A DNA stretch of 64,000 nucleotides from an uncultured Dehalococcoidia bacterium (GTDB taxonomy: Bacteria > Chloroflexota > Dehalococcoidia > Lucifugimonadales > UBA1123). Shown piece by piece: positions 1-64,000 of the stretch. The first letter of the stretch is position 1, and each line of letters begins with the position of its first letter. The stretch lies in NCBI GenBank assembly GCA_958296105.1, contig OY282441.1, positions 2,984,773 through 3,048,772 on the forward strand. Reading direction: 5' to 3'. The position numbers and the translations under genes were made by a program. Under the pieces are notes generated by a model, which was not told where the DNA came from, made no database searches, and saw only the letters and a program-made list of their open reading frames with translations.

Positions 1-2469
1 TCAGCTGTTCTCCCTCACCGTCTGCCCCTTGTACTCCGCGAATCTGGCAGCCAGCGCGCTGTGCTTCGGGTCGGACAGGTCGCGGTCGAAGGCGAGCAGA
101 CGCACGGCCTCGCGGCGGGCTAGGGTGAGAATGTCCTGATCCGTGATCTGAGCGACCTTGAACGCGGGCAGCCCGCTCTGACGAGTGCCGAGATAGTCGC
201 CGGGACCGCGCAGCTTGAGGTCTTCTTCCGCCAGCTGGAAGCCGTCCGAGATGCGCTCCAGCAGCTTCAGCCGCCGCATCGCCTCCGCGCCCGGAGAGTC
301 GGACATCAGCAGACAGTGGCTCTGATGCTCGCCGCGCCCCACGCGCCCCCTGAACTGGTGCAGCTGCGACAGCCCGAACCTGTCGGCGCCGTCTATTAGC
401 ATGACCGTAGCATTCGGCACGTCTATCCCCACCTCCACGACCGGCGTGGAGACCAGGATGTCCAGCTCGCCGCTCTTGAACCGCCCCATCACCCCCTCCT
501 TCTCTTGGAGCGACATCCGACCGTGCAGGAGACCGATCGCCCTGTCCGGGTACACCTCTTTCGATAGACGTTCGTACTCCTCGTGCGCCGCTCGCGTCTG
601 GATAGCCTCCGATTCGTCTATGAGCGGGCATACCACGAACGCTTGGCGTCCAGCCTCGATCTCGTCTCGAACGAAGGCGTATGCCGCGTCTCGACGCTCG
701 CTCTCCACGAATCTGGTGCGTATCGTCTGCCTGCCCGGCGGCATCTCGTCTATCACCGAGACATCCAGATCCCCATAGACCGTCAGCGCCAGCGAGCGCG
801 GAATGGGCGTGGCGCTCATCGCCAGCACGTGCGGGCGCGCCCCCTTCTCCCGCAGAGCCGCCCTCTGAGCCACCCCGAACCTGTGCTGCTCGTCCACCAC
901 CGCCAGCGCGAGGTTTGGGATGTCCACCCCCTCTTGGATAAGCGCGTGCGTGCCTATCACTATGTCTATCATCCCCGCAGACAGGAAGCTGTAGAGATCG
1001 TCCTTCTCGCGCTTTCTGTGACCGCCCAGAAGCAGCGCGACAGTCACCTTGCGATCCGCCCCCGCCACGTCCAGCCGCTGGATGTACCCCCCCGCAGGCT
1101 GGAATCCGGGGCCGTCCAGAAGTCCGCACACCGTGAGAAAGTGCTGTTCGGCAAGTATCTCGGTGGGCGCCATCAGCGCCGCCTGCTTGCCGTTGTGTAC
1201 GGCGGCGAGCATCGCCGCCGCCGCCACGACCGTCTTGCCGCTTCCGACGTCGCCTTGCAGAAGACGGCTCATGGGCCTGTCGGATTCTATGTCGTTCAGC
1301 GCCTCCTTGAGCGACTTGGTTTGAGCGCGCGTCAGCTCGAACGGCAGCGACTTCAGAAAGGCGTCCATCGCCTCCGCGCCCACTTCCAGCGGAATTCCCA
1401 CACCCTCCGCCTTCCAATCGCTTCTGCGCTCCAGCACCGTCATCTGAAGCAGGAACAGCTCGTCGAACGCCAGCCGCCGCCGCGCCGCCGCCAGGCTGTC
1501 CCAGTCGTCCGGATAGTGCATCTGCCGAATGGCGTCTCTCAGCCCGATCAGCCCCGAACGGTGCAGAACGTCATCCGCCAGATACTCCTCCACCTGCTCG
1601 ATGCACCCAACGAGCGCGCGCCTGACGAGCGAGCGCAGCGCGCGCTGCGTCAGCCCCTTGGTGGACGGATACACCGGGACGAGCCTGCCGGTGTGAGCCA
1701 AGCCCTCGTCTTCATCGAGCGTCTCGCACTCCGGCCCCTGGAATACGAGACTGCCGCGAAAGACGCTCACCTTTCCGCTCAGGACTACCTGCGTCCCCGC
1801 CTTGAGATGGTTCGCCAGCCACGGGTTGCCGAACCAGACGGCGCGCACGCTGCCCGTCTCGTCGCCCAGAACCGCCTGAGTGGATTTCTGCCTTCCGAGC
1901 ATCGTCTGAGACGCCTCCCAGACGGTGAGCATGGCAGTCTGACCGTCTCCCGGCACGAGCTGAGCCACCGGCCTGATGCTGCTGAAGTCGTTGTGCCGAC
2001 CCGGAAACGCCTGAACGAGGTCGCCCACAGTCTCGATGCCCAGATTTCGCAGTCGGGGCAGGTTCTTCTTCGACACGCCCCGCATCTGAGATATGTCGTC
2101 CGAGAGGTTCATCGGAGGATCGGGAGGGCGCGGTTTTCTGGCAGCTCGCGGCGGGGCAGGGCGATAGCGCGGCGCGGCGGCTTTCTCTGCGATCTTCCCT
2201 GCGGAGGTCCGCCCAGCCGGAGACGCCGAAGCGCGCGCGGCGAGCGCCCCCCGCATCCTCTCCACGGCGCGCCCTGCCCAGTCCGCCCTCTGCTCCGGCG
2301 ACAGAGACGAGTAGGGCGAAGACCGCTCGATGAGCGTGCCGAGATGCGCGGCGCTGCGGTCGAGAAACCCATCCAGACCGCCAATGACCGCCCTGTTGTC
2401 GAAGCCGCGCGCGCGCTCCTGCCTCAACATGCTGTACAGAGATCGGATAGCCTGTTCGTTGTCGTCCAC
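1..2469 (-). CDS. recG: ATP-dependent DNA helicase RecG
   Basis: 822-aa ORF with Walker A GDVGSGKT, motif II VVDEQHRFG, SATPIPR, then a C-terminal helicase domain. Stop codon sits at window positions 1-3. Confidence 0.9.
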   Translation of the reverse strand: MDDNEQAIRSLYSMLRQERARGFDNRAVIGGLDGFLDRSAAHLGTLIERSSPYSSLSPEQRADWAGRAVERMRGALAARASASPAGRTSAGKIAEKAAAPRYRPAPPRAARKPRPPDPPMNLSDDISQMRGVSKKNLPRLRNLGIETVGDLVQAFPGRHNDFSSIRPVAQLVPGDGQTAMLTVWEASQTMLGRQKSTQAVLGDETGSVRAVWFGNPWLANHLKAGTQVVLSGKVSVFRGSLVFQGPECETLDEDEGLAHTGRLVPVYPSTKGLTQRALRSLVRRALVGCIEQVEEYLADDVLHRSGLIGLRDAIRQMHYPDDWDSLAAARRRLAFDELFLLQMTVLERRSDWKAEGVGIPLEVGAEAMDAFLKSLPFELTRAQTKSLKEALNDIESDRPMSRLLQGDVGSGKTVVAAAAMLAAVHNGKQAALMAPTEILAEQHFLTVCGLLDGPGFQPAGGYIQRLDVAGADRKVTVALLLGGHRKREKDDLYSFLSAGMIDIVIGTHALIQEGVDIPNLALAVVDEQHRFGVAQRAALREKGARPHVLAMSATPIPRSLALTVYGDLDVSVIDEMPPGRQTIRTRFVESERRDAAYAFVRDEIEAGRQAFVVCPLIDESEAIQTRAAHEEYERLSKEVYPDRAIGLLHGRMSLQEKEGVMGRFKSGELDILVSTPVVEVGIDVPNATVMLIDGADRFGLSQLHQFRGRVGRGEHQSHCLLMSDSPGAEAMRRLKLLERISDGFQLAEEDLKLRGPGDYLGTRQSGLPAFKVAQITDQDILTLARREAVRLLAFDRDLSDPKHSALAARFAEYKGQTVRENS

Positions 2470-2531
2470 GAGAGCGCCACTCCGCTGATCGAATATCCCC
2501 CTTTATACGGAGAAGATGGTTAGCGTGAAGG

Positions 2532-3377
2532 TTAATCCCCCGCGCTGAGCAGTACGATGCCGAGCGAGTTCGGGCCCACGTAGGTTCCGAGCGCAGGACC
2601 GAAACGGGCTGTAATCGGCGTTGCCGACCCTTCCACCAGCGACCCCAGCGACTCCGCTAGCTGGACGGCTTCGTCTGCATTGGTGCTGTACATGACGGCG
2701 GCGGTTTCGAGGGGCGCGAACTGCTCGGCGGTGCGCCGCAGACGAGCCATAGCCTTGCCGCGCGTGCGCTCCTTCGCCAGATCGTGAACCTCGCCGTCCT
2801 GCAAGATTATGAGCGGCTTTATGCGCAGCAGGCTTCCGATCATGCCGCGCGCCTTGCCTAGCCTGCCGCCCTTCACCAGATATTCCAGCGTGTCCAGCAG
2901 CGCGAAGCATTGGCTTCTGCGAATCGCGCTCGCGGCTATGGCTGCCACCTCCTCCACCGCTGCGCCCCTCTGCGCCGCGCGCGCGGCTTCTATGGCTACC
3001 AGCCCGCTCCCCATGGACGCCTGCTGAGTGTCCAGAATCTCTATCGGGCAGTCGAGCGCGGCTTGCTGCGCCCCTTGCCGCGCCGAGTTCATGGTGCCGC
3101 TCAGCTTGCCCGACACGTGGACGGACACGATGCCGTCCGCATCGGCGGCTGCCTGCGTGTAGGCGTCCCTGAACTCCCCTATCGACGGCTGAGACGTGGT
3201 CGGAAAGTCCGGGCCATTCAGCAGCTTGTCGAAAAATTCGTCAGCCGTCAGATCCACCCCGTCTTTGTAAGCCTCGTTGCCGAAGCGAACGTTTGCCGGC
3301 ACGACTGTTATGCCGAGATCTTCCACGATCTCGGACGGTAGATCCGCGGTGCTGTCTGTGACTACTCGAACGGCCAT
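2532..3377 (-). CDS. DegV family fatty-acid-binding protein
   Basis: 281 aa. N-terminus VRVVTDSTADLP and overall length are typical of the DegV family. Position next to yloV/recG matches the conserved cluster. Confidence 0.85.
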   Translation of the reverse strand: MAVRVVTDSTADLPSEIVEDLGITVVPANVRFGNEAYKDGVDLTADEFFDKLLNGPDFPTTSQPSIGEFRDAYTQAAADADGIVSVHVSGKLSGTMNSARQGAQQAALDCPIEILDTQQASMGSGLVAIEAARAAQRGAAVEEVAAIAASAIRRSQCFALLDTLEYLVKGGRLGKARGMIGSLLRIKPLIILQDGEVHDLAKERTRGKAMARLRRTAEQFAPLETAAVMYSTNADEAVQLAESLGSLVEGSATPITARFGPALGTYVGPNSLGIVLLSAGD

Positions 3378-3387
3378 GTGATTCTCC

Positions 3388-5016
3388 CTACTCTATTGAA
3401 AGGAACAGGTGATAGTGCGCCTGCCCCCCCTCTACTGCCTCGAACTCGATCTCCGGGAAGCTGCGCTTCGCCCACCGCGCCAGCGACTCCGCGCCCTGCG
3501 CGTCCATCGGCTGACCCCAGTACAGCGTCACCAGCTCGGAGTCGTCTTGAATCGCGCTGTTCAGCAGCCCCGTCAGCGTATCCTCCAGCGTGTCGGATGC
3601 GAACACCAGCTGATCGTCCAGCATGGCGGCAAGCTGACCCGCCTCTACCTCGACCCCCGGCTGTATCTCGGAGTCTCTGGAAGCTGAGAATATCGCGCCG
3701 CTGCGCACGTCGCCTAAGCGCTCCTCCATGTCTTCCGCCAGCCTGTCCAAAGACTTCCCCTCCGGGTACTCCCAGCCTGCGGCTATGCCCTGCGTTACGG
3801 TGCGGCTCGGAACGACTCGGACGGTCTTCGAAGACCTGTCCGCCGCCTGCCGCGCCGCCAAGATGATGTTCCTGTTGTTCGGGAGTATCACCACCCCGTC
3901 TGTGGGAGCGTCCTCGATGGCGCGCAGCAGATCGCCCACACTTGGATTCATCGTATCGCCGCCGCTCACCAGATTCTCTATGCCCTGATCCCTGAAGATG
4001 CGCTCCAGCCCCGATCCCTGCACCACCGCGACCACGCTCGGGTCGTCCTGCGCAAGCTCGGCGCGACGGTCTGACGAGTAGCGCTCTCGCTGCTCGTCCA
4101 TGTCCTGAATGTTCCGATTGCCGACCTCGCCCAGCCCTTCGCCATACTCCACCACCTCGCCGGGTTCGGAGGTGTGAACGTGAACCCGCACCACAGCATC
4201 GTTCCCGATGACGACCGGAGAGTCTCCAAGCTCCATCAGGCGGCGCATGATGGCGTCTTTGTCCAGCCCGCTTCCGTGGATGACGAACTGAGTGCAGAAG
4301 CCGTACTCCTCCTCTTCTATCTCGTCGAGGAAGGCGGCGGATATGTTCCCGTCGTCGGCAGCTGGCTGAGGAGGTACGAACTCCTCGTCCAGCGCGCCCG
4401 CGCCCGTCACGTGGCGGCGCATCCCTTCGAGCATGACGTAGAAGCCGTAGCCGCCGGAATCCACCAGCCCCGCCCTGTACAGAACCGCCAGCATCGTAGG
4501 CGTTCTGGCTGTGGTATCCAGCGCAGCCTCGCACACTGCCCCCAGCACCTGCGCCAGATCGTCCGAGTCCGCCTCCTGCGCCGCGTCCGCAGACTCGCGC
4601 ATGACGGTCAGGATCGTTCCCTCGCGCGGATGGCCAATGCCGCCGTATGCGTGGACGGACGCTGAAGCCAGCGATCTGGCAAGCTCCCGCCCGCCGAAGT
4701 CGTCGCACCCGTCCAGCGCCTCCGCCATGCCCGCGAAGAACAGCGACAGCAGAACGCCGCTGTTGCCCCTGCCGCCGTCCAGCGCCGCGTCCGCCATGAC
4801 GCGCGAAGTCTCGCCCACGGAGGCGGCGGCGCGCGGCAGCGAGTTGTCCACCACGTCCAGCAGCGTCAGGTACATGTTCGTGCCGGTGTCCCCGTCCGGC
4901 ACCGGAAACACGTTCAGCCGATTGATCTCCGGCACGTTGGCTTGAAGCAGATCCAGCGCCGATGCGAACATCGAAACCAGACCCAGCCCGTCGTATCTCT
5001 TCTCAGTAACAGTCAT
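3388..5016 (-). CDS. DAK2 domain-containing protein (YloV-like)
   Basis: DAK2 motif NVFPVPDGDTGTNM near the N-terminus and a YloV-type C-terminal half. Start placed at ATG 5016 (MTVTEKRYDG). The ORF is open up to 5121, so the start is uncertain. Confidence 0.8.
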   Translation of the reverse strand: MTVTEKRYDGLGLVSMFASALDLLQANVPEINRLNVFPVPDGDTGTNMYLTLLDVVDNSLPRAAASVGETSRVMADAALDGGRGNSGVLLSLFFAGMAEALDGCDDFGGRELARSLASASVHAYGGIGHPREGTILTVMRESADAAQEADSDDLAQVLGAVCEAALDTTARTPTMLAVLYRAGLVDSGGYGFYVMLEGMRRHVTGAGALDEEFVPPQPAADDGNISAAFLDEIEEEEYGFCTQFVIHGSGLDKDAIMRRLMELGDSPVVIGNDAVVRVHVHTSEPGEVVEYGEGLGEVGNRNIQDMDEQRERYSSDRRAELAQDDPSVVAVVQGSGLERIFRDQGIENLVSGGDTMNPSVGDLLRAIEDAPTDGVVILPNNRNIILAARQAADRSSKTVRVVPSRTVTQGIAAGWEYPEGKSLDRLAEDMEERLGDVRSGAIFSASRDSEIQPGVEVEAGQLAAMLDDQLVFASDTLEDTLTGLLNSAIQDDSELVTLYWGQPMDAQGAESLARWAKRSFPEIEFEAVEGGQAHYHLFLSIE

Positions 5017-5147
5017 TACTCGATCCGTTTGCCCGCCCATTCGCGCGTATGCTAAGGTTTCACTGCTCGGTCTGTCTCGGCTTCTTGGATATTGGAGGCG
5101 TATCGAGCCAATTGTAATCAAGGGCAGAGATACAGTAAAGGTTGATC

Positions 5148-5339
5148 ATGGCAAGATGTCAGCTGTGTAACAAGGCAGGACAGTCTGGGAACAACGTCAG
5201 CCACTCCAAGAGACGCACGCGCACGCGCTGGTTCGCCAACGTGCAGAGGACGACCATCGTCAGAGACGGCAAGGCTCGGAGGATGTACGTCTGCACGCGC
5301 TGCCTCAGAACCGAGTACAAGACCACCATGCGCGGCTGA
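5148..5339 (+). CDS. rpmB: 50S ribosomal protein L28
   Basis: MARCQLCNKAGQSGNNVSHSKRRTRTRW... is the classic L28 N-terminus. 63 aa. Confidence 0.9.
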   Translation: MARCQLCNKAGQSGNNVSHSKRRTRTRWFANVQRTTIVRDGKARRMYVCTRCLRTEYKTTMRG

Positions 5340-5554
5340 CGCCCGGCGCGCCCTGTCACTCCCCCGCCTGTTCGTTTGGGGGCGGCCCTCGCGCCCCGCT
5401 TCTGGTTCCGCCCTCGTCCAGAGGTTGCGGAAGCGCGATTTTCTCCCTTCTCATTGACACTGACTATCGCCAAAGCTACCATATCCGAAGTGAGTTCTGA
5501 CTAAGAACACAGATTCACAATGCCGCGCGAGCGCTGAAAACCGTGGAGCGAGAG

Positions 5555-6529
5555 ATGGCAGAGTACACCAAGACCGAAGCGATGGACTGGGCGCGAGAGA
5601 ACCTTCGCGGACAGTGGACGACTCTTATGACTCCATTCACTCCCGATGACGAGATAGACGAAGACGGCTTGCGCGCCAACATCGCCCACGTCCGTTCACT
5701 CGGCAGCCACGGCGCAGGCTGCACCTGGGGCATGGGAGAGTTCTGGAGCCTCACCCGAGAAGAGCGCCTCAGCGTCTACGACATCGTGGCTGAGGAGTCC
5801 GCGGGCGAGTGGCCCATCGGCGCCCACGTCTCCCACACCTCCGCCAAGTCCATGCTCGATCTGGCGAAGCACGCCGAGGGCGTTGGCTTCGACCTGCTCA
5901 TAGTGGCTGCGCCGTACTTCGTCACCAACACAGAGGATCAGGTGGTCGATTGGGTGAAGCTGCTCGCCGAGAACACCGATCTCGGCATCATGTACTACAA
6001 CTCGCCGCAGTTCGGCGCGATCATGGGCGCCCAGGCCCTCCAGCGCATATGCCGGATACCCAACGTAGTGGGCGTGAAGGAAGCCAGCTTCGACCCCGAG
6101 CTCTCCATCGAGACCCACCAGCTGGTCGGACGCGACGCCATAATAAGCACCCCAGACGAGTGGATACTGTTCAAGGGGCGCGAGCTGGGGTTCGAGCAGC
6201 AGGTGATGTTCGCCAACACGTCCGACTGGCGCTTCGACACGCCGGAGAAGAACTACTACGTCCAGTTCATAGACAGGGCGATGCGCGGCGATCTGGACGA
6301 CGATTTCTACGCCACCCACGTCAAGCCCATCAAGCAGGTGTCGGATAAGTGGTGGGCGTACACCGTCCAGAAGTTCGGCGGGGCGCTCCCGGCGTCTATG
6401 TGCAAGTATTGGGGCGAGCTGATGGGGCTGGCTGGCGGCCACGTGCGCCCGCCGCTGGCAGATCTCGACGAAGAGGAGAAGGCAGAGCTCGGCTCGGACG
6501 TAGAAGAGGCGCTCTCGCAGATGCCCTGA
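5555..6529 (+). CDS. Dihydrodipicolinate synthase/N-acetylneuraminate lyase family aldolase (DapA-like)
   Basis: ~324 aa. LRGQWTTLMTPFTPDDEIDEDGL... is the typical DHDPS-family N-terminus. GGAGCGAGAG SD precedes ATG 5555. Specific substrate unknown. Confidence 0.7.
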   Translation: MAEYTKTEAMDWARENLRGQWTTLMTPFTPDDEIDEDGLRANIAHVRSLGSHGAGCTWGMGEFWSLTREERLSVYDIVAEESAGEWPIGAHVSHTSAKSMLDLAKHAEGVGFDLLIVAAPYFVTNTEDQVVDWVKLLAENTDLGIMYYNSPQFGAIMGAQALQRICRIPNVVGVKEASFDPELSIETHQLVGRDAIISTPDEWILFKGRELGFEQQVMFANTSDWRFDTPEKNYYVQFIDRAMRGDLDDDFYATHVKPIKQVSDKWWAYTVQKFGGALPASMCKYWGELMGLAGGHVRPPLADLDEEEKAELGSDVEEALSQMP

Positions 6530-6693
6530 TTCCCCATTGCAGCCCAAATGCCAGAGGCGCATCCACCCAGTGGCGGACGCGCCTCATGCGTGTGCGCCGT
6601 GCCGTGCTATATAATCTATAATAGATGATAGCGTGTGCATCAGATATGTATGAGAACAGCCCTAAACAGAGTATCAGCCCGAGGTGATTACGT

Positions 6694-7692
6694 ATGTTGC
6701 TCATGGTAAGCGTTCAGAATCTGGAAGAGGCTATAGAGGCTCTTCACGGCGGCGCGGACATAGTCGACGTAAAGAACCTTCAGGAGGCGCTCGTCGGCTC
6801 TGCGCACCCGCTCACGGTCAAGGCGGTTAGAGACGCCATCCCCGGCTCGCGCCACGCCAGCGTTACGCTGGGCGTCGTCCCCAATCAGGCGGGAACAGTG
6901 GCGATGGCAGTGTACGCCGCCGGCATACTGGACGCCACCTCCGTAAAAGTGGGCTTCATGCGAACCGAGTACGAGCAGGCAGTGGAGACCCTGCTGGAGT
7001 GCCGCGAGGCGCTGAACGGATTCGACACCAAGCTGATCGGCTCGCTGTTCGCAGACAACCCACTGTACGACGGACTGGAAGCGGACCACATGATCGACCT
7101 CGCCGAGGCGGGCAAGTGCGATGGCTGGCTCATCGACACCCTCACCAAAGACGGCAGAAACCTGTTCGACTTCATGCCCGAATCGCAGCTCAGAGACATG
7201 GTCCTGTCCGGCAAGAACGCCGGCATGTCCACCGCGCTGTCAGGCCACCTGAAGATGGACGACCTAGACGAGCTTGCGCGCATCAACCCGGATATCGTGG
7301 GCGTTCGCGGCGCCGTGTGCCAGAAGGGCGACAGAGTAGCGGCAGTACACAGGGACGCCGTGGGCGAGTTCAGCCGACAGCTCGATTTGCGCGAGACCGG
7401 GCAGATCAGCGTGCGCGAGGCTCACATCATGGCAGGAGACGGAGCGAACGGAAGCGCGTCCGCAGACTCCGGCGGATGGGTCGTCATAGACGGCTCTGGC
7501 AAGACCTGCGCGGGAATCCTCGCCGCCCTCAACGCCCAGATCGAGCAGGACTCCTACTCCTTCATCGAAGTCATCATCCCAGACGTGCTGAACACCTACG
7601 ACGTGGTCGTATGGGCAGAGGAGCGCAGCCACAGCGTGCTGACCCAGCGCCGCGACGCCACAGGCGCAACCAGAATGCTGATAAAGCCCTGA
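6694..7692 (+). CDS. MfnB-like (DUF556, (5-formylfuran-3-yl)methyl phosphate synthase family) enzyme fused to a C-terminal TusA/SirA-like domain
   Basis: The N-terminal ~240 aa align by eye along their length with archaeal MfnB (GGADIVDVKN with the Schiff-base Lys, IDT..KDG, PDIVGVRGAVCQKGDR). The last ~75 aa (IDGSGKTCAG...VIIPDVLNTYDVVVWAEE...MLIKP) follow the TusA pattern. GAGGTGA SD lies before the ATG. Confidence 0.7.
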   Translation: MLLMVSVQNLEEAIEALHGGADIVDVKNLQEALVGSAHPLTVKAVRDAIPGSRHASVTLGVVPNQAGTVAMAVYAAGILDATSVKVGFMRTEYEQAVETLLECREALNGFDTKLIGSLFADNPLYDGLEADHMIDLAEAGKCDGWLIDTLTKDGRNLFDFMPESQLRDMVLSGKNAGMSTALSGHLKMDDLDELARINPDIVGVRGAVCQKGDRVAAVHRDAVGEFSRQLDLRETGQISVREAHIMAGDGANGSASADSGGWVVIDGSGKTCAGILAALNAQIEQDSYSFIEVIIPDVLNTYDVVVWAEERSHSVLTQRRDATGATRMLIKP

Positions 7693-7829
7693 GCGCTCCG
7701 CCCGAACGGGCATGGCTGACGGGATGTCTAGGCGGTTCGCAATCCGCCTCGTCCGGTCGCGTTTTCCGCGCTTGTCTTGTTGCGAGGCACTATGCCCCGT
7801 GCTACGATAAATCTTGTAACCGTCTAATA

Positions 7830-8138
7830 ATGGGGGTGTTGGTGGATACAGTTTCAAATATCGCTACCATAGTCGGATTGGTTAGGGATATTCTTCTGCT
7901 GCTGTTGCTGGCGGTCGCGCTCGTAACGCTCTTGTTGCTGGCGGCCATGATCAGGAAGCTTTTTGCCACCGTAGGAGACACTGCGGAGACGGTTCAGGAA
8001 GCGGTCAAGAAAATTTCCGAAAACGTAGTAGAACCTGCGACCTCCAACACCGGCGCGGCGCGCAACGCGGGCCGTATGGCAGGGTTCCTGCTGGGAATCT
8101 TCAGCGGCAGAGGCCGCAAGAACCACAATCGAAGTTAG
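7830..8138 (+). CDS. Small membrane protein (DUF948-like)
   Basis: 102 aa: N-terminal TM (ILLLLLLAVALVTLLLLAAMI), then a helical tail. Lies in-frame at the end of a much longer spurious ORF (6999..8138) and directly precedes the ytxH-like gene. Confidence 0.5.
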   Translation: MGVLVDTVSNIATIVGLVRDILLLLLLAVALVTLLLLAAMIRKLFATVGDTAETVQEAVKKISENVVEPATSNTGAARNAGRMAGFLLGIFSGRGRKNHNRS

Positions 8139-8149
8139 GAGAGTGTAAA

Positions 8150-8689
8150 ATGGCGAATGACAACTGTGGCGGAGGATTCGTCCTCGGCCTTTTCGTAGGC
8201 GGCGTTATCGGCGGAATGGTAGGCTTGCTTCTGGCGCCCAAGTCAGGCTCGGAGACCCGCGCCGAGCTAAGAGAGATCGGCGAGTCTTGGAGGACGCGCG
8301 CGGATGAGATGGCAGCCGAAGTTCGCAGCCGCGGAATGCCAGAGTTCACTGACGTCGGCCAGAGAGTCGGCCCAGCAGTGGATTCTCTAAGAGCGCGCGG
8401 GGCTTCTACGGTGGAGACCGTGCGCGAGGCAGGCAGCAGCGCGATGGCAAGCGCGCAAGAAAGCGTGGAAGCTGTACGCTCCAGAATCGGCGACGGGCAT
8501 CAGCCGCCGCCGGCGACCAACGCGGATGCGAGCATAGCGGATGCCGACGCAGGCGCGCAGGCGCAGGAGGCATCGGGCGGCGTAGGCACGCAGGAGGCGC
8601 CGAGCGTGGGCGCGCAGGAGGCGGCCGGCGGAGACGTGGCAACCAACGGCTCCGCACAGCAGCCGCCCCCTGGCGGCGCAACCGCGTAG
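8150..8689 (+). CDS. YtxH domain-containing protein
   Basis: N-terminus GFVLGLFVGGVIGGMVGLLLAPKSGSETRAEL is the YtxH signature. Low-complexity C-terminal tail. Confidence 0.75.
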   Translation: MANDNCGGGFVLGLFVGGVIGGMVGLLLAPKSGSETRAELREIGESWRTRADEMAAEVRSRGMPEFTDVGQRVGPAVDSLRARGASTVETVREAGSSAMASAQESVEAVRSRIGDGHQPPPATNADASIADADAGAQAQEASGGVGTQEAPSVGAQEAAGGDVATNGSAQQPPPGGATA

Positions 8690-8721
8690 CGAGTTCGCCC
8701 TCGGATTCCATCGAAACAACA

Positions 8722-8790
8722 GGGGCTGGATCGCGCGATCCAGCCCTTGGAATTCTCAGAAGCCGTCGGATCCCGAGTCCGACGGCTTCT
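8722..8790. terminator. Two strong hairpins between convergent ytxH-like and pheA genes (possible bidirectional terminators)
   Basis: GGGCTGGATCG/CGATCCAGCCC at 8723-8746 and AGAAGCCGTCGGA-N7-TCCGACGGCTTCT at 8758-8790. U-tracts are weak. Confidence 0.4.
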
Positions 8791-8795
8791 GACCC

Positions 8796-9629
8796 CTACT
8801 CCAGCGCCTCCGCTCTTGGGTAAGACCCCAGTATCTTGAACATGGACGCGCGCGCCTCCACGCCAGCCAGCGCGTCCCTGACCACCGCGTCGTCCCTGTG
8901 TCCCTCCACGTCTATCAGAAAGACGTATCTCCCCAGGCTCCTCCTGTCGGGGCGGGACTCTATCTTGATCATGTTCACACTGCGAGACGCAAGCTCCCCC
9001 AGCGTATCGTACAGAATGCCCGGCGCATCCTCCGAGAAATCGAAGCATATAGAGGTTCTGTCGTAGCCCGTGCGCCGCCCGTCCTTGGCAGCCAGCGCCA
9101 CGAAGCGCGTCTGGTTGTTGGATACGTCCTCTATATTGGACTCCACGATGTTGGCATCCAGTATATCCGCAGCCCTCCGACTCGAAATGGCTGCTGCCGG
9201 GTGGCGGCTCTTGCGCATGTCCTCGATCGCGCTCGCCGTGCTGAGAGATGCCACGTGTTCGGCGTCCGGCAGCTGCCTGCTCAGATAGCTTCTGCACTGC
9301 GCTATCGCCTGCGGATGAGAGTACACCACGCGCACGTCCTCGATTCTGGTATCCGGCTGGGCGAGCAGACAGTGGTGAATCGCCACCACCACCTCGCCCT
9401 TGATCTTCAGCTTCGACTGGTGTATCAGCAGATCCACCGTGAACGTCACCGTCCCTTCGAGACTGTTCTCGATTGGGACGATAGCCTCGTCCACCTCCCC
9501 CTCGTCGGCGGATCTGACCACGGCGGGAATGCTGCTGTACGCCACGTGCGCCGCTTCGGGAGCGTAGTCGACCGCCGCCTCCTCGCTGTATGTTCCCGGA
9601 GGGCCGAGGTACGCCAGCCTGATACCCAT
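8796..9629 (-). CDS. pheA: Prephenate dehydratase
   Basis: 277 aa. YLGPPGTYSEEA and PIENSLEGTV PDT-domain motifs plus a C-terminal ACT domain (IESRPDRR). Confidence 0.85.
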   Translation of the reverse strand: MGIRLAYLGPPGTYSEEAAVDYAPEAAHVAYSSIPAVVRSADEGEVDEAIVPIENSLEGTVTFTVDLLIHQSKLKIKGEVVVAIHHCLLAQPDTRIEDVRVVYSHPQAIAQCRSYLSRQLPDAEHVASLSTASAIEDMRKSRHPAAAISSRRAADILDANIVESNIEDVSNNQTRFVALAAKDGRRTGYDRTSICFDFSEDAPGILYDTLGELASRSVNMIKIESRPDRRSLGRYVFLIDVEGHRDDAVVRDALAGVEARASMFKILGSYPRAEALE

Positions 9630-10058
9630 TTAGTGGCCTCCGATCTCCTCAGCGAGCATGTGTCCCAAGTTCTCTTGGAACGCCTCCACGAAAATTCCAG
9701 TCACGTCCAGAGACACGTCCACCCCGAGCCTGTCGAACAGGTCCACATGCTCCGATACGTTGATAGCCGCCATCACCCTCTCGACCTCGAACAGGTGCTT
9801 TGCCATCTGGCAGATCACCAGATTCTCGTCGTCCCTGCGCCCTGTGACGATCAGCGTCTGCGCGCGCGCCGCGCCCGCCCGTCTCAGCACACTGTATTCG
9901 GTGGCGTCTCCATGCACCGCCACACTGCCAAGCTCGTCTTCTACGCTCGCGCAGCGGATGGGGTCGCGGTCTACCACCGTAACCTCCTGCTCGGCTTCCA
10001 GCAGCCACCGCGCGATGGCGGTTCCGACTCTTCCCGCTCCAACTATGATGGCGTACAT
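9630..10058 (-). CDS. TrkA-N (RCK N-terminal) NAD-binding protein
   Basis: MYAIIVGAGRVGTAIARWL Rossmann GxGxxG. 142 aa single-domain protein. Confidence 0.7.
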   Translation of the reverse strand: MYAIIVGAGRVGTAIARWLLEAEQEVTVVDRDPIRCASVEDELGSVAVHGDATEYSVLRRAGAARAQTLIVTGRRDDENLVICQMAKHLFEVERVMAAINVSEHVDLFDRLGVDVSLDVTGIFVEAFQENLGHMLAEEIGGH

Positions 10059-10082
10059 CGCATCCGTGCCACACGCGCCCCG

Positions 10083-10544
10083 TCAGCCCAGCAGACGCTG
10101 CATCACCATGTCCCTCGACAGGTTGACTTGGCTGACAGCCCTCAGCTCGAGTTTCTCGTACAGGTCTCGCTTCACCGGGTCATCCAGCCTGCATACCACC
10201 ACAGGCACCATGAGAATATGATGGGCGATCTGCGCCGACAGCGCGTTGGTCGCGTCGCTGCCTGCCACTGCCACGAATATATCCGCTTCGTGAACATTCG
10301 CCGCGCGCAGGTGAGATTCCAGCGTGATGTCCGCCACTACGGGCTGGACCCTGCCGCTCGCCCCTCGCGCTTCGGGAAGGCGGTCGAAGGCTTCCGCCGC
10401 CCGGTCGAGTATGTGAACGAGGTATCCCTGATCGCCCAGCGCCTTCGCTATCTCGGCCCCCGTCCTTCCGCACCCGCCGACTGCGGCTCTTCCGGATTCG
10501 TTCCTGGCGACGGCATACCCCAAGCGGCTCGACATCTGCACCAC
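10083..10544 (-). CDS. TrkA-N (RCK N-terminal) NAD-binding protein
   Basis: AVGGCGRTGAEIAKAL Rossmann motif. 153 aa, adjacent to other Trk/Ktr genes. Confidence 0.65.
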   Translation of the reverse strand: MVQMSSRLGYAVARNESGRAAVGGCGRTGAEIAKALGDQGYLVHILDRAAEAFDRLPEARGASGRVQPVVADITLESHLRAANVHEADIFVAVAGSDATNALSAQIAHHILMVPVVVCRLDDPVKRDLYEKLELRAVSQVNLSRDMVMQRLLG

Positions 10545-10550
10545 CCTGAT

Positions 10551-11006
10551 TCAGCGGCGGTAGCCGTCGAGACTGCCCATCGCCGGTTTCGGATCGCGGG
10601 AGACGATCACGCGGCAGGGGGCATGTCTCAGCACGTAAGGTATGTAGTCGCCCAGCGAAAACGAGCCATAAGACTCCGCTTCGGTCGTTCCCATCACTAC
10701 GGCGTCCACGTTCTTGTCCACCGCCTCGCGCACCACCACAGCGCCCGCCTTTCTCGCCTGCACCAGATGGGCTTCCGAGCTGCAATTGTAGCTGTTGGCT
10801 ACCTGCTCCATCTTCCTCAGCACTCGTTCGCCCTCTTGGTAGTCCTCCGCCACGTCGGCGTCTATCGGCGAGTGTCGCCCCACCTCGATCACGTAGAGAA
10901 TGTGCAGCAGACTGCGCCTCGATTCGAGCAGCTCGCATCCAAGCCTGACCACATCCTCGTCGCAGTCCGCCCCAGTAACCGGAACCAGTACCGAAGAAGC
11001 CCTCAT
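10551..11006 (-). CDS. Universal stress protein family protein
   Basis: VLVPVTG...LHILYVIEV...VVMGT...G..IPYVLRHAPCRVIV is the Usp pattern. Start at ATG 11006; the ORF is open to 11060. Confidence 0.7.
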   Translation of the reverse strand: MRASSVLVPVTGADCDEDVVRLGCELLESRRSLLHILYVIEVGRHSPIDADVAEDYQEGERVLRKMEQVANSYNCSSEAHLVQARKAGAVVVREAVDKNVDAVVMGTTEAESYGSFSLGDYIPYVLRHAPCRVIVSRDPKPAMGSLDGYRR

Positions 11007-11111
11007 ACTCTTGTGATTCGCGTCTCCTCTCCGGGACGGCCACCTAGCCCAGCCGAACAAATGGACCCTCCCGGCAAACTCTATGCGCGCCTCGAGACCT
11101 TCGAGACCGCC

Positions 11112-11810
11112 CTACGTCGCCGCCGCCGCCAGCGACGGAACCGGCTGTCCTCCCAGCGCGTCCAACTGGTCGAGCATCTCGTCCTTCCCAGCCAAGACCA
11201 GCCAATCGCCGGATCGCAGCCTGTCTTCCGTGTCCGGATTCAGGGTGACGTCCCGCCTGCGCCTGATGGCAAGCACCACCAGGCCGTACTTGTTTCTTGG
11301 ACTCGAAAAGCCCAGCTCTTTGAGGCTCATGCCCACGAACCTGTCCGGCACCCTCAGCTTGCTGATGCCGAAGTTCGGGGTGATCTCCAGATACTCTTCC
11401 ACGTTCGGGTTGAACATGTTGTGAGCCAGACGGTTTCCCATCTCCGCCTCGGCGTGGACGACCTTGTTCACGCCAATCAGGTCCAGCGTGTTCCCGTGCA
11501 GCTCGTTGTGCGCCCGCGAGACCACGTAAGGCACGCCCAGCGTCTTGAGCAAGACGGACGCCATGATGCTGGACACCACATCCGATCCAATAGCCACCAC
11601 CGCCGCGTCATAGTCCGGTATTCCGAGCTCTTTCAGCACCGCGTCGTTCGTACAGTCCCCCGTCAGCGCGTAGGTGGACATTCCCACCATGTTCTGGACG
11701 CGGGTCTCGTCCTTGTCTATCGCCAAGACGTCGTGACCCAGATTGTAGAGCGAGCGAGCGAGGCTCGACCCGAACCTGCCAAGTCCCAATACTGCTATCT
11801 GCTTCTTCAT
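11112..11810 (-). CDS. K+ uptake regulatory subunit KtrA/TrkA (RCK N + C domains)
   Basis: KKQIAVLGLGRFGSSLARSL GxGxxG followed by a TrkA-C-like C-terminal domain. Start taken at ATG 11810; the ORF is open to GTG 11828. Confidence 0.8.
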   Translation of the reverse strand: MKKQIAVLGLGRFGSSLARSLYNLGHDVLAIDKDETRVQNMVGMSTYALTGDCTNDAVLKELGIPDYDAAVVAIGSDVVSSIMASVLLKTLGVPYVVSRAHNELHGNTLDLIGVNKVVHAEAEMGNRLAHNMFNPNVEEYLEITPNFGISKLRVPDRFVGMSLKELGFSSPRNKYGLVVLAIRRRRDVTLNPDTEDRLRSGDWLVLAGKDEMLDQLDALGGQPVPSLAAAAT

Positions 11811-11861
11811 CTCTCTTGCCTCGGACACACTGGGGCCCCGCGCGGGCGCGGGCTGAAGTTC

Positions 11862-13268
11862 TCACCCTATTGTAACTCGTTCTCTTGCAAATCGGTACAT
11901 GTCCGTGCTGCCCTTCTGCGCCATAGCGAGGCCGATGGTGAAAGGCCCCAGGCGTCCAACGAACATCGCCGCCACCAGAATGAGCTGGCCCCACTGCGAC
12001 AGGAACGAGGTGATCCCTGCGCTCAGCCCCACCGTCCCAAATGCGGACACGCTCTCGAAGAGCAGGAAGAGGAAGTCGTGGTCGCCGTCCGAAATGCTGA
12101 GCGCGACCACTATCGTAAAGACTATCCCGGTCGAGATGGCGCCCAGCACCAGCGCCCTCCTCACCTGCTCCGAGGGGATTTCCCGCCCGAACGCCGAGGC
12201 GCTGTCGCGCCCTCGGATGGTGGAGACCACCGCAACGAGTATGACCGCCAGCGTGTTTATCTTGATGCCCCCCGCCACCGACGCCGACGCCCCCCCAATG
12301 AACATCAGACCGGAGATCATGAAGTTGGTCTCATGCTCGGTTTCGCTGTAGTCGAACGTCGTAAAACCCGCTGTCCTTCCGCTGACCGACTCGAAGATCG
12401 AGGTCGTCACCTTCTGGCTGACCGGCATCGGCCCCAGAGTCTGCGGGTTGCGATACTCGAACGTCATGAATATCCCAAAGCCTATCAGTATGGTCGCCGC
12501 CGTGAGGGTCAGCACCAGCTTGGTCGTGAGGCCGAACAGCCTGAACCGTCTGTTCAGCAGGACGTCCATCAGAACGCCGTAGCTGATCGCGCCCATGAAG
12601 ATCATGCCCGCAGTTACGCCGATGACCGTTCCGTCCATCTGGAACGCGCCCATCCCCGCGCTCTCGCCGAAGAATACGAAACCCGCGTTGTTGAACGAAG
12701 AGATCGAGTGAAACAGCGCCAGAGTGAGCGCGCGCTCCGGAGGGTACAAGAACCAGAATCTGACCGCGAGAATGACGAAGCCCAGCAGCTGAACGCCCAC
12801 CGCGAATATCACGATCCCGACCGTCAGGCGCACCAGTCCGCCGTGTCCCATCCCCAGAAGGTCACCGCCGAGGCTCTCTCGAATCAGCAGCCGCTGAGAC
12901 AGCGTCACCCGCTGCCCCGCCACGACCAGCGCGAACGTGGCTAGAGACATGAACCCAAGACCGCCAACGAAGATGATCGCAGCCAGTATGATCTGTCCGC
13001 CGGTAGTCCAGTACGTCGGCGTATCCTGCACGGTCAGCCCCGTCACCGTCACCGCGGAAGTCGCCGTGAACAGCGCCGTCATGAAGGGAGTCGCGCCTTC
13101 GCCGTGATGCGTAAACGGCAGCATCAGCAGCAGGGTTGCAGCCGCTATGAGTCCAGCGAAGACATAGATCACGATGAGCGGAGACGTCAGCGCTCTGGAG
13201 TTGACCTTGCGAGTCTCCACAGTCACCGTGACGGGTCTCAACTCCTCCCGTCTCGGGTGTCTGACCAT
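11862..13268 (-). CDS. TrkH/KtrB family potassium transporter
   Basis: Polytopic membrane protein with TrkH-type pore motifs (SAVTVTGL, SSFNNAGF, SGRTAGF, SAFGTVGLS). Start at ATG 13268 is uncertain; the ORF is open to 13364. Confidence 0.85.
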   Translation of the reverse strand: MVRHPRREELRPVTVTVETRKVNSRALTSPLIVIYVFAGLIAAATLLLMLPFTHHGEGATPFMTALFTATSAVTVTGLTVQDTPTYWTTGGQIILAAIIFVGGLGFMSLATFALVVAGQRVTLSQRLLIRESLGGDLLGMGHGGLVRLTVGIVIFAVGVQLLGFVILAVRFWFLYPPERALTLALFHSISSFNNAGFVFFGESAGMGAFQMDGTVIGVTAGMIFMGAISYGVLMDVLLNRRFRLFGLTTKLVLTLTAATILIGFGIFMTFEYRNPQTLGPMPVSQKVTTSIFESVSGRTAGFTTFDYSETEHETNFMISGLMFIGGASASVAGGIKINTLAVILVAVVSTIRGRDSASAFGREIPSEQVRRALVLGAISTGIVFTIVVALSISDGDHDFLFLLFESVSAFGTVGLSAGITSFLSQWGQLILVAAMFVGRLGPFTIGLAMAQKGSTDMYRFARERVTIG

Positions 13269-13668
13269 GCGGTCGCCGGGTTTGGGTGTCCATGTGGGGC
13301 GCAATGCCAAGTGTTCCGAAGAGACCGGATGCGGCGGCGAGGCCGGGTGCCGTCCGTCCGCCAAACCGTCTCGTATGATGCTCGTCTAGCCAGTAGCCGC
13401 TCGTGCGATTCTAGGATTCGTCCAAGCGTCTTGTCAACGAAAATTGCAATCTTCCAATTCCGCCGACTCTTGGAAAGCATATGCTGCGGCATACCCCAGC
13501 CCATGACTTCGGCGCAGAGAACGCTTGCCCTGCTTGGTGAGACTCAATAGACTACCACCAAACAGGACATTTTCCACAGATGCGGGGAGCAGCTCGCGCA
13601 TCCTTGCGCGTCCACGCTGGCCGGTATGCGCCCGCAGGGGAAACAGCCACGTGATCTAATCTAGGGGA

Positions 13669-14769
13669 ATGACCAGAACGGCAGGCGTCGAGAGTATGGC
13701 GGACATAGACGAAATCGTATTGAGCGTGGTGGACCAATCCCCCATGAGGAAGGGCGGCAAACCCTCCGAGGCGCTGCGCGAGACGGTCACGCTGGCACAG
13801 AGAGCCGAGCGCTTTGGGTACAGCCGATACTGGGTGGCGGAGCATCACAACTCCACGTCGTTCACCGGCACCAGCCCGGAGGTGCTGATAGGCCAGATCG
13901 CGGCGAGGACGGAGCGAATCCGGGTTGGAAGCGGCGGAGTGATGCTGAGCCACTACTCGGCGCTGAAGGTGGCGGAGCAGTTCAGAGTTCTGGACGCATT
14001 CTACCCGGGCCGCATAGACCTTGGGATAGGCAGAGCGCCGGGCAGCGACCGCCTGACCGCCGCCGCCCTCAGCCATCCCAGGCCTCCGGTGGACGTGCTG
14101 CGCGAGTTCCCCCAGATGGTGGGAGACCTGCTGGGGTTTCTCAGCGGCAGCATGGCGGAGGGTCATCCACTGCGCGAGATAAAGGCGCAGCCGGGCGGCG
14201 CGCCCGAAACGGCGCCCGAGGTGTGGCTGCTGGGGTCGTCCGACTACAGCGCGCAGCTGGCGGCGCATCTCGGACTTCCGTTCAGCTTCGCCGATTTCTT
14301 CGGCACCACCAGCGAGTACGGCCCGCGCATGGCAGACCTGTACCGAGACCTGTTCCAGCCGTCCGAGTACCTGTCGGAGCCGAAAGTCAACGTGGGGTTG
14401 CAGGTCATCTGCGCGCCCACTGAGGAGGAGGCAAGGTTCGTGGGCGCGTCTCGCAGCCTCAACAAGGTGGTATCGGCGCTGGGCTTGACCACCGGCGGAC
14501 TTCTGCCGCCGGAGGAGGCAATCGACTGGCCGCTGGACGAGCGAGCGCGGGAGTATATGGCCCAATCGACCCAGAGCTACATCGAGGGCGATCCGAACCA
14601 GGTGCGAGATGGGATCCTTGCATCGGCGGAGCGCTACCAGACTGCGGACATAGGGATCGTGACGAACTGCTACTACTTCGATCACCGTGTGAGATCATAC
14701 GAGCTGGTGGCGAGGGCGATGGGGATGGCTTCCGGCTGCGCGAACCCCTGCGGCATGGGCTACGGATGA
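13669..14769 (+). CDS. LLM-class (luciferase-like) flavin-dependent oxidoreductase
   Basis: 366 aa. LSVVDQSPM...ETVTLAQRAERFGYSRYWVAEHHN...GSGGVMLSHYS is typical of the MsnO8/LLM family. Confidence 0.85.
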   Translation: MTRTAGVESMADIDEIVLSVVDQSPMRKGGKPSEALRETVTLAQRAERFGYSRYWVAEHHNSTSFTGTSPEVLIGQIAARTERIRVGSGGVMLSHYSALKVAEQFRVLDAFYPGRIDLGIGRAPGSDRLTAAALSHPRPPVDVLREFPQMVGDLLGFLSGSMAEGHPLREIKAQPGGAPETAPEVWLLGSSDYSAQLAAHLGLPFSFADFFGTTSEYGPRMADLYRDLFQPSEYLSEPKVNVGLQVICAPTEEEARFVGASRSLNKVVSALGLTTGGLLPPEEAIDWPLDERAREYMAQSTQSYIEGDPNQVRDGILASAERYQTADIGIVTNCYYFDHRVRSYELVARAMGMASGCANPCGMGYG

Positions 14770-14933
14770 ATCACCACAACACAGGTTTGGATAGAGTAAT
14801 CGAAGGCGTGCGTTTTGGCAGCGGCATGGGCTACGGATGAATCACCACAACACAGGTTTGGATAGAGTAATCGAAGGCGTGCGTTTTGGCAGCGGCATGA
14901 GATACGGATGAATCACCACAACTAGGAGCAGCC
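14752..14933. repeat. 71-bp tandem repeat (about 2.5 copies) starting inside the last codons and stop of the LLM gene
   Basis: GGCATGGGCTACGGATGAATCACCACAACACAGG+TTTGGATAGAGTAATCGAAGGCGTGCGTTTTGGCAGC starts at 14752, 14823 and (partial) 14894. The paralogous locus at ~16005-16044 has one copy only and lacks the 37-bp TTTGGATAG... part. Confidence 0.85.
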
Positions 14934-15416
14934 GTGACACGAGACAATCGACCCCAATCGACTCAGAGAGAATCCATCTGGGCCATCGACCCCAAATGGA
15001 TAAACACCTACCTTGCCATCTTCACGTCTTTGAATACAATCAACATAGCCCGAGTTGTCTGGTACGAGACCACACAGGCAGCCCATGCGGGATGGTCTCC
15101 CGCCACTGACGCCATCTTGGAGAGCGTGGGCAAAGGCAGCATCGGCATAGCAGGATTCACGATAACAGTCACCGAAGCAGGGAGGTTTGCAATGGTACTA
15201 GGCGGAGCGCTGCAAGAGGCGCTGAAGAGGAGACGGGAGAGACAGATCGCCGAGGCGAGAGCCGAGGAGAGGGCGGAGACATGGGCAGAGGCATGGGAAG
15301 AGGTCAACGACCGCTGGCGTGCGTGGAACAGCCGTCGCCTAGACGCCCTTGCCAAAGGCGAGCCTTTCGATGAGCCGACGCCGGACATCGACGCGCCACC
15401 CGCAAACGGCCGGTAG
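14934..15416 (+). CDS. Hypothetical membrane/coiled-coil protein, paralog 1 (two predicted TM segments + ARAE/W-rich helical tail)
   Basis: GTG start 6 nt after an AGGAG SD. 160 aa. A near-identical paralog lies at 16045..16596, and the C-terminal module recurs as free-standing ORFs. Confidence 0.55.
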   Translation: MTRDNRPQSTQRESIWAIDPKWINTYLAIFTSLNTINIARVVWYETTQAAHAGWSPATDAILESVGKGSIGIAGFTITVTEAGRFAMVLGGALQEALKRRRERQIAEARAEERAETWAEAWEEVNDRWRAWNSRRLDALAKGEPFDEPTPDIDAPPANGR

Positions 15417-15430
15417 CAGGGAGGTTTGCA

Positions 15431-15691
15431 ATGGTACTAGGCGGAGCGCTGCAAGAGGCGCTGAAGAGGAGACGGGAGAGACAGATCGCCGAGGCGAGAG
15501 CAGAGGGGAGAGCCGAGGCATGGGCAGAGGCGAGGGCCGAGGGGAGAGCAGAGGGGAGAGCAGAGACATGGGCCGAGGTCAACGACCGCTGGCGTGCGTG
15601 GAACAGCCGCCGCCTAGACGCCCTTGCCAAAGGCGAGCCTTTCGATGAGCCGACGCCAGACGACGACGCGCCACCCGCAAACGGCCGGTAG
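15431..15691 (+). CDS. Free-standing C-terminal cassette ORF of the 14934 family (86 aa)
   Basis: Starts MVLGGALQEALKRRRERQIAEARAE and ends EPFDEPTPDDDAPPANGR, the same as the tail of the full-length genes. GGGAGG SD sits 6 nt upstream of the ATG. Confidence 0.4.
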   Translation: MVLGGALQEALKRRRERQIAEARAEGRAEAWAEARAEGRAEGRAETWAEVNDRWRAWNSRRLDALAKGEPFDEPTPDDDAPPANGR

Positions 15692-15745
15692 CCGGGAGGT
15701 TTGCAATGGTACTGGGCGGAGCGCTGCAAGAGGCGCTGAAGCAGA

Positions 15746-16021
15746 GGCGGGCTTCTGCCGCCGGAGGAGGCAATCGACTGGCCGCTGGACGAGCGAGCGC
15801 GGGAGTATATGGCCCAATCGACCCAGAGCTACATCGAGGGCGATCCGAACCAGGTGCGCGATGGGATCCTTGCATCGGCGGAGCGCTACCAGACTGCGGA
15901 CATAGGGATCGTGACGAACTGCTACTACTTCGATCACCGTGTGAGATCATACGAGCTGGTGGCGAGGGCGATGGGGATGGCTTCCGGCGGCGCGAACTCC
16001 TGCGGCATGGAACACGGATGA
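15746..16021 (+). pseudogene. Duplicated 3' fragment of the LLM oxidoreductase gene (copy of 14494..14769)
   Basis: Near-identical DNA encoding ...EAIDWPLDERAREYMAQSTQSYIEGDPNQVRDGILASAERYQTADIGIVTNCYYFDHRVRSYELVARAMGMASGGANSCGMEHG. It has no N-terminal body and is joined at ~15745 to a truncated cassette. Confidence 0.75.
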
Positions 16022-16044
16022 ATCACCACAACACAGGAGCAACC

Positions 16045-16596
16045 GTGACACGAGACAATCGACCCCAATCGACTCAGAGAGAATCCATCTGGGCCATCGA
16101 CCCCAAATGGATAAACACCTACCTTGCCATCTTCACGTCTTTGAATACAATCAACATAGCGCGAGTTGTCTGGTACGAGACCACACAGGCAGCCCATGCG
16201 GGATGGTCTCCCGCCACTGACGCCATCTTGGAGAGCGTGGGCAAAGGCAGCATAGGCATAGCAGGATTCACGATAACAGTCACCGAAGCAGGGAGGTTTG
16301 CAATGGTACTAGGCGGAGCGCTGCAAGAGGCGCTCAAGAGGAGACGTGAGAGACAGATCGCCGAGGCGAGAGCTGAGGCGAGGGCCGAGGCATGGGAAGA
16401 GGCGAGAGCAGAGGCATGGGAAGAGGCGAGAGCAGAGGCATGGGAAGAGGCGAGAGCAGAGGCATGGGAAGAGGCGAGAGCAGAGGTCGACCGCTGGCGG
16501 GAGTGGAACAGCCGTCGCCTAGACGCCCTTGCCAAAGGCGAGCCTTTCGATGAGCCGACGCCAGACATCGACGCGCCGCCCGCAAACGGCCGGTAG
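16045..16596 (+). CDS. Hypothetical membrane/coiled-coil protein, paralog 2 (183 aa)
   Basis: GTG start after a CAGGAGC SD. The N-terminal ~95 aa are identical to paralog 1. The tail carries 4 tandem EARAEAWE (24-bp) repeats. Confidence 0.55.
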   Translation: MTRDNRPQSTQRESIWAIDPKWINTYLAIFTSLNTINIARVVWYETTQAAHAGWSPATDAILESVGKGSIGIAGFTITVTEAGRFAMVLGGALQEALKRRRERQIAEARAEARAEAWEEARAEAWEEARAEAWEEARAEAWEEARAEVDRWREWNSRRLDALAKGEPFDEPTPDIDAPPANGR

Positions 16597-16610
16597 CCGG
16601 TAGGTTTGCA

Positions 16611-16799
16611 ATGGTACTAGGCGGAGCGCTGCAAGAGGCGCTGAAGAGGAGACGTGAGAGACAGATCGCCGAGGCGAGAGCCGAGGTCAACGACCGCTGG
16701 CGTGCGTGGAACAGCCGCCGCCTCGCCGCCCTTGCCAAAGGCGAGCCTTTCGATGAGCCGACGCCAGACGACGACGCGCCGCCCGCAAACGGCCAGTAG
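16611..16799 (+). CDS. Free-standing C-terminal cassette ORF of the 14934 family (62 aa, no internal repeat)
   Basis: MVLGGALQEALKRRRERQIAEARAEVNDRWRAWNSRRL...PPANGQ. The upstream SD is degraded to GGTAGG. Confidence 0.35.
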   Translation: MVLGGALQEALKRRRERQIAEARAEVNDRWRAWNSRRLAALAKGEPFDEPTPDDDAPPANGQ

Positions 16800-16926
16800 G
16801 CGACGCCTCGGGCGGCGGCCGACGATGGAGGACGGGCCGCCAGTGTTGAACGGCGCTGTATGAGCTTGGGCTGGACAAAAAGCCAGGGCGTGTGCGAAAA
16901 TGACGATGCGGAGATGGGAGAGATAG

Positions 16927-17619
16927 ATGTACCCACCAATCCACGGACCGTATAACTGCAATTCGAGGGTGTTTCCCACAAACTGCAAGAGTTGCCGGCA
17001 GTCCGTCTTCTACTTTTTCTGCGAACACGGCAGCAAGGTGTTTTTCGACCGCCTCGGCCCACCGTGGCCCGAACACCAATGCGTCGGGAGCGCATATAGA
17101 TCGTCGCCTCCCACTCCTCCGAGGCCCTCTGGCCGCAGTGCATGGCCGCAGCTGCGAGGGGTTGAGTTTAGCGTCCGGCCCGCTAACTACGACCTGCTGC
17201 CTGGGATGACACGCGGCTCGGAACAGGCAATCCGGAGAGTCCGAGAAGCGCGTGTGCGCCCGCGTGAAACGGTCAGGATGGATCCGCTAGGATCACTCGC
17301 CGAAACGCTGGCTGGGCGAGTAACCGATGTCCACACAGTGGATGTGGCAGACAGGCTCGGTCTCGAATCGAGTTCGGTCGGTGCCACTCTGGCGAGCCAA
17401 CGCTTCCCAGGGCTGCGAGCAGTACAGATTACGATTCTCGTGGACGAAATCCACATTGACCCAAGCGCCGAGGACCTGATGAGCTACACGTTCTGGATAC
17501 AGGCATCGAGAGATGCCGAGTCTGTCGTGAGGGATGACATCATCTACGTCGAAATCGAGCCTGTGGAGATGCTCGGAGCAGAAGCCCGGTGGGTCGCAAG
17601 ACGCATGGAGGTCATGTAG
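16927..17619 (+). CDS. Hypothetical protein with N-terminal Cys/His zinc-ribbon-like region
   Basis: 230 aa. GGGAGAG SD lies 5 nt before the ATG. The motif is CNSRVFPTNCKSCRQSVFYFFCEHGSKVFFDRLGPPWPEHQC. No family recognised. Confidence 0.5.
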   Translation: MYPPIHGPYNCNSRVFPTNCKSCRQSVFYFFCEHGSKVFFDRLGPPWPEHQCVGSAYRSSPPTPPRPSGRSAWPQLRGVEFSVRPANYDLLPGMTRGSEQAIRRVREARVRPRETVRMDPLGSLAETLAGRVTDVHTVDVADRLGLESSSVGATLASQRFPGLRAVQITILVDEIHIDPSAEDLMSYTFWIQASRDAESVVRDDIIYVEIEPVEMLGAEARWVARRMEVM

Positions 17620-17694
17620 CCGCCAGCGAGCAGCGTAAGGCGGCGCGGCAGACTCTCCCTCCATCGGTGTCTTTGCCCCATGACGGCGAAGCCA

Positions 17695-18357
17695 TCAGCC
17701 CGATCCGCGTTCCCTCCAAGCGGCGTACACGGACGGTTCGAGGGTTCCTTCCAGCCACTGCCTTCTGACCCGCTCGAAGTTGGTTAGAACCTCAGACTCC
17801 AGCTCCGTCTCCGCGCCGTTGTTGAAGATGACGAGGTCGGCGGCGGGCGCGCGGTCTTGCCAAGCTCGCTGGCTGGCTAGGCGCTGCTCCACCTCGTCCT
17901 CCGAGAGCTGGTTGCGCGCCGCCAGACGCTGCTTGGCGCTGCTCTGGTCGCACGCGAGCAGCCATACCCGATTGCACCAGCGCCCGTATCCAGCCTCGAT
18001 GAGGTTGACGGCTTCCAGTACAGCCACGCCGTTGGCGTCCATGCTCTCGTTCCACCCGTCCACCACGCCCTTCACGGCGTCCGCGATGCTTCCGATGGCG
18101 GAGGTGAGCTTGTTCATCTCTTCCGGCTTGCCAAAGACCTTCGCGCCCAGCTTGCGCCGATCTATGTAGCCGTCTTCGCCTACGATCTCGACGCCGAATA
18201 TGCCCGTGATCCGCTCGAATGCGTCCGTGCCGGGATCGTACATCCTGTGTACGAGCCTGTCCGCGTCACAGTGGACCGCGCCCATAGCGGTGAGCGCGCG
18301 GCAGGCGGTGGACTTGCCGGTGGCGATGGAGCCTGTGATGCCTATGATGAGGGGCAT
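17695..18357 (-). CDS. coaE: Dephospho-CoA kinase
   Basis: IIGITGSIATGKST P-loop and DADRLVH...; 220 aa with a C-terminal extension. Confidence 0.85.
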   Translation of the reverse strand: MPLIIGITGSIATGKSTACRALTAMGAVHCDADRLVHRMYDPGTDAFERITGIFGVEIVGEDGYIDRRKLGAKVFGKPEEMNKLTSAIGSIADAVKGVVDGWNESMDANGVAVLEAVNLIEAGYGRWCNRVWLLACDQSSAKQRLAARNQLSEDEVEQRLASQRAWQDRAPAADLVIFNNGAETELESEVLTNFERVRRQWLEGTLEPSVYAAWRERGSG

Positions 18358-18475
18358 GAAGGTTCACCCTCCGTAGGGAGAGGAGCGAGGACTGTGCGCG
18401 TGAGACGCCCGCCCTCCCCCAAAGAGATCGAGGGCGCCCGCAAGATGCGCCCATACGAGAGCGATGGAAAGTGGG

Positions 18476-19672
18476 CTAGTCGTCTGCGGGGACGGCCTCC
18501 GCCTCGCGCACGCGGGACTTGAAGTGAGGCATGACCTCTTTCCCGAACGCTTCCAGCTGCTCCAGCAGCACACTCTGCGGCGTTCCCACCGGAAGACCCA
18601 TGTTGACATGATCTAGGCCGGGCCAGCGGTCTTCGATCTCCTCCATCTTTTCGATTATCTGCTCGGGGCGGCCAACGAGCCACGAACCCGATTCGACAGC
18701 CTGCTCGATGGTTGGCAGGTCGGCGTATGGCGCGCGCGCCGGGTCCCCCAGAGCCGCCATCTGATCGTCGCTGAGACCGCTCACGAATCCGAGCGGCGCG
18801 AACATCTTCATGTTCTCCTCGAAGAAAGGCTTGGCTTGCCGTATGGCCTCCTCCTCGCTGTCTGCGATGAAGAAGGAGATGCCCAGTATCAGGTCGCCCC
18901 CAAGCTCGGTCTCGTTGCCGTGGTCGGCCTGTACGTCCTGCCACTTGCGAACCACCTGCTCGGACGCGCCACCCGGCGCCGCGCCGCCGCCGATGACTCC
19001 CTTGATGCCGTGCTTCGCCATGAAGTTCAGCCCGCGCTCGCTCGCGCTCACTATCGGCTGCCAGCACTCGACGGGCATGTTGAACGGTCTGGGAACCAGC
19101 GAAATCTCCTTGAGCGTGTATCCCCTGTACGGCACTTCGGGCGGGATGGTGTAGTACTTCCCATGATGGGAGAACGACTCGTTGTTGAACGCCTTGAACA
19201 GCACCTCGACCTGTTCTTCGAAGTACTCGCGGTTCTCGTCTTGGCTCATCATGGGAGCGCCGAACGCCTCCACTTCGCGGGTGTGATAGCCCCGACCAAC
19301 CCCGAATACGACCCTGCCGCCCGTCAGGATGTCGGCGGTGGCGTAGTCCTCCGCGAGTCGCAGAGGATGCCACATTGGGGCTATGTTGAACCCGCAGCCG
19401 AACTTGATCTGCTTGGTGAGATGCGCCAGATGTACGCTCAGCTGGAGGATGTTGGGTATGCACTCGTAGCCCTCGGGCTGGAAGTGATGCTCAGCCATCC
19501 AGAATACGTCATATCCGAGGTCGTCCATGAGGACGCACATGGCTTCGGTCTTGTCGAAGACCGTTGCGAGGCGCTCGTTGGAGTAGAAGCGGTCGTTGGC
19601 GGCGGTCGCCGCGAATCCCACGTCGTCTAGGTCTATGTGTCCGGCGAATAGGCTTCCGAATTTGTCGATCAT
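18476..19672 (-). CDS. LLM-class (luciferase-like) flavin-dependent monooxygenase
   Basis: 398 aa. FWMAEHHFQPEGYECIPN...GGRVVFGVGRGYHTREVEAFG is typical of the LLM family. Confidence 0.85.
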   Translation of the reverse strand: MIDKFGSLFAGHIDLDDVGFAATAANDRFYSNERLATVFDKTEAMCVLMDDLGYDVFWMAEHHFQPEGYECIPNILQLSVHLAHLTKQIKFGCGFNIAPMWHPLRLAEDYATADILTGGRVVFGVGRGYHTREVEAFGAPMMSQDENREYFEEQVEVLFKAFNNESFSHHGKYYTIPPEVPYRGYTLKEISLVPRPFNMPVECWQPIVSASERGLNFMAKHGIKGVIGGGAAPGGASEQVVRKWQDVQADHGNETELGGDLILGISFFIADSEEEAIRQAKPFFEENMKMFAPLGFVSGLSDDQMAALGDPARAPYADLPTIEQAVESGSWLVGRPEQIIEKMEEIEDRWPGLDHVNMGLPVGTPQSVLLEQLEAFGKEVMPHFKSRVREAEAVPADD

Positions 19673-19962
19673 GTCACCGTCTCCATTCTGCTGTTGCGCC
19701 TAATTGTAATTGAGAGGACGGCAGTGTCAAGGATTCCGCCAAAAACAGACTGTCAAACACGTAGACGGAACAGGGCGTGTGGATGTGATAATGCTATCAA
19801 GGCTTCGCTGGTGACCTTGGCCTTATCGGTCCCGATTTCGCCTAGGCGAAACAATCGCGGAGGACGGCCCCCCTCGCCGGGTTCGTCCAATACCGAAAGG
19901 CAGCTGCCCCATCACCAGCGAAGCCCCTTCTTTTCTCTCGCGGGCGCGGGTTGGTGGTGGCT

Positions 19963-20562
19963 TCAGACGCTCTGAGACAAGAAGTCGCGCAGCCTTCTGA
20001 AATGCGCGCAGTTTCGGCTGACTCTGGACTCGTCGACCAGTTCGAGCAGCTTCGCGCCGTCACTTACTTTGTCGTATCTGCGTTTTGCGCCGCTTGATCG
20101 CAAGCCCCGCTTGATCGAGTCGGTTAGCCGAGCGGGCGGAATCGACTCGGCGTTTTGAGGGTTGGGCAGCTGCTTGACGTCGAATCTGTGTCCAAAGCGT
20201 TCGATCAGAGCCTGCGGATCGGCTATGAACCACGATTCCATAGCCTGAACCATGAAGTTGAGCTGGCCATCATCGCATGTTGCGTTCGCGTCCCAAAAGT
20301 CGCGTGAGCGAAGAGTCCTTATGAAACCCGCAGTGCTTGGCACAGGCCCTTCGGAGTCTATCAGCAGTATGTTGAGATCGGACGGATGCAGTCGGCATGA
20401 CCTGATAAAGTCCTTGACAGTCTCGACGTTGGACCCGCCAGAGATCAGCTTGAATCCAATCCTCTTCTGGCGCGCCCGCTCCGCATGGGATTTCAGCAAG
20501 GCGTGGAAACCGGGTCTGAGATTGGCGTCCCCCTCGAAATGGATGGTTACTTGGGTTACCAA
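19963..20562 (-). CDS. DUF4276-like protein (possible divergent TOPRIM-type nuclease)
   Basis: 199 aa from a TTG start that overlaps the upstream ATPase stop (CGTTGGTAA). Motifs FEGD, ILLIDSEG and a C-terminal CAHFRRLRDFL. Family assignment is from memory of DUF4276 proteins that pair with AAA ATPases and needs HMM confirmation. Confidence 0.65.
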   Translation of the reverse strand: MVTQVTIHFEGDANLRPGFHALLKSHAERARQKRIGFKLISGGSNVETVKDFIRSCRLHPSDLNILLIDSEGPVPSTAGFIRTLRSRDFWDANATCDDGQLNFMVQAMESWFIADPQALIERFGHRFDVKQLPNPQNAESIPPARLTDSIKRGLRSSGAKRRYDKVSDGAKLLELVDESRVSRNCAHFRRLRDFLSQSV

Positions 20563-21779
20563 CGGTTGCCGCCAATTACTCCCTTCTTCCAAAGCTCGGC
20601 CAGCCGGTAGTCTTCCAGCCACTCGTTTAGCTCATCCTCTGGAAGGCGTTTCAACTGAGTGTCGCCGTCGAAACCCCTTTCACATACCATGATGACGTCA
20701 GGATCGACAGTGAACTGATCGACCAGATCCGGCGAATGTGTGGTTACGATCACTTGAGTACGCTCCGACGCGCCTCTGAGCAGATCTGCCAGCAGCGGCA
20801 TGGCGTTGGGGTGGAGCGCAAGCTCCGGTTCTTCGATGCAGACAAGCTCGGGCGGCTGCGGATGGCACAGAACGGTCAGCAGAGCTATGAACCTCAGCGT
20901 ACCATCGGACAGTCTGGTTGCGGGTATCGAGCTGGACATCCCCGATTCGTTGACTGCCAGCTGTATTGCGCCTCCGAACACGCGCGAGCGCAGACTGTAG
21001 TATGTCTCGTAGAAGCGGTTGAGATACTCGTCCATCGGTTTTTCGAGTCCACGAGTCTGGAGGTCGTTGACCATCAGGGCCAGGTTGCTGAAATCCTCTT
21101 CGAGGAAGCCAATGGGTCCGTCTGTTGCCTGTGGAAGGCGGGCAGGGCTGTTTCGCCCCACGTTCCAATTCCGGTAGAGCCGTATCGAGCCGAATTTGCG
21201 AGAGGTCTGCGTCAGCACGGGAAAGTTGACCGGGTCGCGGATCTCGCTCAGCACCGAGCGCGTGGGGGCGAAGTTTTCGGGGGTCAGCCTTGTGACAATC
21301 TCTCCATCGGAATCTTCGCTCTCGCCGTATGACCTGCGGGGCGAGACTCGACCATATCCGTTCTCCACGCTGAAGTAGTAGAACGGAAGCCGTTGGTAAT
21401 CGTAGTAGGGACGGATGTTCTCGAGCTTTTCCGCGGCGACTTCCATGCGCTCGTTGTTCTCTGCGAGCTGAAGATTGTAGATCAGCCGTCGGTCGGCCTC
21501 TTGCGCGCCTGTTGGATTGTCGAGCGTCGCCGTGACCTCTGCCACTTGGGATACTGCGCCCGGAGCAAGGTCTCCCTTCCACAGCCAGTCGGCGATTGGG
21601 CCATTGCGCCGAAAGAAATCTGCTAGGTCTGCCGGTACTGCCTGAAGCAGCGCGAACGTCTCGATCAGGTTGGACTTGCCGGATGCGTTGGGGCCGATCA
21701 GCACATTGAGAGGGCCAAGTTCTATCTTGACGTCCTTGAATGAGAGCATGTTCTTTATATCGAGCGAATGGAACAGCAT
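20556..21779 (-). CDS. ABC/SMC-type AAA ATPase (AAA_15/AAA_21-like)
   Basis: 407 aa. Walker A GPNASGKSN near the N-terminus, signature-like LSDGTLR, Walker B LVCIEEPELALHP, H-loop VTTHSP. Confidence 0.8.
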   Translation of the reverse strand: MLFHSLDIKNMLSFKDVKIELGPLNVLIGPNASGKSNLIETFALLQAVPADLADFFRRNGPIADWLWKGDLAPGAVSQVAEVTATLDNPTGAQEADRRLIYNLQLAENNERMEVAAEKLENIRPYYDYQRLPFYYFSVENGYGRVSPRRSYGESEDSDGEIVTRLTPENFAPTRSVLSEIRDPVNFPVLTQTSRKFGSIRLYRNWNVGRNSPARLPQATDGPIGFLEEDFSNLALMVNDLQTRGLEKPMDEYLNRFYETYYSLRSRVFGGAIQLAVNESGMSSSIPATRLSDGTLRFIALLTVLCHPQPPELVCIEEPELALHPNAMPLLADLLRGASERTQVIVTTHSPDLVDQFTVDPDVIMVCERGFDGDTQLKRLPEDELNEWLEDYRLAELWKKGVIGGNRW

Positions 21780-21861
21780 TTCATCTCCGCGCGCTTCGAA
21801 CGGTACATCGCTCCAGCGCAGTTACGGTTCGGGCTATTATACATGCTAGAATAGCCCCATA

Positions 21862-23367
21862 TTGAACGCCGCTCACACCCATCTGGCCGACCGTCGCAGG
21901 CGCCGCCTCATACTGCTGACCATAGCGGCAGGCACTTTCGTGTCCGTACTCGACCAGACGGGCGTCACACTTGCCCTCCCCCTGATGACCACCGAGTTCG
22001 GAGCCACCATCCCGTTCGTGCAGTGGGTGGCGCTGGGCTACATGCTGGCAACCGGATCGCTGCTGCTGCCGGCGGGACGGCTGTCCGACATGGTTGGGCG
22101 CAAGGTGGTCTACATGGGCGGCTTCGCGGTGTTCGTAGTCGGCGCGGGGCTGGCGGCGGCGTCTCCGAACCTGATAGCCGTGATCGCCTTCCGAATCGTT
22201 CAGGGCGTGGGCGCGGCGATGATTCAGGCCAACGGAATGGCGATCTTGACCACCACCTTCCCCGCCTCCGAGCGCGGGCGCGTCATTGGCATGTTTATGA
22301 CCATGGTCGGGCTGGGCGCGATCATGGGGCCGGTAGTGGCGGGTCTGGTGGTGGACGTGTTCGGCTGGCGCGCGGTGTTCGCCGCCAGCGCGCCTCTCGG
22401 CATCCTGTCGCTCGTGGCGGCGATGGTCGTGCTGAACAGAGACCCGCCGAGCGTCGGGAGCGCCAGACAGCTCGCCAGCGGGTTCGACTGGGCGGGGGCG
22501 CTCATGTCAGCGGGCGGCTTGGTCTCCTTCCTACTGGTGATGACCACAGCGTACCGTCTGGGGTGGGCTTCCCCCGGCGCGGTCGCGCTTCTGATCCTCA
22601 GCGTGGCGCTGCTGGCGGCGTTCGTCTACTGGGAGAGGCGCGCATCCCATCCCATGCTCGACTTGGATCTGTTCAGCAGGCGCACGTTCGCGCTCGGCTC
22701 CTCTGCCAGCTTCTTCGGCTTTCTGGCGGGGACTTCGGTATTCTCGATGATGCCGTTCTTCCTCCAAGACGTGATCGACCTGTCCCCGCGCAGCGCGGGG
22801 CTGTTCATCGCTCCCGCCGCGCTCGGCTTCGCCTTGGCTGGGCCGATGTCCGGCTTGCTGTCCGACAGGATCGGACCTCGCCGCATCGAGTTCGCGGGGC
22901 TGGGGATGCTCGCCGCGTCGCTGATCATCCTCGGCAGGCTGACCGTAGAGACCGAGCCTTGGATGGTGGCTGGCGCGATGACGATGCAGGGGCTGGGAAT
23001 GGGCATATACTACACTCCCAACACCGCCTCGGTTCTCAGCGTGGTGGAGCAGGCGAGGTACGGCGTGGCAACCGCGTTCCTCAACATGACCAGAAACACC
23101 GCGAACGTGGTGGGGGTGGGCTTGGCGACCACGATAGTCACCGTGACGATGGCGTCCAGAGGCTTCGAGCCGACGCTGGACGCGGTGGCAGACGGCGGCG
23201 CGGGCGTGGAGGTGGCGTTTACACAGGGATTGAGAATCGCGTTCTTGGCGCTGGGCGCGTTCATCGGCGTCTCCATCGTTCTCACCTATCTCAAACCGTC
23301 CGCGCGGGAGGACGTCACTGTCCGCGAACCCGTCGGCGAGGCGGAACCTCAGCCAAGCGGAGATTGA
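21862..23367 (+). CDS. MFS transporter (DHA2/EmrB-QacA-like, 14 TM)
   Basis: 501 aa. LDQTGVTLALP...GRLSDMVGRK motif. TTG start. Confidence 0.85.
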   Translation: MNAAHTHLADRRRRRLILLTIAAGTFVSVLDQTGVTLALPLMTTEFGATIPFVQWVALGYMLATGSLLLPAGRLSDMVGRKVVYMGGFAVFVVGAGLAAASPNLIAVIAFRIVQGVGAAMIQANGMAILTTTFPASERGRVIGMFMTMVGLGAIMGPVVAGLVVDVFGWRAVFAASAPLGILSLVAAMVVLNRDPPSVGSARQLASGFDWAGALMSAGGLVSFLLVMTTAYRLGWASPGAVALLILSVALLAAFVYWERRASHPMLDLDLFSRRTFALGSSASFFGFLAGTSVFSMMPFFLQDVIDLSPRSAGLFIAPAALGFALAGPMSGLLSDRIGPRRIEFAGLGMLAASLIILGRLTVETEPWMVAGAMTMQGLGMGIYYTPNTASVLSVVEQARYGVATAFLNMTRNTANVVGVGLATTIVTVTMASRGFEPTLDAVADGGAGVEVAFTQGLRIAFLALGAFIGVSIVLTYLKPSAREDVTVREPVGEAEPQPSGD

Positions 23368-24884
23368 GCTTGCCTTCCATCAGCATAAGAGCCGTGAGCG
23401 CGATCACGTCCAGCCCCAACTATCACTGGTGGGCGTATGGCGCCGTGGCCGTCGGAATGTTCATCAACGTGATGGACCAGTCCGGCATCAACATCGCCCT
23501 GCCCAAGATCGCAGACGAATTCTCTGCGGACATCCCCACCGTCCAGTGGATATCGCTCGGATACAGCCTAGCCACCAGCGCGATGCTCATGCCTATGGGC
23601 CGCCTCTCGGACATGTTCGGACGCAAGCGCATCTACCTGACCGGCTTCGCGCTGTTCGTTGCGCTGGCGGCGCTCGGCGGCATGTCCCAAAGCATCGGTA
23701 TGCTGGTGGTCGTCAAGATACTTCAGGGGCTGGCGTCCGCCGGCGTTCAGGCAAACAGCATGGCGTTCATCACGGAGGTGTTCCCCGACAGACAGCGCGG
23801 CAAGGCTATGGGCTTGTACATGGCCGTCATCGGCACCGGCGCGATCTCGGGCCCCATAGTCGGCGGTGTTCTGGTATCCGAGCTGGGCTGGCGCTCTATA
23901 TTCTTTGCGGGCATTCCAGTATCCGTGGTGGCGATGGCAGCGTCCGCGCTGGTGCTGAAGGGGAGGTCGGCGCAGCAGCTCGCTCGCGGCAGCGGCTCGT
24001 TCGACTGGGGCGGAGCCGCGCTCTCTTCGGGCGCGCTCGTGGCGTTTCTGCTGGCGATGACCAACGGCTGGAGGCTGGGCTGGACGTCGGGGCCGATCAT
24101 GGCGGGCTTCATCGCCTCGATAGTCCTGCTTGCCGGGTTCGTCTTCTGGGAGATGCGCGCGCGCGAGCCGATGCTCGATCTGTCTCTGTTCCGAAATCGC
24201 GTGTTCTCCATGTCCATCGCCTCTAGGTTCGCCTCGTTCCTGGGCGGATCTGCCATATTCTTCCTCATGCCCTTCTACCTTATACAGGGCTTGGAGTACG
24301 AGGCGAGAGATGCAGCTTGGCTGCTGGTGCCGGGCGCGCTTGGCATGGCGATTCTGGGTCCGCTCAGCGGACGGCTTTCGGACCGTTTCGGCACTCGCTG
24401 GCCCAGCGCGCTGGGAATGGTCTCTTCCACCGCCGCGATGTTCGTCCTAGCCGCGCTCGACACCAGCTCCCCCGCGTGGCACGTCATCATCGGCATGGTA
24501 CTGTCCGGCGTGGGCATGGGTACCTTCAGCTCGCCCAACACCAGCGCCATCATGGGGTCGCTTCCGCGTGACAAGTACGGCGTGGTGTCCGGTTTCGTCA
24601 ACCTCACCCGCACCTCGGCGAACGTATCGGGCGTGGCGATCTCCACCACCATAGTGACCCTCACTATGGCGTCTTTCGGATTCGAGCCGAACCTGTCGGT
24701 GCTGTCGGATGGCGGCGGAGCCGAGGTCAGATCGGCGTTCGTCATCGGCCTCAGCCGCGCGCTCTTGGTATCCGGCTGCCTCATGCTCATCGCCCTCGTG
24801 CTGTCGATAATCAGGCCCGAAGTCGGTTCGGTCGGCGGACGGACGCGCCAGCCCGCGCGGGCTTCGGCAGCTGGGGACGACTAG
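23364..24884 (+). CDS. MFS transporter (DHA2-like), tandem paralog
   Basis: MDQSGINIALP...GRLSDMFGRKR. Start taken as TTG 23364, overlapping the upstream TGA; GTG 23394 is an alternative. The 22023 start in the ORF track is a frame artefact. Confidence 0.8.
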   Translation: MSLPSISIRAVSAITSSPNYHWWAYGAVAVGMFINVMDQSGINIALPKIADEFSADIPTVQWISLGYSLATSAMLMPMGRLSDMFGRKRIYLTGFALFVALAALGGMSQSIGMLVVVKILQGLASAGVQANSMAFITEVFPDRQRGKAMGLYMAVIGTGAISGPIVGGVLVSELGWRSIFFAGIPVSVVAMAASALVLKGRSAQQLARGSGSFDWGGAALSSGALVAFLLAMTNGWRLGWTSGPIMAGFIASIVLLAGFVFWEMRAREPMLDLSLFRNRVFSMSIASRFASFLGGSAIFFLMPFYLIQGLEYEARDAAWLLVPGALGMAILGPLSGRLSDRFGTRWPSALGMVSSTAAMFVLAALDTSSPAWHVIIGMVLSGVGMGTFSSPNTSAIMGSLPRDKYGVVSGFVNLTRTSANVSGVAISTTIVTLTMASFGFEPNLSVLSDGGGAEVRSAFVIGLSRALLVSGCLMLIALVLSIIRPEVGSVGGRTRQPARASAAGDD

Positions 24885-25366
24885 CGCCCAATGCCCCGCT
24901 TGGCGCGGGCGAAGCGGCGCGACAGCTCCTCCGCATCGGCGTTGTCCCACTCCGGAAAAGAGGCGATTATGTCCTCCCCTTCCAGTACGGGGAATATTAT
25001 AGTGGTGTTGGGAGAGTGCCGAAACAGGCTGTTCAGCAGCAGGTATATGCCCACGACGAAGGCGAGCGCGCCGATGAGGAAGATGAGGGCTTCCAGCCTC
25101 CCGTCGATTCCCACGACGAATGGCAGGAAGATGCTGACTGCCAGCACCGCCACCCCCGCTGCGAGCAGCCTCAGCGCAATGCCCTTCTTGCTCTGGTAGC
25201 CGCCGTTGAACTTGTTGGGCGGCCCAATCTCTCTAAGATCGGCGTCATCGAACCCGCCCGCGCTGGAGGAGCCGAAGTTGCCTATCAGCCGCCTGTTGGT
25301 AAGAACCGCCCTCTCGTTCTCGAACAGTATCTCTTCGTCCGGAAGCAGCTGGATTTGGGACTGCAT
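24881..25366 (-). CDS. Hypothetical membrane protein (two central TM helices)
   Basis: 161 aa. Soluble N- and C-terminal parts flank LRLLAAGVAVLAVSIFLPFVV and ALIFLIGALAFVVGIYLLL. No family recognised. Confidence 0.45.
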   Translation of the reverse strand: MQSQIQLLPDEEILFENERAVLTNRRLIGNFGSSSAGGFDDADLREIGPPNKFNGGYQSKKGIALRLLAAGVAVLAVSIFLPFVVGIDGRLEALIFLIGALAFVVGIYLLLNSLFRHSPNTTIIFPVLEGEDIIASFPEWDNADAEELSRRFARAKRGIGR

Positions 25367-25503
25367 CTCTGTTCACCCCTTTGTTTAGCGTCTTCACGGG
25401 CATTATAAGGGTTCGGACGCTGTGGGGTCATTTCCCAAGCCTGCGCCGCTTGAACTCGAATGCCCCCACTGCTAGGATCCGTAGCCTGAGATGGGGGAAG
25501 CGG

Positions 25504-26346
25504 ATGGACGAACCAAGACCAAGAGACGGCTATCTCGAAAACGGCCCCGTCCGCCTCCACTATGTGGAGTGGGGGAGCGCGCGCCGCCCGCCCATGCTGC
25601 TTCTGCACGGAATGCGCGACTGCGCCCGAAGCTGGGATGTCTTCGCGCAGTCGATGGCGTCCGACTTCAGGGTCGTCGCTCTCGACAGCCGCGGACACGG
25701 AGACAGCTCTTGGGCTGGCGTCGGCGGGTACAGGTACGCCGACTACGTATCCGACGTCGAGACGCTGGCAGACCGTCTCGACCTGCGCGAGATGGCGCTG
25801 GCGGGACACTCCGCCGGCGGCAGATACGCATGGAGCTACGCCGTCGAACATCCCGAACGTGTGCGCGCCCTGATCGTGGTCGACATAGACCCAGACCCGT
25901 TCGACCCGCAGACAGCCCGAGATCTCGCGCAGATCGCCAGCGAGCCGGATTCGTGGAACACTCTGGACGCCTTCGCGCGGCGGCTCGGAGCGAGACAGGT
26001 TCACACCAGCGCGGACATGCTGAGGATGCACGCGCGGGCGCTGTCCAAGCCGGCGCAAGGCGGCGGCTTCGTCTGGAAGGCGGACATGAGGACAGTCACG
26101 GAGTACGAGCGCCCCGATCTGTGGGACACGTGGCGGCGCATACCATGCCCCGTGCTGCTGCTGCGCGGAAGGCAGAGCTCGCTGCTGACGCACGAGACGG
26201 CGGTTAGAATGCGCCAAGCCCTTCCCACTTCGCAGGTCCGCCTCGCCGAGCTGGAGGGCGGCGGCCACTGGTTCCACCAAGACTTCCCCGGCGCATTCGA
26301 GACGACCGTCCGCTGGTTTCTCGCAGACCTCCCAGACGGCGGATGA
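25504..26346 (+). CDS. Alpha/beta hydrolase
   Basis: PPMLLLHGMRD..., nucleophile elbow GHSAGG, C-terminal GGHWFH. Confidence 0.8.
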   Translation: MDEPRPRDGYLENGPVRLHYVEWGSARRPPMLLLHGMRDCARSWDVFAQSMASDFRVVALDSRGHGDSSWAGVGGYRYADYVSDVETLADRLDLREMALAGHSAGGRYAWSYAVEHPERVRALIVVDIDPDPFDPQTARDLAQIASEPDSWNTLDAFARRLGARQVHTSADMLRMHARALSKPAQGGGFVWKADMRTVTEYERPDLWDTWRRIPCPVLLLRGRQSSLLTHETAVRMRQALPTSQVRLAELEGGGHWFHQDFPGAFETTVRWFLADLPDGG

Positions 26347-26546
26347 TGGGCGGATGAGACGATAGGCGGATGAGACGATAGGATGATTGCGCCCAAGACG
26401 AGAAAGCCCCCGCCTCGTTCGAGACGGGGGCAGGTATGCCCGACCTCCGGAATGGGGGGAGAAGCGATTGCGTGTACAAACAGGTTGTCGAGAGCCTATA
26501 TGCCGCAGCAGTCCGGAGATTGGGCGCAGTTGTCCATCACGTCGTT

Positions 26547-27830
26547 TCAGGCTGGCTGAAGCTCCCGCCTCGTCACCGGCTGCGCCCTCGTCGAGCGAGC
26601 CACCGCGCCTGAGATCAGCCGCGCCGCGCTCTCCACCGTGAGACGGTCCATGTTGATGCTTATGTCGTAGCGGCTCGCGTCGAGCGCGTCCAACCCGTAC
26701 AGCCCTTTGTGTATGGATTCGAACCGCTTGTCTGCGCTCCTGAGCGTCCGCCGCGCCGCGTCCGCCCCCAGCTTGGTCTCCAGCCGCGCCTTCTGTACGC
26801 GGCTCTCCTGACTCATGTCGATGAAGACGTGGAAGGCCGTCTGTCCGTCTGGAATCAGCCCCACGGCTCCGTGGCCGTGGATGACCGTAATCACGTCCTT
26901 GACAGACGCGGCTACCACGTCCTTCAGCCCCTCGATGTACTGCTCTTTGGTCAGGTAATCGAACGGCTCGATATAATCCACCCTCGTAAAGGTTCCCACG
27001 AGGTCGGCAGAGGCGTCCATCGCCCCGTACCGCTCCCACGGCTCCAGCGCCGCGCGCAGCATCCTTGCCCAGATCGAAGCGTAGCTGGCTTCCAGCGCCT
27101 CCAGCTCTCCCTCCGTGCGCTGAAGGCGGATCGCCAGCTCTTTCGTGATCTGCTCGTCTGCGAAGTTGGCTCTCATCAGCCTTGCGCTCTCGGCTGCCAC
27201 ATGCTCCGAGCCGCTCCCCGGCGCGCCCGTAACCGTCACGATTGGAAAGACACACTCTCCCGCCGATTCGGGCGGCAGCTTTCGATGTCGGTAGTCCGAC
27301 TCCGCCAGCGCCATGATCACGGCTCGCAGCGCGCCGCCGTCCGTCGCAGAGCAGAGAATTCGGTCGCTGACTGCCGTGAAGCCGAGCCTGCTGAACAGGC
27401 GCAGCGCCGCCACGTTGTCCTGCGGCACGCTCACCCACGCCTGATCCACCGGGTAGTCGTAGAATATACGGTCGAGCAGCTGAAGCGCCGCCGCCGCCCC
27501 GTATCCCCGATGCCAAAGCTCCTTTCGACCGATCAGAAGCGATATCTCCACGCCGCCCCTGCCGTCGAAGACCGCTTGACACTCGCCGATATGCCCCTCG
27601 TCCGCCGCGTGGATCGAGAAGATCAGTCTGCTCCGGTCCCTGTCGAACACCCTGACCCAGTCTTCGGTCGAGGCGTTGAGCATCAGGATAGGCTCGTAGC
27701 CCCGATGGACGGGGTCGCCGCAGGAGTAATGCCCGAACCAGCGCGACGAAACCTCCTCGTCCATCAGCCATTCGGATATTCGATGTACGTCGTCTCTCGT
27801 GACGTGTCTTAATTGAACCAACGGAAGCAT
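26547..27830 (-). CDS. GNAT N-acetyltransferase fused to a cytidylate-kinase-like (PF13189-like) domain
   Basis: The N-terminal ~170 aa carry a GNAT core (IGRKELWHRGYGAAA, NVAALRLFSRLGF). The C-terminal half starts VTVTGAPGSGSEHVA and resembles the cytidylate kinase-like family. Start at ATG 27830; the upstream part of the 511-aa ORF was rejected. Confidence 0.6.
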   Translation of the reverse strand: MLPLVQLRHVTRDDVHRISEWLMDEEVSSRWFGHYSCGDPVHRGYEPILMLNASTEDWVRVFDRDRSRLIFSIHAADEGHIGECQAVFDGRGGVEISLLIGRKELWHRGYGAAAALQLLDRIFYDYPVDQAWVSVPQDNVAALRLFSRLGFTAVSDRILCSATDGGALRAVIMALAESDYRHRKLPPESAGECVFPIVTVTGAPGSGSEHVAAESARLMRANFADEQITKELAIRLQRTEGELEALEASYASIWARMLRAALEPWERYGAMDASADLVGTFTRVDYIEPFDYLTKEQYIEGLKDVVAASVKDVITVIHGHGAVGLIPDGQTAFHVFIDMSQESRVQKARLETKLGADAARRTLRSADKRFESIHKGLYGLDALDASRYDISINMDRLTVESAARLISGAVARSTRAQPVTRRELQPA

Positions 27831-28188
27831 AACCAACCCCTTTCGAAGCCCCGAGCGCCTCGCCCTGTTCGGGTCAGAGACGGCGGGGCGGATGAGCGCG
27901 AATAGCAAACCCCTTTCGCAGCCCCGAGCCCCTCGCCCCGGCGTCTCTCGTTCCTCGTATCGGGGGTGCTTATGACACCCAAAATATCCCCAGAGAGAAT
28001 GATATAAATTGCACTGTGCAATACTGCGCTTATATTGAGAATAGGGGCGATGTGCCTGTCTGTCAACGCCAATATCGCGCATCCGCAGAATTGGCGAGTG
28101 GCGCGCAAGCGGAACGGGCCACCGCCGAATGCGATGGCCCCCCTGACTGGGCTTAGGATTGGAGGCTTAGGATTGGAGCGTAAAGCCC

Positions 28189-31100
28189 TCAGCCGCTGCT
28201 CTTTACCAAGCCTATCGTGGCGCTGAGCCCGTCGAAGCGCTGCTCGGCGGTGTGCGCGCCGGACGGGGCATCGCCCTCGACCAGATCCACGCTCAGCGTC
28301 TCCTGCTTGACGTAGCCGCCGTGAGCGGAGACCAGATCGCCCAGATCGCCGCCAGCGTAGTAGGTGGTGATGTAGTCGGCGATGTCGAAGCCCGCGTCTC
28401 GGCGCATGTTCTGGATGCGGTGAACCAGCTCCCGCGCCTGCCCTTCCAGCAGCAGCTCCGGCGTGATCGTCGTGCTGACCGCTACCGCGTAGCCGGCGTC
28501 CACCGCTGTGGACAGCCCCTCGCGCTCCTCCGTCGTAACCAGCGCCTCGTCCGGCTCGAGGCTGTACCCCCCCGCTTCTATGGCGCGCCCCGCGCGCATG
28601 GCGTCGGCAGTTGCTGCGGCGTCCGCCTGCGCCAGCGCCTGCCGCACCGCGCCCACCTCTGCGCCGTACTTGGGTCCCAGCAGCCGCAGGTTGGGCATGA
28701 CCGCGTACCTCATCAGCGCGCTCTCGTCCTCCACCACTTCGAGCGCGCCCACGTTCAGCTCGTCCAGTATCTGCGGAGCGGCGGCGGAGAGCAGATCGCG
28801 CTCGCTCGCTGCCCTCGTCTTGACCAAGACGCGCTCCAGCGGCTGCCTGACCTTGATCCCCGCCTTGCTGCGCGCCGCGCGCCCCATGGACGAGACGCGC
28901 TGAGCCAGCCGGGTCACCTCGTTCAGCCTCTCGTCCACCAGAGACATGTCCGCCACCGGGTAGTCTTCTAGGTGGACACTCTCGCGCGCGCCGCCATTGG
29001 GCGCGGCGAGATTGCGGTAGATGACGTCCGTGACGAACGGGATGATGGGCGCGAGCAGCTTGGACAGACTCAGCAAGACCTCGTACAGCGTGGCATACGC
29101 CGCGAGCTTGTCCGCCACGTCCTCCGGCGCTGAAGCCTGCCCGTTCGCCCCGTCCCCGCCGATCAGCCCGCTCTTCCAGAAGCGGCGGCGGCTTCTTCGG
29201 ACATACCAGTTGGACAGCGACTCCACGAACTCCTCCGCGCGCCGCGCCGCCGACTCCGGCTCGAACCTGCTCAGGCTGGCGGTAACGTCCGCTATGAGCT
29301 GGTGCAGCTCCGACAGTATCCACCTGTCCAGATCCGGCCGCTCGGACGCCGCCGGAGCCTTCACGGACGGGTCGAACCTGTCTATGTTGGCGTATGTGAC
29401 GAAGAAGCTGTACACGTTCCACAGCGGTATGATGAAGCGTCTGCGAACCTCGTCAGCGGTCGCGTACCCGAAGTTGATGTTGTTCTCCGGCGTGTGGCGC
29501 GCGAACGTCCAGCGCATCGCGTCAACGCCCATGTTCTCCGCCGCGTCCTCGAACCAGATCGCGTTGCCCGCCGACTTGTGCATCTCCTCCCCATGCTCGT
29601 CGCGCATCAGCGCGTAGCTGAACACCAGCCTGAAGGCGGGAGCCTCCTGAAGCACCGCCCCCATCGTCAGCAGGCTGTAGAACCAGTTTCTGAACTGCCC
29701 CGGGAAGCTCTCGGAGATCCAGTCCGCCGGGAACCACTCCTTCCAGTAGTCCCGGTCGTGTCTGTACTTCAGCGTGGAGAAAGAGACGATGCCCGCGTCC
29801 AGCCACGGGTTGCCCACGTCCTGAATTCTCGGCGCCACTGCGCCGCAGTCCCTGCACTCGATCTTCACCGCATCGACCCATGGGCGATGCGGCGAATGCC
29901 CCTCGAACTCGTTCCAGCCCTCCACCGCGCGCCCTTTCAGCTCGTCCTCCGACCCCATGATCTCGAAGCCGCCGCAGCCTTCGCACTTGAAGATCGGCAG
30001 AGCCAGGCCGTAGTAGCGCTTCTTCGAGATCATCCAGTCGTCCATGTTGCGCAGCCAGTCCAGCTCTCGCGCCCGCCCGAAGGATGGGACCCACTCGATC
30101 TGTTCCGTAATCTCCATCAGCAGATCGCGGATCGGATCCATGCGGATGAACCACTCGTCCACCAGCCTGAACACCAGCTCAGTGCCGCACCGCCAGCAGA
30201 CGGGGTACCTGTGCGGATACTGCTCCAGAGCGTAGAACATGCCCTTGCTCTTGAGACTTTCGTAGATCGGCTCGTTGACCTCGAACACGCTCATTCCGCT
30301 GAGCCAGTCGAAGCCCTCGGCGAACACCCCCTCCTCGTCCAGGGGCGCGATGACTGCCAGCCCATGCTCCTTGCCCAGCGCGAAGTCCTCCTTGCCCGCG
30401 CCCGGCGCGGTGTGGACGATCCCCGTTCCCTCAGACTCCGATACCTCGTCCCAGGCGATGACCACGTGCTGCGCCCCGTCCTGCGCCGGCAGCTCGTCGA
30501 ACGGGCCTCGATAGCGCAGACCAACCAGCTCGCTGCCCTTGACCTTCTCGATCACCTCGTAATCCCCGCGCAGCGTGGAGAGCCGCGCCTCCACCACCCA
30601 CAGCGTGTCATCCCCGTTCCGAGCCTTGGCGTAGGTGAGATCGGGATGCACGCAGGCAGCCACGTTGGAAGACAGCGTCCACGGCGTGGTCGTCCACACC
30701 AGCAGCGCCTCCCCCTCGCGGTCGAGCAGCGGAAACTTCACGAACAGGCCCGGATGGACTATCTCCACGTAGCCCTCCGTAACGATCTCGTGTTCCGAAA
30801 GCCCCGTGCTGCATCGCGGACACCAGGGCATTACGTCAGTGCCTTCGTAGATCAGCCCCTTCTCGTGGCAGGTCTTGAGGAAGTGCCAGATCGTATAGTT
30901 GTTCTCGTCCGATTTGGTATGGTAGGAGTCTTCCCAGTCCATCCAGTAGCCCAGCCGCTTCGACTGCTCGGTGATGATGTCGCTGAAGTGGTCGACGCGC
31001 GCCTTGCACATGTCGACGAACTCGCCCACGCCGAACTTCTCGATGTCGCGCTTGGATCCGAAGCCCAGCTCCTTCTCGACCTCCACTTCGATCCACAGCC

Positions 31101-31368
31101 CCTGACCGTCGTAGCCGTTTTGGAAGCGCTGCCTGTAGCCGAGCATGTTGCGGAAGCGCAGGAACAGGTCTTTGTAGCTCCGCCCCCAGGCGTGATGAAC
31201 GCCCATCGGGTTGTTGGCGGTGATCGGCCCGTCTATGAACGAGTAGCGCTTGTCCGAATCTTCGTTGCGCCGCATGTACTTCGAGGGGATGTCGTGAGCG
31301 TTCCACCACTCGATGGCGTCCTGCTCCATCTTCACGAAATCGACCCTCGATCCGACCGGTTCGAACAT
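28189..31368 (-). CDS. ileS: Isoleucine--tRNA ligase (long, type-2-like)
   Basis: 1059 aa. PITANNPMGVHHAWG (HIGH-type), KMHKS-type EMHKSAGN, editing domain. AAGGAG SD lies before ATG 31368. Confidence 0.95.
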   Translation of the reverse strand: MFEPVGSRVDFVKMEQDAIEWWNAHDIPSKYMRRNEDSDKRYSFIDGPITANNPMGVHHAWGRSYKDLFLRFRNMLGYRQRFQNGYDGQGLWIEVEVEKELGFGSKRDIEKFGVGEFVDMCKARVDHFSDIITEQSKRLGYWMDWEDSYHTKSDENNYTIWHFLKTCHEKGLIYEGTDVMPWCPRCSTGLSEHEIVTEGYVEIVHPGLFVKFPLLDREGEALLVWTTTPWTLSSNVAACVHPDLTYAKARNGDDTLWVVEARLSTLRGDYEVIEKVKGSELVGLRYRGPFDELPAQDGAQHVVIAWDEVSESEGTGIVHTAPGAGKEDFALGKEHGLAVIAPLDEEGVFAEGFDWLSGMSVFEVNEPIYESLKSKGMFYALEQYPHRYPVCWRCGTELVFRLVDEWFIRMDPIRDLLMEITEQIEWVPSFGRARELDWLRNMDDWMISKKRYYGLALPIFKCEGCGGFEIMGSEDELKGRAVEGWNEFEGHSPHRPWVDAVKIECRDCGAVAPRIQDVGNPWLDAGIVSFSTLKYRHDRDYWKEWFPADWISESFPGQFRNWFYSLLTMGAVLQEAPAFRLVFSYALMRDEHGEEMHKSAGNAIWFEDAAENMGVDAMRWTFARHTPENNINFGYATADEVRRRFIIPLWNVYSFFVTYANIDRFDPSVKAPAASERPDLDRWILSELHQLIADVTASLSRFEPESAARRAEEFVESLSNWYVRRSRRRFWKSGLIGGDGANGQASAPEDVADKLAAYATLYEVLLSLSKLLAPIIPFVTDVIYRNLAAPNGGARESVHLEDYPVADMSLVDERLNEVTRLAQRVSSMGRAARSKAGIKVRQPLERVLVKTRAASERDLLSAAAPQILDELNVGALEVVEDESALMRYAVMPNLRLLGPKYGAEVGAVRQALAQADAAATADAMRAGRAIEAGGYSLEPDEALVTTEEREGLSTAVDAGYAVAVSTTITPELLLEGQARELVHRIQNMRRDAGFDIADYITTYYAGGDLGDLVSAHGGYVKQETLSVDLVEGDAPSGAHTAEQRFDGLSATIGLVKSSG

Positions 31369-31387
31369 CTTGGTTAACTCCTTGCGT

Positions 31388-32233
31388 CTAATCCTGCGTT
31401 TCCTGCGTTGCCGCTTCTCGTATCTTCCTGCGCCCTGCCACCCACATACGGCTGGAATCCGCATCGAGAGGAACCAGCCTGAGAACCTCTCGCTTCGTCT
31501 CGGCTCCCATGCCGCGCAGGTAAGCCCAGCCCGTCTCTTCCAGCAGAGCGCGCATCTCGTGAAGGCTGTACACGCGCAGGCTTATGTCCACGCTCACCCT
31601 CGGATCCGCCAATATGGGCATGACGTCCCATATCTCCCACGTGTTGTTGATCACCGATGACTCCAAGTCCACGCTGTGACGCTGCCTGATCGAGTGCATA
31701 CCCGCCGATTCCCAGCGCTCGCGCTGATAGTGCCTGATAACGAAGTCTCGGTTGACGGTCATAACCACGAGAACGCCCCCCGGCCTCGCCAGCGCGCTCA
31801 GCCCCCCGAACATCTTCACGTCGCCCTCGCGTCCGTAGTAGGCGTGAGACGTGAACATGTTGATGATGGCGTCGTATGGCTCTTCGCCCTTCAGAACGTC
31901 CTCCACGTCCAGAGCGTCGCCGACTAGGAATTCGGCGTGAACCCCCTGCTCGGCGGCGTACTGCCGCGCCTTCTCGATGAACAGAGGAGAGAAATCGACC
32001 CCCGTCACGTCGTACCCCCGCTTGGCGAGCGGCACCGCGTGCCTGCCGATTCCGCAGGCGAGGTCCAGCACGCGCCCGCGCTCCGGAACGCCGAGATCAG
32101 AGAACAGCCCGAGCAGCGCCTCGATCTCCGCCGGAGCCAGGCGTCTCTTCGCCTTCTCCAAGAACGGCAGATACAGCTCCGCGTTCTCCACGAACAGAGT
32201 ATATGCCCAGTGACTTCGCTCGGTCTCCGCCAT
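31388..32233 (-). CDS. Class I SAM-dependent methyltransferase
   Basis: 281 aa. Motif I VLDLACGIGRH. First gene after the T-box leader, 19 nt upstream of ileS. Confidence 0.8.
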   Translation of the reverse strand: MAETERSHWAYTLFVENAELYLPFLEKAKRRLAPAEIEALLGLFSDLGVPERGRVLDLACGIGRHAVPLAKRGYDVTGVDFSPLFIEKARQYAAEQGVHAEFLVGDALDVEDVLKGEEPYDAIINMFTSHAYYGREGDVKMFGGLSALARPGGVLVVMTVNRDFVIRHYQRERWESAGMHSIRQRHSVDLESSVINNTWEIWDVMPILADPRVSVDISLRVYSLHEMRALLEETGWAYLRGMGAETKREVLRLVPLDADSSRMWVAGRRKIREAATQETQD

Positions 32234-32246
32234 CGTCTCACCCCAT

Positions 32247-32289
32247 AAAGCAAAACTCCCGTCCCCAATTCTCGAATCAGGGACGGGAG
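32247..32289 (-). terminator. Intrinsic terminator of the T-box leader
   Basis: Minus strand reads CUCCCGUCCC-N13-GGGGACGGGAG followed by UUUUGCUUU. It lies directly 3' of the T-box sequence and 14 nt before the methyltransferase ATG. Confidence 0.75.
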
Positions 32290-32577
32290 CAAGATATTGC
32301 GAATACCAGCGCCCGCGGTACCACCCGCGTTCCCGACCGCCGCGGCGGATCGGACTCTCGGCCCCGGCGGCTCGGCGTGGCGAGCGACCGGGTCGCTCCT
32401 GTAACGGAGAGCGACTCCGCCGGAGCCTACTCGCCCGCGCTAGCGGCTTTTCGGTCCGAGGCTCGGGAGGGATTTTCGGACGGTTTCCGGCGCCTGCTCT
32501 CACCATGTCAGGCTCGCTGATCCGGAATCTGCCTTCCTACTCGTCTCCGTCTTGGCCTTGATCTCATTCTACTGTCT
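32247..32577 (-). promoter_or_regulatory. T-box riboswitch leader (probably Ile-specific)
   Basis: Minus strand has the conserved T-box AACGCGGGUGGUACCGCGGGCGC (32311-32333). It also has stem-I elements (AGUA, GGUGAGAGC) and a specifier-loop candidate GAAAAUCC with AUC at 32471-32473. A terminator follows. A possible promoter, TTGACG-18-TAAGCT, lies at 32613-32584. Confidence 0.75.
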
Positions 32578-32769
32578 GTCGCCAGCTTAGCAACCGGCGC
32601 AGTCGGACGTCAAGATAGTATTCTCGACTCGTGCTGGTATTACATACTTTCATTAGACTCACGAGCCGAGAATACCCGTCAAGATCGCTCGCCCTGCGCG
32701 ACGGCCTCCGATAGGGTAAACTGGACACCCGCCAATGTGATGCGCCAATGTGATGTTAGGTGTTACAGG

Positions 32770-33348
32770 ATGCCCGACGTGTTCGATCTTGCCATTTCAG
32801 ACCTATTGACCGCCGCGATATCCATAGCGAGCTTTGCGCTCGGCGCGTGGCTGGGCAGCTGGTTTCCGGACGTCGACCAGAAGATCCGCTTCCTTCGCCA
32901 CAGGTCGATCGTCACGCATGGCTTCCTGCTGCCCGTTCTGCTTCTTGTCGGAGTGGGCGCGACGCGGCTGGAGCGAGTCGACTGGTTCATAGCCGGCTTC
33001 GCGGCGGGGGTATCCGTGCATCTGGCGTTCGATCTGTTTCCCGAAGGCTGGCGCGGCTACGCGCTCATATCCGCGCCCATCTTCGGCACACTCTCCAAGA
33101 CCGCCTCCATGATATGGCTGGCGGTCAGCGTGTTCCTGTGCCTGTCCATCTCCGTAGTATTGGCGCGCGGACAGGTGGGACTCGTCACCTACGGCGCGGC
33201 GCTCCTCTTGCTGTACGTGTACGGGGTAGTGTCGCAGAGAGAGCGGATCGCAGGCCCTCTGCTGACGCTGATCGCCTTCGGATGGGGAGCCGCCTCGTGG
33301 ACACTCGTCACCGATGGACGATACATCCGAGACCTGCTCCCACTGTGA
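32770..33348 (+). CDS. Hypothetical polytopic membrane protein (possibly membrane-bound metal-dependent hydrolase, YdjM/DUF457-like)
   Basis: ~192 aa, 5-6 TM segments. PDVDQKIRFLRHRSIVTHG resembles the DUF457 His-rich motif. Start at ATG 32770. Confidence 0.45.
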   Translation: MPDVFDLAISDLLTAAISIASFALGAWLGSWFPDVDQKIRFLRHRSIVTHGFLLPVLLLVGVGATRLERVDWFIAGFAAGVSVHLAFDLFPEGWRGYALISAPIFGTLSKTASMIWLAVSVFLCLSISVVLARGQVGLVTYGAALLLLYVYGVVSQRERIAGPLLTLIAFGWGAASWTLVTDGRYIRDLLPL

Positions 33349-33659
33349 CGAATCGAGACTGTCCGCGCGAGCGCGCCGAGCGTGTCCGCCGCAGCGACCG
33401 GCTGATGCGGCCGATTGAGAACGGCATCGCCACCGCGCCCGCTTTGGCGGCATTGGTCTACTCGCCTGTAGGGGCTTTTTGCGTCCAGCGCGGAGCAAAT
33501 CGCCACCGCGCCGGCTTTGGCGGCAGTGGTCTGCGGTATCGCTCGACGAGGGGCGCGCGAAATGCAGCGCGCCATCCCGAACCCTGAGCGCAGCCGAAAT
33601 ATCTCGGCGGCTCTCAGCGCTGGCTCGCCGCGCCCCTCGCCTGGATCCCTAGAAGCCCC

Positions 33660-34100
33660 CTAAGCCAGCGATGCGCTTACGCTCAGCTCCACGTTGCCCA
33701 CCATGGCGCGGGAGATCGGGCAGCCGTCCTTGGCCGCTTCCGCCGCCGCCGCGAAGTCCTCTTCGCTGATGCCCTCCACGCTGCCCCGCACCGTGAGCGC
33801 GCTCGAAACCACTGTCGGCGCTCCGTTCACCATGTCGAACGTGACGCTCGCGCTCACGTCGAGCGATCCGGGCGGGGTCCCCGCCCGCGTCAGTCCTGCC
33901 GACAGCGCCATGCTGTAGCAGGACGCATGAGACGCCGCGAGCAGCTCCTCCGGGCTGGTGTTGCCCGCCGCCTCTCCGCTGCGAGTGGGCAGAGTCACGT
34001 CCAGATCCGTAAACTTGCCGGAAGTGGCAGCCGTCACCTGACCGCCGCCGCTGTTGAGATCGCCCGTCCAGACCGACCTCGCCGTTCTCACTGCTGCCAT
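33660..34100 (-). CDS. OsmC family peroxiredoxin
   Basis: Both conserved Cys contexts are present (ASHASCYSMAL and KDGCPISRA). GAGGAGG SD lies 7 nt before ATG 34100. Confidence 0.8.
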   Translation of the reverse strand: MAAVRTARSVWTGDLNSGGGQVTAATSGKFTDLDVTLPTRSGEAAGNTSPEELLAASHASCYSMALSAGLTRAGTPPGSLDVSASVTFDMVNGAPTVVSSALTVRGSVEGISEEDFAAAAEAAKDGCPISRAMVGNVELSVSASLA

Positions 34101-34248
34101 CGAGTTTTCCTCCTCTGTGTTCATGTGTATTCCGAAACCACCGCGATTGTACCATCCGCCACCCTCGAGCGCTAACCACTAGCCACACGCCCACATTCGC
34201 TATACAATCGCCGCCACAGACAATCACCAGAACACGGGAGGCGACCCA

Positions 34249-35115
34249 GTGGCAGTAGTAGGATCAGGCGATTTTCAGTACGAGCGAGTCCCGGAGTGGC
34301 CGAACATGCCCAAATACTGGGCGTTCGGAGCGGCATCTGACGGAGCGGTCAATTCGAGCGACGAGGTCTATATCTTCAGCAGAGGGCTTCATCCGGTGAC
34401 CATCTGGGACACCGACGGCAATTTCATAAGCTCGTGGGGCGAGGGGACTTTCTCCGCCAACCCGCACGGCATCTACATCGCGCCGAACGATAACGTGTGG
34501 CTCGTGGACCGCGACTTCCACATCGCCACCGAGTACACCCCCGGCGGCGAGGCGCTGCGAACGCTCGGCGAGAAGCTCGCGCCGTCCCCATCGTTCCAGG
34601 GTATGCCGTTCAACATGCCATCCGGCCTTGCCATCGCGCCGGACGGCCACATGTTCGTCTCGGACGGCTACGGCGGCCACCGCGTCCACAAGTTCACCGC
34701 CGAGGGCGAGCTGGTGAAGTCTTGGGGCAGTCAGGGGACAGGCCCAGGCGAGTTCGCGCTGCTTCACAACATCTGGGTCGACCGCAACAGCCGAGTCTAT
34801 ATCGCCGACCGCGAGAACGACCGTATGCAGCTGTTCACGGACGAGGGCGAGTTCATCGAAGAGTGGACCGACATGACCGCGCCCGGCGACCTCTGGATTC
34901 AGGACGACGTAATCTACGTCATCGAGCAGGGCGGGGGCAACGGCGTCAGCATCTGGACGATGGACGGCGAGCTGATCACGCGCTGGCGCGGCAATGAGGG
35001 CGCCGGATTGGGAACCCTCATCGGCGGACACGGCATCTGCGTCGACTCGCGCGGCAGCATATACGTTACCGAGATAGGGCAGGGGGAGCGGGTTTCCAAG
35101 TTCGTGAGAGTGTAA
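34249..35115 (+). CDS. NHL-repeat six-bladed beta-propeller protein (peptidyl-alpha-hydroxyglycine alpha-amidating lyase-like)
   Basis: 288 aa. Repeated blades (PHGIYIAPNDNVWLVDR, PSGLAIAPDGHMFVSDGYGGHRVHKF, VYIADRENDRMQLF, GHGICVDSRGSIYVTE). GTG start after a GGGAGG SD. Confidence 0.8.
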   Translation: MAVVGSGDFQYERVPEWPNMPKYWAFGAASDGAVNSSDEVYIFSRGLHPVTIWDTDGNFISSWGEGTFSANPHGIYIAPNDNVWLVDRDFHIATEYTPGGEALRTLGEKLAPSPSFQGMPFNMPSGLAIAPDGHMFVSDGYGGHRVHKFTAEGELVKSWGSQGTGPGEFALLHNIWVDRNSRVYIADRENDRMQLFTDEGEFIEEWTDMTAPGDLWIQDDVIYVIEQGGGNGVSIWTMDGELITRWRGNEGAGLGTLIGGHGICVDSRGSIYVTEIGQGERVSKFVRV

Positions 35116-35311
35116 GTCCTCTCTCCCCTCAGCGATGCGATCTTCAGGAAAGCGGCTGATTCCCCCGCTTGCGTCACTGGCTGACCGAGTTACCGAGATA
35201 GGACAGGGGGAGCGGGTCTCCAAGTTCGTGAGAGTGTAAGTCCTCCCTCCCCTCGGCGATGCGATCTTCAGGAAAGCGGCTGATTCCCCCGCTTGCGCCA
35301 CTGGTTGACCG
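35066..35311. repeat. 123-bp tandem duplication (2 units) spanning the convergent 3' ends of the NHL gene and aroE
   Basis: Unit 1 is 35066-35188 and unit 2 is 35189-35311, with only a few mismatches. Each gene keeps one intact 3' end, and the other unit holds a silent pseudo-end. Confidence 0.85.
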
Positions 35312-36173
35312 CCTCGAACATAACGTCTATGGGAGCCTCGATTCCCGTCCACATCGTCCACGCAGCCGCGCCTTGGTGGACGAGCATGGGCAATCCGCCC
35401 ACCGTCTGCGCCCCTGACGCAGCCGCCAGCGCGAGCAGCGGCGTCAGGGGCGGGTTGTAAACCATGTCATAGACCACGCAGCCCCGCCCGATGCTCCCTT
35501 TGGGAACGGGCGATTTCCCCTCGGCGGGGCCGTGCAGCATACCGACCGACGAGGAGTTGACGAGCAGATCGGCGCAGGCGCAGGCGCGCCCGAAGTCTGG
35601 ATCGGACAGCCCGACTCCGCGCGCATCGACTCCGCGCCCCGCGATCTCAGCCGCCAGCGACACAGCGCGCTCCGGCGTGCGGTTGGCGATGGTGAGCGCG
35701 CCCACGCCCTCTTGCGCCAGCCCGTGCGCCGCCGCCCGCGCCGCCCCGCCCGCGCCTATCAGCACGGCGTTCATGCCCGCCGGCTCCACGCCCGCCTCGG
35801 ACTGGAGCGAGCTTAGGAATCCGTGCGCGTCCGTGTTCGCCCCGCGCAGCCGTCCGCCCACGTTTACTATGGTGTTGACCGCCCCGATCCTGTTTGCGAG
35901 ATCGTCAATCTCGTCCAGCCACGCCATCGCCGCCCGCTTGTGCGGCACCGTCACGTTCGCGCCCAGATACTCTTCGCCCCGTAGCCTAGAGATCCCGTCC
36001 GCCAGCGCGCTCGGATGCGTCTCCCATGCCGTGTAGCTCGCGTCTATGCGCGCATGGTCGAACGCCGCTTGGTGCATCGCCGGCGATATCGAATGGCTGA
36101 TCGGATACCCGAATATGCCCGCTTTCAGTTTCACAGCCCCCCCTCGCCGCGCCTGTTTGATCGTCCTCGTCAT
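35268..36173 (-). CDS. aroE: Shikimate dehydrogenase
   Basis: GYPISHSISPAMHQAAF, NVTVPHK, NTD, GAGGAARA motifs. Start ATG 36173 (GTG 36134 also possible). The upstream 89 codons of the ORF were rejected. Confidence 0.85.
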   Translation of the reverse strand: MTRTIKQARRGGAVKLKAGIFGYPISHSISPAMHQAAFDHARIDASYTAWETHPSALADGISRLRGEEYLGANVTVPHKRAAMAWLDEIDDLANRIGAVNTIVNVGGRLRGANTDAHGFLSSLQSEAGVEPAGMNAVLIGAGGAARAAAHGLAQEGVGALTIANRTPERAVSLAAEIAGRGVDARGVGLSDPDFGRACACADLLVNSSSVGMLHGPAEGKSPVPKGSIGRGCVVYDMVYNPPLTPLLALAAASGAQTVGGLPMLVHQGAAAWTMWTGIEAPIDVMFEAVNQWRKRGNQPLS

Positions 36174-36200
36174 GCTAACATATGGTAAGGAGGCGCAGTG

Positions 36201-36422
36201 ATGAAATCCGACCCCGCCATCTCTCTGGAACAAGATCTGATGTACGCCATCGTGAAGCAGCGCTACGGCAGTCTGCTGAGCGACGAGCAGCTGGAGGAGG
36301 TGCGCGCCTCCGTCATCGGCTTGGATGGCTTCCTGCGCCCGCTGCGCTCGTTCCGCCTGACCAACGACGTGGAGCCGTTCTCTACGTTCAGCCCATTCAG
36401 GAGCGAAGACAGTGGCGAATGA
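36201..36422 (+). CDS. GatC/AtzG-like small subunit (partner of the downstream amidase)
   Basis: 73 aa with a perfect AAGGAGG SD 7 nt upstream. LSDEQLEEVRASV...L...NDVEP pattern as in GatC/AtzG. Overlaps the amidase start by 11 nt. Confidence 0.5.
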   Translation: MKSDPAISLEQDLMYAIVKQRYGSLLSDEQLEEVRASVIGLDGFLRPLRSFRLTNDVEPFSTFSPFRSEDSGE

Positions 36423-37824
36423 CCTGACATTCAAGACCATTCGGGAGCTTTCCGCTCTGATCGGCAGTGGAGGCGTCTCTCCGGCAGAGGTCGCCGAGCA
36501 TTTCTTGGCTAGGCTCGAAGAGCTTGGCCCCGCCTACAACTCGGTAGTGACCGTCACACGCGAGCGCGCGATGGAGACCGCGCGGCGGGTCGAGGCGCAG
36601 ATCGTCAGAGGCGAGCTGAGCGGCCCCCTTCAGGGCGTGCCGTGGGGCGCGAAAGACCTGCTGGCGACATCCGGGGGGATACCCACCACGTGGGGAGCCG
36701 AACCCTTCCGAGATCAGCGCTTCGACTACGACGCCGCCATCGTGGAGCGTCTGGAGGCGGCGGGCGCGCCGCTGGCGGCTAAGCTGGCGATGATCGAGCT
36801 TGCCGGCGGCATGGGCTACAACCAGCCCAACGCCTCGCTCACAGGCCCCCCGCGCAACCCTTGGAACCCTAGCCGCTGGACAGGCGGCTCCTCCAGCGGC
36901 TCCGGCGCGGCGGTGGCAGCCGGACTCGTGCCGTTCGCCATCGGCTCCGAAACGTTCGGCTCCATCCTGTCCCCTGCCAGCAGCTGCGGGCTGTCCGGCT
37001 TGCGCCCCACCTACGGCAGGGTGTCGCGTCGCGGCGCGATGGCGCTGTGCTGGACGCTGGACAAGCTCGGCCCCCTGTGCCTGACCGCAGACGATTGCGG
37101 CATCGTGCTGGAAGCGATCTCGGGCCCCGACCCCAAAGACACCACCACGTGGCAGCGCGAGTTCACCTACCGAGACTCGTTCGATCTTGGAAGAAAATTC
37201 AGGATCGGCGTAATCCGAGACGTGAGCGAGGGGGCGCAGGACGCCGTAAAGAGCAGCTTCCACGCCGCCTTGTCCGCGCTGTCGGACGTGGCAGACGTAG
37301 AGGAAGTCCGCCTGCCGCACATGCCATACGTGGAAGTCACGCGCACTATTCTCATGGTCGAGTCTGCCAGCGCCTTCGAGGACTTCTTGGCAGACGGCGG
37401 GCCGCAGCAGCTGACCGCGCCCGAAGATCATCATGCCCCATACGCTAGGACTGCGATACTGGCGACCGACTACGTGAAGGCGCTGCGTCTGCGCGGCGTC
37501 ATCGCGCGCGAGGTGGACGCCGCCATGAGCGGATTCGATGCTTGGGCGGCGCCGACTTCCCTGACCACCGCGACCCCAATAGACCAGCAGTTCAGGCGAA
37601 CGACCTCCGGCCCCGGAGACGTGATGGGCGCCATTGGCAACGGCTGCGGCTTGCCCTCGATCTCCGTCCCCAGCGGCTTCGACCCGGACGGCTTGCCCAC
37701 CGGAGTACAGTTCATGTCCCGCGCTTACGGAGAGAATATCTGCCTCGCCATAGCCAGAGCCTACCAGTCGCGTACAGACTGGCACACCCGCCACCCCTCG
37801 AACGTCTCCCCGCCAGCTGCTTGA
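36412..37824 (+). CDS. Amidase (amidase-signature family, GatA/AtzE-like)
   Basis: 470 aa. AS signature GGSSSGSGAAVAAG, catalytic K/S/S context. GTG start after AGGAGC. Confidence 0.85.
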   Translation: MANDLTFKTIRELSALIGSGGVSPAEVAEHFLARLEELGPAYNSVVTVTRERAMETARRVEAQIVRGELSGPLQGVPWGAKDLLATSGGIPTTWGAEPFRDQRFDYDAAIVERLEAAGAPLAAKLAMIELAGGMGYNQPNASLTGPPRNPWNPSRWTGGSSSGSGAAVAAGLVPFAIGSETFGSILSPASSCGLSGLRPTYGRVSRRGAMALCWTLDKLGPLCLTADDCGIVLEAISGPDPKDTTTWQREFTYRDSFDLGRKFRIGVIRDVSEGAQDAVKSSFHAALSALSDVADVEEVRLPHMPYVEVTRTILMVESASAFEDFLADGGPQQLTAPEDHHAPYARTAILATDYVKALRLRGVIAREVDAAMSGFDAWAAPTSLTTATPIDQQFRRTTSGPGDVMGAIGNGCGLPSISVPSGFDPDGLPTGVQFMSRAYGENICLAIARAYQSRTDWHTRHPSNVSPPAA

Positions 37825-38155
37825 TTAGCCAGCTTGATTAGCCAGATGGCAACCGCCCCGCTGGGGAGCATTGGAAAGCATCCGAGATACGCAGATTATG
37901 AACATCCTCCGCTCCTCACAGAGACACTTGGCGGCTTTGTCCCATCGTCGCCTTGTCGACTGGCGACAAAGCTCTCACTACATTCATCGACGGTTGCGGT
38001 GACGCTGATCTGTCCACTAGAGCCGATGAGTGGCAGGGCAGACCAGCGCCCCGTTCCGTCGTCAGCCGACGTCACCTGAGACGAGCCTTGTATATTTCCA
38101 GCTTTCACCGTAGCTGACGACCAACCCTCTACACGGCATATCCCCGAATCCGCAG

Positions 38156-41100
38156 CTAACTGGGCGTGAGCGTGGCGGCAGGCGTAGGCGTGGCGGTAAT
38201 GGGTTCGGCGGCAGGCGTAGGCGTGGCGGCAGGTGTAGGCGTAGGCGTAGGCGTGGGTGTAGGCGTCGATGTGGGTTCGGCGGTAGGTGTAGGCGTAGGC
38301 GTGGCGGCAGGTGTAGGCGTAGGCGTGGGCGTGATGATAGGTGTAGGCGTAGGCGTGATTGTAGGCGTAGGTGTGGGCGTGGCGGTCTCGCCGCCGCAGA
38401 ACGGCAGGCCAAGCACCGAGAAATCGTTAGTTTGCACACGCCGCAAGCCTTCAGGCACACATCCGCTCGACTTATTGCCGCGGAGGTACAGCAGCTCTAG
38501 GTTGGCAAGATTGCCCAGCTCCTTCGGGATCGCGCCGCTCAGCTGATTGCTGGAGAGCCACAGCTCTTTCAGGCTGTCGAGTCTGCCCAGCTCTGGCGGA
38601 ATCTCGCCGCCCAGCTGATTGTCGTAGAGTACCAGATGTGTCAGATTGTCGAGTCCGCCCAGCTCCGTCGGAATCTCGCCGCTCAGCTGATTGAAGGAGA
38701 GGATCAGTGATGTCAGATTGTCGAGTCCGCCCAGTTCCGTCGGAATCTCGCCGCTCAACCGATTTCTGGCGAGCCACAGCTCTCTCAGGCTGTCGAGGTT
38801 GCTCAGCTCCGTCGGGATCTCGCCGCTCAGCTGATTGTTGTAGAGGACCAGATCTTTCAGGCTGTCGAGGTTGCCCAGCTCCGTCGGGATCTCGCCGCTC
38901 AGCTGATTGAAGGAGAGTACCAGATGTGTCAGATTGTCGAGGTTGCCCAGCTCCGTCGGAATTTCGCCGCTCAACCGATTGCTGTGGAGAAATAGCGTTG
39001 TCAGATTGTCGAGGTTGCCCAGCTCCGTCGGAATTTCGCCGCTCAACCGATTGTCGTGGAGGTCCAGTCCCGTGACGCGCCCGCTGTCGTTGGTGGAGAC
39101 TCCGTACCATTCACCGATTGGCATGTCGCTCAGCCAGTTTGTGTTGTTCGCCCAGCTGCGACCGTTGGCGGCTTTGTAGAACGCTGTCAAGGCGGCTCTG
39201 TCCGTCGAAGCTCCGCCCGATGTTGGCGTTGGCGTGGGGGTAGGCGTTGGCGTGACGGTAGGCGTGGGGATCTCGTCGCCGCAGAACGGCAGGCCAAGCA
39301 CCGAGAAATCGTTGTCCCGCACACGCCGCAAGACCGCAGGCACACATCCGCTCAGCTGATTGTCGCCGAGCCACAGTATCTCTAGGTTGGCGAGATTTCC
39401 CAGCTCCGGCGGAATCACGCCGCGCAGCTGATTGTCGTAGAGCCACAGCTCTCTCAGGCTGGCGAGGTTGCCCAGTTCCGGCGGAATCACGCCGCTCAGC
39501 TGATTGTCGCCGAGCCACAGCTCTTTCAGCTTGGCGAGATTGCCCAGTTCCGGCGGAATTTCGCCGCTCAGCTGATTGTCGCGGATATACAGCCGCTCTA
39601 GGTTGGCAAGATTGCCCATCTCCGGCGGAATCACGCCGCGCAGCTGATTATTGTCGAGCCACAGCTCTCTCAGGCTGGCGAGGTTGCCCAGTTCCGGCGG
39701 AATCACGCCGCTCAGCTGATTGTCGTGGAGGTTCAGTCTCGTGACGCGCCCTCTGCCGTCGGTGGCGACTCCGTGCCATTCACCGATTGGCATGTCGCTC
39801 AGCCAGTTTGTGCTGTTCGTCCAGTTGCGTCCGTTGGCGGCGTTGTAGAACGCTGTCAAGACGGCTCTGTCGACGGGCGTGGGTGTGGGAGTCTCGTCGC
39901 AGAACAGCAGGCCAAGCACCGAGAAATCGTTGTCCGGTACACGTCGCAAGCCCGCAGGCACACATCCGCCCAGCTGATTGCCGCGGCGGAGGTACAGCAG
40001 CTCTAGGTTGGCGAGATTTCCCAGTTCCGGCGGAATCACGCCGCGCAGCTGATTGTCGTAGAGCCACAGCTCTCTCAGGCTGGCGAGGTTGCCCAGCTCC
40101 TGCGGAATTTCGCCGCTCAGCTGATTGTCGTGGAGGTACAGCAGCTCTAGGTTGGCAAGACTTCCCAGCCCCTGCGGAATCACGCCGCTCAGCTGGTTGT
40201 CGAGGAGGTTCAGCTCCGTGACGCGCCCGCTGCCGTTGGTGGTGACTCCGTACCATTCACCGATTGGCATGTCGCTCAGCCAGTTTGTGTTGTCCGCCCA
40301 GCTGTTGCCGTTGGCGGCTTTGTAGAGCGCTGTCAAGGCGGCTCTGTCCGTCGAAGCTCCGACTGATGCTGTTGGCGTGGGCGTGGGCGTCTCGTCGCAG
40401 AACGGCAGGCCAAGCACCGAGAAATCGTTGTCCTGCACACGCCGCAAGCCCGCAGGCACACATCCGCTCAGCTGATTGTCGCCGAGCCACAGCAGCTCTA
40501 GGTTGGCAAGATTTCCCAGCTCCGTCGGAATCACGCCGCTCAGCCGATTATCGGGGAGGTACAGCACTCTCAGGCTGGCGAGGTTGCCCAGCTCCGTCGG
40601 AATCACGCCGCTCAGCTGATTGTCGCCGAGCCACAGCTCTTTCAGCTTGGAGAGGTTGCCCAGTTCCGTCGGAATCACGCCGCTCAGCTGATTGCCGAGG
40701 AGGACCAGATGTGTCAGTTCGGCGAGGTTGTCCAGCTCCGTCGGAATCACGCCGCTCAGCTGATTGTCTTGGAGGTGTACCCACTCCAGGTTGGTAAGAC
40801 TGCCCAGCTCCGTCGGAATTTCGCCACTCAGCCGATTGGCGTGGAGGCCCAGTCCCCTGACGCGCCCGCTGCCGTCGGTGGAGACTCCGTACCATTCACC
40901 GATTGGCATGTCGCTCAGCCAGTTTGTGCTGTTCGTCCAGCTGCGTCCGTTGGTGGCGTTGTAGAACGCTGTCAAGGCGGCTCTGTCGATGGGCGTGGGT
41001 GTGGGCGTGGCGGTCGCATCGCCGCAGAAGGGCAGCCCAAGCCCCGAGAAATCGTTTTCCGGCACACCCCGCAAGCTCGCAGGCACACATCCGCGCAGCT

Positions 41101-43537
41101 GATTCTCGCCGAGCCCCAGCAGCTCGAGGTTGGTAAGACTGCCCAGTTCCGGCGGAATCACGCCGCTAAGTTGATTGCCGAGGAGGACCAGATCTCTCAG
41201 GCTGGCGAGGTTGCCCAGTTCCGGCGGAATCACGCCGCCCAGCTGATTATGGTCGAGCCACAGCTCTCTCAGCTTGGCGAGTTTGCCCAGCTCCGGCGGA
41301 ATCACGCCGCTCAGCTGATTGTCGTAGAGTTGCAGTCCCGTGACGCGCCCACTGCCGTCGGTGGAGACTCCGTGCCATTCACCGATTGGCATGTCGCTCA
41401 GCCAGTTCGTGTTGTTCGCCCAGCCGTTGCCGTTGGCGGCATTGTAGAACGCTGTCAAGGCGGCTCTGTCCGTCGAAGCTCCGCCTGATGCTGTTGGCGT
41501 GGGCGTGGGCGTCTCGCCGCAGAACGGAAGGCCAAGCACCGAGAAATCGTTGTCCTGCACACGCCGCAAGCCCGCAGGCACACATCCGCTCAACCGATTG
41601 TCGCCGAGCCACAGCAGCTCCAGGTTGGTAAGACTGCCCAGCTCCGGCGGAATCTCGCCGCTCAGCTGATTGTCGTAGAGGACCAGCACTCTCAGCCGCC
41701 TGGCGAGTTTGCCCAGTTCTGGCGGAATCTCGCCGCTCAGCTGATTGTCGTGGAGGTACAGCTCTCTCAGCTTGGCGAGTTTGCCCATCTCCGGCGGAAT
41801 CACGCCGCTCAGCTGATTCTCGGGGATGTACAGCACTCTCAGGTTGGTAAGATTTCCCATCTCCGGCGGAATCACGCCGCTCAGCTGATTGTCGTGGAGG
41901 TCCAGCACTCTCAGGTTGGTAAGACCGCCCATCTCCGGCGGAATCACGCCGCTCAGCTGATTGTCGTAGAGTTCCAGCTCCGTGACGCGCCCGCTGTCGT
42001 CGGTGGAGACTCCGTACCATTCCCCGATTGGCATGTCGCTCAGCCAGTTTGTGCTGTTCGTCCAGCTGCTGCCGTTGGCGGCGTTGTAGAACGCTGTCAG
42101 GGCGGCTCTGTCGATGGGCGTGGGAGTGGGCGTGGCGGTCTCATCGCAGAACGGCAGGCCAAGCCACGAGAAATCGTTATCCGGCACACGCCGCAAGCCC
42201 GCAGGTACACATCCGCTCAGCTGATTGTCGCCGAGATGCAGCCACCGCAGGTTGGTAAGACCGACCAGTTCCGGCGGAATCACGCCGCTCAGCTGATTCT
42301 CGGGGAGGTACAACTCTCTCAGGCTGGCGAGATTGCCCAGTTCCGGCGGAATCACGCCGCTTAGATCATTATAGTCGAGCCACAGCATCTCTAGGTTGGC
42401 GAGGTTGCCCAGTTCCGGCGGAATCACGCCGCTCAGCTGGTTGTCGTAGAGGTCCAGTTCCGTGACGCGCCCGCTGCCGTCGGTGGTGACCCCGTACCAT
42501 TCACCGATTGGCATGTCGCTCAGCCAGTTTGTGTTGTCCGCCCAGCTGCGTCCGTTGGTGGCGTTGTAGAACGCTGTCAGGGCGGCTCTGTCGGTCGAAG
42601 CTCCGCCTGATGCTGGCGTGGGCGTGGCTGCGGTCGCATCGCCGCAGAACGGCGGGCCAAGCGCCGAGAAATTGTTGTCCGGCACACGCCGCAAGCCCGC
42701 AGGCACACATCCGCTCAGCTGATTCTCAGGGAGGTACAGCACCTTCAGGCTGGCGAGGTTGCCCAGCCCCGGCGGAATCTCTCCGCGCAGCCGATTGTGG
42801 ATGAGGTGCAGCACCTCTAGGCTGGCGAGATTTCCCATCTCCGGCGGAATCACGCCGCTCAGCTGATTGTCGCCGAGCCACAGCTCTCTCAGGTTGGCGA
42901 GATTTCCCATCTCCGGCGGAATCACGCCGCTCAGCTGATTGTCGTAGAGGAACAGATTTATCAGGCTGGCGAGATTTCCCATCTCCGGTGGAATCTCTCC
43001 GCTCAGCTGATTATCGTCGAGCGACAGCTCTGTCAGGCTGGCGAGATTGCCCAGTTCCGGTGGAATCTTGCCGCTCAGCTGATTGTCACCGAGCTGTAGC
43101 CACCCTAGGCTGGCGAGATTGCCCAGTTCCGGTGGAATCTTGCCGCTCAGCTGATTGTCACCGAGCTGTAGCCACCCTAGGCTGGCGAGATTGCCCAGTT
43201 CCGGCGGAATCTCGCCGCTCAGCTGGTTGTCGTAGAGGTTCAGTCCCGTGACGCGCCCGCTACCGTCGGTGGCGACTCCGTGCCATTCCCCGATTGGCAT
43301 GTCGCTCAGCCAGTTTGTGCTGTTCGTCCAGCTGCTGCCGTTGGCGGCGTTGTAGAGCGCTGTCAAGGCGGCTCTGTCGGTCGAAGCTCCGCCTGATGCT
43401 GCGGGCTTGGACGTCGTTGGCGGCGCGGGTGTATCGAGTGGGGACGGCTCAGGTGTCGGCTGCGCTCCATCGGCGCAGCCCGCGCCAAGTGCCAGCGCGA
43501 CTGCAACCGCTGCTGCCACGACTGCCATTAGCTTCAT
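38156..43537 (-). CDS. Giant secreted/lipoprotein with 8 super-modules of plant-type (24-aa) leucine-rich repeats and PT-rich linkers
   Basis: 1793 aa. Signal peptide ending ALGAGC. Eight modules each begin DRAALTA(F/L)[24 protein letters not shown](H/Y)GV..D..GRVT.L.L. Each module then has 4-8 LxxLxxLxLxxNQLSGxIPxELGN repeats and a [23 protein letters not shown] cap. TPTPTP tail. Confidence 0.85.
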
Positions 43538-43804
43538 GCGATACTCCCAAACTGCCAGATACGGCCAAAAGTCAGGACATTATACCCCAGCCGCTCCGCT
43601 AATCTACAGGGCAGCGCGCCGGTACTCCTCTCACGCGCTGACAACATTGGGAACGAGGGGCTGCGGCTGCGCTCGGTGTTGCGAGCGCAGCTGAACATGT
43701 TGGCGCGCCGGACGAAGCGGCACGGCAATAGCGTAGAGACGCTGGCGGGGCGTTGTCGATGGCGCGGCCCAATATAGTATCAGCGCGTGAAGAGAATACC
43801 CCGA

Positions 43805-43833
43805 TTGACAGCCATTTATACCTCTGTTAGCAT
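43805..43833 (+). promoter_or_regulatory. Candidate sigma70-type promoter upstream of glmU
   Basis: TTGACA (43805-43810), 17-nt spacer, TAGCAT (43828-43833). About 100 nt upstream of the glmU ATG. Confidence 0.3.
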
Positions 43834-43933
43834 GAAGCGAATTGGAAGACCTACCTCATAGACTCATCGGCAGTTTTGCGCTTGGCTTGGGAAGTTGCGA
43901 CTTCATGGCTGGGCGCGTTTTTGTTTCATTCCT

Positions 43934-45292
43934 ATGACGAACTTCGCAGCCGTAGTTCTTGCCGCAGGCAGGGGCGCACGCATGAGGTCACGCATTCCAA
44001 AGGTGTTGCATCGCGTCTGCGGCAAGCCGATGGCATCCATCGCAGCGTCCGTTGCGAGCGACGCCGGGCTGGAGCCGATTGTATTCGTGACGCCGCCAGA
44101 CTCCGCCCCCGTGCGATCCGCCATTGGTGACGGCTGCGCTTACGTCGTCCAAGAACAGCCCATGGGAACGGGCCACGCCCTGCTCCAAGCCCAAGAGGTC
44201 TCCCGCGAGTACGAAGACCTGCTGGTGATGAACGGCGACATACCCCTGATTACGTCATCGACCCTCGAATCGCTGGCAGAGGCTCATATCAGGTCCGGCG
44301 CTCCCGTCACGATTCTGGTGTCCACCGACATCGACCCCAATGGACTCGGCAGAGTCGTTCGAGACGCCAGCGGCGGAGCTGCCGCGATCGTCGAACAGAA
44401 CGATGCAGACGAACAGACACTCGCAATCGGCGAGGTCAACGTTGGCGTGTACTGCTTTCGGACGCGCTGGCTTTGGCGAAATCTGCCTCGTCTGACGCCG
44501 TCGGAAAGCGGCGAGACGTACCTCACCGACCTGATCGCGCGCGCCGCGCGGCAGGGCCATCGCGTGGAGACGATCCGCGCGCACGACGGGAATGAAGCGT
44601 GGGGTGTGAACACGCGCGAGGAGCTGGCGAGGGCCGAAGCGATCATGCGCGACAGGATTCGCCGCCAATGGATGGCGGAAGGAGTCTCCATCCCCGATCC
44701 CCCGTCCGTCTACATCGACTGCGACGCTCGGATCGGAATGGATACCGTCCTGCTGCCCAACACCCACGTCAGGGGTGCGACGAGCATCGGCGAGGCGTGC
44801 GAGATAGGCCCGAACTCGATAATCTCGGACTCCGAGATAGGAGACCGCAGCCTCGTAGTGGCATCGGTCGTCGAGGATGCGACCCTAGAGACCGATGTCA
44901 GCGTCGGACCATTCAGCCACATACGGCCACGTGCCCACTTGGAATCGGGCGTCCACATCGGCAACTTCGGCGAGATCAAGAACAGCCGCATAGGGAAGGG
45001 CGCCAAGTCCGGACACTTCAGCTATATAGGAGACGCCGAGGTGGGTTCCAACGTCAACATCGGCGCGGGGTCCGTCACCTGCAACTTCGACGGGCAGGAC
45101 AAGCACGCGACCGTGATAGGCGACGACGCCTTCATCGGCTCATCCACCATGATGGTAGCGCCGCTGAGAATCGGCGCGCGCGCCTACACGGGAACCGGAT
45201 CGGTGGTCACCAAGGATGTGCCGGATGACTCAGGGGCTGTCGGCGCGCCCGCCAGAATCAGATCGAAAAGACCCAGTCAAGGCGGATCCTAG
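43934..45292 (+). CDS. glmU: Bifunctional UDP-N-acetylglucosamine diphosphorylase/glucosamine-1-phosphate N-acetyltransferase
   Basis: AVVLAAGRGARMRSRIPKVLH N-terminus and a C-terminal left-handed beta-helix of hexapeptide repeats. Start ATG 43934. Confidence 0.9.
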   Translation: MTNFAAVVLAAGRGARMRSRIPKVLHRVCGKPMASIAASVASDAGLEPIVFVTPPDSAPVRSAIGDGCAYVVQEQPMGTGHALLQAQEVSREYEDLLVMNGDIPLITSSTLESLAEAHIRSGAPVTILVSTDIDPNGLGRVVRDASGGAAAIVEQNDADEQTLAIGEVNVGVYCFRTRWLWRNLPRLTPSESGETYLTDLIARAARQGHRVETIRAHDGNEAWGVNTREELARAEAIMRDRIRRQWMAEGVSIPDPPSVYIDCDARIGMDTVLLPNTHVRGATSIGEACEIGPNSIISDSEIGDRSLVVASVVEDATLETDVSVGPFSHIRPRAHLESGVHIGNFGEIKNSRIGKGAKSGHFSYIGDAEVGSNVNIGAGSVTCNFDGQDKHATVIGDDAFIGSSTMMVAPLRIGARAYTGTGSVVTKDVPDDSGAVGAPARIRSKRPSQGGS

Positions 45293-45405
45293 CGTCGTGT
45301 CCAGATGGCATTGCCAGTATGATCGTGTCACACTTTCCCACATTCGTATGGACCCGCGCCAGTTCCACAGATTGGTGAACCGCCGCCCCGCAGTGGAGCG
45401 CTAAA

Positions 45406-46644
45406 TTGGAGAGCGACAGTACGTTATCGGCGCTGGCCCTAGCTGTATCGGCCCTGCTCCTGGCGATTTCGGAGGCGGGCGCTGCCGCAATAGCCGCGGC
45501 GCTTCGCGCTCCGATCCAACAGGCCTCGAACGGCTCTCCGTCTCGCGCCAGATCGCTGGGCTTGCTAACGAATCTGCCCGGCGGTCCGACGGCTTCACTG
45601 AGACTCGTCAGCCTCGCCGCGCTTGCCGCGTCGATGCTCTCCGCAGCCGTCACGGTCGCCTCCATCTGGGGCGCGCGCTGGGATCTGGTCGCCGTATATG
45701 GGGTCGCGGCTCTGGCGGCTCTGATGGTCGTCACCTTCTTGGCGCGCGGAGTCGGGATTCGGAACTCGGATGCGATGCTCGGCGTCAGCTCCAGAGCGGC
45801 TTGGCTGCTCTCTTTTCCCTTCAGACCCGTACTCCTGCTCCACTCGTACATACTCCACAGCCTCGCCTCCGACCAGACCGCCCCCGACATGGACTTCGAG
45901 ATCTCCGTCGATACACACGACGAGCCGCTGGACGAGTACGAGATGAGGATGATCAGGGGAGTGGTGCGGCTGGACAAGACGGTGGCGCGCGAGATAATGG
46001 TGCCGAGAGTCGATATTGTGGCGGTCGAGTCCAGCGAGTCGCTCGATGCGCTGGCGGAAGAGATGAACTCCGCAGGTCACAGCCGAGTGCCAGTGTTCGA
46101 GCGGGACTTGGATAGAGTATCGGGCATTGCGCACGCCAGAGACGTCCTTCAGAAGCTCGTGAGCGGATGCGACCCTTCCAAGATTACAGCCCGAGACGTG
46201 TGCCGAGATCCGCTGTTCATACCCGAGTCCAAGACGCTCGAAGAGCTTCTCGAAGAGTTTCAGCAGAAGCGAACTCATCTGGCAGTGGTGGTGGACGAGT
46301 ACGGAGGCGTTTCGGGAATCGTCACCATCGAGGATCTGCTCGAAGAGATAGTGGGCGAGATTCGAGACGAGTTCGACACGGAGGAGTCGGAGATTCAGAG
46401 CTTGAGTCCATCGAGGTTCTTGGTGGACGCCCGAGTTCCGATCGACGACCTCAACGAAACGCTCGGCGTGCAGATCGTTGGCGACGGGTTCGATACCATC
46501 GGCGGCTTGGTGTTCGATCAGCTGGGAAAGATACCAGTAGCCGGCGATACCGTCGAGTACGGCAGACTCAGCATCGAAGTCATAAGCACCATCGGGCGAA
46601 GGCCCACGTCTCTCATCGTGCGCGTTGCAAGCGCGGAGCGATAG
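45406..46644 (+). CDS. HlyC/CorC family transporter (CNNM/DUF21 TM domain + 2 CBS + CorC_HlyC)
   Basis: 412 aa. ...VREIMVPRVDIVAV..., HSRVPV, AVVVDEYGGVSGIVTIEDLLEEIVGEI, with a C-terminal CorC domain. TTG start. Confidence 0.85.
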   Translation: MESDSTLSALALAVSALLLAISEAGAAAIAAALRAPIQQASNGSPSRARSLGLLTNLPGGPTASLRLVSLAALAASMLSAAVTVASIWGARWDLVAVYGVAALAALMVVTFLARGVGIRNSDAMLGVSSRAAWLLSFPFRPVLLLHSYILHSLASDQTAPDMDFEISVDTHDEPLDEYEMRMIRGVVRLDKTVAREIMVPRVDIVAVESSESLDALAEEMNSAGHSRVPVFERDLDRVSGIAHARDVLQKLVSGCDPSKITARDVCRDPLFIPESKTLEELLEEFQQKRTHLAVVVDEYGGVSGIVTIEDLLEEIVGEIRDEFDTEESEIQSLSPSRFLVDARVPIDDLNETLGVQIVGDGFDTIGGLVFDQLGKIPVAGDTVEYGRLSIEVISTIGRRPTSLIVRVASAER

Positions 46645-46845
46645 CGAGTAGCGCGAGTACAGCAGACTCGGCATAGAGGTAGTGAGCGCCGCCCGCTGCT
46701 CGGACGAGAAGGCCCCACGTCTCTCATCGCGCGCGTTGCAAGCGAGTAGCGCGAGTACAGCAGACTCGGCACAGAGGTAGTGAGCGCCGCCCGCTGCTCG
46801 GACGAGAAGGCCCCACGTCTCTCATCGCGCGCGTTGCCGCTGCGG
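46555..46845. repeat. ~97-100-bp tandem repeat: one diverged copy forms the 3' coding end of the CorC-like gene, and two near-identical copies follow downstream
   Basis: GAGTAC(G/A)GCAGACTC...GGCCCACGTCTCTCATCG(T/C)GCGCGTTGCAAGC recurs with GAGTAC at 46555, 46655 and 46752. Downstream copies carry a 17-nt insert relative to the coding copy. Confidence 0.8.
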
Positions 46846-47079
46846 AGATTCAGGCTAACCTCGAACCGCCCCCGTACTTGGGCTGAGTTTTCATCCCGTA
46901 CTGACAACACCCAGCCGCGGCCTGTCACCAAGCGTGGGTCGGACAGCCGCAGCCAGCCTATTCCCGCCCCTCGGCCCCGCATATGTGCGCTCAGTATCTC
47001 AGGATTGCGGATAGACAGGCAGAGACGGTTCGAGAGCCGTTCCTATTTGGACTCCCTTCCCATGTGTGTCCTCCCTCCT

Positions 47080-47262
47080 CCGCGCTTCATCGGAACGACG
47101 GGCAGGGTAGGGCAGCTGCCGCTCGTGGGCGCGATTACAGTATGCCGCGCTTCACCGGAACGGAGCAGGGGTAGGCAGGGTAGGGCAGCTGCCGCTCGTG
47201 GGCGCGACTACAGTATGCCGCGCTTCACCGGAACGGCGGGCAGGGTAGGGGTAGGTATTTCG
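47080..47262. repeat. 65-73-bp intergenic tandem repeat (about 2.6 copies)
   Basis: CCGCGCTTCA(T/C)CGGAACG...CAGGGTAGGGCAGCTGCCGCTCGTGGGCGCGA(T/C)TACAGTATG starts at 47080, 47145 and 47218. Confidence 0.8.
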
Positions 47263-47294
47263 CCAGATGTCGGAGTTTGTGAGTGACACACAAC

Positions 47295-47318
47295 GACGCC
47301 TCCGAGATCGGAGGCGTC
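47295..47318 (-). terminator. Hairpin downstream of the collagen-like gene (possible terminator)
   Basis: GACGCCTCC-N6-GGAGGCGTC is a perfect 9-bp stem. On the minus strand it is followed by GUUGUGUGU, a weak U-tract. Confidence 0.3.
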
Positions 47319-47352
47319 GCGCGTACTATCTAGGCTGTGTGTTGGGTGGCGG

Positions 47353-48228
47353 CTACTTTTCCTCTGCGACCACGAGAGGCGCGGTTGCCGAGGAACCCTT
47401 GTTGCCGACCGCTTGCAGGGTGTAGATGCCTGCGCTCAGCGGGTTCGGAGATTCCACCATGAACGCGCCCGATCCGTTGGCTGTCGCCCCAACTAGGATG
47501 CGGTTGTTCCCACCGTCTGCGGCGGCGACTGCGATCATGGTCACGGCTTCGCCTGCATCGAATCCCGCGCCCCAGACGCTGATGTCTTCGCCAACGGCTG
47601 CTGCTGCCGCGAGCAAGCTGGTGTCCACAGATGTTTCGGACGCAGGCGCGGCGATGACCCTAACAGGAACGCTTGCCCTGCTTCCATCAGCCCCGTGCGC
47701 CAAGAACGATCTCTGGCCCCTTGCCCTGTCTTGGCTGGCTGCCGCGCCGCCGATCTCGTCGAACGAGACCATGAACGCGCCGGCTTCGTTGGCCTGAACC
47801 TGTGAGCCTCTGGCTCCGCCTGCGATGATCGTAAGATCCGGACCTACTCCGAGCATCAGAGTTACAGGCTCGCCGGGCAGGAATCCAGAACCCCACACCG
47901 TGATCGGGTCGCCGGAAGTGGCAAGCTCTGTCTTGTTAATCGAGATCGCCGCCTCGGGGGAAACCCCCGGAGGCCCCTGAAGGCCCGGAGCGCCTGGAGG
48001 CCCTGGAGGGCCGGCGCTACCGGGGTTGCCGGGGTTGCCGGGCAGTCCGGGCAGTCCCGGCTCGCCCGGAGGACCTGCAGGACCCGGCTGTCCAGAGTTG
48101 CCGGGGTTGCCGGGCAGACCCGGAAGTCCGGGTTCGCCTGGTGGTCCCTGGCAAGCAATCAGCGCGAATACTAGAACGGAAGAAAGCAGGGCTAATACCA
48201 TACCCTTCATGGGGAAACGCCTTCTCAT
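47353..48228 (-). CDS. Collagen-like triple-helix-repeat lipoprotein with two C-terminal Ig-like/beta-sandwich repeats
   Basis: Signal peptide + lipobox (LIAC), then ~31 uninterrupted G-X-Y triplets ([17 protein letters not shown]...). Two similar ~90-aa segments follow ([17 protein letters not shown] / [17 protein letters not shown]). GAGGGGG SD lies before ATG 48228. Confidence 0.7.
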
Positions 48229-48460
48229 CTGACCCCCTCTCGAGATGATTCCTATGGGTCGAAGTCCAATCTGTCGAGTCCGTTCCCGGACTAACGACGC
48301 TCGGACATAAATGGTTTCGCCGGACATTCCGGCACTGCACAAACGCGGCATAATCATATGCACCTCTCAGTTGTATGTCAAGTGTTTCCGAACCTATTGG
48401 GGCAGCAACCACGCGCCTTGTCACCCCTGCCTGAGCTTGCTATATTCTGTTGGCTGAAGT

Positions 48461-48535
48461 GCCCCCGTAGCTCAGTGGATAGAGCGCTGGCCTCCGGAGC
48501 CAGGCGCGTGGGTTCGAGTCCCGCCGGGGGTACCA
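48461..48535 (+). tRNA. tRNA-Arg (anticodon CCG), CCA encoded
   Basis: Cloverleaf by hand: acceptor GCCCCCG/CGGGGGT, D-arm GCTC-AGTGGATA-GAGC, anticodon arm CTGGC-CTCCGGA-GCCAG, T-arm GTGGG-TTCGAGT-CCCGC, then ACCA. Confidence 0.9.
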
Positions 48536-48537
48536 TA

Positions 48538-49410
48538 TCACTTCCACTGCTCTGGCGCATCGCGCAGACGCCCCAGCCCCAGACTCTCGCAGAGCTCGAT
48601 GTAACCCGCCCTCGGAACGCCCGTCCAGCGCAGATCCCCCAGCCCCTCGTCCAGCCGAACGTCCGTCCTCAGCGTCGCCAGCGTCTTGTAGAGCGCGGCT
48701 TCGCGCCTGTTGGCGGCAAGCGTCCGAGCGAGCGACGCCGCGCCTCGAACCTTGACCGTCCAATCCTCATGCGAGTCGGGTATCGCTTCGAGGCGGCGGT
48801 ACTCGGACAGCGCGGCGGCAGTCCCCTTCGCTCCCCACCCGCGCAGCCCCGGGATCCCGTCCGCAGAGTCTCCCACCAGCGCGAGGTAGTCGGGAATGGA
48901 CTCCGGCGGCACGCCGAACCGCTCCCGCGCCTCGCTCTCCCCGTAGGTGATGTCGCGCCGCCTGTCCCACACCACCACGCGCGAGCCTTCCACCAGATTC
49001 ATCAGATCCTTGTCCACCGAGCATACGATCACCCGCTCGATTGCCGGGTCGTCCTTCCACCTGTGTACTGCGGTGGCGATGGCGTCGTCCGCCTCGAACT
49101 CGACCATCGGCCAGACGACTATGCCCAGCGCCCTCACAGCCTCTTCCGCCAGCGTGAACTGCGCGTACAGCTCTTCCGCAACCCCCTCGCCCGTCTTGTA
49201 GCCCTCGAAGAGGTCGTTCCTGAACGACTCGACCACGTGGTCGAACGCGCAGGCGATGAAGTCCGGCCTCCGCTCCCTCAGCAGCCTAAGCAGCGACTGG
49301 AGCAGGCCCGCGACTGCGCCAACGGGCGCGCCGTCCGGAGCGGAGCGGCTGGGCGCACCGAAATGCGCGCGGAACAGCTCGTATGTGCCGTCTACGAGAT
49401 ACAGATTCAT
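48538..49410 (-). CDS. 5'-3' exonuclease (FEN/PolI N-terminal domain family)
   Basis: 290 aa. MNLYLVDGTYELFRAHF, VCSVDKDL, H3TH LVGDSADGIPG. The longer 595-aa ORF in the track reads through the next gene in a wrong frame. Confidence 0.85.
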   Translation of the reverse strand: MNLYLVDGTYELFRAHFGAPSRSAPDGAPVGAVAGLLQSLLRLLRERRPDFIACAFDHVVESFRNDLFEGYKTGEGVAEELYAQFTLAEEAVRALGIVVWPMVEFEADDAIATAVHRWKDDPAIERVIVCSVDKDLMNLVEGSRVVVWDRRRDITYGESEARERFGVPPESIPDYLALVGDSADGIPGLRGWGAKGTAAALSEYRRLEAIPDSHEDWTVKVRGAASLARTLAANRREAALYKTLATLRTDVRLDEGLGDLRWTGVPRAGYIELCESLGLGRLRDAPEQWK

Positions 49411-49415
49411 GGCGA

Positions 49416-50387
49416 TCAGAACCAGTTCGCCTTGTCGACCACATTCCGCAGATCCCTGCCCTCGCTGAAGCGAACGCAGTTGTCGATGAACAGCTCGGCG
49501 CGTCGGTCGTCCAGATACGGCCCCGCGCCCGCGCAGTGCGGCGTTATGATCACGTTGGGCATTCGCCACAGCGGATGATCGGACGGCAGAGGCTCCGTCT
49601 CGAACACGTCCAGCGCCGCGCCCCTCAGCGCCCCCTCTTCCAGCGCCCGCGCCAGATCGTCCAAGACGACCGTCGCGCCCCGACCGATGTTGATGAAGTG
49701 CGCGCTCGGCTTCATCAGACGGAACTTCTCGATGGTGAACAGCCGCTGCGTCTGCGGAGTCTCCGGGACGGTGACGATCACGAAATCGGCGCGCCCAAGC
49801 GCATCGTCCATGTCTTCGGGGCGCGCAAGCTCGGCAACGCCTTTGGGCGCAGATTCCACCCTCGGATCGACTCCGATGACAGTCATGCCGAACTCCGAGC
49901 ATAGCCGCGCCGTCTCCCCGCCGATGCCCCCGATCCCGACCACCGCCGCCGTGGAGTCCGGCAGATTCACTATCTCGTACCCCGGCCTCCACTCCGCCCT
50001 CGTCTGGCTGCGAACATAGGCGTGAATCCCTCTGGCGAAGGCTAGGACGTATGCCATGATGTGGTTGGAGATGTGATCGTTGTAGATGTCCCGCGTGTTG
50101 GTCACCACAACGTCGCTGCCGATCAGGTCCGGGTGGTAGTAGCCCGCCGCTGGCCCTGCCTGCGGACAGGCGATCCAGCGAAGATTGCCCCTGCGCTCGA
50201 ACACTTCCGGAACGATGTCGCCAAAGGCGGCGTCCGCCTCGCCGATCATCTCCATCGCCTCGCCCGCCGAGCGCGCCACGTTGACCCGTATGCCGGGAAC
50301 GGCATCCTCGAGACGGCGCGGCCACTCGTCCAAGTGGCTGCCCTCGGACTGTCTGCCCGTTCCCATGATCAGCAGGTTGAAGGTCAT
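49416..50387 (-). CDS. D-isomer-specific 2-hydroxyacid dehydrogenase family protein
   Basis: 323 aa. NAD-binding VGIGGIGGETARL, INIGRG, D..E...TPHCAG catalytic context. Confidence 0.85.
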   Translation of the reverse strand: MTFNLLIMGTGRQSEGSHLDEWPRRLEDAVPGIRVNVARSAGEAMEMIGEADAAFGDIVPEVFERRGNLRWIACPQAGPAAGYYHPDLIGSDVVVTNTRDIYNDHISNHIMAYVLAFARGIHAYVRSQTRAEWRPGYEIVNLPDSTAAVVGIGGIGGETARLCSEFGMTVIGVDPRVESAPKGVAELARPEDMDDALGRADFVIVTVPETPQTQRLFTIEKFRLMKPSAHFINIGRGATVVLDDLARALEEGALRGAALDVFETEPLPSDHPLWRMPNVIITPHCAGAGPYLDDRRAELFIDNCVRFSEGRDLRNVVDKANWF

Positions 50388-50452
50388 TCGCGTCTCCGTT
50401 CTGAGCGGTCGATGGTCGAGTGGTCGATGGTCTTATGGTTGGCGTCTGACGG

Positions 50453-51436
50453 TCAGCGCGTTCTCGGGTTGAGAACGTCGTTGAGCGCGTCCCCGAACAG
50501 ATTCCAGCACAGTACGAGCGTCCAGGATACGATGCCCGGGGTGAGCAGCATCCAGGGCACCTCGCGCAGCGCGCTCAGGCTTCCGGCTTCCAGCAGCATG
50601 GTTCCTAGGCTCGGCCTCGGCGGCTGTATGCCCAGCCCCAGCCAGCTGAGGATTATCTCCGCGCCCACCATCGAACCCATGCCCATGGATACGGCTACCA
50701 CAATGGGGCTTATGGCGTTGGGCAGCAGGTGGTTGAACAGGATGCGCGGCGCGCTCGCGCCTATGGCTTGCGCCGCGTCCACGTACTGAGTTCGCTTCAG
50801 GTACAGAACCTGCCCGCGCACCAGCCTGGCTATGCCGAACCAGCTGAACGCCAGCAGCGCGAACGATATGACCACGTAATCCGCCAGCCCCGATCCAATG
50901 ATTCCGTCGAGGAACGTTTGATCCTCCAGCGAGCGGATGAAGCTCTTGATGCGAGGGCCGAGCGTGGCAGCCAGTATGATGATTAGCAGGATGTCCGGAA
51001 AGGCGGCGAACACCTCCCCAACGCGCATGATCAGCGCGTCTATCCACCTGCCGAAGTACCCAGACACCAGCCCCATAGTCACGCCGATCAGCAGCCCGCC
51101 CGTGGCCATGGCGACCACCGTTATTATGACCGTGTTCTGTATCCCCCACATGACGCGGGTGAGCAGGTCGCGCCCCTTGAGATCGGTTCCCGCCCAGTGA
51201 TCGACGCTCGGCGGCTTGCGGATGGCGGTGTAGTCCTGCGCGGTGTACTCGTATGGCGCGATGAACGGCGCAAGTATGCCCGCGCCGTACAGCCCGATCA
51301 GCAGGACCACGCTGAGCATGGCGAGCTTCTTGCGCACCAGACGCGACATAGCGCGCGCCAGATGCCCGCGCCCCCCTTGGTCGCTCCCCGCGTCCTCCAG
51401 CGCCGCGATTGCGGGTCTCGACCGCTCCATACTCAC
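50453..51436 (-). CDS. ABC transporter permease (peptide/nickel type, DppC/OppC-like)
   Basis: 327 aa, 6 TM. Binding-protein-dependent transport motif region (YVDAAQAIGASAPRILFNHLLPN). Confidence 0.85.
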   Translation of the reverse strand: MSMERSRPAIAALEDAGSDQGGRGHLARAMSRLVRKKLAMLSVVLLIGLYGAGILAPFIAPYEYTAQDYTAIRKPPSVDHWAGTDLKGRDLLTRVMWGIQNTVIITVVAMATGGLLIGVTMGLVSGYFGRWIDALIMRVGEVFAAFPDILLIIILAATLGPRIKSFIRSLEDQTFLDGIIGSGLADYVVISFALLAFSWFGIARLVRGQVLYLKRTQYVDAAQAIGASAPRILFNHLLPNAISPIVVAVSMGMGSMVGAEIILSWLGLGIQPPRPSLGTMLLEAGSLSALREVPWMLLTPGIVSWTLVLCWNLFGDALNDVLNPRTR

Positions 51437-52368
51437 TGGTACCTGATCCTAGGGTCCACCATCGAGTACGCTATGTCCGCCAGCAGGTTCGCCAAGACGA
51501 ACGCCGTAGCGCCTATCAGCGTTATCGCCATGATGATCGGATAATCTCGGTTGAAGATCGAGTCTATCGCCAGGCTGCCCATTCCGGGGATGCCTAGTAT
51601 CCGCTCCGCTATGAATCCCGTGCTGAGCATACCCGCCAGCGTGAATGAGAGAACCGTGATGATGGGTATGACGGCGTTCTTGAAGATGTGTCGATAGTCG
51701 ATCGCAAGAGCGGACAGCCCCTTCGCTTGAGCGGTGCGAATGAAGTCCTGCCCCATCACGTCCAGAGTGCTGGCGCGCATCAGCCTGACCAGCCCGGCAA
51801 CGCCCGGAATGCCCATGGTGACTGCCGGAGTGATGATCCGCACGTCCCAGAAGCCGCCCCAGCCCGAGCATGGCAGAAGGTCCGTCTTCAGACAGGTCAC
51901 CCACAGGAAGGCGGGGATGCTGACCATGATCGGGATGGACATGAGGATGAGCGCCGTCGCCACGACGCTGGGGTCTATCCAGCTGCCCTGCTTGTGGGCG
52001 ATGAAGAAGCCGAGCGGAAGCCCGATGACGAGGCTGACGACCAGCGCAGCCACGTTGACTTGGAACGACACCCATATCTTGGCAGTCAGGAGATCGGACA
52101 CCGGACGCCCCCGAAATCGGTAGCTCTCTCCGAAATCCCCTTTCAGCGCCCCCCACACGTAGCCCGCGTACTGGATTGCGAACGGCCTGTCCAGCCCGAG
52201 CTGCGAGCGAAGGTTCTTCGTCACCTCCGAGCTGGGATCGTAGCGATTGCCGAGCATCACCTGAACCGGGTCGCCCGGCCCGAAGCGCCCCAGCGTGAAG
52301 GTGACGAAAGACACCGCCAGCAGCAGCACCGGCAGCCAGAGCAGCCTGCGGGTTATGTACAGCCACAT
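51433..52368 (-). CDS. ABC transporter permease (DppB/OppB-like)
   Basis: 311 aa. MWLYITRRLLWLPVLLLAVSFVTF N-terminus, FIRTAQAKGLS EAA-type loop. 4-nt overlap with the downstream permease. Confidence 0.85.
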   Translation of the reverse strand: MWLYITRRLLWLPVLLLAVSFVTFTLGRFGPGDPVQVMLGNRYDPSSEVTKNLRSQLGLDRPFAIQYAGYVWGALKGDFGESYRFRGRPVSDLLTAKIWVSFQVNVAALVVSLVIGLPLGFFIAHKQGSWIDPSVVATALILMSIPIMVSIPAFLWVTCLKTDLLPCSGWGGFWDVRIITPAVTMGIPGVAGLVRLMRASTLDVMGQDFIRTAQAKGLSALAIDYRHIFKNAVIPIITVLSFTLAGMLSTGFIAERILGIPGMGSLAIDSIFNRDYPIIMAITLIGATAFVLANLLADIAYSMVDPRIRYQ

Positions 52369-52573
52369 GCCGAGAAGTCCCTTCTTCCCTCACGTCCTCT
52401 TACACCTTGCGCGCACATGATACACCCTTTCACCACTCGGCGGGGAGAGTATGAGAGAAGAAATCCCTTCTCCTTGGCGTGAGAAGTCCAGTCTATATAA
52501 ATCCCTTCCCCCTTGGCGTGAGAAGGCTAGGATGAGTGGGATTCCTTCGCATCCTAGCCCCACTTGGCGGGTA

Positions 52574-52606
52574 GAAAAAATCCCCTCTCCCGCAATGGGA
52601 GAGGGG
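52574..52606 (-). terminator. Intrinsic terminator/attenuator between the substrate-binding gene and the permease genes
   Basis: Minus strand reads CCCCUCUCCC-AUUGC-GGGAGAGGGG followed by AUUUUUUC, 20 nt after the binding-protein stop. Confidence 0.6.
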
Positions 52607-52626
52607 ATCGGGGATCGTCTTCTCGA

Positions 52627-54388
52627 TCACTCGTCGCTGAAGTGGACGTCCTTCAGCTTCGGCACGATCATCGGCGTCACGCGGTAGTCTTTCACGTGGT
52701 CTTTGATCAGCACGTAGCGCTCGCCGCTGTACCACAGCGGCAGCCATGCCGCGTCCTTCACGATCAGATCCTCCGCCTCTTGGTACAGCTCGACCCGTCT
52801 GTTGACGTCAGGCTCCACTCTTGCCCGTTCCAGTATCGCATCCGCATCGGGGTTGGAGTATAGGCCGTGGTTGAGCGAGCTTTCGGTGTGGAACAGGATG
52901 TCCAGAAAGTCCTGCGGATCCGGGTAGTCCGCCTGCCAGCCAAGCCCTGCGTATGCTTGGAACCTGTGCTGATCCAGGTCCTGAAGGTAGGTCGCCCATT
53001 CGACCTGCTGTATCTCCACCTCCACCCCCAAGACCTGCTTCCACATCTCGATCACCACTTCCAGGTCCAGCCCTATGGTGCCGCCCGTGCCGGGTACGGT
53101 CACGACGATCCTGGGCCGCGTGGCGGGGTCGGCGTATGCCGAATCCTCCAGCAGGCTCTTCGCCAGCTCCTCGTCGTAGCGCAGCCCGTCAAGCTCCGTG
53201 TTGAAGCCCGGGAAGCCCGGAGGCAGTATGCCGTATGCCGGCTCCACCAGATCCGAGAGGACTTCCGCCGAGATCAGCTCTTTGTCCACCGCGTGGTTGA
53301 GCGCCTTCCTGAAGTTCGCGTCGTCGAAGGGGGCCATGCTCGTGTTGAAGCCCACGTAGGATACGCTGAAGTCCGGCGGAGCCACCACCAGCTCCCTGTT
53401 GAGGTCTTCGGACGGGTCGAGAACACGGTCGAGGTCGAACAGACCCACTCCCGTAATGTCTATCTCGTCGTTCTCGTACATCGCCATCGACTGCCCGCCC
53501 GCGAGGTTCATGGCTATCGAATCGAGGTGCGGCGGCTCGCGGTAGAAGTTCTCGTTGCGCTCCAGGATGATGCGCTCGCCGATGCGGTACTCCTTCAGCT
53601 TGAACGGGCCGCTCCCGTTCGGATTGTCCGTCCACGTCCTGCCGCCGCTCTCGACGTTCTCGCGGTCGAGAACGTACGCAGTCGGGTAGGTCAGCTTGGC
53701 GAGGAAGTACGCCTTCGGCGCGTCTATCTCTATCTGCAAGGTCGATTCGTCTATCACCCTTATTCCGCTTATGTTCGTGGCGTCGCCTTCCAGCACCGCC
53801 TCCACTCCCACGATGTCCTTGAGGTAGGTATCGGCAACCGGAGAGGCGGTATCCGGGCTGGCGGCGCGCTCTATCGACCACTTGAAATCCGAGGCGGTTA
53901 TGCGCTTTCCATCGTGGAACTTGGCGTTCTCCCTCAGATAGAAGGTGTACACGGTGCCGTCGTCGCTCACGTCCCAGCGTTCGGCGATGTCCGGCGCCAG
54001 CTGCAAATCGCTGTCGAGCGCCACGAGTCCGCTGAACACCTCGACCACCACGCCCGAAGATGTCGTGTCCGAAGTGAGGTGCGGATCCAGGGTTGGGGGA
54101 TCGGCCCACAGCCGCCGGAATACGCCGCCCTCCTCGGTGTCCTCTGCGACTGCCGGCGCGGACTGCGCCTGAACAGGGGTCGGCGCCGTAGCGGGCGCAG
54201 TCCGTAGGCGCAGGCGCCATGGCGGGCGCGACGACAGGCGCGGGCGCCGCCGTGGCAGTCGCCGGAATCTCCGTGGCGACTGCCACGGCCTGCTCTGCCG
54301 GCTCCGGCTCCGGCTCGTCCGAGCCGCCGCACGCCAGCGCGCCAATCGCTGTTATCGAAAGTAGAAGGAAGATCGCCGCTCTAATCAT
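52627..54388 (-). CDS. ABC transporter substrate-binding protein (family 5, peptide/nickel type) with an apparent frameshift near 54.2 kb
   Basis: The mature body (from GGVFRRLWADPPTLDPHL...) is in the frame of ORF 52627..54345. The only signal peptide/lipobox (MIRAAIFLLLSITAIGALACGG, ATG 54388) is in another frame. The body frame is closed by TAA just upstream of 54345. Confidence 0.7.
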
Positions 54389-54413
54389 TTTTCACTCTCA
54401 CTGCCCTCACTTG

Positions 54414-55509
54414 CTATCCAACCGTTGTCTTCAGATACGATGTGATGAATCCGTCCAGATCGCCGTCCAGCACCGACTCTGCGCTCGATACGGAGTGATC
54501 GGTGCGGTGATCCTTGACCATCTGATACGGATGCAGCACGTAGCTTCTGATCTGATTGCCCCACTCCGGGGATATATGCTCGCCCTTGATTCGCGCCATC
54601 TCCTCAGCGCGCCGTTTCATCTCCAGCTCCGCCAGCCGCGCCATCAGAATTCTCATCGCTATCTCGCGGTTCTGGTGCTGGGAGCGCTCGTTCTGGCAGC
54701 TCACCCTCACCCCTGTGGGCAGGTGAATTATCCTGACCGCCGTCGAGTTCTTCTGAACACTCTGCCCGCCGTGTCCGCCCGCGCGGAAGGTGTCTATCCT
54801 GATGTCGTCCGCGCTCACGCTCACGTCCGTACCTTCTTCCACCTCCGGCATCACCTCCGCCAGCGCGAACGAGGTGTGGCGCGCGTGGTTGCCGTCGAAA
54901 GGCGATATCCTCACCAGCCGATGAACCCCCTTCTCCGCCTTCAGGTAGCCGTAGGCGTTCAGCCCGGACACCTGCACCACCACGCTCTTGATTCCCGCCT
55001 CCTCTCCCGGGGAGACGTCGAGAACTTCCGTGCCGAACCCCCTGCGCTCCGACCATCTGAGATACATTCTCATCAGCATCTGCACCCAGTCCTGAGAGTC
55101 CACCCCGCCCGCGCCCGCGTGGAGCGCGAGTATGGCGCTGCGCTCGTCGTACTCGCCGGACAGCATCAGCTCGAACTCCAGCCGCTCCAGAGTCGAAGCC
55201 AGCTCGGCAAGCTCCTCGCCCATGGACTCGGTCAGAGACTCGTCCCCCTCTTCCATCGCCATCTCCAGCAGCTCGCGCAGATCGCTGGCGCGGCTGTCCA
55301 GCCCTGTCCAGGATTCGATCTCCCCCTTGAGGTCGGACATGCGCCGCATCACGCTCCGCGCCCTGCGGTTGTCTTCCCATATCGAGGGGTCCGCCGCCTG
55401 CTTTTCCAGATCGGCTATCTCCCTTGCCTTGCCGTCTAGGTCAAAGACGCACCATGAGATCCGAGATTCTGGAGCGCACCCCGTTCAACTGTCCGCTTAT
55501 GTCCAGCAT
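54414..55509 (-). CDS. prfB: Peptide chain release factor 2 (programmed +1 frameshift)
   Basis: Frame 0 reads MLDISGQLNGVRSRISDLMVRL then CUU UGA C (55446-55440). The +1 frame continues DLDGKAREIADLEKQAADPSIWED..., with SPF and GGQ motifs. Confidence 0.9.
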
Positions 55510-55686
55510 CTGTTTCGACCTCACATTCTATAAACTGAAACGCCCTAGCTTGCGAAAGGTTATCTTCCCAGCGCCCCCGAATTATACCAAGCCCAAATTT
55601 GCGGTATCCAGAGCGCCGCCAGCCCCCAAATCGCGCCCCAACCGTGTACAATCGTCACGCGCGCACTTATGGCGAGGTGACTTTCA

Positions 55687-57252
55687 TTGCTCGACCTGCT
55701 GATCCAAAACGGCATGATCATAGACGGTACCGGCAACCCGGGCTACTACGGCTCCGTCGGCGTCGAGGGCGACAGGCTGACCGTCTTTCGCGGCTCGGTG
55801 GACGGCGTCGAGGCGGCGCGCGCGATCGACGCGCGGCGCATGGTCATCTGTCCCGGCTTCATAGACATGCACGCCCACTCCGGCCTGGTCCTGCTCTCCG
55901 AGCCTATGCACGAACCCAAAGTCAGGCAGGGCGTCACCACCGAGCTTATCGGAGTGGACGGCAACTCCTACGCGCCGTTCAGGTCTCAGCGAGACTTTCG
56001 CCTGTTCGTGGAGATGAACTCCGGGCTGGACGGCAGACCGCCGCTCCCGGGCTCGTGGTCCACCGTGGAGCAGTACCTAGACATGTTCGACCGCAGAGCG
56101 GCGGTCAACATCGCCTACATACTCGGAAACTCGCCCCTCAGAATAGACGCCATAGGCTGGGAATCCACACCCGCCACCGAGCGCGACCTAGCCAACATGA
56201 AGGCCATGATACGCGAGGCGATGCAGGAGGGCGCGCTCGGCATGTCCACCGGCTTGGACTATCCGCCCGGAGGGTACGCCAGCACGGACGAGCTGGTCGA
56301 GCTGTCCGCGCAGGTCGCCGAGCTTGGCGGCATCTACCATACCCACGTCAGATACAAGTCCGGAGACAGGTTCCTAGACCCGTTCAGAGAGGCGATAGAG
56401 ATAGGCGAGCGCAGCGGCGTTCCCGTCCACATCACCCACTTCTACCAGAAGTCGCCTGCGCCCGGCGGCGCGCCGCAGCTGCTCGCGCTGGTCGAAGACG
56501 CCGCCGAAGCCGGCCAGGACGTCACCTTCGACAGCTACCCATACAGCCTTGGCAGCACCCGAATCCTCATCGTGTTCCCAGACTGGATCCACGAGGGCGG
56601 CCCCGAGCGCCTCAAGCGCGCTCTGGCGGACGAGGACGCGCGCGAGAGGCTGAGAGACGAGGTCGAACCCAGAGCTCCCACGTGGCACGACATGTGGCTG
56701 ACGTACTTCCAGCGCCCCGAGAACCACGCCTACGAGGGCCGCTCCATCGCCGAGATTTCCGAGATGCGCCGACAGCACCCGGTGGATGCGCTGTGCGACC
56801 TCCTCATCGAGGAAGACCTTCAGACCTGCTACGTCGCCGAGGGGCTGAACCCCAAGACCCTGCCCGCGTTCGTCACACATCCCCTATCCATGGTGGGGAG
56901 CGACGCCGTTCTTCTCGGAGACTTCCCAAGCCCGCGCACCTATGGCTGCTTCCCCGTGATTCTGGCGGAGTACGCCCGAGACGAGCGCCAGATGTCCCTG
57001 CCCAACGCCATCAGGAAGATGACCTCGTTCCCCGCTCAGCGGCTCGGCATACAGGATAGGGGAGTATTGCGAGACGGCATGAAGGCAGACATCACCGTGT
57101 TCGACCCCCGTTCCGTGCGCGCCCCCGCCACTCGCGCCCAGCCCAAGCAGTTCCCCATCGGCATAGAGTACGTGATCGTCAACGGCGTCATCGTCATAGA
57201 CGGCGGCGACCACACCGGCGCGCTCCCCGGACGCGCGATACGGCGAGCGTGA
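55687..57252 (+). CDS. N-acyl-D-amino-acid deacylase (D-aminoacylase) family amidohydrolase
   Basis: 521 aa. LLIQNGMIIDGTG...PGFIDMHAHS metal-binding HxH and family-typical length. TTG start. Confidence 0.85.
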   Translation: MLDLLIQNGMIIDGTGNPGYYGSVGVEGDRLTVFRGSVDGVEAARAIDARRMVICPGFIDMHAHSGLVLLSEPMHEPKVRQGVTTELIGVDGNSYAPFRSQRDFRLFVEMNSGLDGRPPLPGSWSTVEQYLDMFDRRAAVNIAYILGNSPLRIDAIGWESTPATERDLANMKAMIREAMQEGALGMSTGLDYPPGGYASTDELVELSAQVAELGGIYHTHVRYKSGDRFLDPFREAIEIGERSGVPVHITHFYQKSPAPGGAPQLLALVEDAAEAGQDVTFDSYPYSLGSTRILIVFPDWIHEGGPERLKRALADEDARERLRDEVEPRAPTWHDMWLTYFQRPENHAYEGRSIAEISEMRRQHPVDALCDLLIEEDLQTCYVAEGLNPKTLPAFVTHPLSMVGSDAVLLGDFPSPRTYGCFPVILAEYARDERQMSLPNAIRKMTSFPAQRLGIQDRGVLRDGMKADITVFDPRSVRAPATRAQPKQFPIGIEYVIVNGVIVIDGGDHTGALPGRAIRRA

Positions 57253-57265
57253 GGCGAGCCGCCCC

Positions 57266-59182
57266 ATGTCCGCACTCAGATGGACGGGCGCAATCCTGCT
57301 GTCCCTGCTGCTGATCCCGACCACGTGCGCCGGCCTCGTGGCGATGGAGCTGGAAGGATCGGCTTCGGACCCGCAGTTCTACAAAGACCGCCTGCGAAAC
57401 GCCGACTTCTACGAATTCGCGCTGAACGATCTGACAGCGGCACTCATCCGCGAGGCGATCCGCAGCCGCCCCGACGTCCCCCCGCCCCTATCCGCCGCCG
57501 ATATGGTCGCGTCTCTGAACCGCGTGTTTCCCCCGTACTGGGCGCAGGCGCAGGCCGAATCGTGGATAGACCAGCTTGTCAGGTACATGACAGGCCGCCG
57601 AAACAGATTCACCGTGAACGTACAGGTCTCCGACCGCATCCCCGCCGCTACGGACGAAGCGCGCGCCATCTCGCGCAAGCTGGACATCCCACGACTTGCG
57701 ATCGACGCCATGGACGACGGCGAGCTTGACTCCATGGCCCGGGATCTCGGCTCACTGGGCATACGCATGGACCGCGAGCGTCTGCGAGATATCGCGTCCA
57801 CAGTGTTCGATGAGGCATGGACGAACGAGCAGGCGGACTCCGCCATAGACGCCGTCGCGCCCTACATGACGGGCGAGACTGACAGCTTCGAGTTTCGGAT
57901 CGACTTCCAAGACAGAGCGGACGCGGCGGCGGCGGCTGTGAAGGAAGTCCTGCGCGAAGTGGACTGGTACGCGCTGGCGTTCGATGAAGTGGTCGAGCCG
58001 ATTGTGAGAGACAGGATCGGAGACGCCGTCCTGCCCGCAGGCGTGCGCCTGTCCAGCGATGGAATCGTCCCCGTCATCAGAAGCTCGCTCCCGCGAGAGT
58101 CGTTCGAGCCGGTGGCGGAGGACACTATGGAGCAGGTGTCCCGATACGTGGTGGGCATGTCCGACCACATATCCGTCGCCATAGACCTGCGCGAGGACAA
58201 GCGCCGCGCTCATCCACTGCTGACCGACCTAGCGGTATCCACGTTCGATCTGGTCGTGACGAGACTGCCCCCCTGCTCCGGAGGCGTCACAACGTACGTC
58301 GCGCCCGCCGGTCTGTCGGGCCAATCCGCCGGTCGAATCCCCTTGTGCATGCCTGCCGAAGAGCCTGCGCGCGCCGAGGCCTTGACTGCGATAGCCGCGC
58401 TGCGCTCTTCCATGGATGACGGAGTGGAGCAGGTGATACTGTCCCGCGTACCCGACCGCATCGACCTGAGCGAACAGGACGTCAGAGAAGGTCTCGTTGG
58501 ATTCGGCGGCGCAGACGCCCGCCAGAAGCGAGACGCTGCGCTGAGCAGAATAGACGGGGCGAGGTCTCTGATGAGTCTCGGCATGACCTTCGGCGACGAG
58601 GATCTCAAGGCTTTGCTGCCCTCGCTGAATTTGCGCGGCTCGGATCCCGTGACCCAGCTGGAATCCGTTAGAGCGTTCTTGCGAGACGGCCAGCGGCTCA
58701 CCGAGCGCCACCTGCTGGACTTCTTGAAAGAGAACACCTATGGCGGCGATGAGTGGGTCGAGATCGTCCGCCTCTCGTTCTCGCGCGCGAGGTGGGCGCC
58801 GCTGTCCATCATGCTGCTCGCGCTCGCGCTGGCTGCCGCGCTCGGCATGACCGCCGGACGCCGCGCGCGCTCGCGCATCGCTTGGGGCGCGGGTGGAGTG
58901 GCGCTGTCCGCCGCCGTCGCCCTCGTCCTGTTCGGACCCGTGTTCGACCTGTTCGGACCTCCTGCGATGCAAGACGCGATGCGCCTCGTCATTCCGCCCG
59001 CCGATATCGGGTCCAGCCAGCGCCTCGTGACAAACAAGGCAGTGGAGATAGCCGTAGACGCCGCGCTCAGCCTCACCCGGGGAATCGCGCTCAAGTCAGC
59101 CGTCATCCTGTTCTTGGCGGCGCTGGTGACACTCGGCGCGACTCAGTGGGGAAAGATTATCAGGGAGCCTGACCGCCCCTGA
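57266..59182 (+). CDS. Hypothetical membrane protein (N-terminal TM, large extracytoplasmic region, 3 C-terminal TMs)
   Basis: 638 aa. The recurring internal motif Y(M/V)(T/V)G..(N/D).(F/I) occurs three times (RYMTGRRNRFTVNV, PYMTGETDSFEFRI, RYVVGMSDHISVAI). No family recognised. Confidence 0.5.
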   Translation: MSALRWTGAILLSLLLIPTTCAGLVAMELEGSASDPQFYKDRLRNADFYEFALNDLTAALIREAIRSRPDVPPPLSAADMVASLNRVFPPYWAQAQAESWIDQLVRYMTGRRNRFTVNVQVSDRIPAATDEARAISRKLDIPRLAIDAMDDGELDSMARDLGSLGIRMDRERLRDIASTVFDEAWTNEQADSAIDAVAPYMTGETDSFEFRIDFQDRADAAAAAVKEVLREVDWYALAFDEVVEPIVRDRIGDAVLPAGVRLSSDGIVPVIRSSLPRESFEPVAEDTMEQVSRYVVGMSDHISVAIDLREDKRRAHPLLTDLAVSTFDLVVTRLPPCSGGVTTYVAPAGLSGQSAGRIPLCMPAEEPARAEALTAIAALRSSMDDGVEQVILSRVPDRIDLSEQDVREGLVGFGGADARQKRDAALSRIDGARSLMSLGMTFGDEDLKALLPSLNLRGSDPVTQLESVRAFLRDGQRLTERHLLDFLKENTYGGDEWVEIVRLSFSRARWAPLSIMLLALALAAALGMTAGRRARSRIAWGAGGVALSAAVALVLFGPVFDLFGPPAMQDAMRLVIPPADIGSSQRLVTNKAVEIAVDAALSLTRGIALKSAVILFLAALVTLGATQWGKIIREPDRP

Positions 59183-59308
59183 AGATAAAAGCCGAAGCCA
59201 GACGCGACGCTGGAGAAGCCCCCAGCGCCACGCCCGCCGCAGTCAGACGCGCCAGCCGCCTGCTCCGCGTCCAGCCCCATCTTGACACCGAGACGGCGCA
59301 GACGGCGT

Positions 59309-62300
59309 TCACCCCCCCAAGACGGGCAGGACTATCTGCGATGGCCACTCCTCGCAGTGGTGTACCGTCTGGAGCGCGACCTCGTATGTCCGATCCATCC
59401 CGAGCGCCTCGCCCGTGTTGTGGTTCACGTCGAATCTGGGCCAGTTGCTCGAGCTCACGTCCACCCTGATCCTGTGGCCTGCGGCGAACACGTTGGACGT
59501 GGGGTACAGCTCGAATTCGAGCGCGTACACCTCTCCGGCTTCCATCAGCTCGGCGCGCTCGAAGCCGTTCCTGTATCTGGCGCGGATGATCGAGTCGGTA
59601 ATATTTATCGCAAGGCCCTCGGGGTACTCCGCGCGCGGCGGATAGACGTCTATCAGCTTGGCGGTGAAGTCCGTGTCCGGCGCGGACGACGACACCCACA
59701 GCCTGACCGTGATCGGCCCCGTGACCTCCACGTCCGCCCCGAGTTCGGGCGTCTCGAACGTCAGCACGTCCGCGCGCGCGTTCAGCGGCTGGTGATCCGC
59801 CGAGCCGTAGAACCGCGAGGGGTCTCCGCGCTGGTCGTATGCGCCCGGCTCCATGATCGGGTTGGCGGCCGATATGCCGCCCCCTATGGTGGGAACCGGG
59901 TCGGACGGGTCGAACAGATACGCCGTGAACTCAGGCTCGCCGTCCTTAGGCCGCTGCCGCGAAAGGCTGCCGTCCGCGTGGAAGTAGTGGGGGACGAACC
60001 GCGTTCCCGGCAGCGGCCAGTCTTCCGCCTGCCGCCACGCGCCCCCGTGATTCAGCCGATGCTCGCCGCCGATGCGCCCGTCGCCCCCTCCCATCGTGAA
60101 TATCCGCACCGGACCCCAGTCGGCGGCTTCTGTGCGCAGCCCTTTCAGGTGGTGGTCGAGCCACGCCAGCTTCAGATCGTTGTAGTCTATGTGCGAATCT
60201 AGGCCGAAGTCTATGTCGCCGGAGTGTGTGACTTCATACTGCCCGTGTGTCCACGGCCCCATCAGCAGACGCTGCGCAGACTGCTTGAGGCGGCTGAGCG
60301 CCATGTAGCTCTCGGTGGTGTTGCGCGCGTAGGAGTCGTACCAGCCGCCGAGATAGAGAGTCGGAACGTCCGCGTGCTGCTCGTAGTATTCCACAGGCGC
60401 GTAGCCGCGCTGCTTCCAGTAGTCCGTGTACTCCCCGCGCGTCTGAAGGTCCATCACCCACCGCTCCACCTTCGGAATGCGGCGGAGTATGGACGCGCCC
60501 TCGCGTATCGGGAAGTTCTCCGCCACTTCCGACATGCCGTTCTCGAATATGTTCTGAAGAGCCGCCCTGAGCGACGGGTCTGCCATCGCCTCCGGGCTGT
60601 CGACCGCCATGCGGTAGGCGTATATCAGGAAGCGCTGCTCCAGCGCGCCGTTCTGCCGCATCGAGCTGCTGAAGTAGTTGGAAGCGCCCACCGCCACGAT
60701 CATCGTGGCGAGATGCGGCGGGTCGAGCGTGGCGAGCGCGGCTTGGTCCGATCCCGCGTAGGAGTCGCCCATCGTCCCCACCTTGCCGTCGCTCCACTCC
60801 TGAACGCCGAGCCATTCCACAGTGTCGAAGCCGTCCTCCGCCTCCTCCGCGAACGGATACCATTCGCCCTCGGATGCGAAGCGTCCGCGCACGTCCTGAA
60901 TCGCCGTCACGTATCCGCGCCGCGCGAAGAACCTGCCCTTGCTCGTCTGCCGCGCCGTCGCCTTGTCGTATGGCGTGCGCTCCAGTATCACGGGGAATCG
61001 CCCCTGAGCGGGCGCGCCCATCAGAGCGGGGAAGTACAGATCGGTCGCCAGCAGCGCGCCGTCCCTCATCTCGATCATCACGTCGCGCCGAACGATCACC
61101 CCGTACCCCGCGCGCGAGCCTTCGTACACGGCGGGTTCCCCCTCGTCCTGTGTCATATCCTCGGTGACGGCATCCTGTACAAGCGCGGCTGTGGTTTCCG
61201 TCGCGTCTTGTTCCCCCCCGTCGTCCCCTTCGTCCTGTGTCAGGTTCTGCGCGGCGTCATCTTGTATAGGCGCGTCTTCGGTTTCCGTCGCGTCTTGTTC
61301 CCCGCCGTCGTCCGCTTCGTCCTGTGTCAGGTTCTGCGTGTTTGCATCCTGTACAAGCGCGGCTGCGTCCCCGCCCTCGTCCGCTTCGTCCGTTGGCATA
61401 TCTTGCGTGACGTCATCCTGTATAGGCGCGTCTTCGGCTTCCGTCGCGTCCTCGCCCTCGTCCGCTTCGACCTGTGTCAGGTTCTGCGTGTTTGCATCCT
61501 GTGAAATCGCGTCTTCGCCCTCGATGATTTCGTCTTCGTCTTCCGTTGCGCCTTGTTCCCCGCCGTCGTCCGCTTGGTCCTGTGTCAGATTCTGCGTGTT
61601 TGCATCCTGTATAGGCGCGGCTGTGGCTTCCGTCGCGTCTTGTTCCCCGCCGTCGTCCACTTCGTCCTGTGTCGGATCCTGTATAGGCGCGGGCGCAGGT
61701 TCGAGCCTCTGAACCGACTCCGCCTCCCGTTCCAGCTTGTCCCAAGAGTACGTGGCGGGGATGAGCCGCACGTCCGCCCAGACAGCCCCTTGGTCGGCGT
61801 AGTGCGCGCTTCCCGGATGCCCCGACGCGCCGAGCGGCACTATCCAGCGCGAGTTGTCCCAGTCGGACGTGTCCCACACGTAGCGCGCCACCGACGTACC
61901 CGTGACCGTGTAGCCTGTTCCGCCTTCACCCTGAAGCGATGCGTAGCTGCCGGCTTGCGGAGTGTCGCCGTCCCCGCTCACCGGGAATCCCGGCGGATTC
62001 AGCATCTCGGCGACGTCGGGGAACAGCGCAGACAGCGGATGTTCCGGCTTGGTGCGGTGGACGCCGCCCCACGTCCACGCGCTCACGTCTTCGCCCAGCC
62101 TGCTGCGGACGCCGTCGAAGATGAACGGCTTGTCCAGTATGTGAGCGGTTAGCGCCTCCCAGTCCGCCGCTTCCCCGTCCGCAGACGTGATGGAGGCGCG
62201 CCCGCTCCACAGGTCCGACACCATCAGAGACGCAAGCTGTCTCAGGTGTCCGGGCGCCCCTCTGCCCTGAGCCGAGATCGCCTCTTCGTAGAGCGCGCCC

Positions 62301-64000
62301 AAGATACCTGAAAATACGATGCCTTGCAGCTCGCCCCGAAGCACGCTGTATATCGTGGGCGCAACGAGGTCGCGCTCCATATCCCCGTCCCAGCTCGCCA
62401 GCAGCTCCCTGCACGTGTTCGCCCAGTCGTCTCGAGGCGCGTCCAAGTTGGCGATGAAGCCGGCGTATATCTGCGCCGGTATGGAAACCGTATCCGAGTG
62501 GATCGCCTCCATGTCCTCCACAGTCGCCTTCTCGATCTCGTCCAGCCTGTCGAATATGCGCTGCGCGCGGTAGTCGGGCGCGAAGTCGAGCGCGATGTAG
62601 TAGGGATAGTCCGCGTTGACGATGCGGTTGTTCGCCGTCACGATCACGCCCTCGCGCGGGTTGCGGATGCGCGCAAGCTCCTCGAAGGGTATCGCCCCCT
62701 GCCACTCGTGTTCGCCCGTCCAGCCGGGAACCGGCAGCCATGCGTTCGCCATGGAGCGGATTGGAACCTGCCCTCTGTTCAGGTAGCCGATGTCTCCGTG
62801 AACGTCCGCGAACACGAAGTTGTTGCACGGATCCACCCAGCCGCGCATGGACTCGTCCATCTCGTCCGCGTTCTGAGCGTACAGCATCAGCCTTATGCTC
62901 TCGAACCCCAGGTTCGGCCCTGCGGTGGCGGTATACTTGAAGGCAAGCCCTTTCGCCCCGTCCGCGCTCTCGGCGATCACCGGGCCGTGTTCCGTCACCC
63001 GAACCGCGATCTCCACCGGCTGCCCGTCTCGAACGTGGATCGTCTCGCGGCGGAGATCCCCCGCCTTCCACTCGCCCGCGTACTCGTACTCCACCCCGTC
63101 CGCCGTCTCGCGCAGGTTCTCAACGTACAGGTCTTGGTAGTCCGCGCCCGCGTGGGTCACGCACCAAGCCACACTCGCGTTGTGTCCGAAGTGCGGAAAC
63201 CCCGGAACGCCGGGGAACGACAGCCCTATGACGTCGAAGTCCGGACAAGCCACTTGGTTCTGGTAGTAGACGTTTGGCGTATCCAGCCCGCGATGCGGGT
63301 CGCCCGCCACCAGCGGCTTGCCGGACGCCGTCTTGGATCCGTGGACAGCCCAGTTGTTGGAGCCGGCGTCCACGTCCTCCAGCCACTCGATGGCGGCAAG
63401 CCCCTTCTCCAGCTCCTCGACGCCGTCTAGGAAGTCGCCGTCGTACTCGTCCCCCGGAGGCGCGATCACCAGCTGCCCCGGCTGGTACCCTCTGAAGAGC
63501 TCCGCCGCCCGCTCCGCTCCGAGCGTGTTCACCAGCTTGGCGCGCCACGTCTTGCCCTCGAACACGCCCATCATTATGTGCCTGACCTTGAACACCGATA
63601 GGCTGTCCTTCGGATCCCACGCGGTCGGGCGCGTCCCCGTCAGCCCGTACTCCACCGGCAGCGCGCTCGCGCTCTCGATGAAGGCGTTGACGCCGGCGGC
63701 GTATGCCTCGAACATGGCGCGCGTCTCTTCGGACAGAGCCGCCCAGTCCTGCTCCACCGATGCCGCGATCTGGAAGCGGCGCATCGTCCTGTCCTGTTCC
63801 ACGCCGGACCCTCCCACCAGCTCCGACCAGCGCCCACAGGCGCGAGCGCGGTCGCAGTCCATGTGCCACAGACGATCCTGAGCCGTGGCGAACCCCTGCC
63901 CGAAGAAGGCGTCGTGAGTCGTTCCAGCGCGCACGTGCGGGATTCCGTGACCGTCTCGGATGATGACGATGCGCCCGTCAGCGCCTTCCAGCGTCAGCGC
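59309..64000 (-). CDS. Penicillin-acylase-family (Ntn hydrolase) domain fused via an acidic repeat linker to a CocE/NonD (S15) hydrolase domain; 5' end beyond the window
   Basis: The frame stays open to the window edge (ALTLEGADGRIVIIRDGHGIPHVRAGT...). Acylase motifs are DRLWHMD and DAGSNNWAV (beta-chain Ser). The linker spans 61140-61705. The CocE/NonD part has YGVIVRRDVMIEMRDG..., GDSYAG and a C-terminal jelly-roll domain. There is no stop between the parts. Confidence 0.8.
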   Translation of the reverse strand, partial: ALTLEGADGRIVIIRDGHGIPHVRAGTTHDAFFGQGFATAQDRLWHMDCDRARACGRWSELVGGSGVEQDRTMRRFQIAASVEQDWAALSEETRAMFEAYAAGVNAFIESASALPVEYGLTGTRPTAWDPKDSLSVFKVRHIMMGVFEGKTWRAKLVNTLGAERAAELFRGYQPGQLVIAPPGDEYDGDFLDGVEELEKGLAAIEWLEDVDAGSNNWAVHGSKTASGKPLVAGDPHRGLDTPNVYYQNQVACPDFDVIGLSFPGVPGFPHFGHNASVAWCVTHAGADYQDLYVENLRETADGVEYEYAGEWKAGDLRRETIHVRDGQPVEIAVRVTEHGPVIAESADGAKGLAFKYTATAGPNLGFESIRLMLYAQNADEMDESMRGWVDPCNNFVFADVHGDIGYLNRGQVPIRSMANAWLPVPGWTGEHEWQGAIPFEELARIRNPREGVIVTANNRIVNADYPYYIALDFAPDYRAQRIFDRLDEIEKATVEDMEAIHSDTVSIPAQIYAGFIANLDAPRDDWANTCRELLASWDGDMERDLVAPTIYSVLRGELQGIVFSGILGALYEEAISAQGRGAPGHLRQLASLMVSDLWSGRASITSADGEAADWEALTAHILDKPFIFDGVRSRLGEDVSAWTWGGVHRTKPEHPLSALFPDVAEMLNPPGFPVSGDGDTPQAGSYASLQGEGGTGYTVTGTSVARYVWDTSDWDNSRWIVPLGASGHPGSAHYADQGAVWADVRLIPATYSWDKLEREAESVQRLEPAPAPIQDPTQDEVDDGGEQDATEATAAPIQDANTQNLTQDQADDGGEQGATEDEDEIIEGEDAISQDANTQNLTQVEADEGEDATEAEDAPIQDDVTQDMPTDEADEGGDAAALVQDANTQNLTQDEADDGGEQDATETEDAPIQDDAAQNLTQDEGDDGGEQDATETTAALVQDAVTEDMTQDEGEPAVYEGSRAGYGVIVRRDVMIEMRDGALLATDLYFPALMGAPAQGRFPVILERTPYDKATARQTSKGRFFARRGYVTAIQDVRGRFASEGEWYPFAEEAEDGFDTVEWLGVQEWSDGKVGTMGDSYAGSDQAALATLDPPHLATMIVAVGASNYFSSSMRQNGALEQRFLIYAYRMAVDSPEAMADPSLRAALQNIFENGMSEVAENFPIREGASILRRIPKVERWVMDLQTRGEYTDYWKQRGYAPVEYYEQHADVPTLYLGGWYDSYARNTTESYMALSRLKQSAQRLLMGPWTHGQYEVTHSGDIDFGLDSHIDYNDLKLAWLDHHLKGLRTEAADWGPVRIFTMGGGDGRIGGEHRLNHGGAWRQAEDWPLPGTRFVPHYFHADGSLSRQRPKDGEPEFTAYLFDPSDPVPTIGGGISAANPIMEPGAYDQRGDPSRFYGSADHQPLNARADVLTFETPELGADVEVTGPITVRLWVSSSAPDTDFTAKLIDVYPPRAEYPEGLAINITDSIIRARYRNGFERAELMEAGEVYALEFELYPTSNVFAAGHRIRVDVSSSNWPRFDVNHNTGEALGMDRTYEVALQTVHHCEEWPSQIVLPVLGG
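61140..61705 (-). repeat. Imperfect ~90-100-nt tandem repeats encoding the acidic Q/D/E/T-rich linker
   Basis: About 5-6 units of QDANTQNLTQDEADDGGEQDATE(T/A)EDAPI. The DNA motif TTCCGTCGCGTCTTGTTCCCC recurs exactly at ~61196, 61283 and 61628, with diverged variants at ~61439 and ~61541. Confidence 0.8.

Follow-up and report, generated by a model that had tools for sequence, protein, structure and literature searches.

Industry relies heavily on penicillin and cephalosporin acylases, and beta-lactam acylases are contained independently in both of the hydrolase families considered here, the S45 Ntn acylases and the CocE/NonD serine hydrolases. The organisms of interest, the SAR202 Dehalococcoidia, form a clade that is abundant in the deep ocean and is believed to break down recalcitrant organic matter. 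Among the S45 enzymes of solved structure, the acylase N176 of Pseudomonas sp. (4HSR/4HST), a class III glutaryl-7-ACA acylase, is a stand-alone enzyme that is exported and bears a signal peptide like other members of its family. The D-succinylase of Cupriavidus sp. P4-10-C (7EBY/7EA4) is a single-enzyme S45 Ntn hydrolase which takes a dicarboxylic acyl group (succinyl) off D-amino acids. The usual S45 layout is a signal peptide followed by the alpha chain, a spacer and the beta chain (PMC11241749), and in N176 the substrate is stabilized by R24b, Y32b, H57b, H70b, H178b, N242b and Y467b (PMC6712217). Among the CocE/NonD hydrolases, the cocaine esterase CocE of Rhodococcus sp. MB1 (1JU3 and others) is also a stand-alone enzyme, and the alpha-amino-acid ester hydrolases (AEHs) carry a carboxylate cluster of Asp209, Glu310 and Asp311, with Glu/Asp at +2/+3 from the catalytic Asp308 (PMC3890990).

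A 64,000-nucleotide stretch of DNA from an uncultured Dehalococcoidia bacterium (hereafter the window) was examined for a gene that joins these two families. A sequence-only reading of the window had proposed that more than 1560 stop-free codons fuse an S45 Ntn acylase to a CocE/NonD hydrolase. This was borne out, with 1563 sense codons running without a stop in one frame from 64000 to 59312 and a TGA at 59309-59311; the single ORF is real, and its strand, left unstated in that reading, is the minus strand. Both enzymes were found to be complete, with both active sites predicted to be intact. The motifs quoted earlier (AQDRLWHMD, DVDAGSNNWAV, TYSWDKLEREAESVQ and MGDSYAGSD) were all present, and the three domain models proposed as a check (Penicil_amidase, Peptidase_S15 and PepX_C) all matched. 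A frame scan of 57-64 kb detected no rival frame of more than 660 codons. The ORF is open at its 5' end, at the window edge. The features of the gene are as follows:

59309..64000, minus strand: fusion gene, 1563 sense codons plus TGA, with about 24 5' codons missing compared with homologues
63362..64000, minus strand: acylase alpha-chain part, aa 1-213, aligning to the alpha chain 4HSR_A (E 7e-34)
63359..63361, minus strand: Ser214 codon TCC, predicted N-terminal nucleophile, aligning to beta-chain residue 1
61706..63361, minus strand: acylase beta-chain part, aa 214-765, 41% identity to 4HSR_B
61127..61705, minus strand: inter-domain linker, aa 766-958, 193 aa with about seven imperfect 24-29-aa repeats
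61137..61524, no strand assigned: tandem DNA repeats encoding the linker, with periods of 69, 81, 87 and 150 nt and 76-83% matches
59312..61126, minus strand: CocE/NonD module, aa 959-1563 (TIGR00976, Pfam)
60239-61063, minus strand: Peptidase_S15 alpha/beta-hydrolase domain (Pfam)
60761..60763, minus strand: Ser1080 codon (GDSYAG), nucleophile, aligning with CocE Ser117
60335..60337, minus strand: Asp1222 codon (GGWYDSY), triad acid, aligning with CocE WYDGF
60245..60247, minus strand: His1252 codon (GPWTHG), triad base, aligning with CocE GPWSHS
59333-60115, minus strand: PepX_C jelly-roll (Pfam)

The two catalytic halves and their nearest relatives

The N-terminal half was found to match Penicil_amidase (PF01804) over aa 13-757 (E 2.6e-195; profile positions 4-674 of 675), and its score of 652 bits against a cut-off of 21.3 identifies a full-length S45 family match. 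The best solved relative was N176 (beta chain, E 4e-114, 41% identity over 533 aligned residues), followed by the D-succinylase (7EBY, E 7e-80), to which similarity was lower. Ser214 aligned to residue 1 of the beta chains 4HSR_B, 35SZ_C and 1GK9_B, and an alignment of 18 fusion proteins revealed G213-S214-N215, H236, R237, H270, H283 and N457 to be invariant. In N176 numbering, Ser1b and Phe58b are conserved together with His23b, Arg24b, Tyr32b, His57b, His70b and Asn242b, the last six corresponding to H236, R237, Y245, H270, H283 and N457, respectively; the oxyanion residue Asn242b (N457), the backbone position of residue 70b (H283) and His23b (H236) were all aligned and invariant. Five of the seven substrate-stabilizing residues of N176 are kept, while H178b is replaced by N393 and Y467b by G701 (the latter site adjoins an indel), so that glutaryl-type specificity is not assured; Ile176b is replaced by Pro. 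We place the predicted acylase half in the S45 branch of the class III glutaryl-7-ACA acylase N176 and the D-succinylase, and its precursor would be cut autoproteolytically between Gly213 and Ser214 (DAG/SNNWAV). Whereas N176 ends as a stand-alone enzyme, the beta chain of the fusion protein runs on into the linker and a second enzyme. Identity with the AHL acylase PvdQ was rejected, as the NF051460 model scored 48 bits against an equivalog cut-off of 950 and PvdQ structures matched at E ~3e-8 only. Elsewhere in the PF01804 family, members were observed fused to a siderophore-type GNAT (MbtK/IucB-like), to MFS exporters or to aminotransferases.

The C-terminal half had been described as a full CocE/NonD serine hydrolase with a GDSYAG nucleophile and a C-terminal jelly-roll, and both Pfam and NCBIfam agreed. 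Peptidase_S15 (PF02129) matched aa 980-1254 (E 7e-56), PepX_C (PF08530) matched aa 1296-1556 (E 5e-42), and TIGR00976 (CocE_NonD) matched aa 977-1561 (E 2e-120; 403 bits versus a cut-off of 66.3; model positions 2-548 of 550). The best solved relative was CocE (E 1e-81 across the whole 570-aa fold), with which the module shares the Ser-Asp-His triad, the oxyanion Tyr (TPYDK/NPYDK), the S-Y pair and the jelly-roll. Residues S1080, D1222, H1252 and Y1011 aligned with the GVSYLG, WYDGF, GPWSHS and NPYDK motifs of CocE, and Y1011, S1080-Y1081, D1222 and H1252 were invariant across the 18 fusion proteins. However, gaps are numerous in the part of the alignment that covers the lid/helical region, which gives the CocE pocket its shape, so the substrate probably differs from that of CocE. 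The AEHs of Xanthomonas citri (1MPX) and Acetobacter turbidans (2B4K) share the CocE/NonD fold and triad with the module (E 4e-44 to 1e-31). The earlier assignment to the alpha-amino-acid ester hydrolase family was too specific, because CocE is nearer (1e-81 versus 4e-44) and two of the three carboxylate-cluster positions carry no acidic residue, +2 and +3 from D1222 being Tyr1224 and Ala1225; AEH identity was rejected on these grounds. Identity with the Xaa-Pro dipeptidyl-peptidase PepX was likewise discarded (NF003780 and NF003781 at 46 versus 642 bits and 17 versus 881 bits).

Linker, N-terminus and integrity of the gene

The acidic repeat linker of about 190 aa noticed earlier was measured at 193 aa. 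It is composed of D37 A30 E27 Q23 T21 G15 with no K, R or H, bears a net charge of -64 and is presumably disordered. ATG codons within it (EDM/QDM), candidate internal starts for a separate CocE protein, are part of the repeat unit. Both of its other frames are interrupted by stops. Across the family the linker is hypervariable at 13-194 aa, and that of the window is the longest. Since tandem repeats of this kind are poorly handled by short-read assemblers, and since a two-gene state does exist inside the fusion clade (L007), we considered whether faulty assembly of the repeats, or a frameshift or stop codon missed in the linker, had joined two genes in this window only, which was the condition named beforehand as fatal to the fusion. 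This is scarcely credible. Both domains share one frame, and the repeat periods are all multiples of 3, so that repeat collapse or expansion would leave the frame unchanged. Long acidic linkers, of 97-150 aa, also occur in the nearest relatives (L001/P0003 and P0001, 72-78% identity), each of which is a single ORF, and the recurrence of the same single ORF in many independent assemblies answers the question of a hidden stop or indel without read mapping. By comparison of these sequences, the SAR202 (Dehalococcoidia) fusion is a genuine single gene, predicted to encode a two-enzyme polypeptide.

The first reading had left the 5' end, including any signal peptide, outside the window. The 5' end is indeed open, with about 24 N-terminal residues missing as judged by homologues, but those homologues lack a signal peptide. 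All 17 full-length fusions start about 24 aa upstream with a hydrophilic sequence, and a signal peptide was detected in none of the homologues. Reading upstream from the annotated start, an in-frame stop is reached after 17 codons in L001, 7 in L002 and 23 in L004, and over 75 loci the frame stays open for a median of 42 residues ahead of the conserved RDxxGIP motif. Neither exact look-ups of the 638-aa neighbour described below and of the adjacent amidohydrolase nor a search of metagenome contigs for an identical 60-nt sequence gave a match that would extend the contig, and the N-terminus was therefore inferred from homologues. Judged in this way, with the N-terminus of the window protein itself lying outside, the signal-peptide precursor of the usual S45 layout is absent; a signal peptide serves localization and not catalysis, so its absence is no bar to S45 membership. 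Because the homologues are without a signal peptide, the fusion enzyme is predicted to be cytoplasmic, unlike classical penicillin acylases.

Fused and split forms across SAR202

The same fusion ORF was found in about 19 protein clusters (17 full-length, plus two shorter ones still carrying both families; 64-75% identity) and in eight species-level Dehalococcoidia/SAR202 genomes, with an overall range of 62-78% identity, and a single ORF was verified in loci L001, L002, L004, L006, L008-L012 and L030. Among the best 150 matches in a library of 1.84 billion representatives, only one fusion (P0008) was present, the other long matches being tandem CocE proteins, CocE joined to a beta-lactamase fold and CocE with surface repeats. 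The architecture had been proposed to be undescribed. No paper was found in literature searches on SAR202 acylases, CocE/NonD with acylase, and PF01804 with PF02129, yet public databases already list the protein for dozens of SAR202 MAGs, under the sole name 'CocE/NonD family hydrolase'. Thus, the fusion is undescribed in the literature but not unique to the window.

In 13 more distant SAR202 genomes the acylase and CocE genes were separate and co-oriented, and in 10 of these they were directly adjacent, the acylase stop being followed by the CocE ORF (L014, L019, L028, L035, L040, L043, L046, L048, L061 and L084). The spacer in the ten adjacent loci ranged from a few to ~175 nt, with a Shine-Dalgarno-like motif visible in several. 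The remaining split loci carried 1.3-1.5 kb of inserted DNA between the genes (L015 and L025) or a gap of ~270-300 nt (L056). These unfused pairs (e.g., L028, L040, L061 and L084) are 52-57% and 60-67% identical to the two halves in the same order and orientation, and about half of the loci share the prfB and OppA-like gene neighbourhood of the fusion. They differ in that two polypeptides are made, with a stop, a Shine-Dalgarno-like motif (several loci) and a start in place of the linker. The CocE/NonD module of the fusion begins at YEGS, most adjacent split CocE ORFs begin M-x(2-5)-YEGS, and in stand-alone versions with an assignable start YEGS mostly lies 3-6 residues past the start codon.

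In a tree of the acylase half (neighbour-joining, midpoint-rooted, without bootstrap) the single-ORF fusions formed one clade, within which L007 encodes two genes at an overlapping TAA/ATG junction. The split adjacent pairs of the distant genomes point to an operon pair that was fused in one subclade, and the sequences indicate that the fusion arose there from a co-oriented neighbouring gene pair, acylase first and then CocE. For about 55 acylase paralogues at other genomic sites, no CocE gene lay within 6 kb, and the pairing is thus specific to the orthologous group of the fusion.

It could be argued that the two genes were chance neighbours joined by loss of a stop codon, that they act on unrelated substrates and that the fusion has no functional meaning. 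In the split forms the two genes overlap or stand almost next to each other, so stop-codon loss would easily yield a short-linker fusion; L007 records the reverse change within the fusion clade; neither the length nor the sequence of the linker is constrained; and SAR202 loci are crowded with diverse hydrolases. The ease of fusion and fission, together with linkers of 13-194 aa, also shows that the covalent linkage itself is not critical. We nevertheless regard a neutral fusion as unlikely, since (i) the order of acylase then CocE, the strand and the close spacing are kept in 13 species-level genomes at 52-57% and 60-67% identity; (ii) the fused state persists through the whole clade with both active sites invariant; and (iii) the paralogous acylases lack a nearby CocE gene.

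Gene neighbourhood and proposed function

The genes that neighbour the fusion in the window are convergent with it or lie in separate transcription units:

57266..59182, plus strand: 638-aa predicted membrane protein, convergent, no family match, with homologues in the same position at L012 and probably L004
55687..57252, plus strand: D-aminoacylase-like amidohydrolase (Amidohydro_3; 1M7J 5e-65, 3GIP 2e-55)
50453..54345, minus strand: Opp/Dpp-type peptide ABC importer genes (family matches)
52627-54345, minus strand: OppA-like binding protein (SBP_bac_5)
51433-52368, minus strand: OppB permease
50453-51436, minus strand: OppC permease

A simple scan of the 126-nt convergent gap (59183-59308) detected no promoter-like or terminator-like site. 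The membrane protein falls in the same similarity cluster as its homologue at L012, while the L004 counterpart is a 667-aa ORF with no Pfam match. The best solved relatives of the amidohydrolase are D-aminoacylase (1M7J) and N-acyl-D-glutamate deacylase (3GIP), and 13 loci show synteny between a D-aminoacylase-like gene and the acylase/CocE pair. An OppA-like gene lies beside the pair in about 20 loci, with permease clusters 4 and 8 in 14 and 8 loci, respectively, the lower permease counts being due in part to flanks that end too early. We infer a functional tie of the pair to the D-aminoacylase-like gene and the Opp importer. Synteny of these neighbours may merely mirror genome relatedness. 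The 5' neighbours varied from locus to locus almost throughout, which leaves no operon partner to fix the pathway. An MR_MLE gene beside the pair at L002 was considered as an N-acyl-amino-acid racemase and rejected, since NCBIfam groups it with galactonate dehydratases.

We favour, at a probability of roughly 0.6, a coupled function in which a cytoplasmic, tethered acylase and CocE-type hydrolase would act successively on one imported compound. The precursor would self-cleave at Gly213/Ser214 to give an alpha chain of ~26 kDa (including the ~24 missing residues) and a beta-chain-linker-CocE chain of ~145 kDa (about 130 kDa in short-linker orthologues), and the two chains would stay associated in the cytoplasm. 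The linker would serve as a flexible tether without forming a composite active site, and the two hydrolases would attack successive bonds of the same compound. The acylase may strip a polar, probably dicarboxylic N-acyl group (glutaryl-, succinyl- or gamma-glutamyl-like), while the CocE-type domain would cleave another bond, ester or amide, in that substrate or its product. Such a role would lie in the catabolism of organic nitrogen and dissolved organic matter (DOM), possibly of peptides that are N-acylated or contain D-amino acids and enter via the neighbouring Opp-type transporter, with fusion guaranteeing 1:1 co-expression and proximity.

A dedicated degrader of beta-lactams or AHLs, for antibiotic catabolism, resistance or quorum quenching, would hydrolyse the side-chain amide with its acylase and the lactam, lactone or ester with its serine hydrolase. 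The nearest solved relative of the acylase is a cephalosporin acylase, and the CocE/NonD relatives include the ampicillin- and cephalexin-forming AEHs as well as glutaryl-7-ACA acylases. Three loci have class A beta-lactamase-like genes next to the pair, three have PTE-type (lactonase-like) genes upstream, and a Peptidase_M19 dipeptidase gene lies between the acylase and CocE genes at L025; however, these neighbours occur in a minority of loci only. Moreover, the fusion is predicted to reside in the cytoplasm, while beta-lactam targets and the classical acylases lie outside it, the PvdQ model score falls far below its cut-off (48 versus 950 bits), the predicted pocket is polar and N176-like instead of hydrophobic as in AHL and penicillin G acylases, and the two AEH cluster positions that can be placed (+2/+3) carry no acid. 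We therefore consider this degrader very unlikely.

A biosynthetic or maturation enzyme might act in the manner of PvdQ, for instance by removing an N-acyl protecting group from the precursor of a siderophore or natural product, and its C-terminal half would take a part like that of NonD, the source of part of the CocE/NonD family name. The siderophore-type GNAT, MFS exporter and aminotransferase fusions of the same Pfam family would fit such a role, but NRPS, PKS and siderophore genes were detected in none of ~24 loci, and the neighbours that are conserved encode an importer and an amidohydrolase of catabolic type, which makes this explanation highly improbable.

A narrower form of the coupled two-hydrolase function can be proposed. 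The pair would be a dedicated SAR202 cytoplasmic two-step machine for imported peptides that contain D-amino acids or are gamma-glutamyl- or dicarboxylyl-linked, namely the remnants of peptidoglycan which make up much of the refractory dissolved organic nitrogen of the sea. The acylase would cut a gamma-D-glutamyl/glutaryl-type amide, the S15-type hydrolase would cleave the aminoacyl bond that is left, and the Opp importer and the D-aminoacylase-like enzyme encoded in synteny would work alongside them. We put this forward as speculation, quite unlikely in its full detail; if true, it would reveal the natural role of 'glutaryl-7-ACA acylases'.

If the fusion proved neutral, it would be a mere curiosity of gene organization. 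Otherwise, the acylase-CocE pair, repeatedly joined and split, connects the two hydrolase families in the manner of a Rosetta stone. It gives a hint of the natural role of such acylases, with the testable idea that both enzymes act on one substrate or pathway. The fused and unfused forms, with a linker series of 13-194 aa, provide natural material on whether tethering hydrolases matters, and the fusion may offer a new scaffold for bifunctional biocatalysts.

Architecture and predicted activity of the two halves

Every sequence motif quoted in the sequence-only reading was found in the translated minus-strand ORF, and the proposed single polypeptide of an acylase and a CocE/NonD hydrolase was confirmed, as profile searches matched both families (including Penicil_amidase, Peptidase_S15 and PepX_C) within one stop-free frame. 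This frame ran open to the window edge at its 5′ side, and no other frame of more than 660 codons was found in 57-64 kb. Residues are numbered from the first codon inside the window.

64000 to 59312, minus strand: fusion ORF, 1563 sense codons, TGA at 59309-59311
aa 13-757: Penicil_amidase (Pfam, E 2.6e-195, nearly the entire profile)
aa 766-958, nt 61127-61705, minus strand: inter-domain linker, 193 residues
aa 980-1254: Peptidase_S15 (Pfam, E 7e-56)
aa 1296-1556: PepX_C (Pfam, E 5e-42)
aa 977-1561: TIGR00976 CocE_NonD (NCBIfam, 403 bits against a cut-off of 66), a family which we take to include glutaryl-7-ACA acylases

Within the acylase half, Ser214 (SNNWAV) aligned with beta-chain residue 1 of solved acylases, and aa 2-187 aligned with the alpha chain of N176, the class III glutaryl-7-ACA acylase of Pseudomonas sp. 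N176. The best solved relative was of this type (4HSR_B, E 4e-114, 220/533 identical, 41%), followed by the D-succinylase 7EBY (7e-80) and then the unnamed acylase 35SZ; penicillin G acylases and class I cephalosporin acylases were far weaker matches, and the acyl-homoserine lactone (AHL) acylase PvdQ was marginal. N176 uses Ser1b for catalysis, with an oxyanion hole of Asn242b and the residue-70b backbone, and positions its substrate through R24b, Y32b, H57b, H70b, H178b, and Y467b (PMC6712217; b, beta-chain numbering). When compared with N176, the window protein was found to retain S1, H23, R24, Y32, H57, F58, H70, and N242, all invariant in an 18-sequence alignment, whereas H178, Y467, and I176 were changed to Asn393, Gly701, and Pro391, respectively.

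The C-terminal half aligned end to end with the Rhodococcus cocaine esterase (E 1e-81) and less well with alpha-amino-acid ester hydrolases (AEHs; 4e-44 to 1e-31). Its nucleophile Ser1080 (GDSYAG), Asp1222 (GGWYDSY), and His1252 (GPWTHG), together with the oxyanion residue Tyr1011 (TPYDK), agreed with the CocE residues and were invariant. AEHs are recognised by a carboxylate cluster whose members include a Glu and an Asp located +2/+3 from the catalytic Asp (PMC3890990); the window protein has Tyr and Ala there, and AEH identity was therefore rejected. Thus, the earlier assignment to CocE/NonD held, while its AEH component did not, the half being nearer to CocE and devoid of the +2/+3 cluster acids. 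Since the catalytic residues of both halves are kept and invariant, both look catalytically competent and under purifying selection.

The usual S45 layout is a signal peptide, alpha chain, spacer, and beta chain (PMC11241749). The 5′ end of the ORF is cut by the window edge, as had been pointed out; the signal peptide that might have lain beyond it was not borne out by the homologues. The 17 full-length homologues begin ~24 residues upstream of the edge and are hydrophilic there (M…SA(I/L)PDT.S…); in-frame stops lie 17, 7, and 23 codons before the annotated start in the homologous loci L001, L002, and L004; and across 75 loci the open stretch before the conserved RDxxGIP motif had a median of 42 residues, with no hydrophobic signal-like segment seen upstream of the motif. 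These short, hydrophilic N-termini without a signal-like segment suggest that the fusion protein is cytoplasmic, in which case the substrate must be imported or made in the cell. The precursor would self-cleave between Gly213 and Ser214 to leave an alpha chain of ~26 kDa (counting ~24 missing residues) bound to the beta chain. At its C-terminus the beta chain would be joined by a disordered polyanionic tether to the CocE-type half, a predicted ester/amide serine hydrolase. The beta-linker-CocE chain would reach ~145 kDa in the window protein, against ~130 kDa in orthologues with short linkers.

Distribution, linker and origin of the fusion

A search of 5.8 billion protein clusters identified 17 full-length clusters (1391-1550 aa, 64-75% identical) with the same three Pfam families and 2 shorter clusters retaining the acylase and S15 families, with fusion clusters derived from ENA, NCBI, JGI, and Logan assemblies. 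Among the best 150 matches in 1.84 billion 50%-identity representatives, the fusion was a single representative (P0008), and the remaining long matches had other architectures. With one genome scanned for each GTDB species, 517 tblastn relatives were confirmed; the organism labels of the best 80 loci were nearly all Dehalococcoidia, SAR202 or Chloroflexota, and ~55 of these 80 had no CocE partner. The fused or split state was determined by tblastn with each half alone and by stop-codon tracing, and an uninterrupted ORF over both halves was detected in L001/L005, L002, L004, L006, L008, L009, L010, L011, L012, and L030.

The linker was composed of 37 Asp, 27 Glu, 30 Ala, 23 Gln, and 21 Thr among its residues, with zero Lys, Arg or His (net charge −64), and was arranged as ~7 imperfect 24-29-aa repeats of the type (A)P-I-Q-D-x-x-T-Q-N-L-T-Q-D-E-A-D-D-G-G-E-Q-D-A-T-E. 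The tandem DNA repeats beneath it had periods of 69, 81, 87, and 150 nt, each divisible by 3, and both alternative frames contained stops. For the family, the recurrence of single ORFs across loci speaks against a stop or indel hidden in the linker, which would have split the ORF. Because the frame is the same on both sides of the linker and the repeat periods are multiples of 3, a frame artefact in the window itself is very unlikely; with single-ORF fusions recurring in other loci, we give next to no weight to an artefactual fusion.

With the …SVQ and YEGS motifs as limits, most fusions had a linker of 13-38 aa; the nearest relatives of the window protein had 87-150 aa, and the longest linker seen, of 194 aa, was that of the window. 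In 13 further species-level genomes the halves were separate genes in the same orientation (acylase 52-57% and CocE 60-67% identical to the window protein), with the acylase stop codon followed by a spacer of a few to ~175 nt and then the CocE gene. Several spacers carried a Shine-Dalgarno-like motif (AGGAGG in L028, AAGGAG in L048), and in most split loci CocE started as M-x(2-5)-YEGS, the exact end point of the linker in fusions. The short linkers resemble the split-form spacers in length, and the fusion may thus have arisen by stop-codon loss, with repeat expansion afterwards. Three loci differed at the junction:

L025, 4074-5339: Peptidase_M19 (renal-type membrane dipeptidase) gene between acylase and CocE, E 8e-113
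L015, 8317-9535: HAD hydrolase gene plus another ORF, whose sequence looks by eye like a GIY-YIG nuclease, between acylase and CocE
L007 (chromosome-level MAG), 8358-8420: overlapping junction, …SPRGIT-TAA, ATG 2 nt on, GAGGG before

By neighbour-joining of 81 acylase sequences (midpoint-rooted, without bootstrap support), the single-ORF fusions formed one clade, with the window sister to L001, and the adjacent-gene forms fell outside it, mixed with acylases having no CocE gene within 6 kb. L007 has two genes yet sits inside the fusion clade, which suggests either secondary fission or more than one independent fusion.

Unusual architectures were also observed among CocE-half relatives elsewhere (P0268, P0122, P0176), namely a 1109-aa CocE/NonD protein with a serine beta-lactamase fold (PF00144), two CocE in tandem (1088 aa), and a CocE with TSP3/InlB-type surface repeats. 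Acylase-family fusions elsewhere (P0027, P0040/46/54, P0068/72/101/115/116, P0070, P0077, P0083) had many partners, including a siderophore-type GNAT (PF13523, Streptomyces), MFS_3/MFS_1 transporters, a class III aminotransferase, a PALP enzyme, a subtilase (2326 aa), and a cyclophilin; penicillin-acylase-family proteins seem fusion-prone. Dehalococcoidia/SAR202 genomes were rich in cytoplasmic-looking paralogues of this family (L013-L083). A few loci with the acylase alone or with the acylase/CocE pair (L014, L019, L035, L024, L075) belong to MAGs that bear the label Proteobacteria, Planctomycetia, Syntrophaceae, Candidatus Entotheonella or Rokubacteria, which may reflect binning errors or horizontal gene transfer.

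Gene neighbourhood

57266-59182, plus strand: gene for a predicted 638-aa membrane protein, converging on the fusion gene, no Pfam/NCBIfam match
55687-57252, plus strand: Amidohydro_3 gene, before the 638-aa gene
L046, 4916-5875, minus strand: class A beta-lactamase-like gene adjoining the pair (Beta-lactamase2, E 3e-61; STFK/SDN/KTG)
L061, 4775-5932: phosphotriesterase-family (PTE, lactonase-like) gene

The 638-aa ORF had an N-terminal hydrophobic segment (signal- or anchor-like) and C-terminal hydrophobic segments; at the same position, L012 has a homologue and L004 a 667-aa ORF without a Pfam match. A simple scan of the convergent gap beside the fusion gene turned up neither a promoter nor a terminator consensus. 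The best solved relatives of the Amidohydro_3 protein were D-aminoacylase 1M7J (5e-65) and N-acyl-D-glutamate deacylase 3GIP (2e-55), and beyond its gene lie prfB, an OppA-like binding protein, OppB, and OppC. This order (acylase/CocE, amidohydrolase, prfB, Opp genes) was common to fused and split loci, and 13 loci had the amidohydrolase, 21 had prfB, and 20 had the gene for the binding protein. The neighbourhood hints at catabolism of peptides or N-acyl-(D-)amino acids; a biosynthetic maturation enzyme is highly improbable.

The 5′ side varied by locus, with a class I glutamine amidotransferase-like, Amidohydro_2, PTE-type hydrolase or class A beta-lactamase-like gene. In the split loci L061 and L084 the PTE gene immediately preceded the acylase gene, and in L028, also split, it stood three genes before it. 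The beta-lactamase-like gene adjoined acylase/CocE in three SAR202 loci (L046, L030, L040) and is probably not a true beta-lactamase, since it scored 118 bits against the NCBIfam class A cut-off of 200. These neighbours bear on the reading of the fusion as a beta-lactam- or AHL-specific enzyme, which we consider improbable.

The sole copy of CTTTGAC in the window (55440-55446, minus strand) lies upstream of the ORF at 54414-55352 (minus strand). A short frame there, MLDISGQLNGVRSRISDLMVRL-stop, terminates in CTT TGA, and reading in +1 leads through DLDGKAREIADLEKQ… into the PCRF/RF-1 ORF, which makes this the classical programmed +1 frameshift of prfB (release factor 2). Other features of the window included (i) a minus-strand ORF (47353-48363) with a Collagen triple-helix repeat match (E 1e-9), which could represent a genuine collagen-like protein or an artefact of composition in this high-GC genome; (ii) tRNA-Arg(CCG) at 48461-48535 (plus strand), the sole RNA gene by ARAGORN and Rfam; and (iii) a 595-aa minus-strand ORF (48538-50325) that is probably over-extended at its 5′ end, with 5′-3′ exonuclease domains confined to aa 308-569.

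Coupling of the two hydrolases and its meaning

Since linker length varies 15-fold and a stop/start junction can replace the linker, the two sites are most likely tethered, independent catalytic units and not one composite site. That the pairing persists argues that acylase and CocE serve one pathway, and a neutral fusion of unrelated neighbours is rather unlikely. Of the characterised enzymes, those closest to the acylase half take off dicarboxylic acyl groups (glutaryl, succinyl), and the acylase has a polar pocket. Our preferred reading, sequential hydrolysis of two bonds in an imported N-acylated compound, is given a probability of about 0.6 for pathway coupling in general; any specific substrate of the pair is held with much lower confidence.

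Both halves belong clearly to known families. The novelty lies in the combination, an apparently cytoplasmic S45 acylase with a second hydrolase on its beta chain, together with the underlying conserved acylase-CocE gene pair in SAR202. A literature search found no paper on the fusion or on the gene pair, in agreement with the claim of an undescribed architecture, though the sequences are public; in NCBI/IMG they are named only 'CocE/NonD family hydrolase [SAR202 cluster bacterium]' (e.g., MDP6798216.1), which hides the acylase half. Penicillin acylases and CocE were likewise unmentioned in the SAR202 genome papers examined (including PMC6946804). A shared substrate, if found, would raise the weight of the finding; since the dissolved organic nitrogen of the sea is dominated by bacterial remnants rich in D-amino acids (discussed in PMC6946804), a gamma-D-glutamyl peptide derived from peptidoglycan is one candidate.
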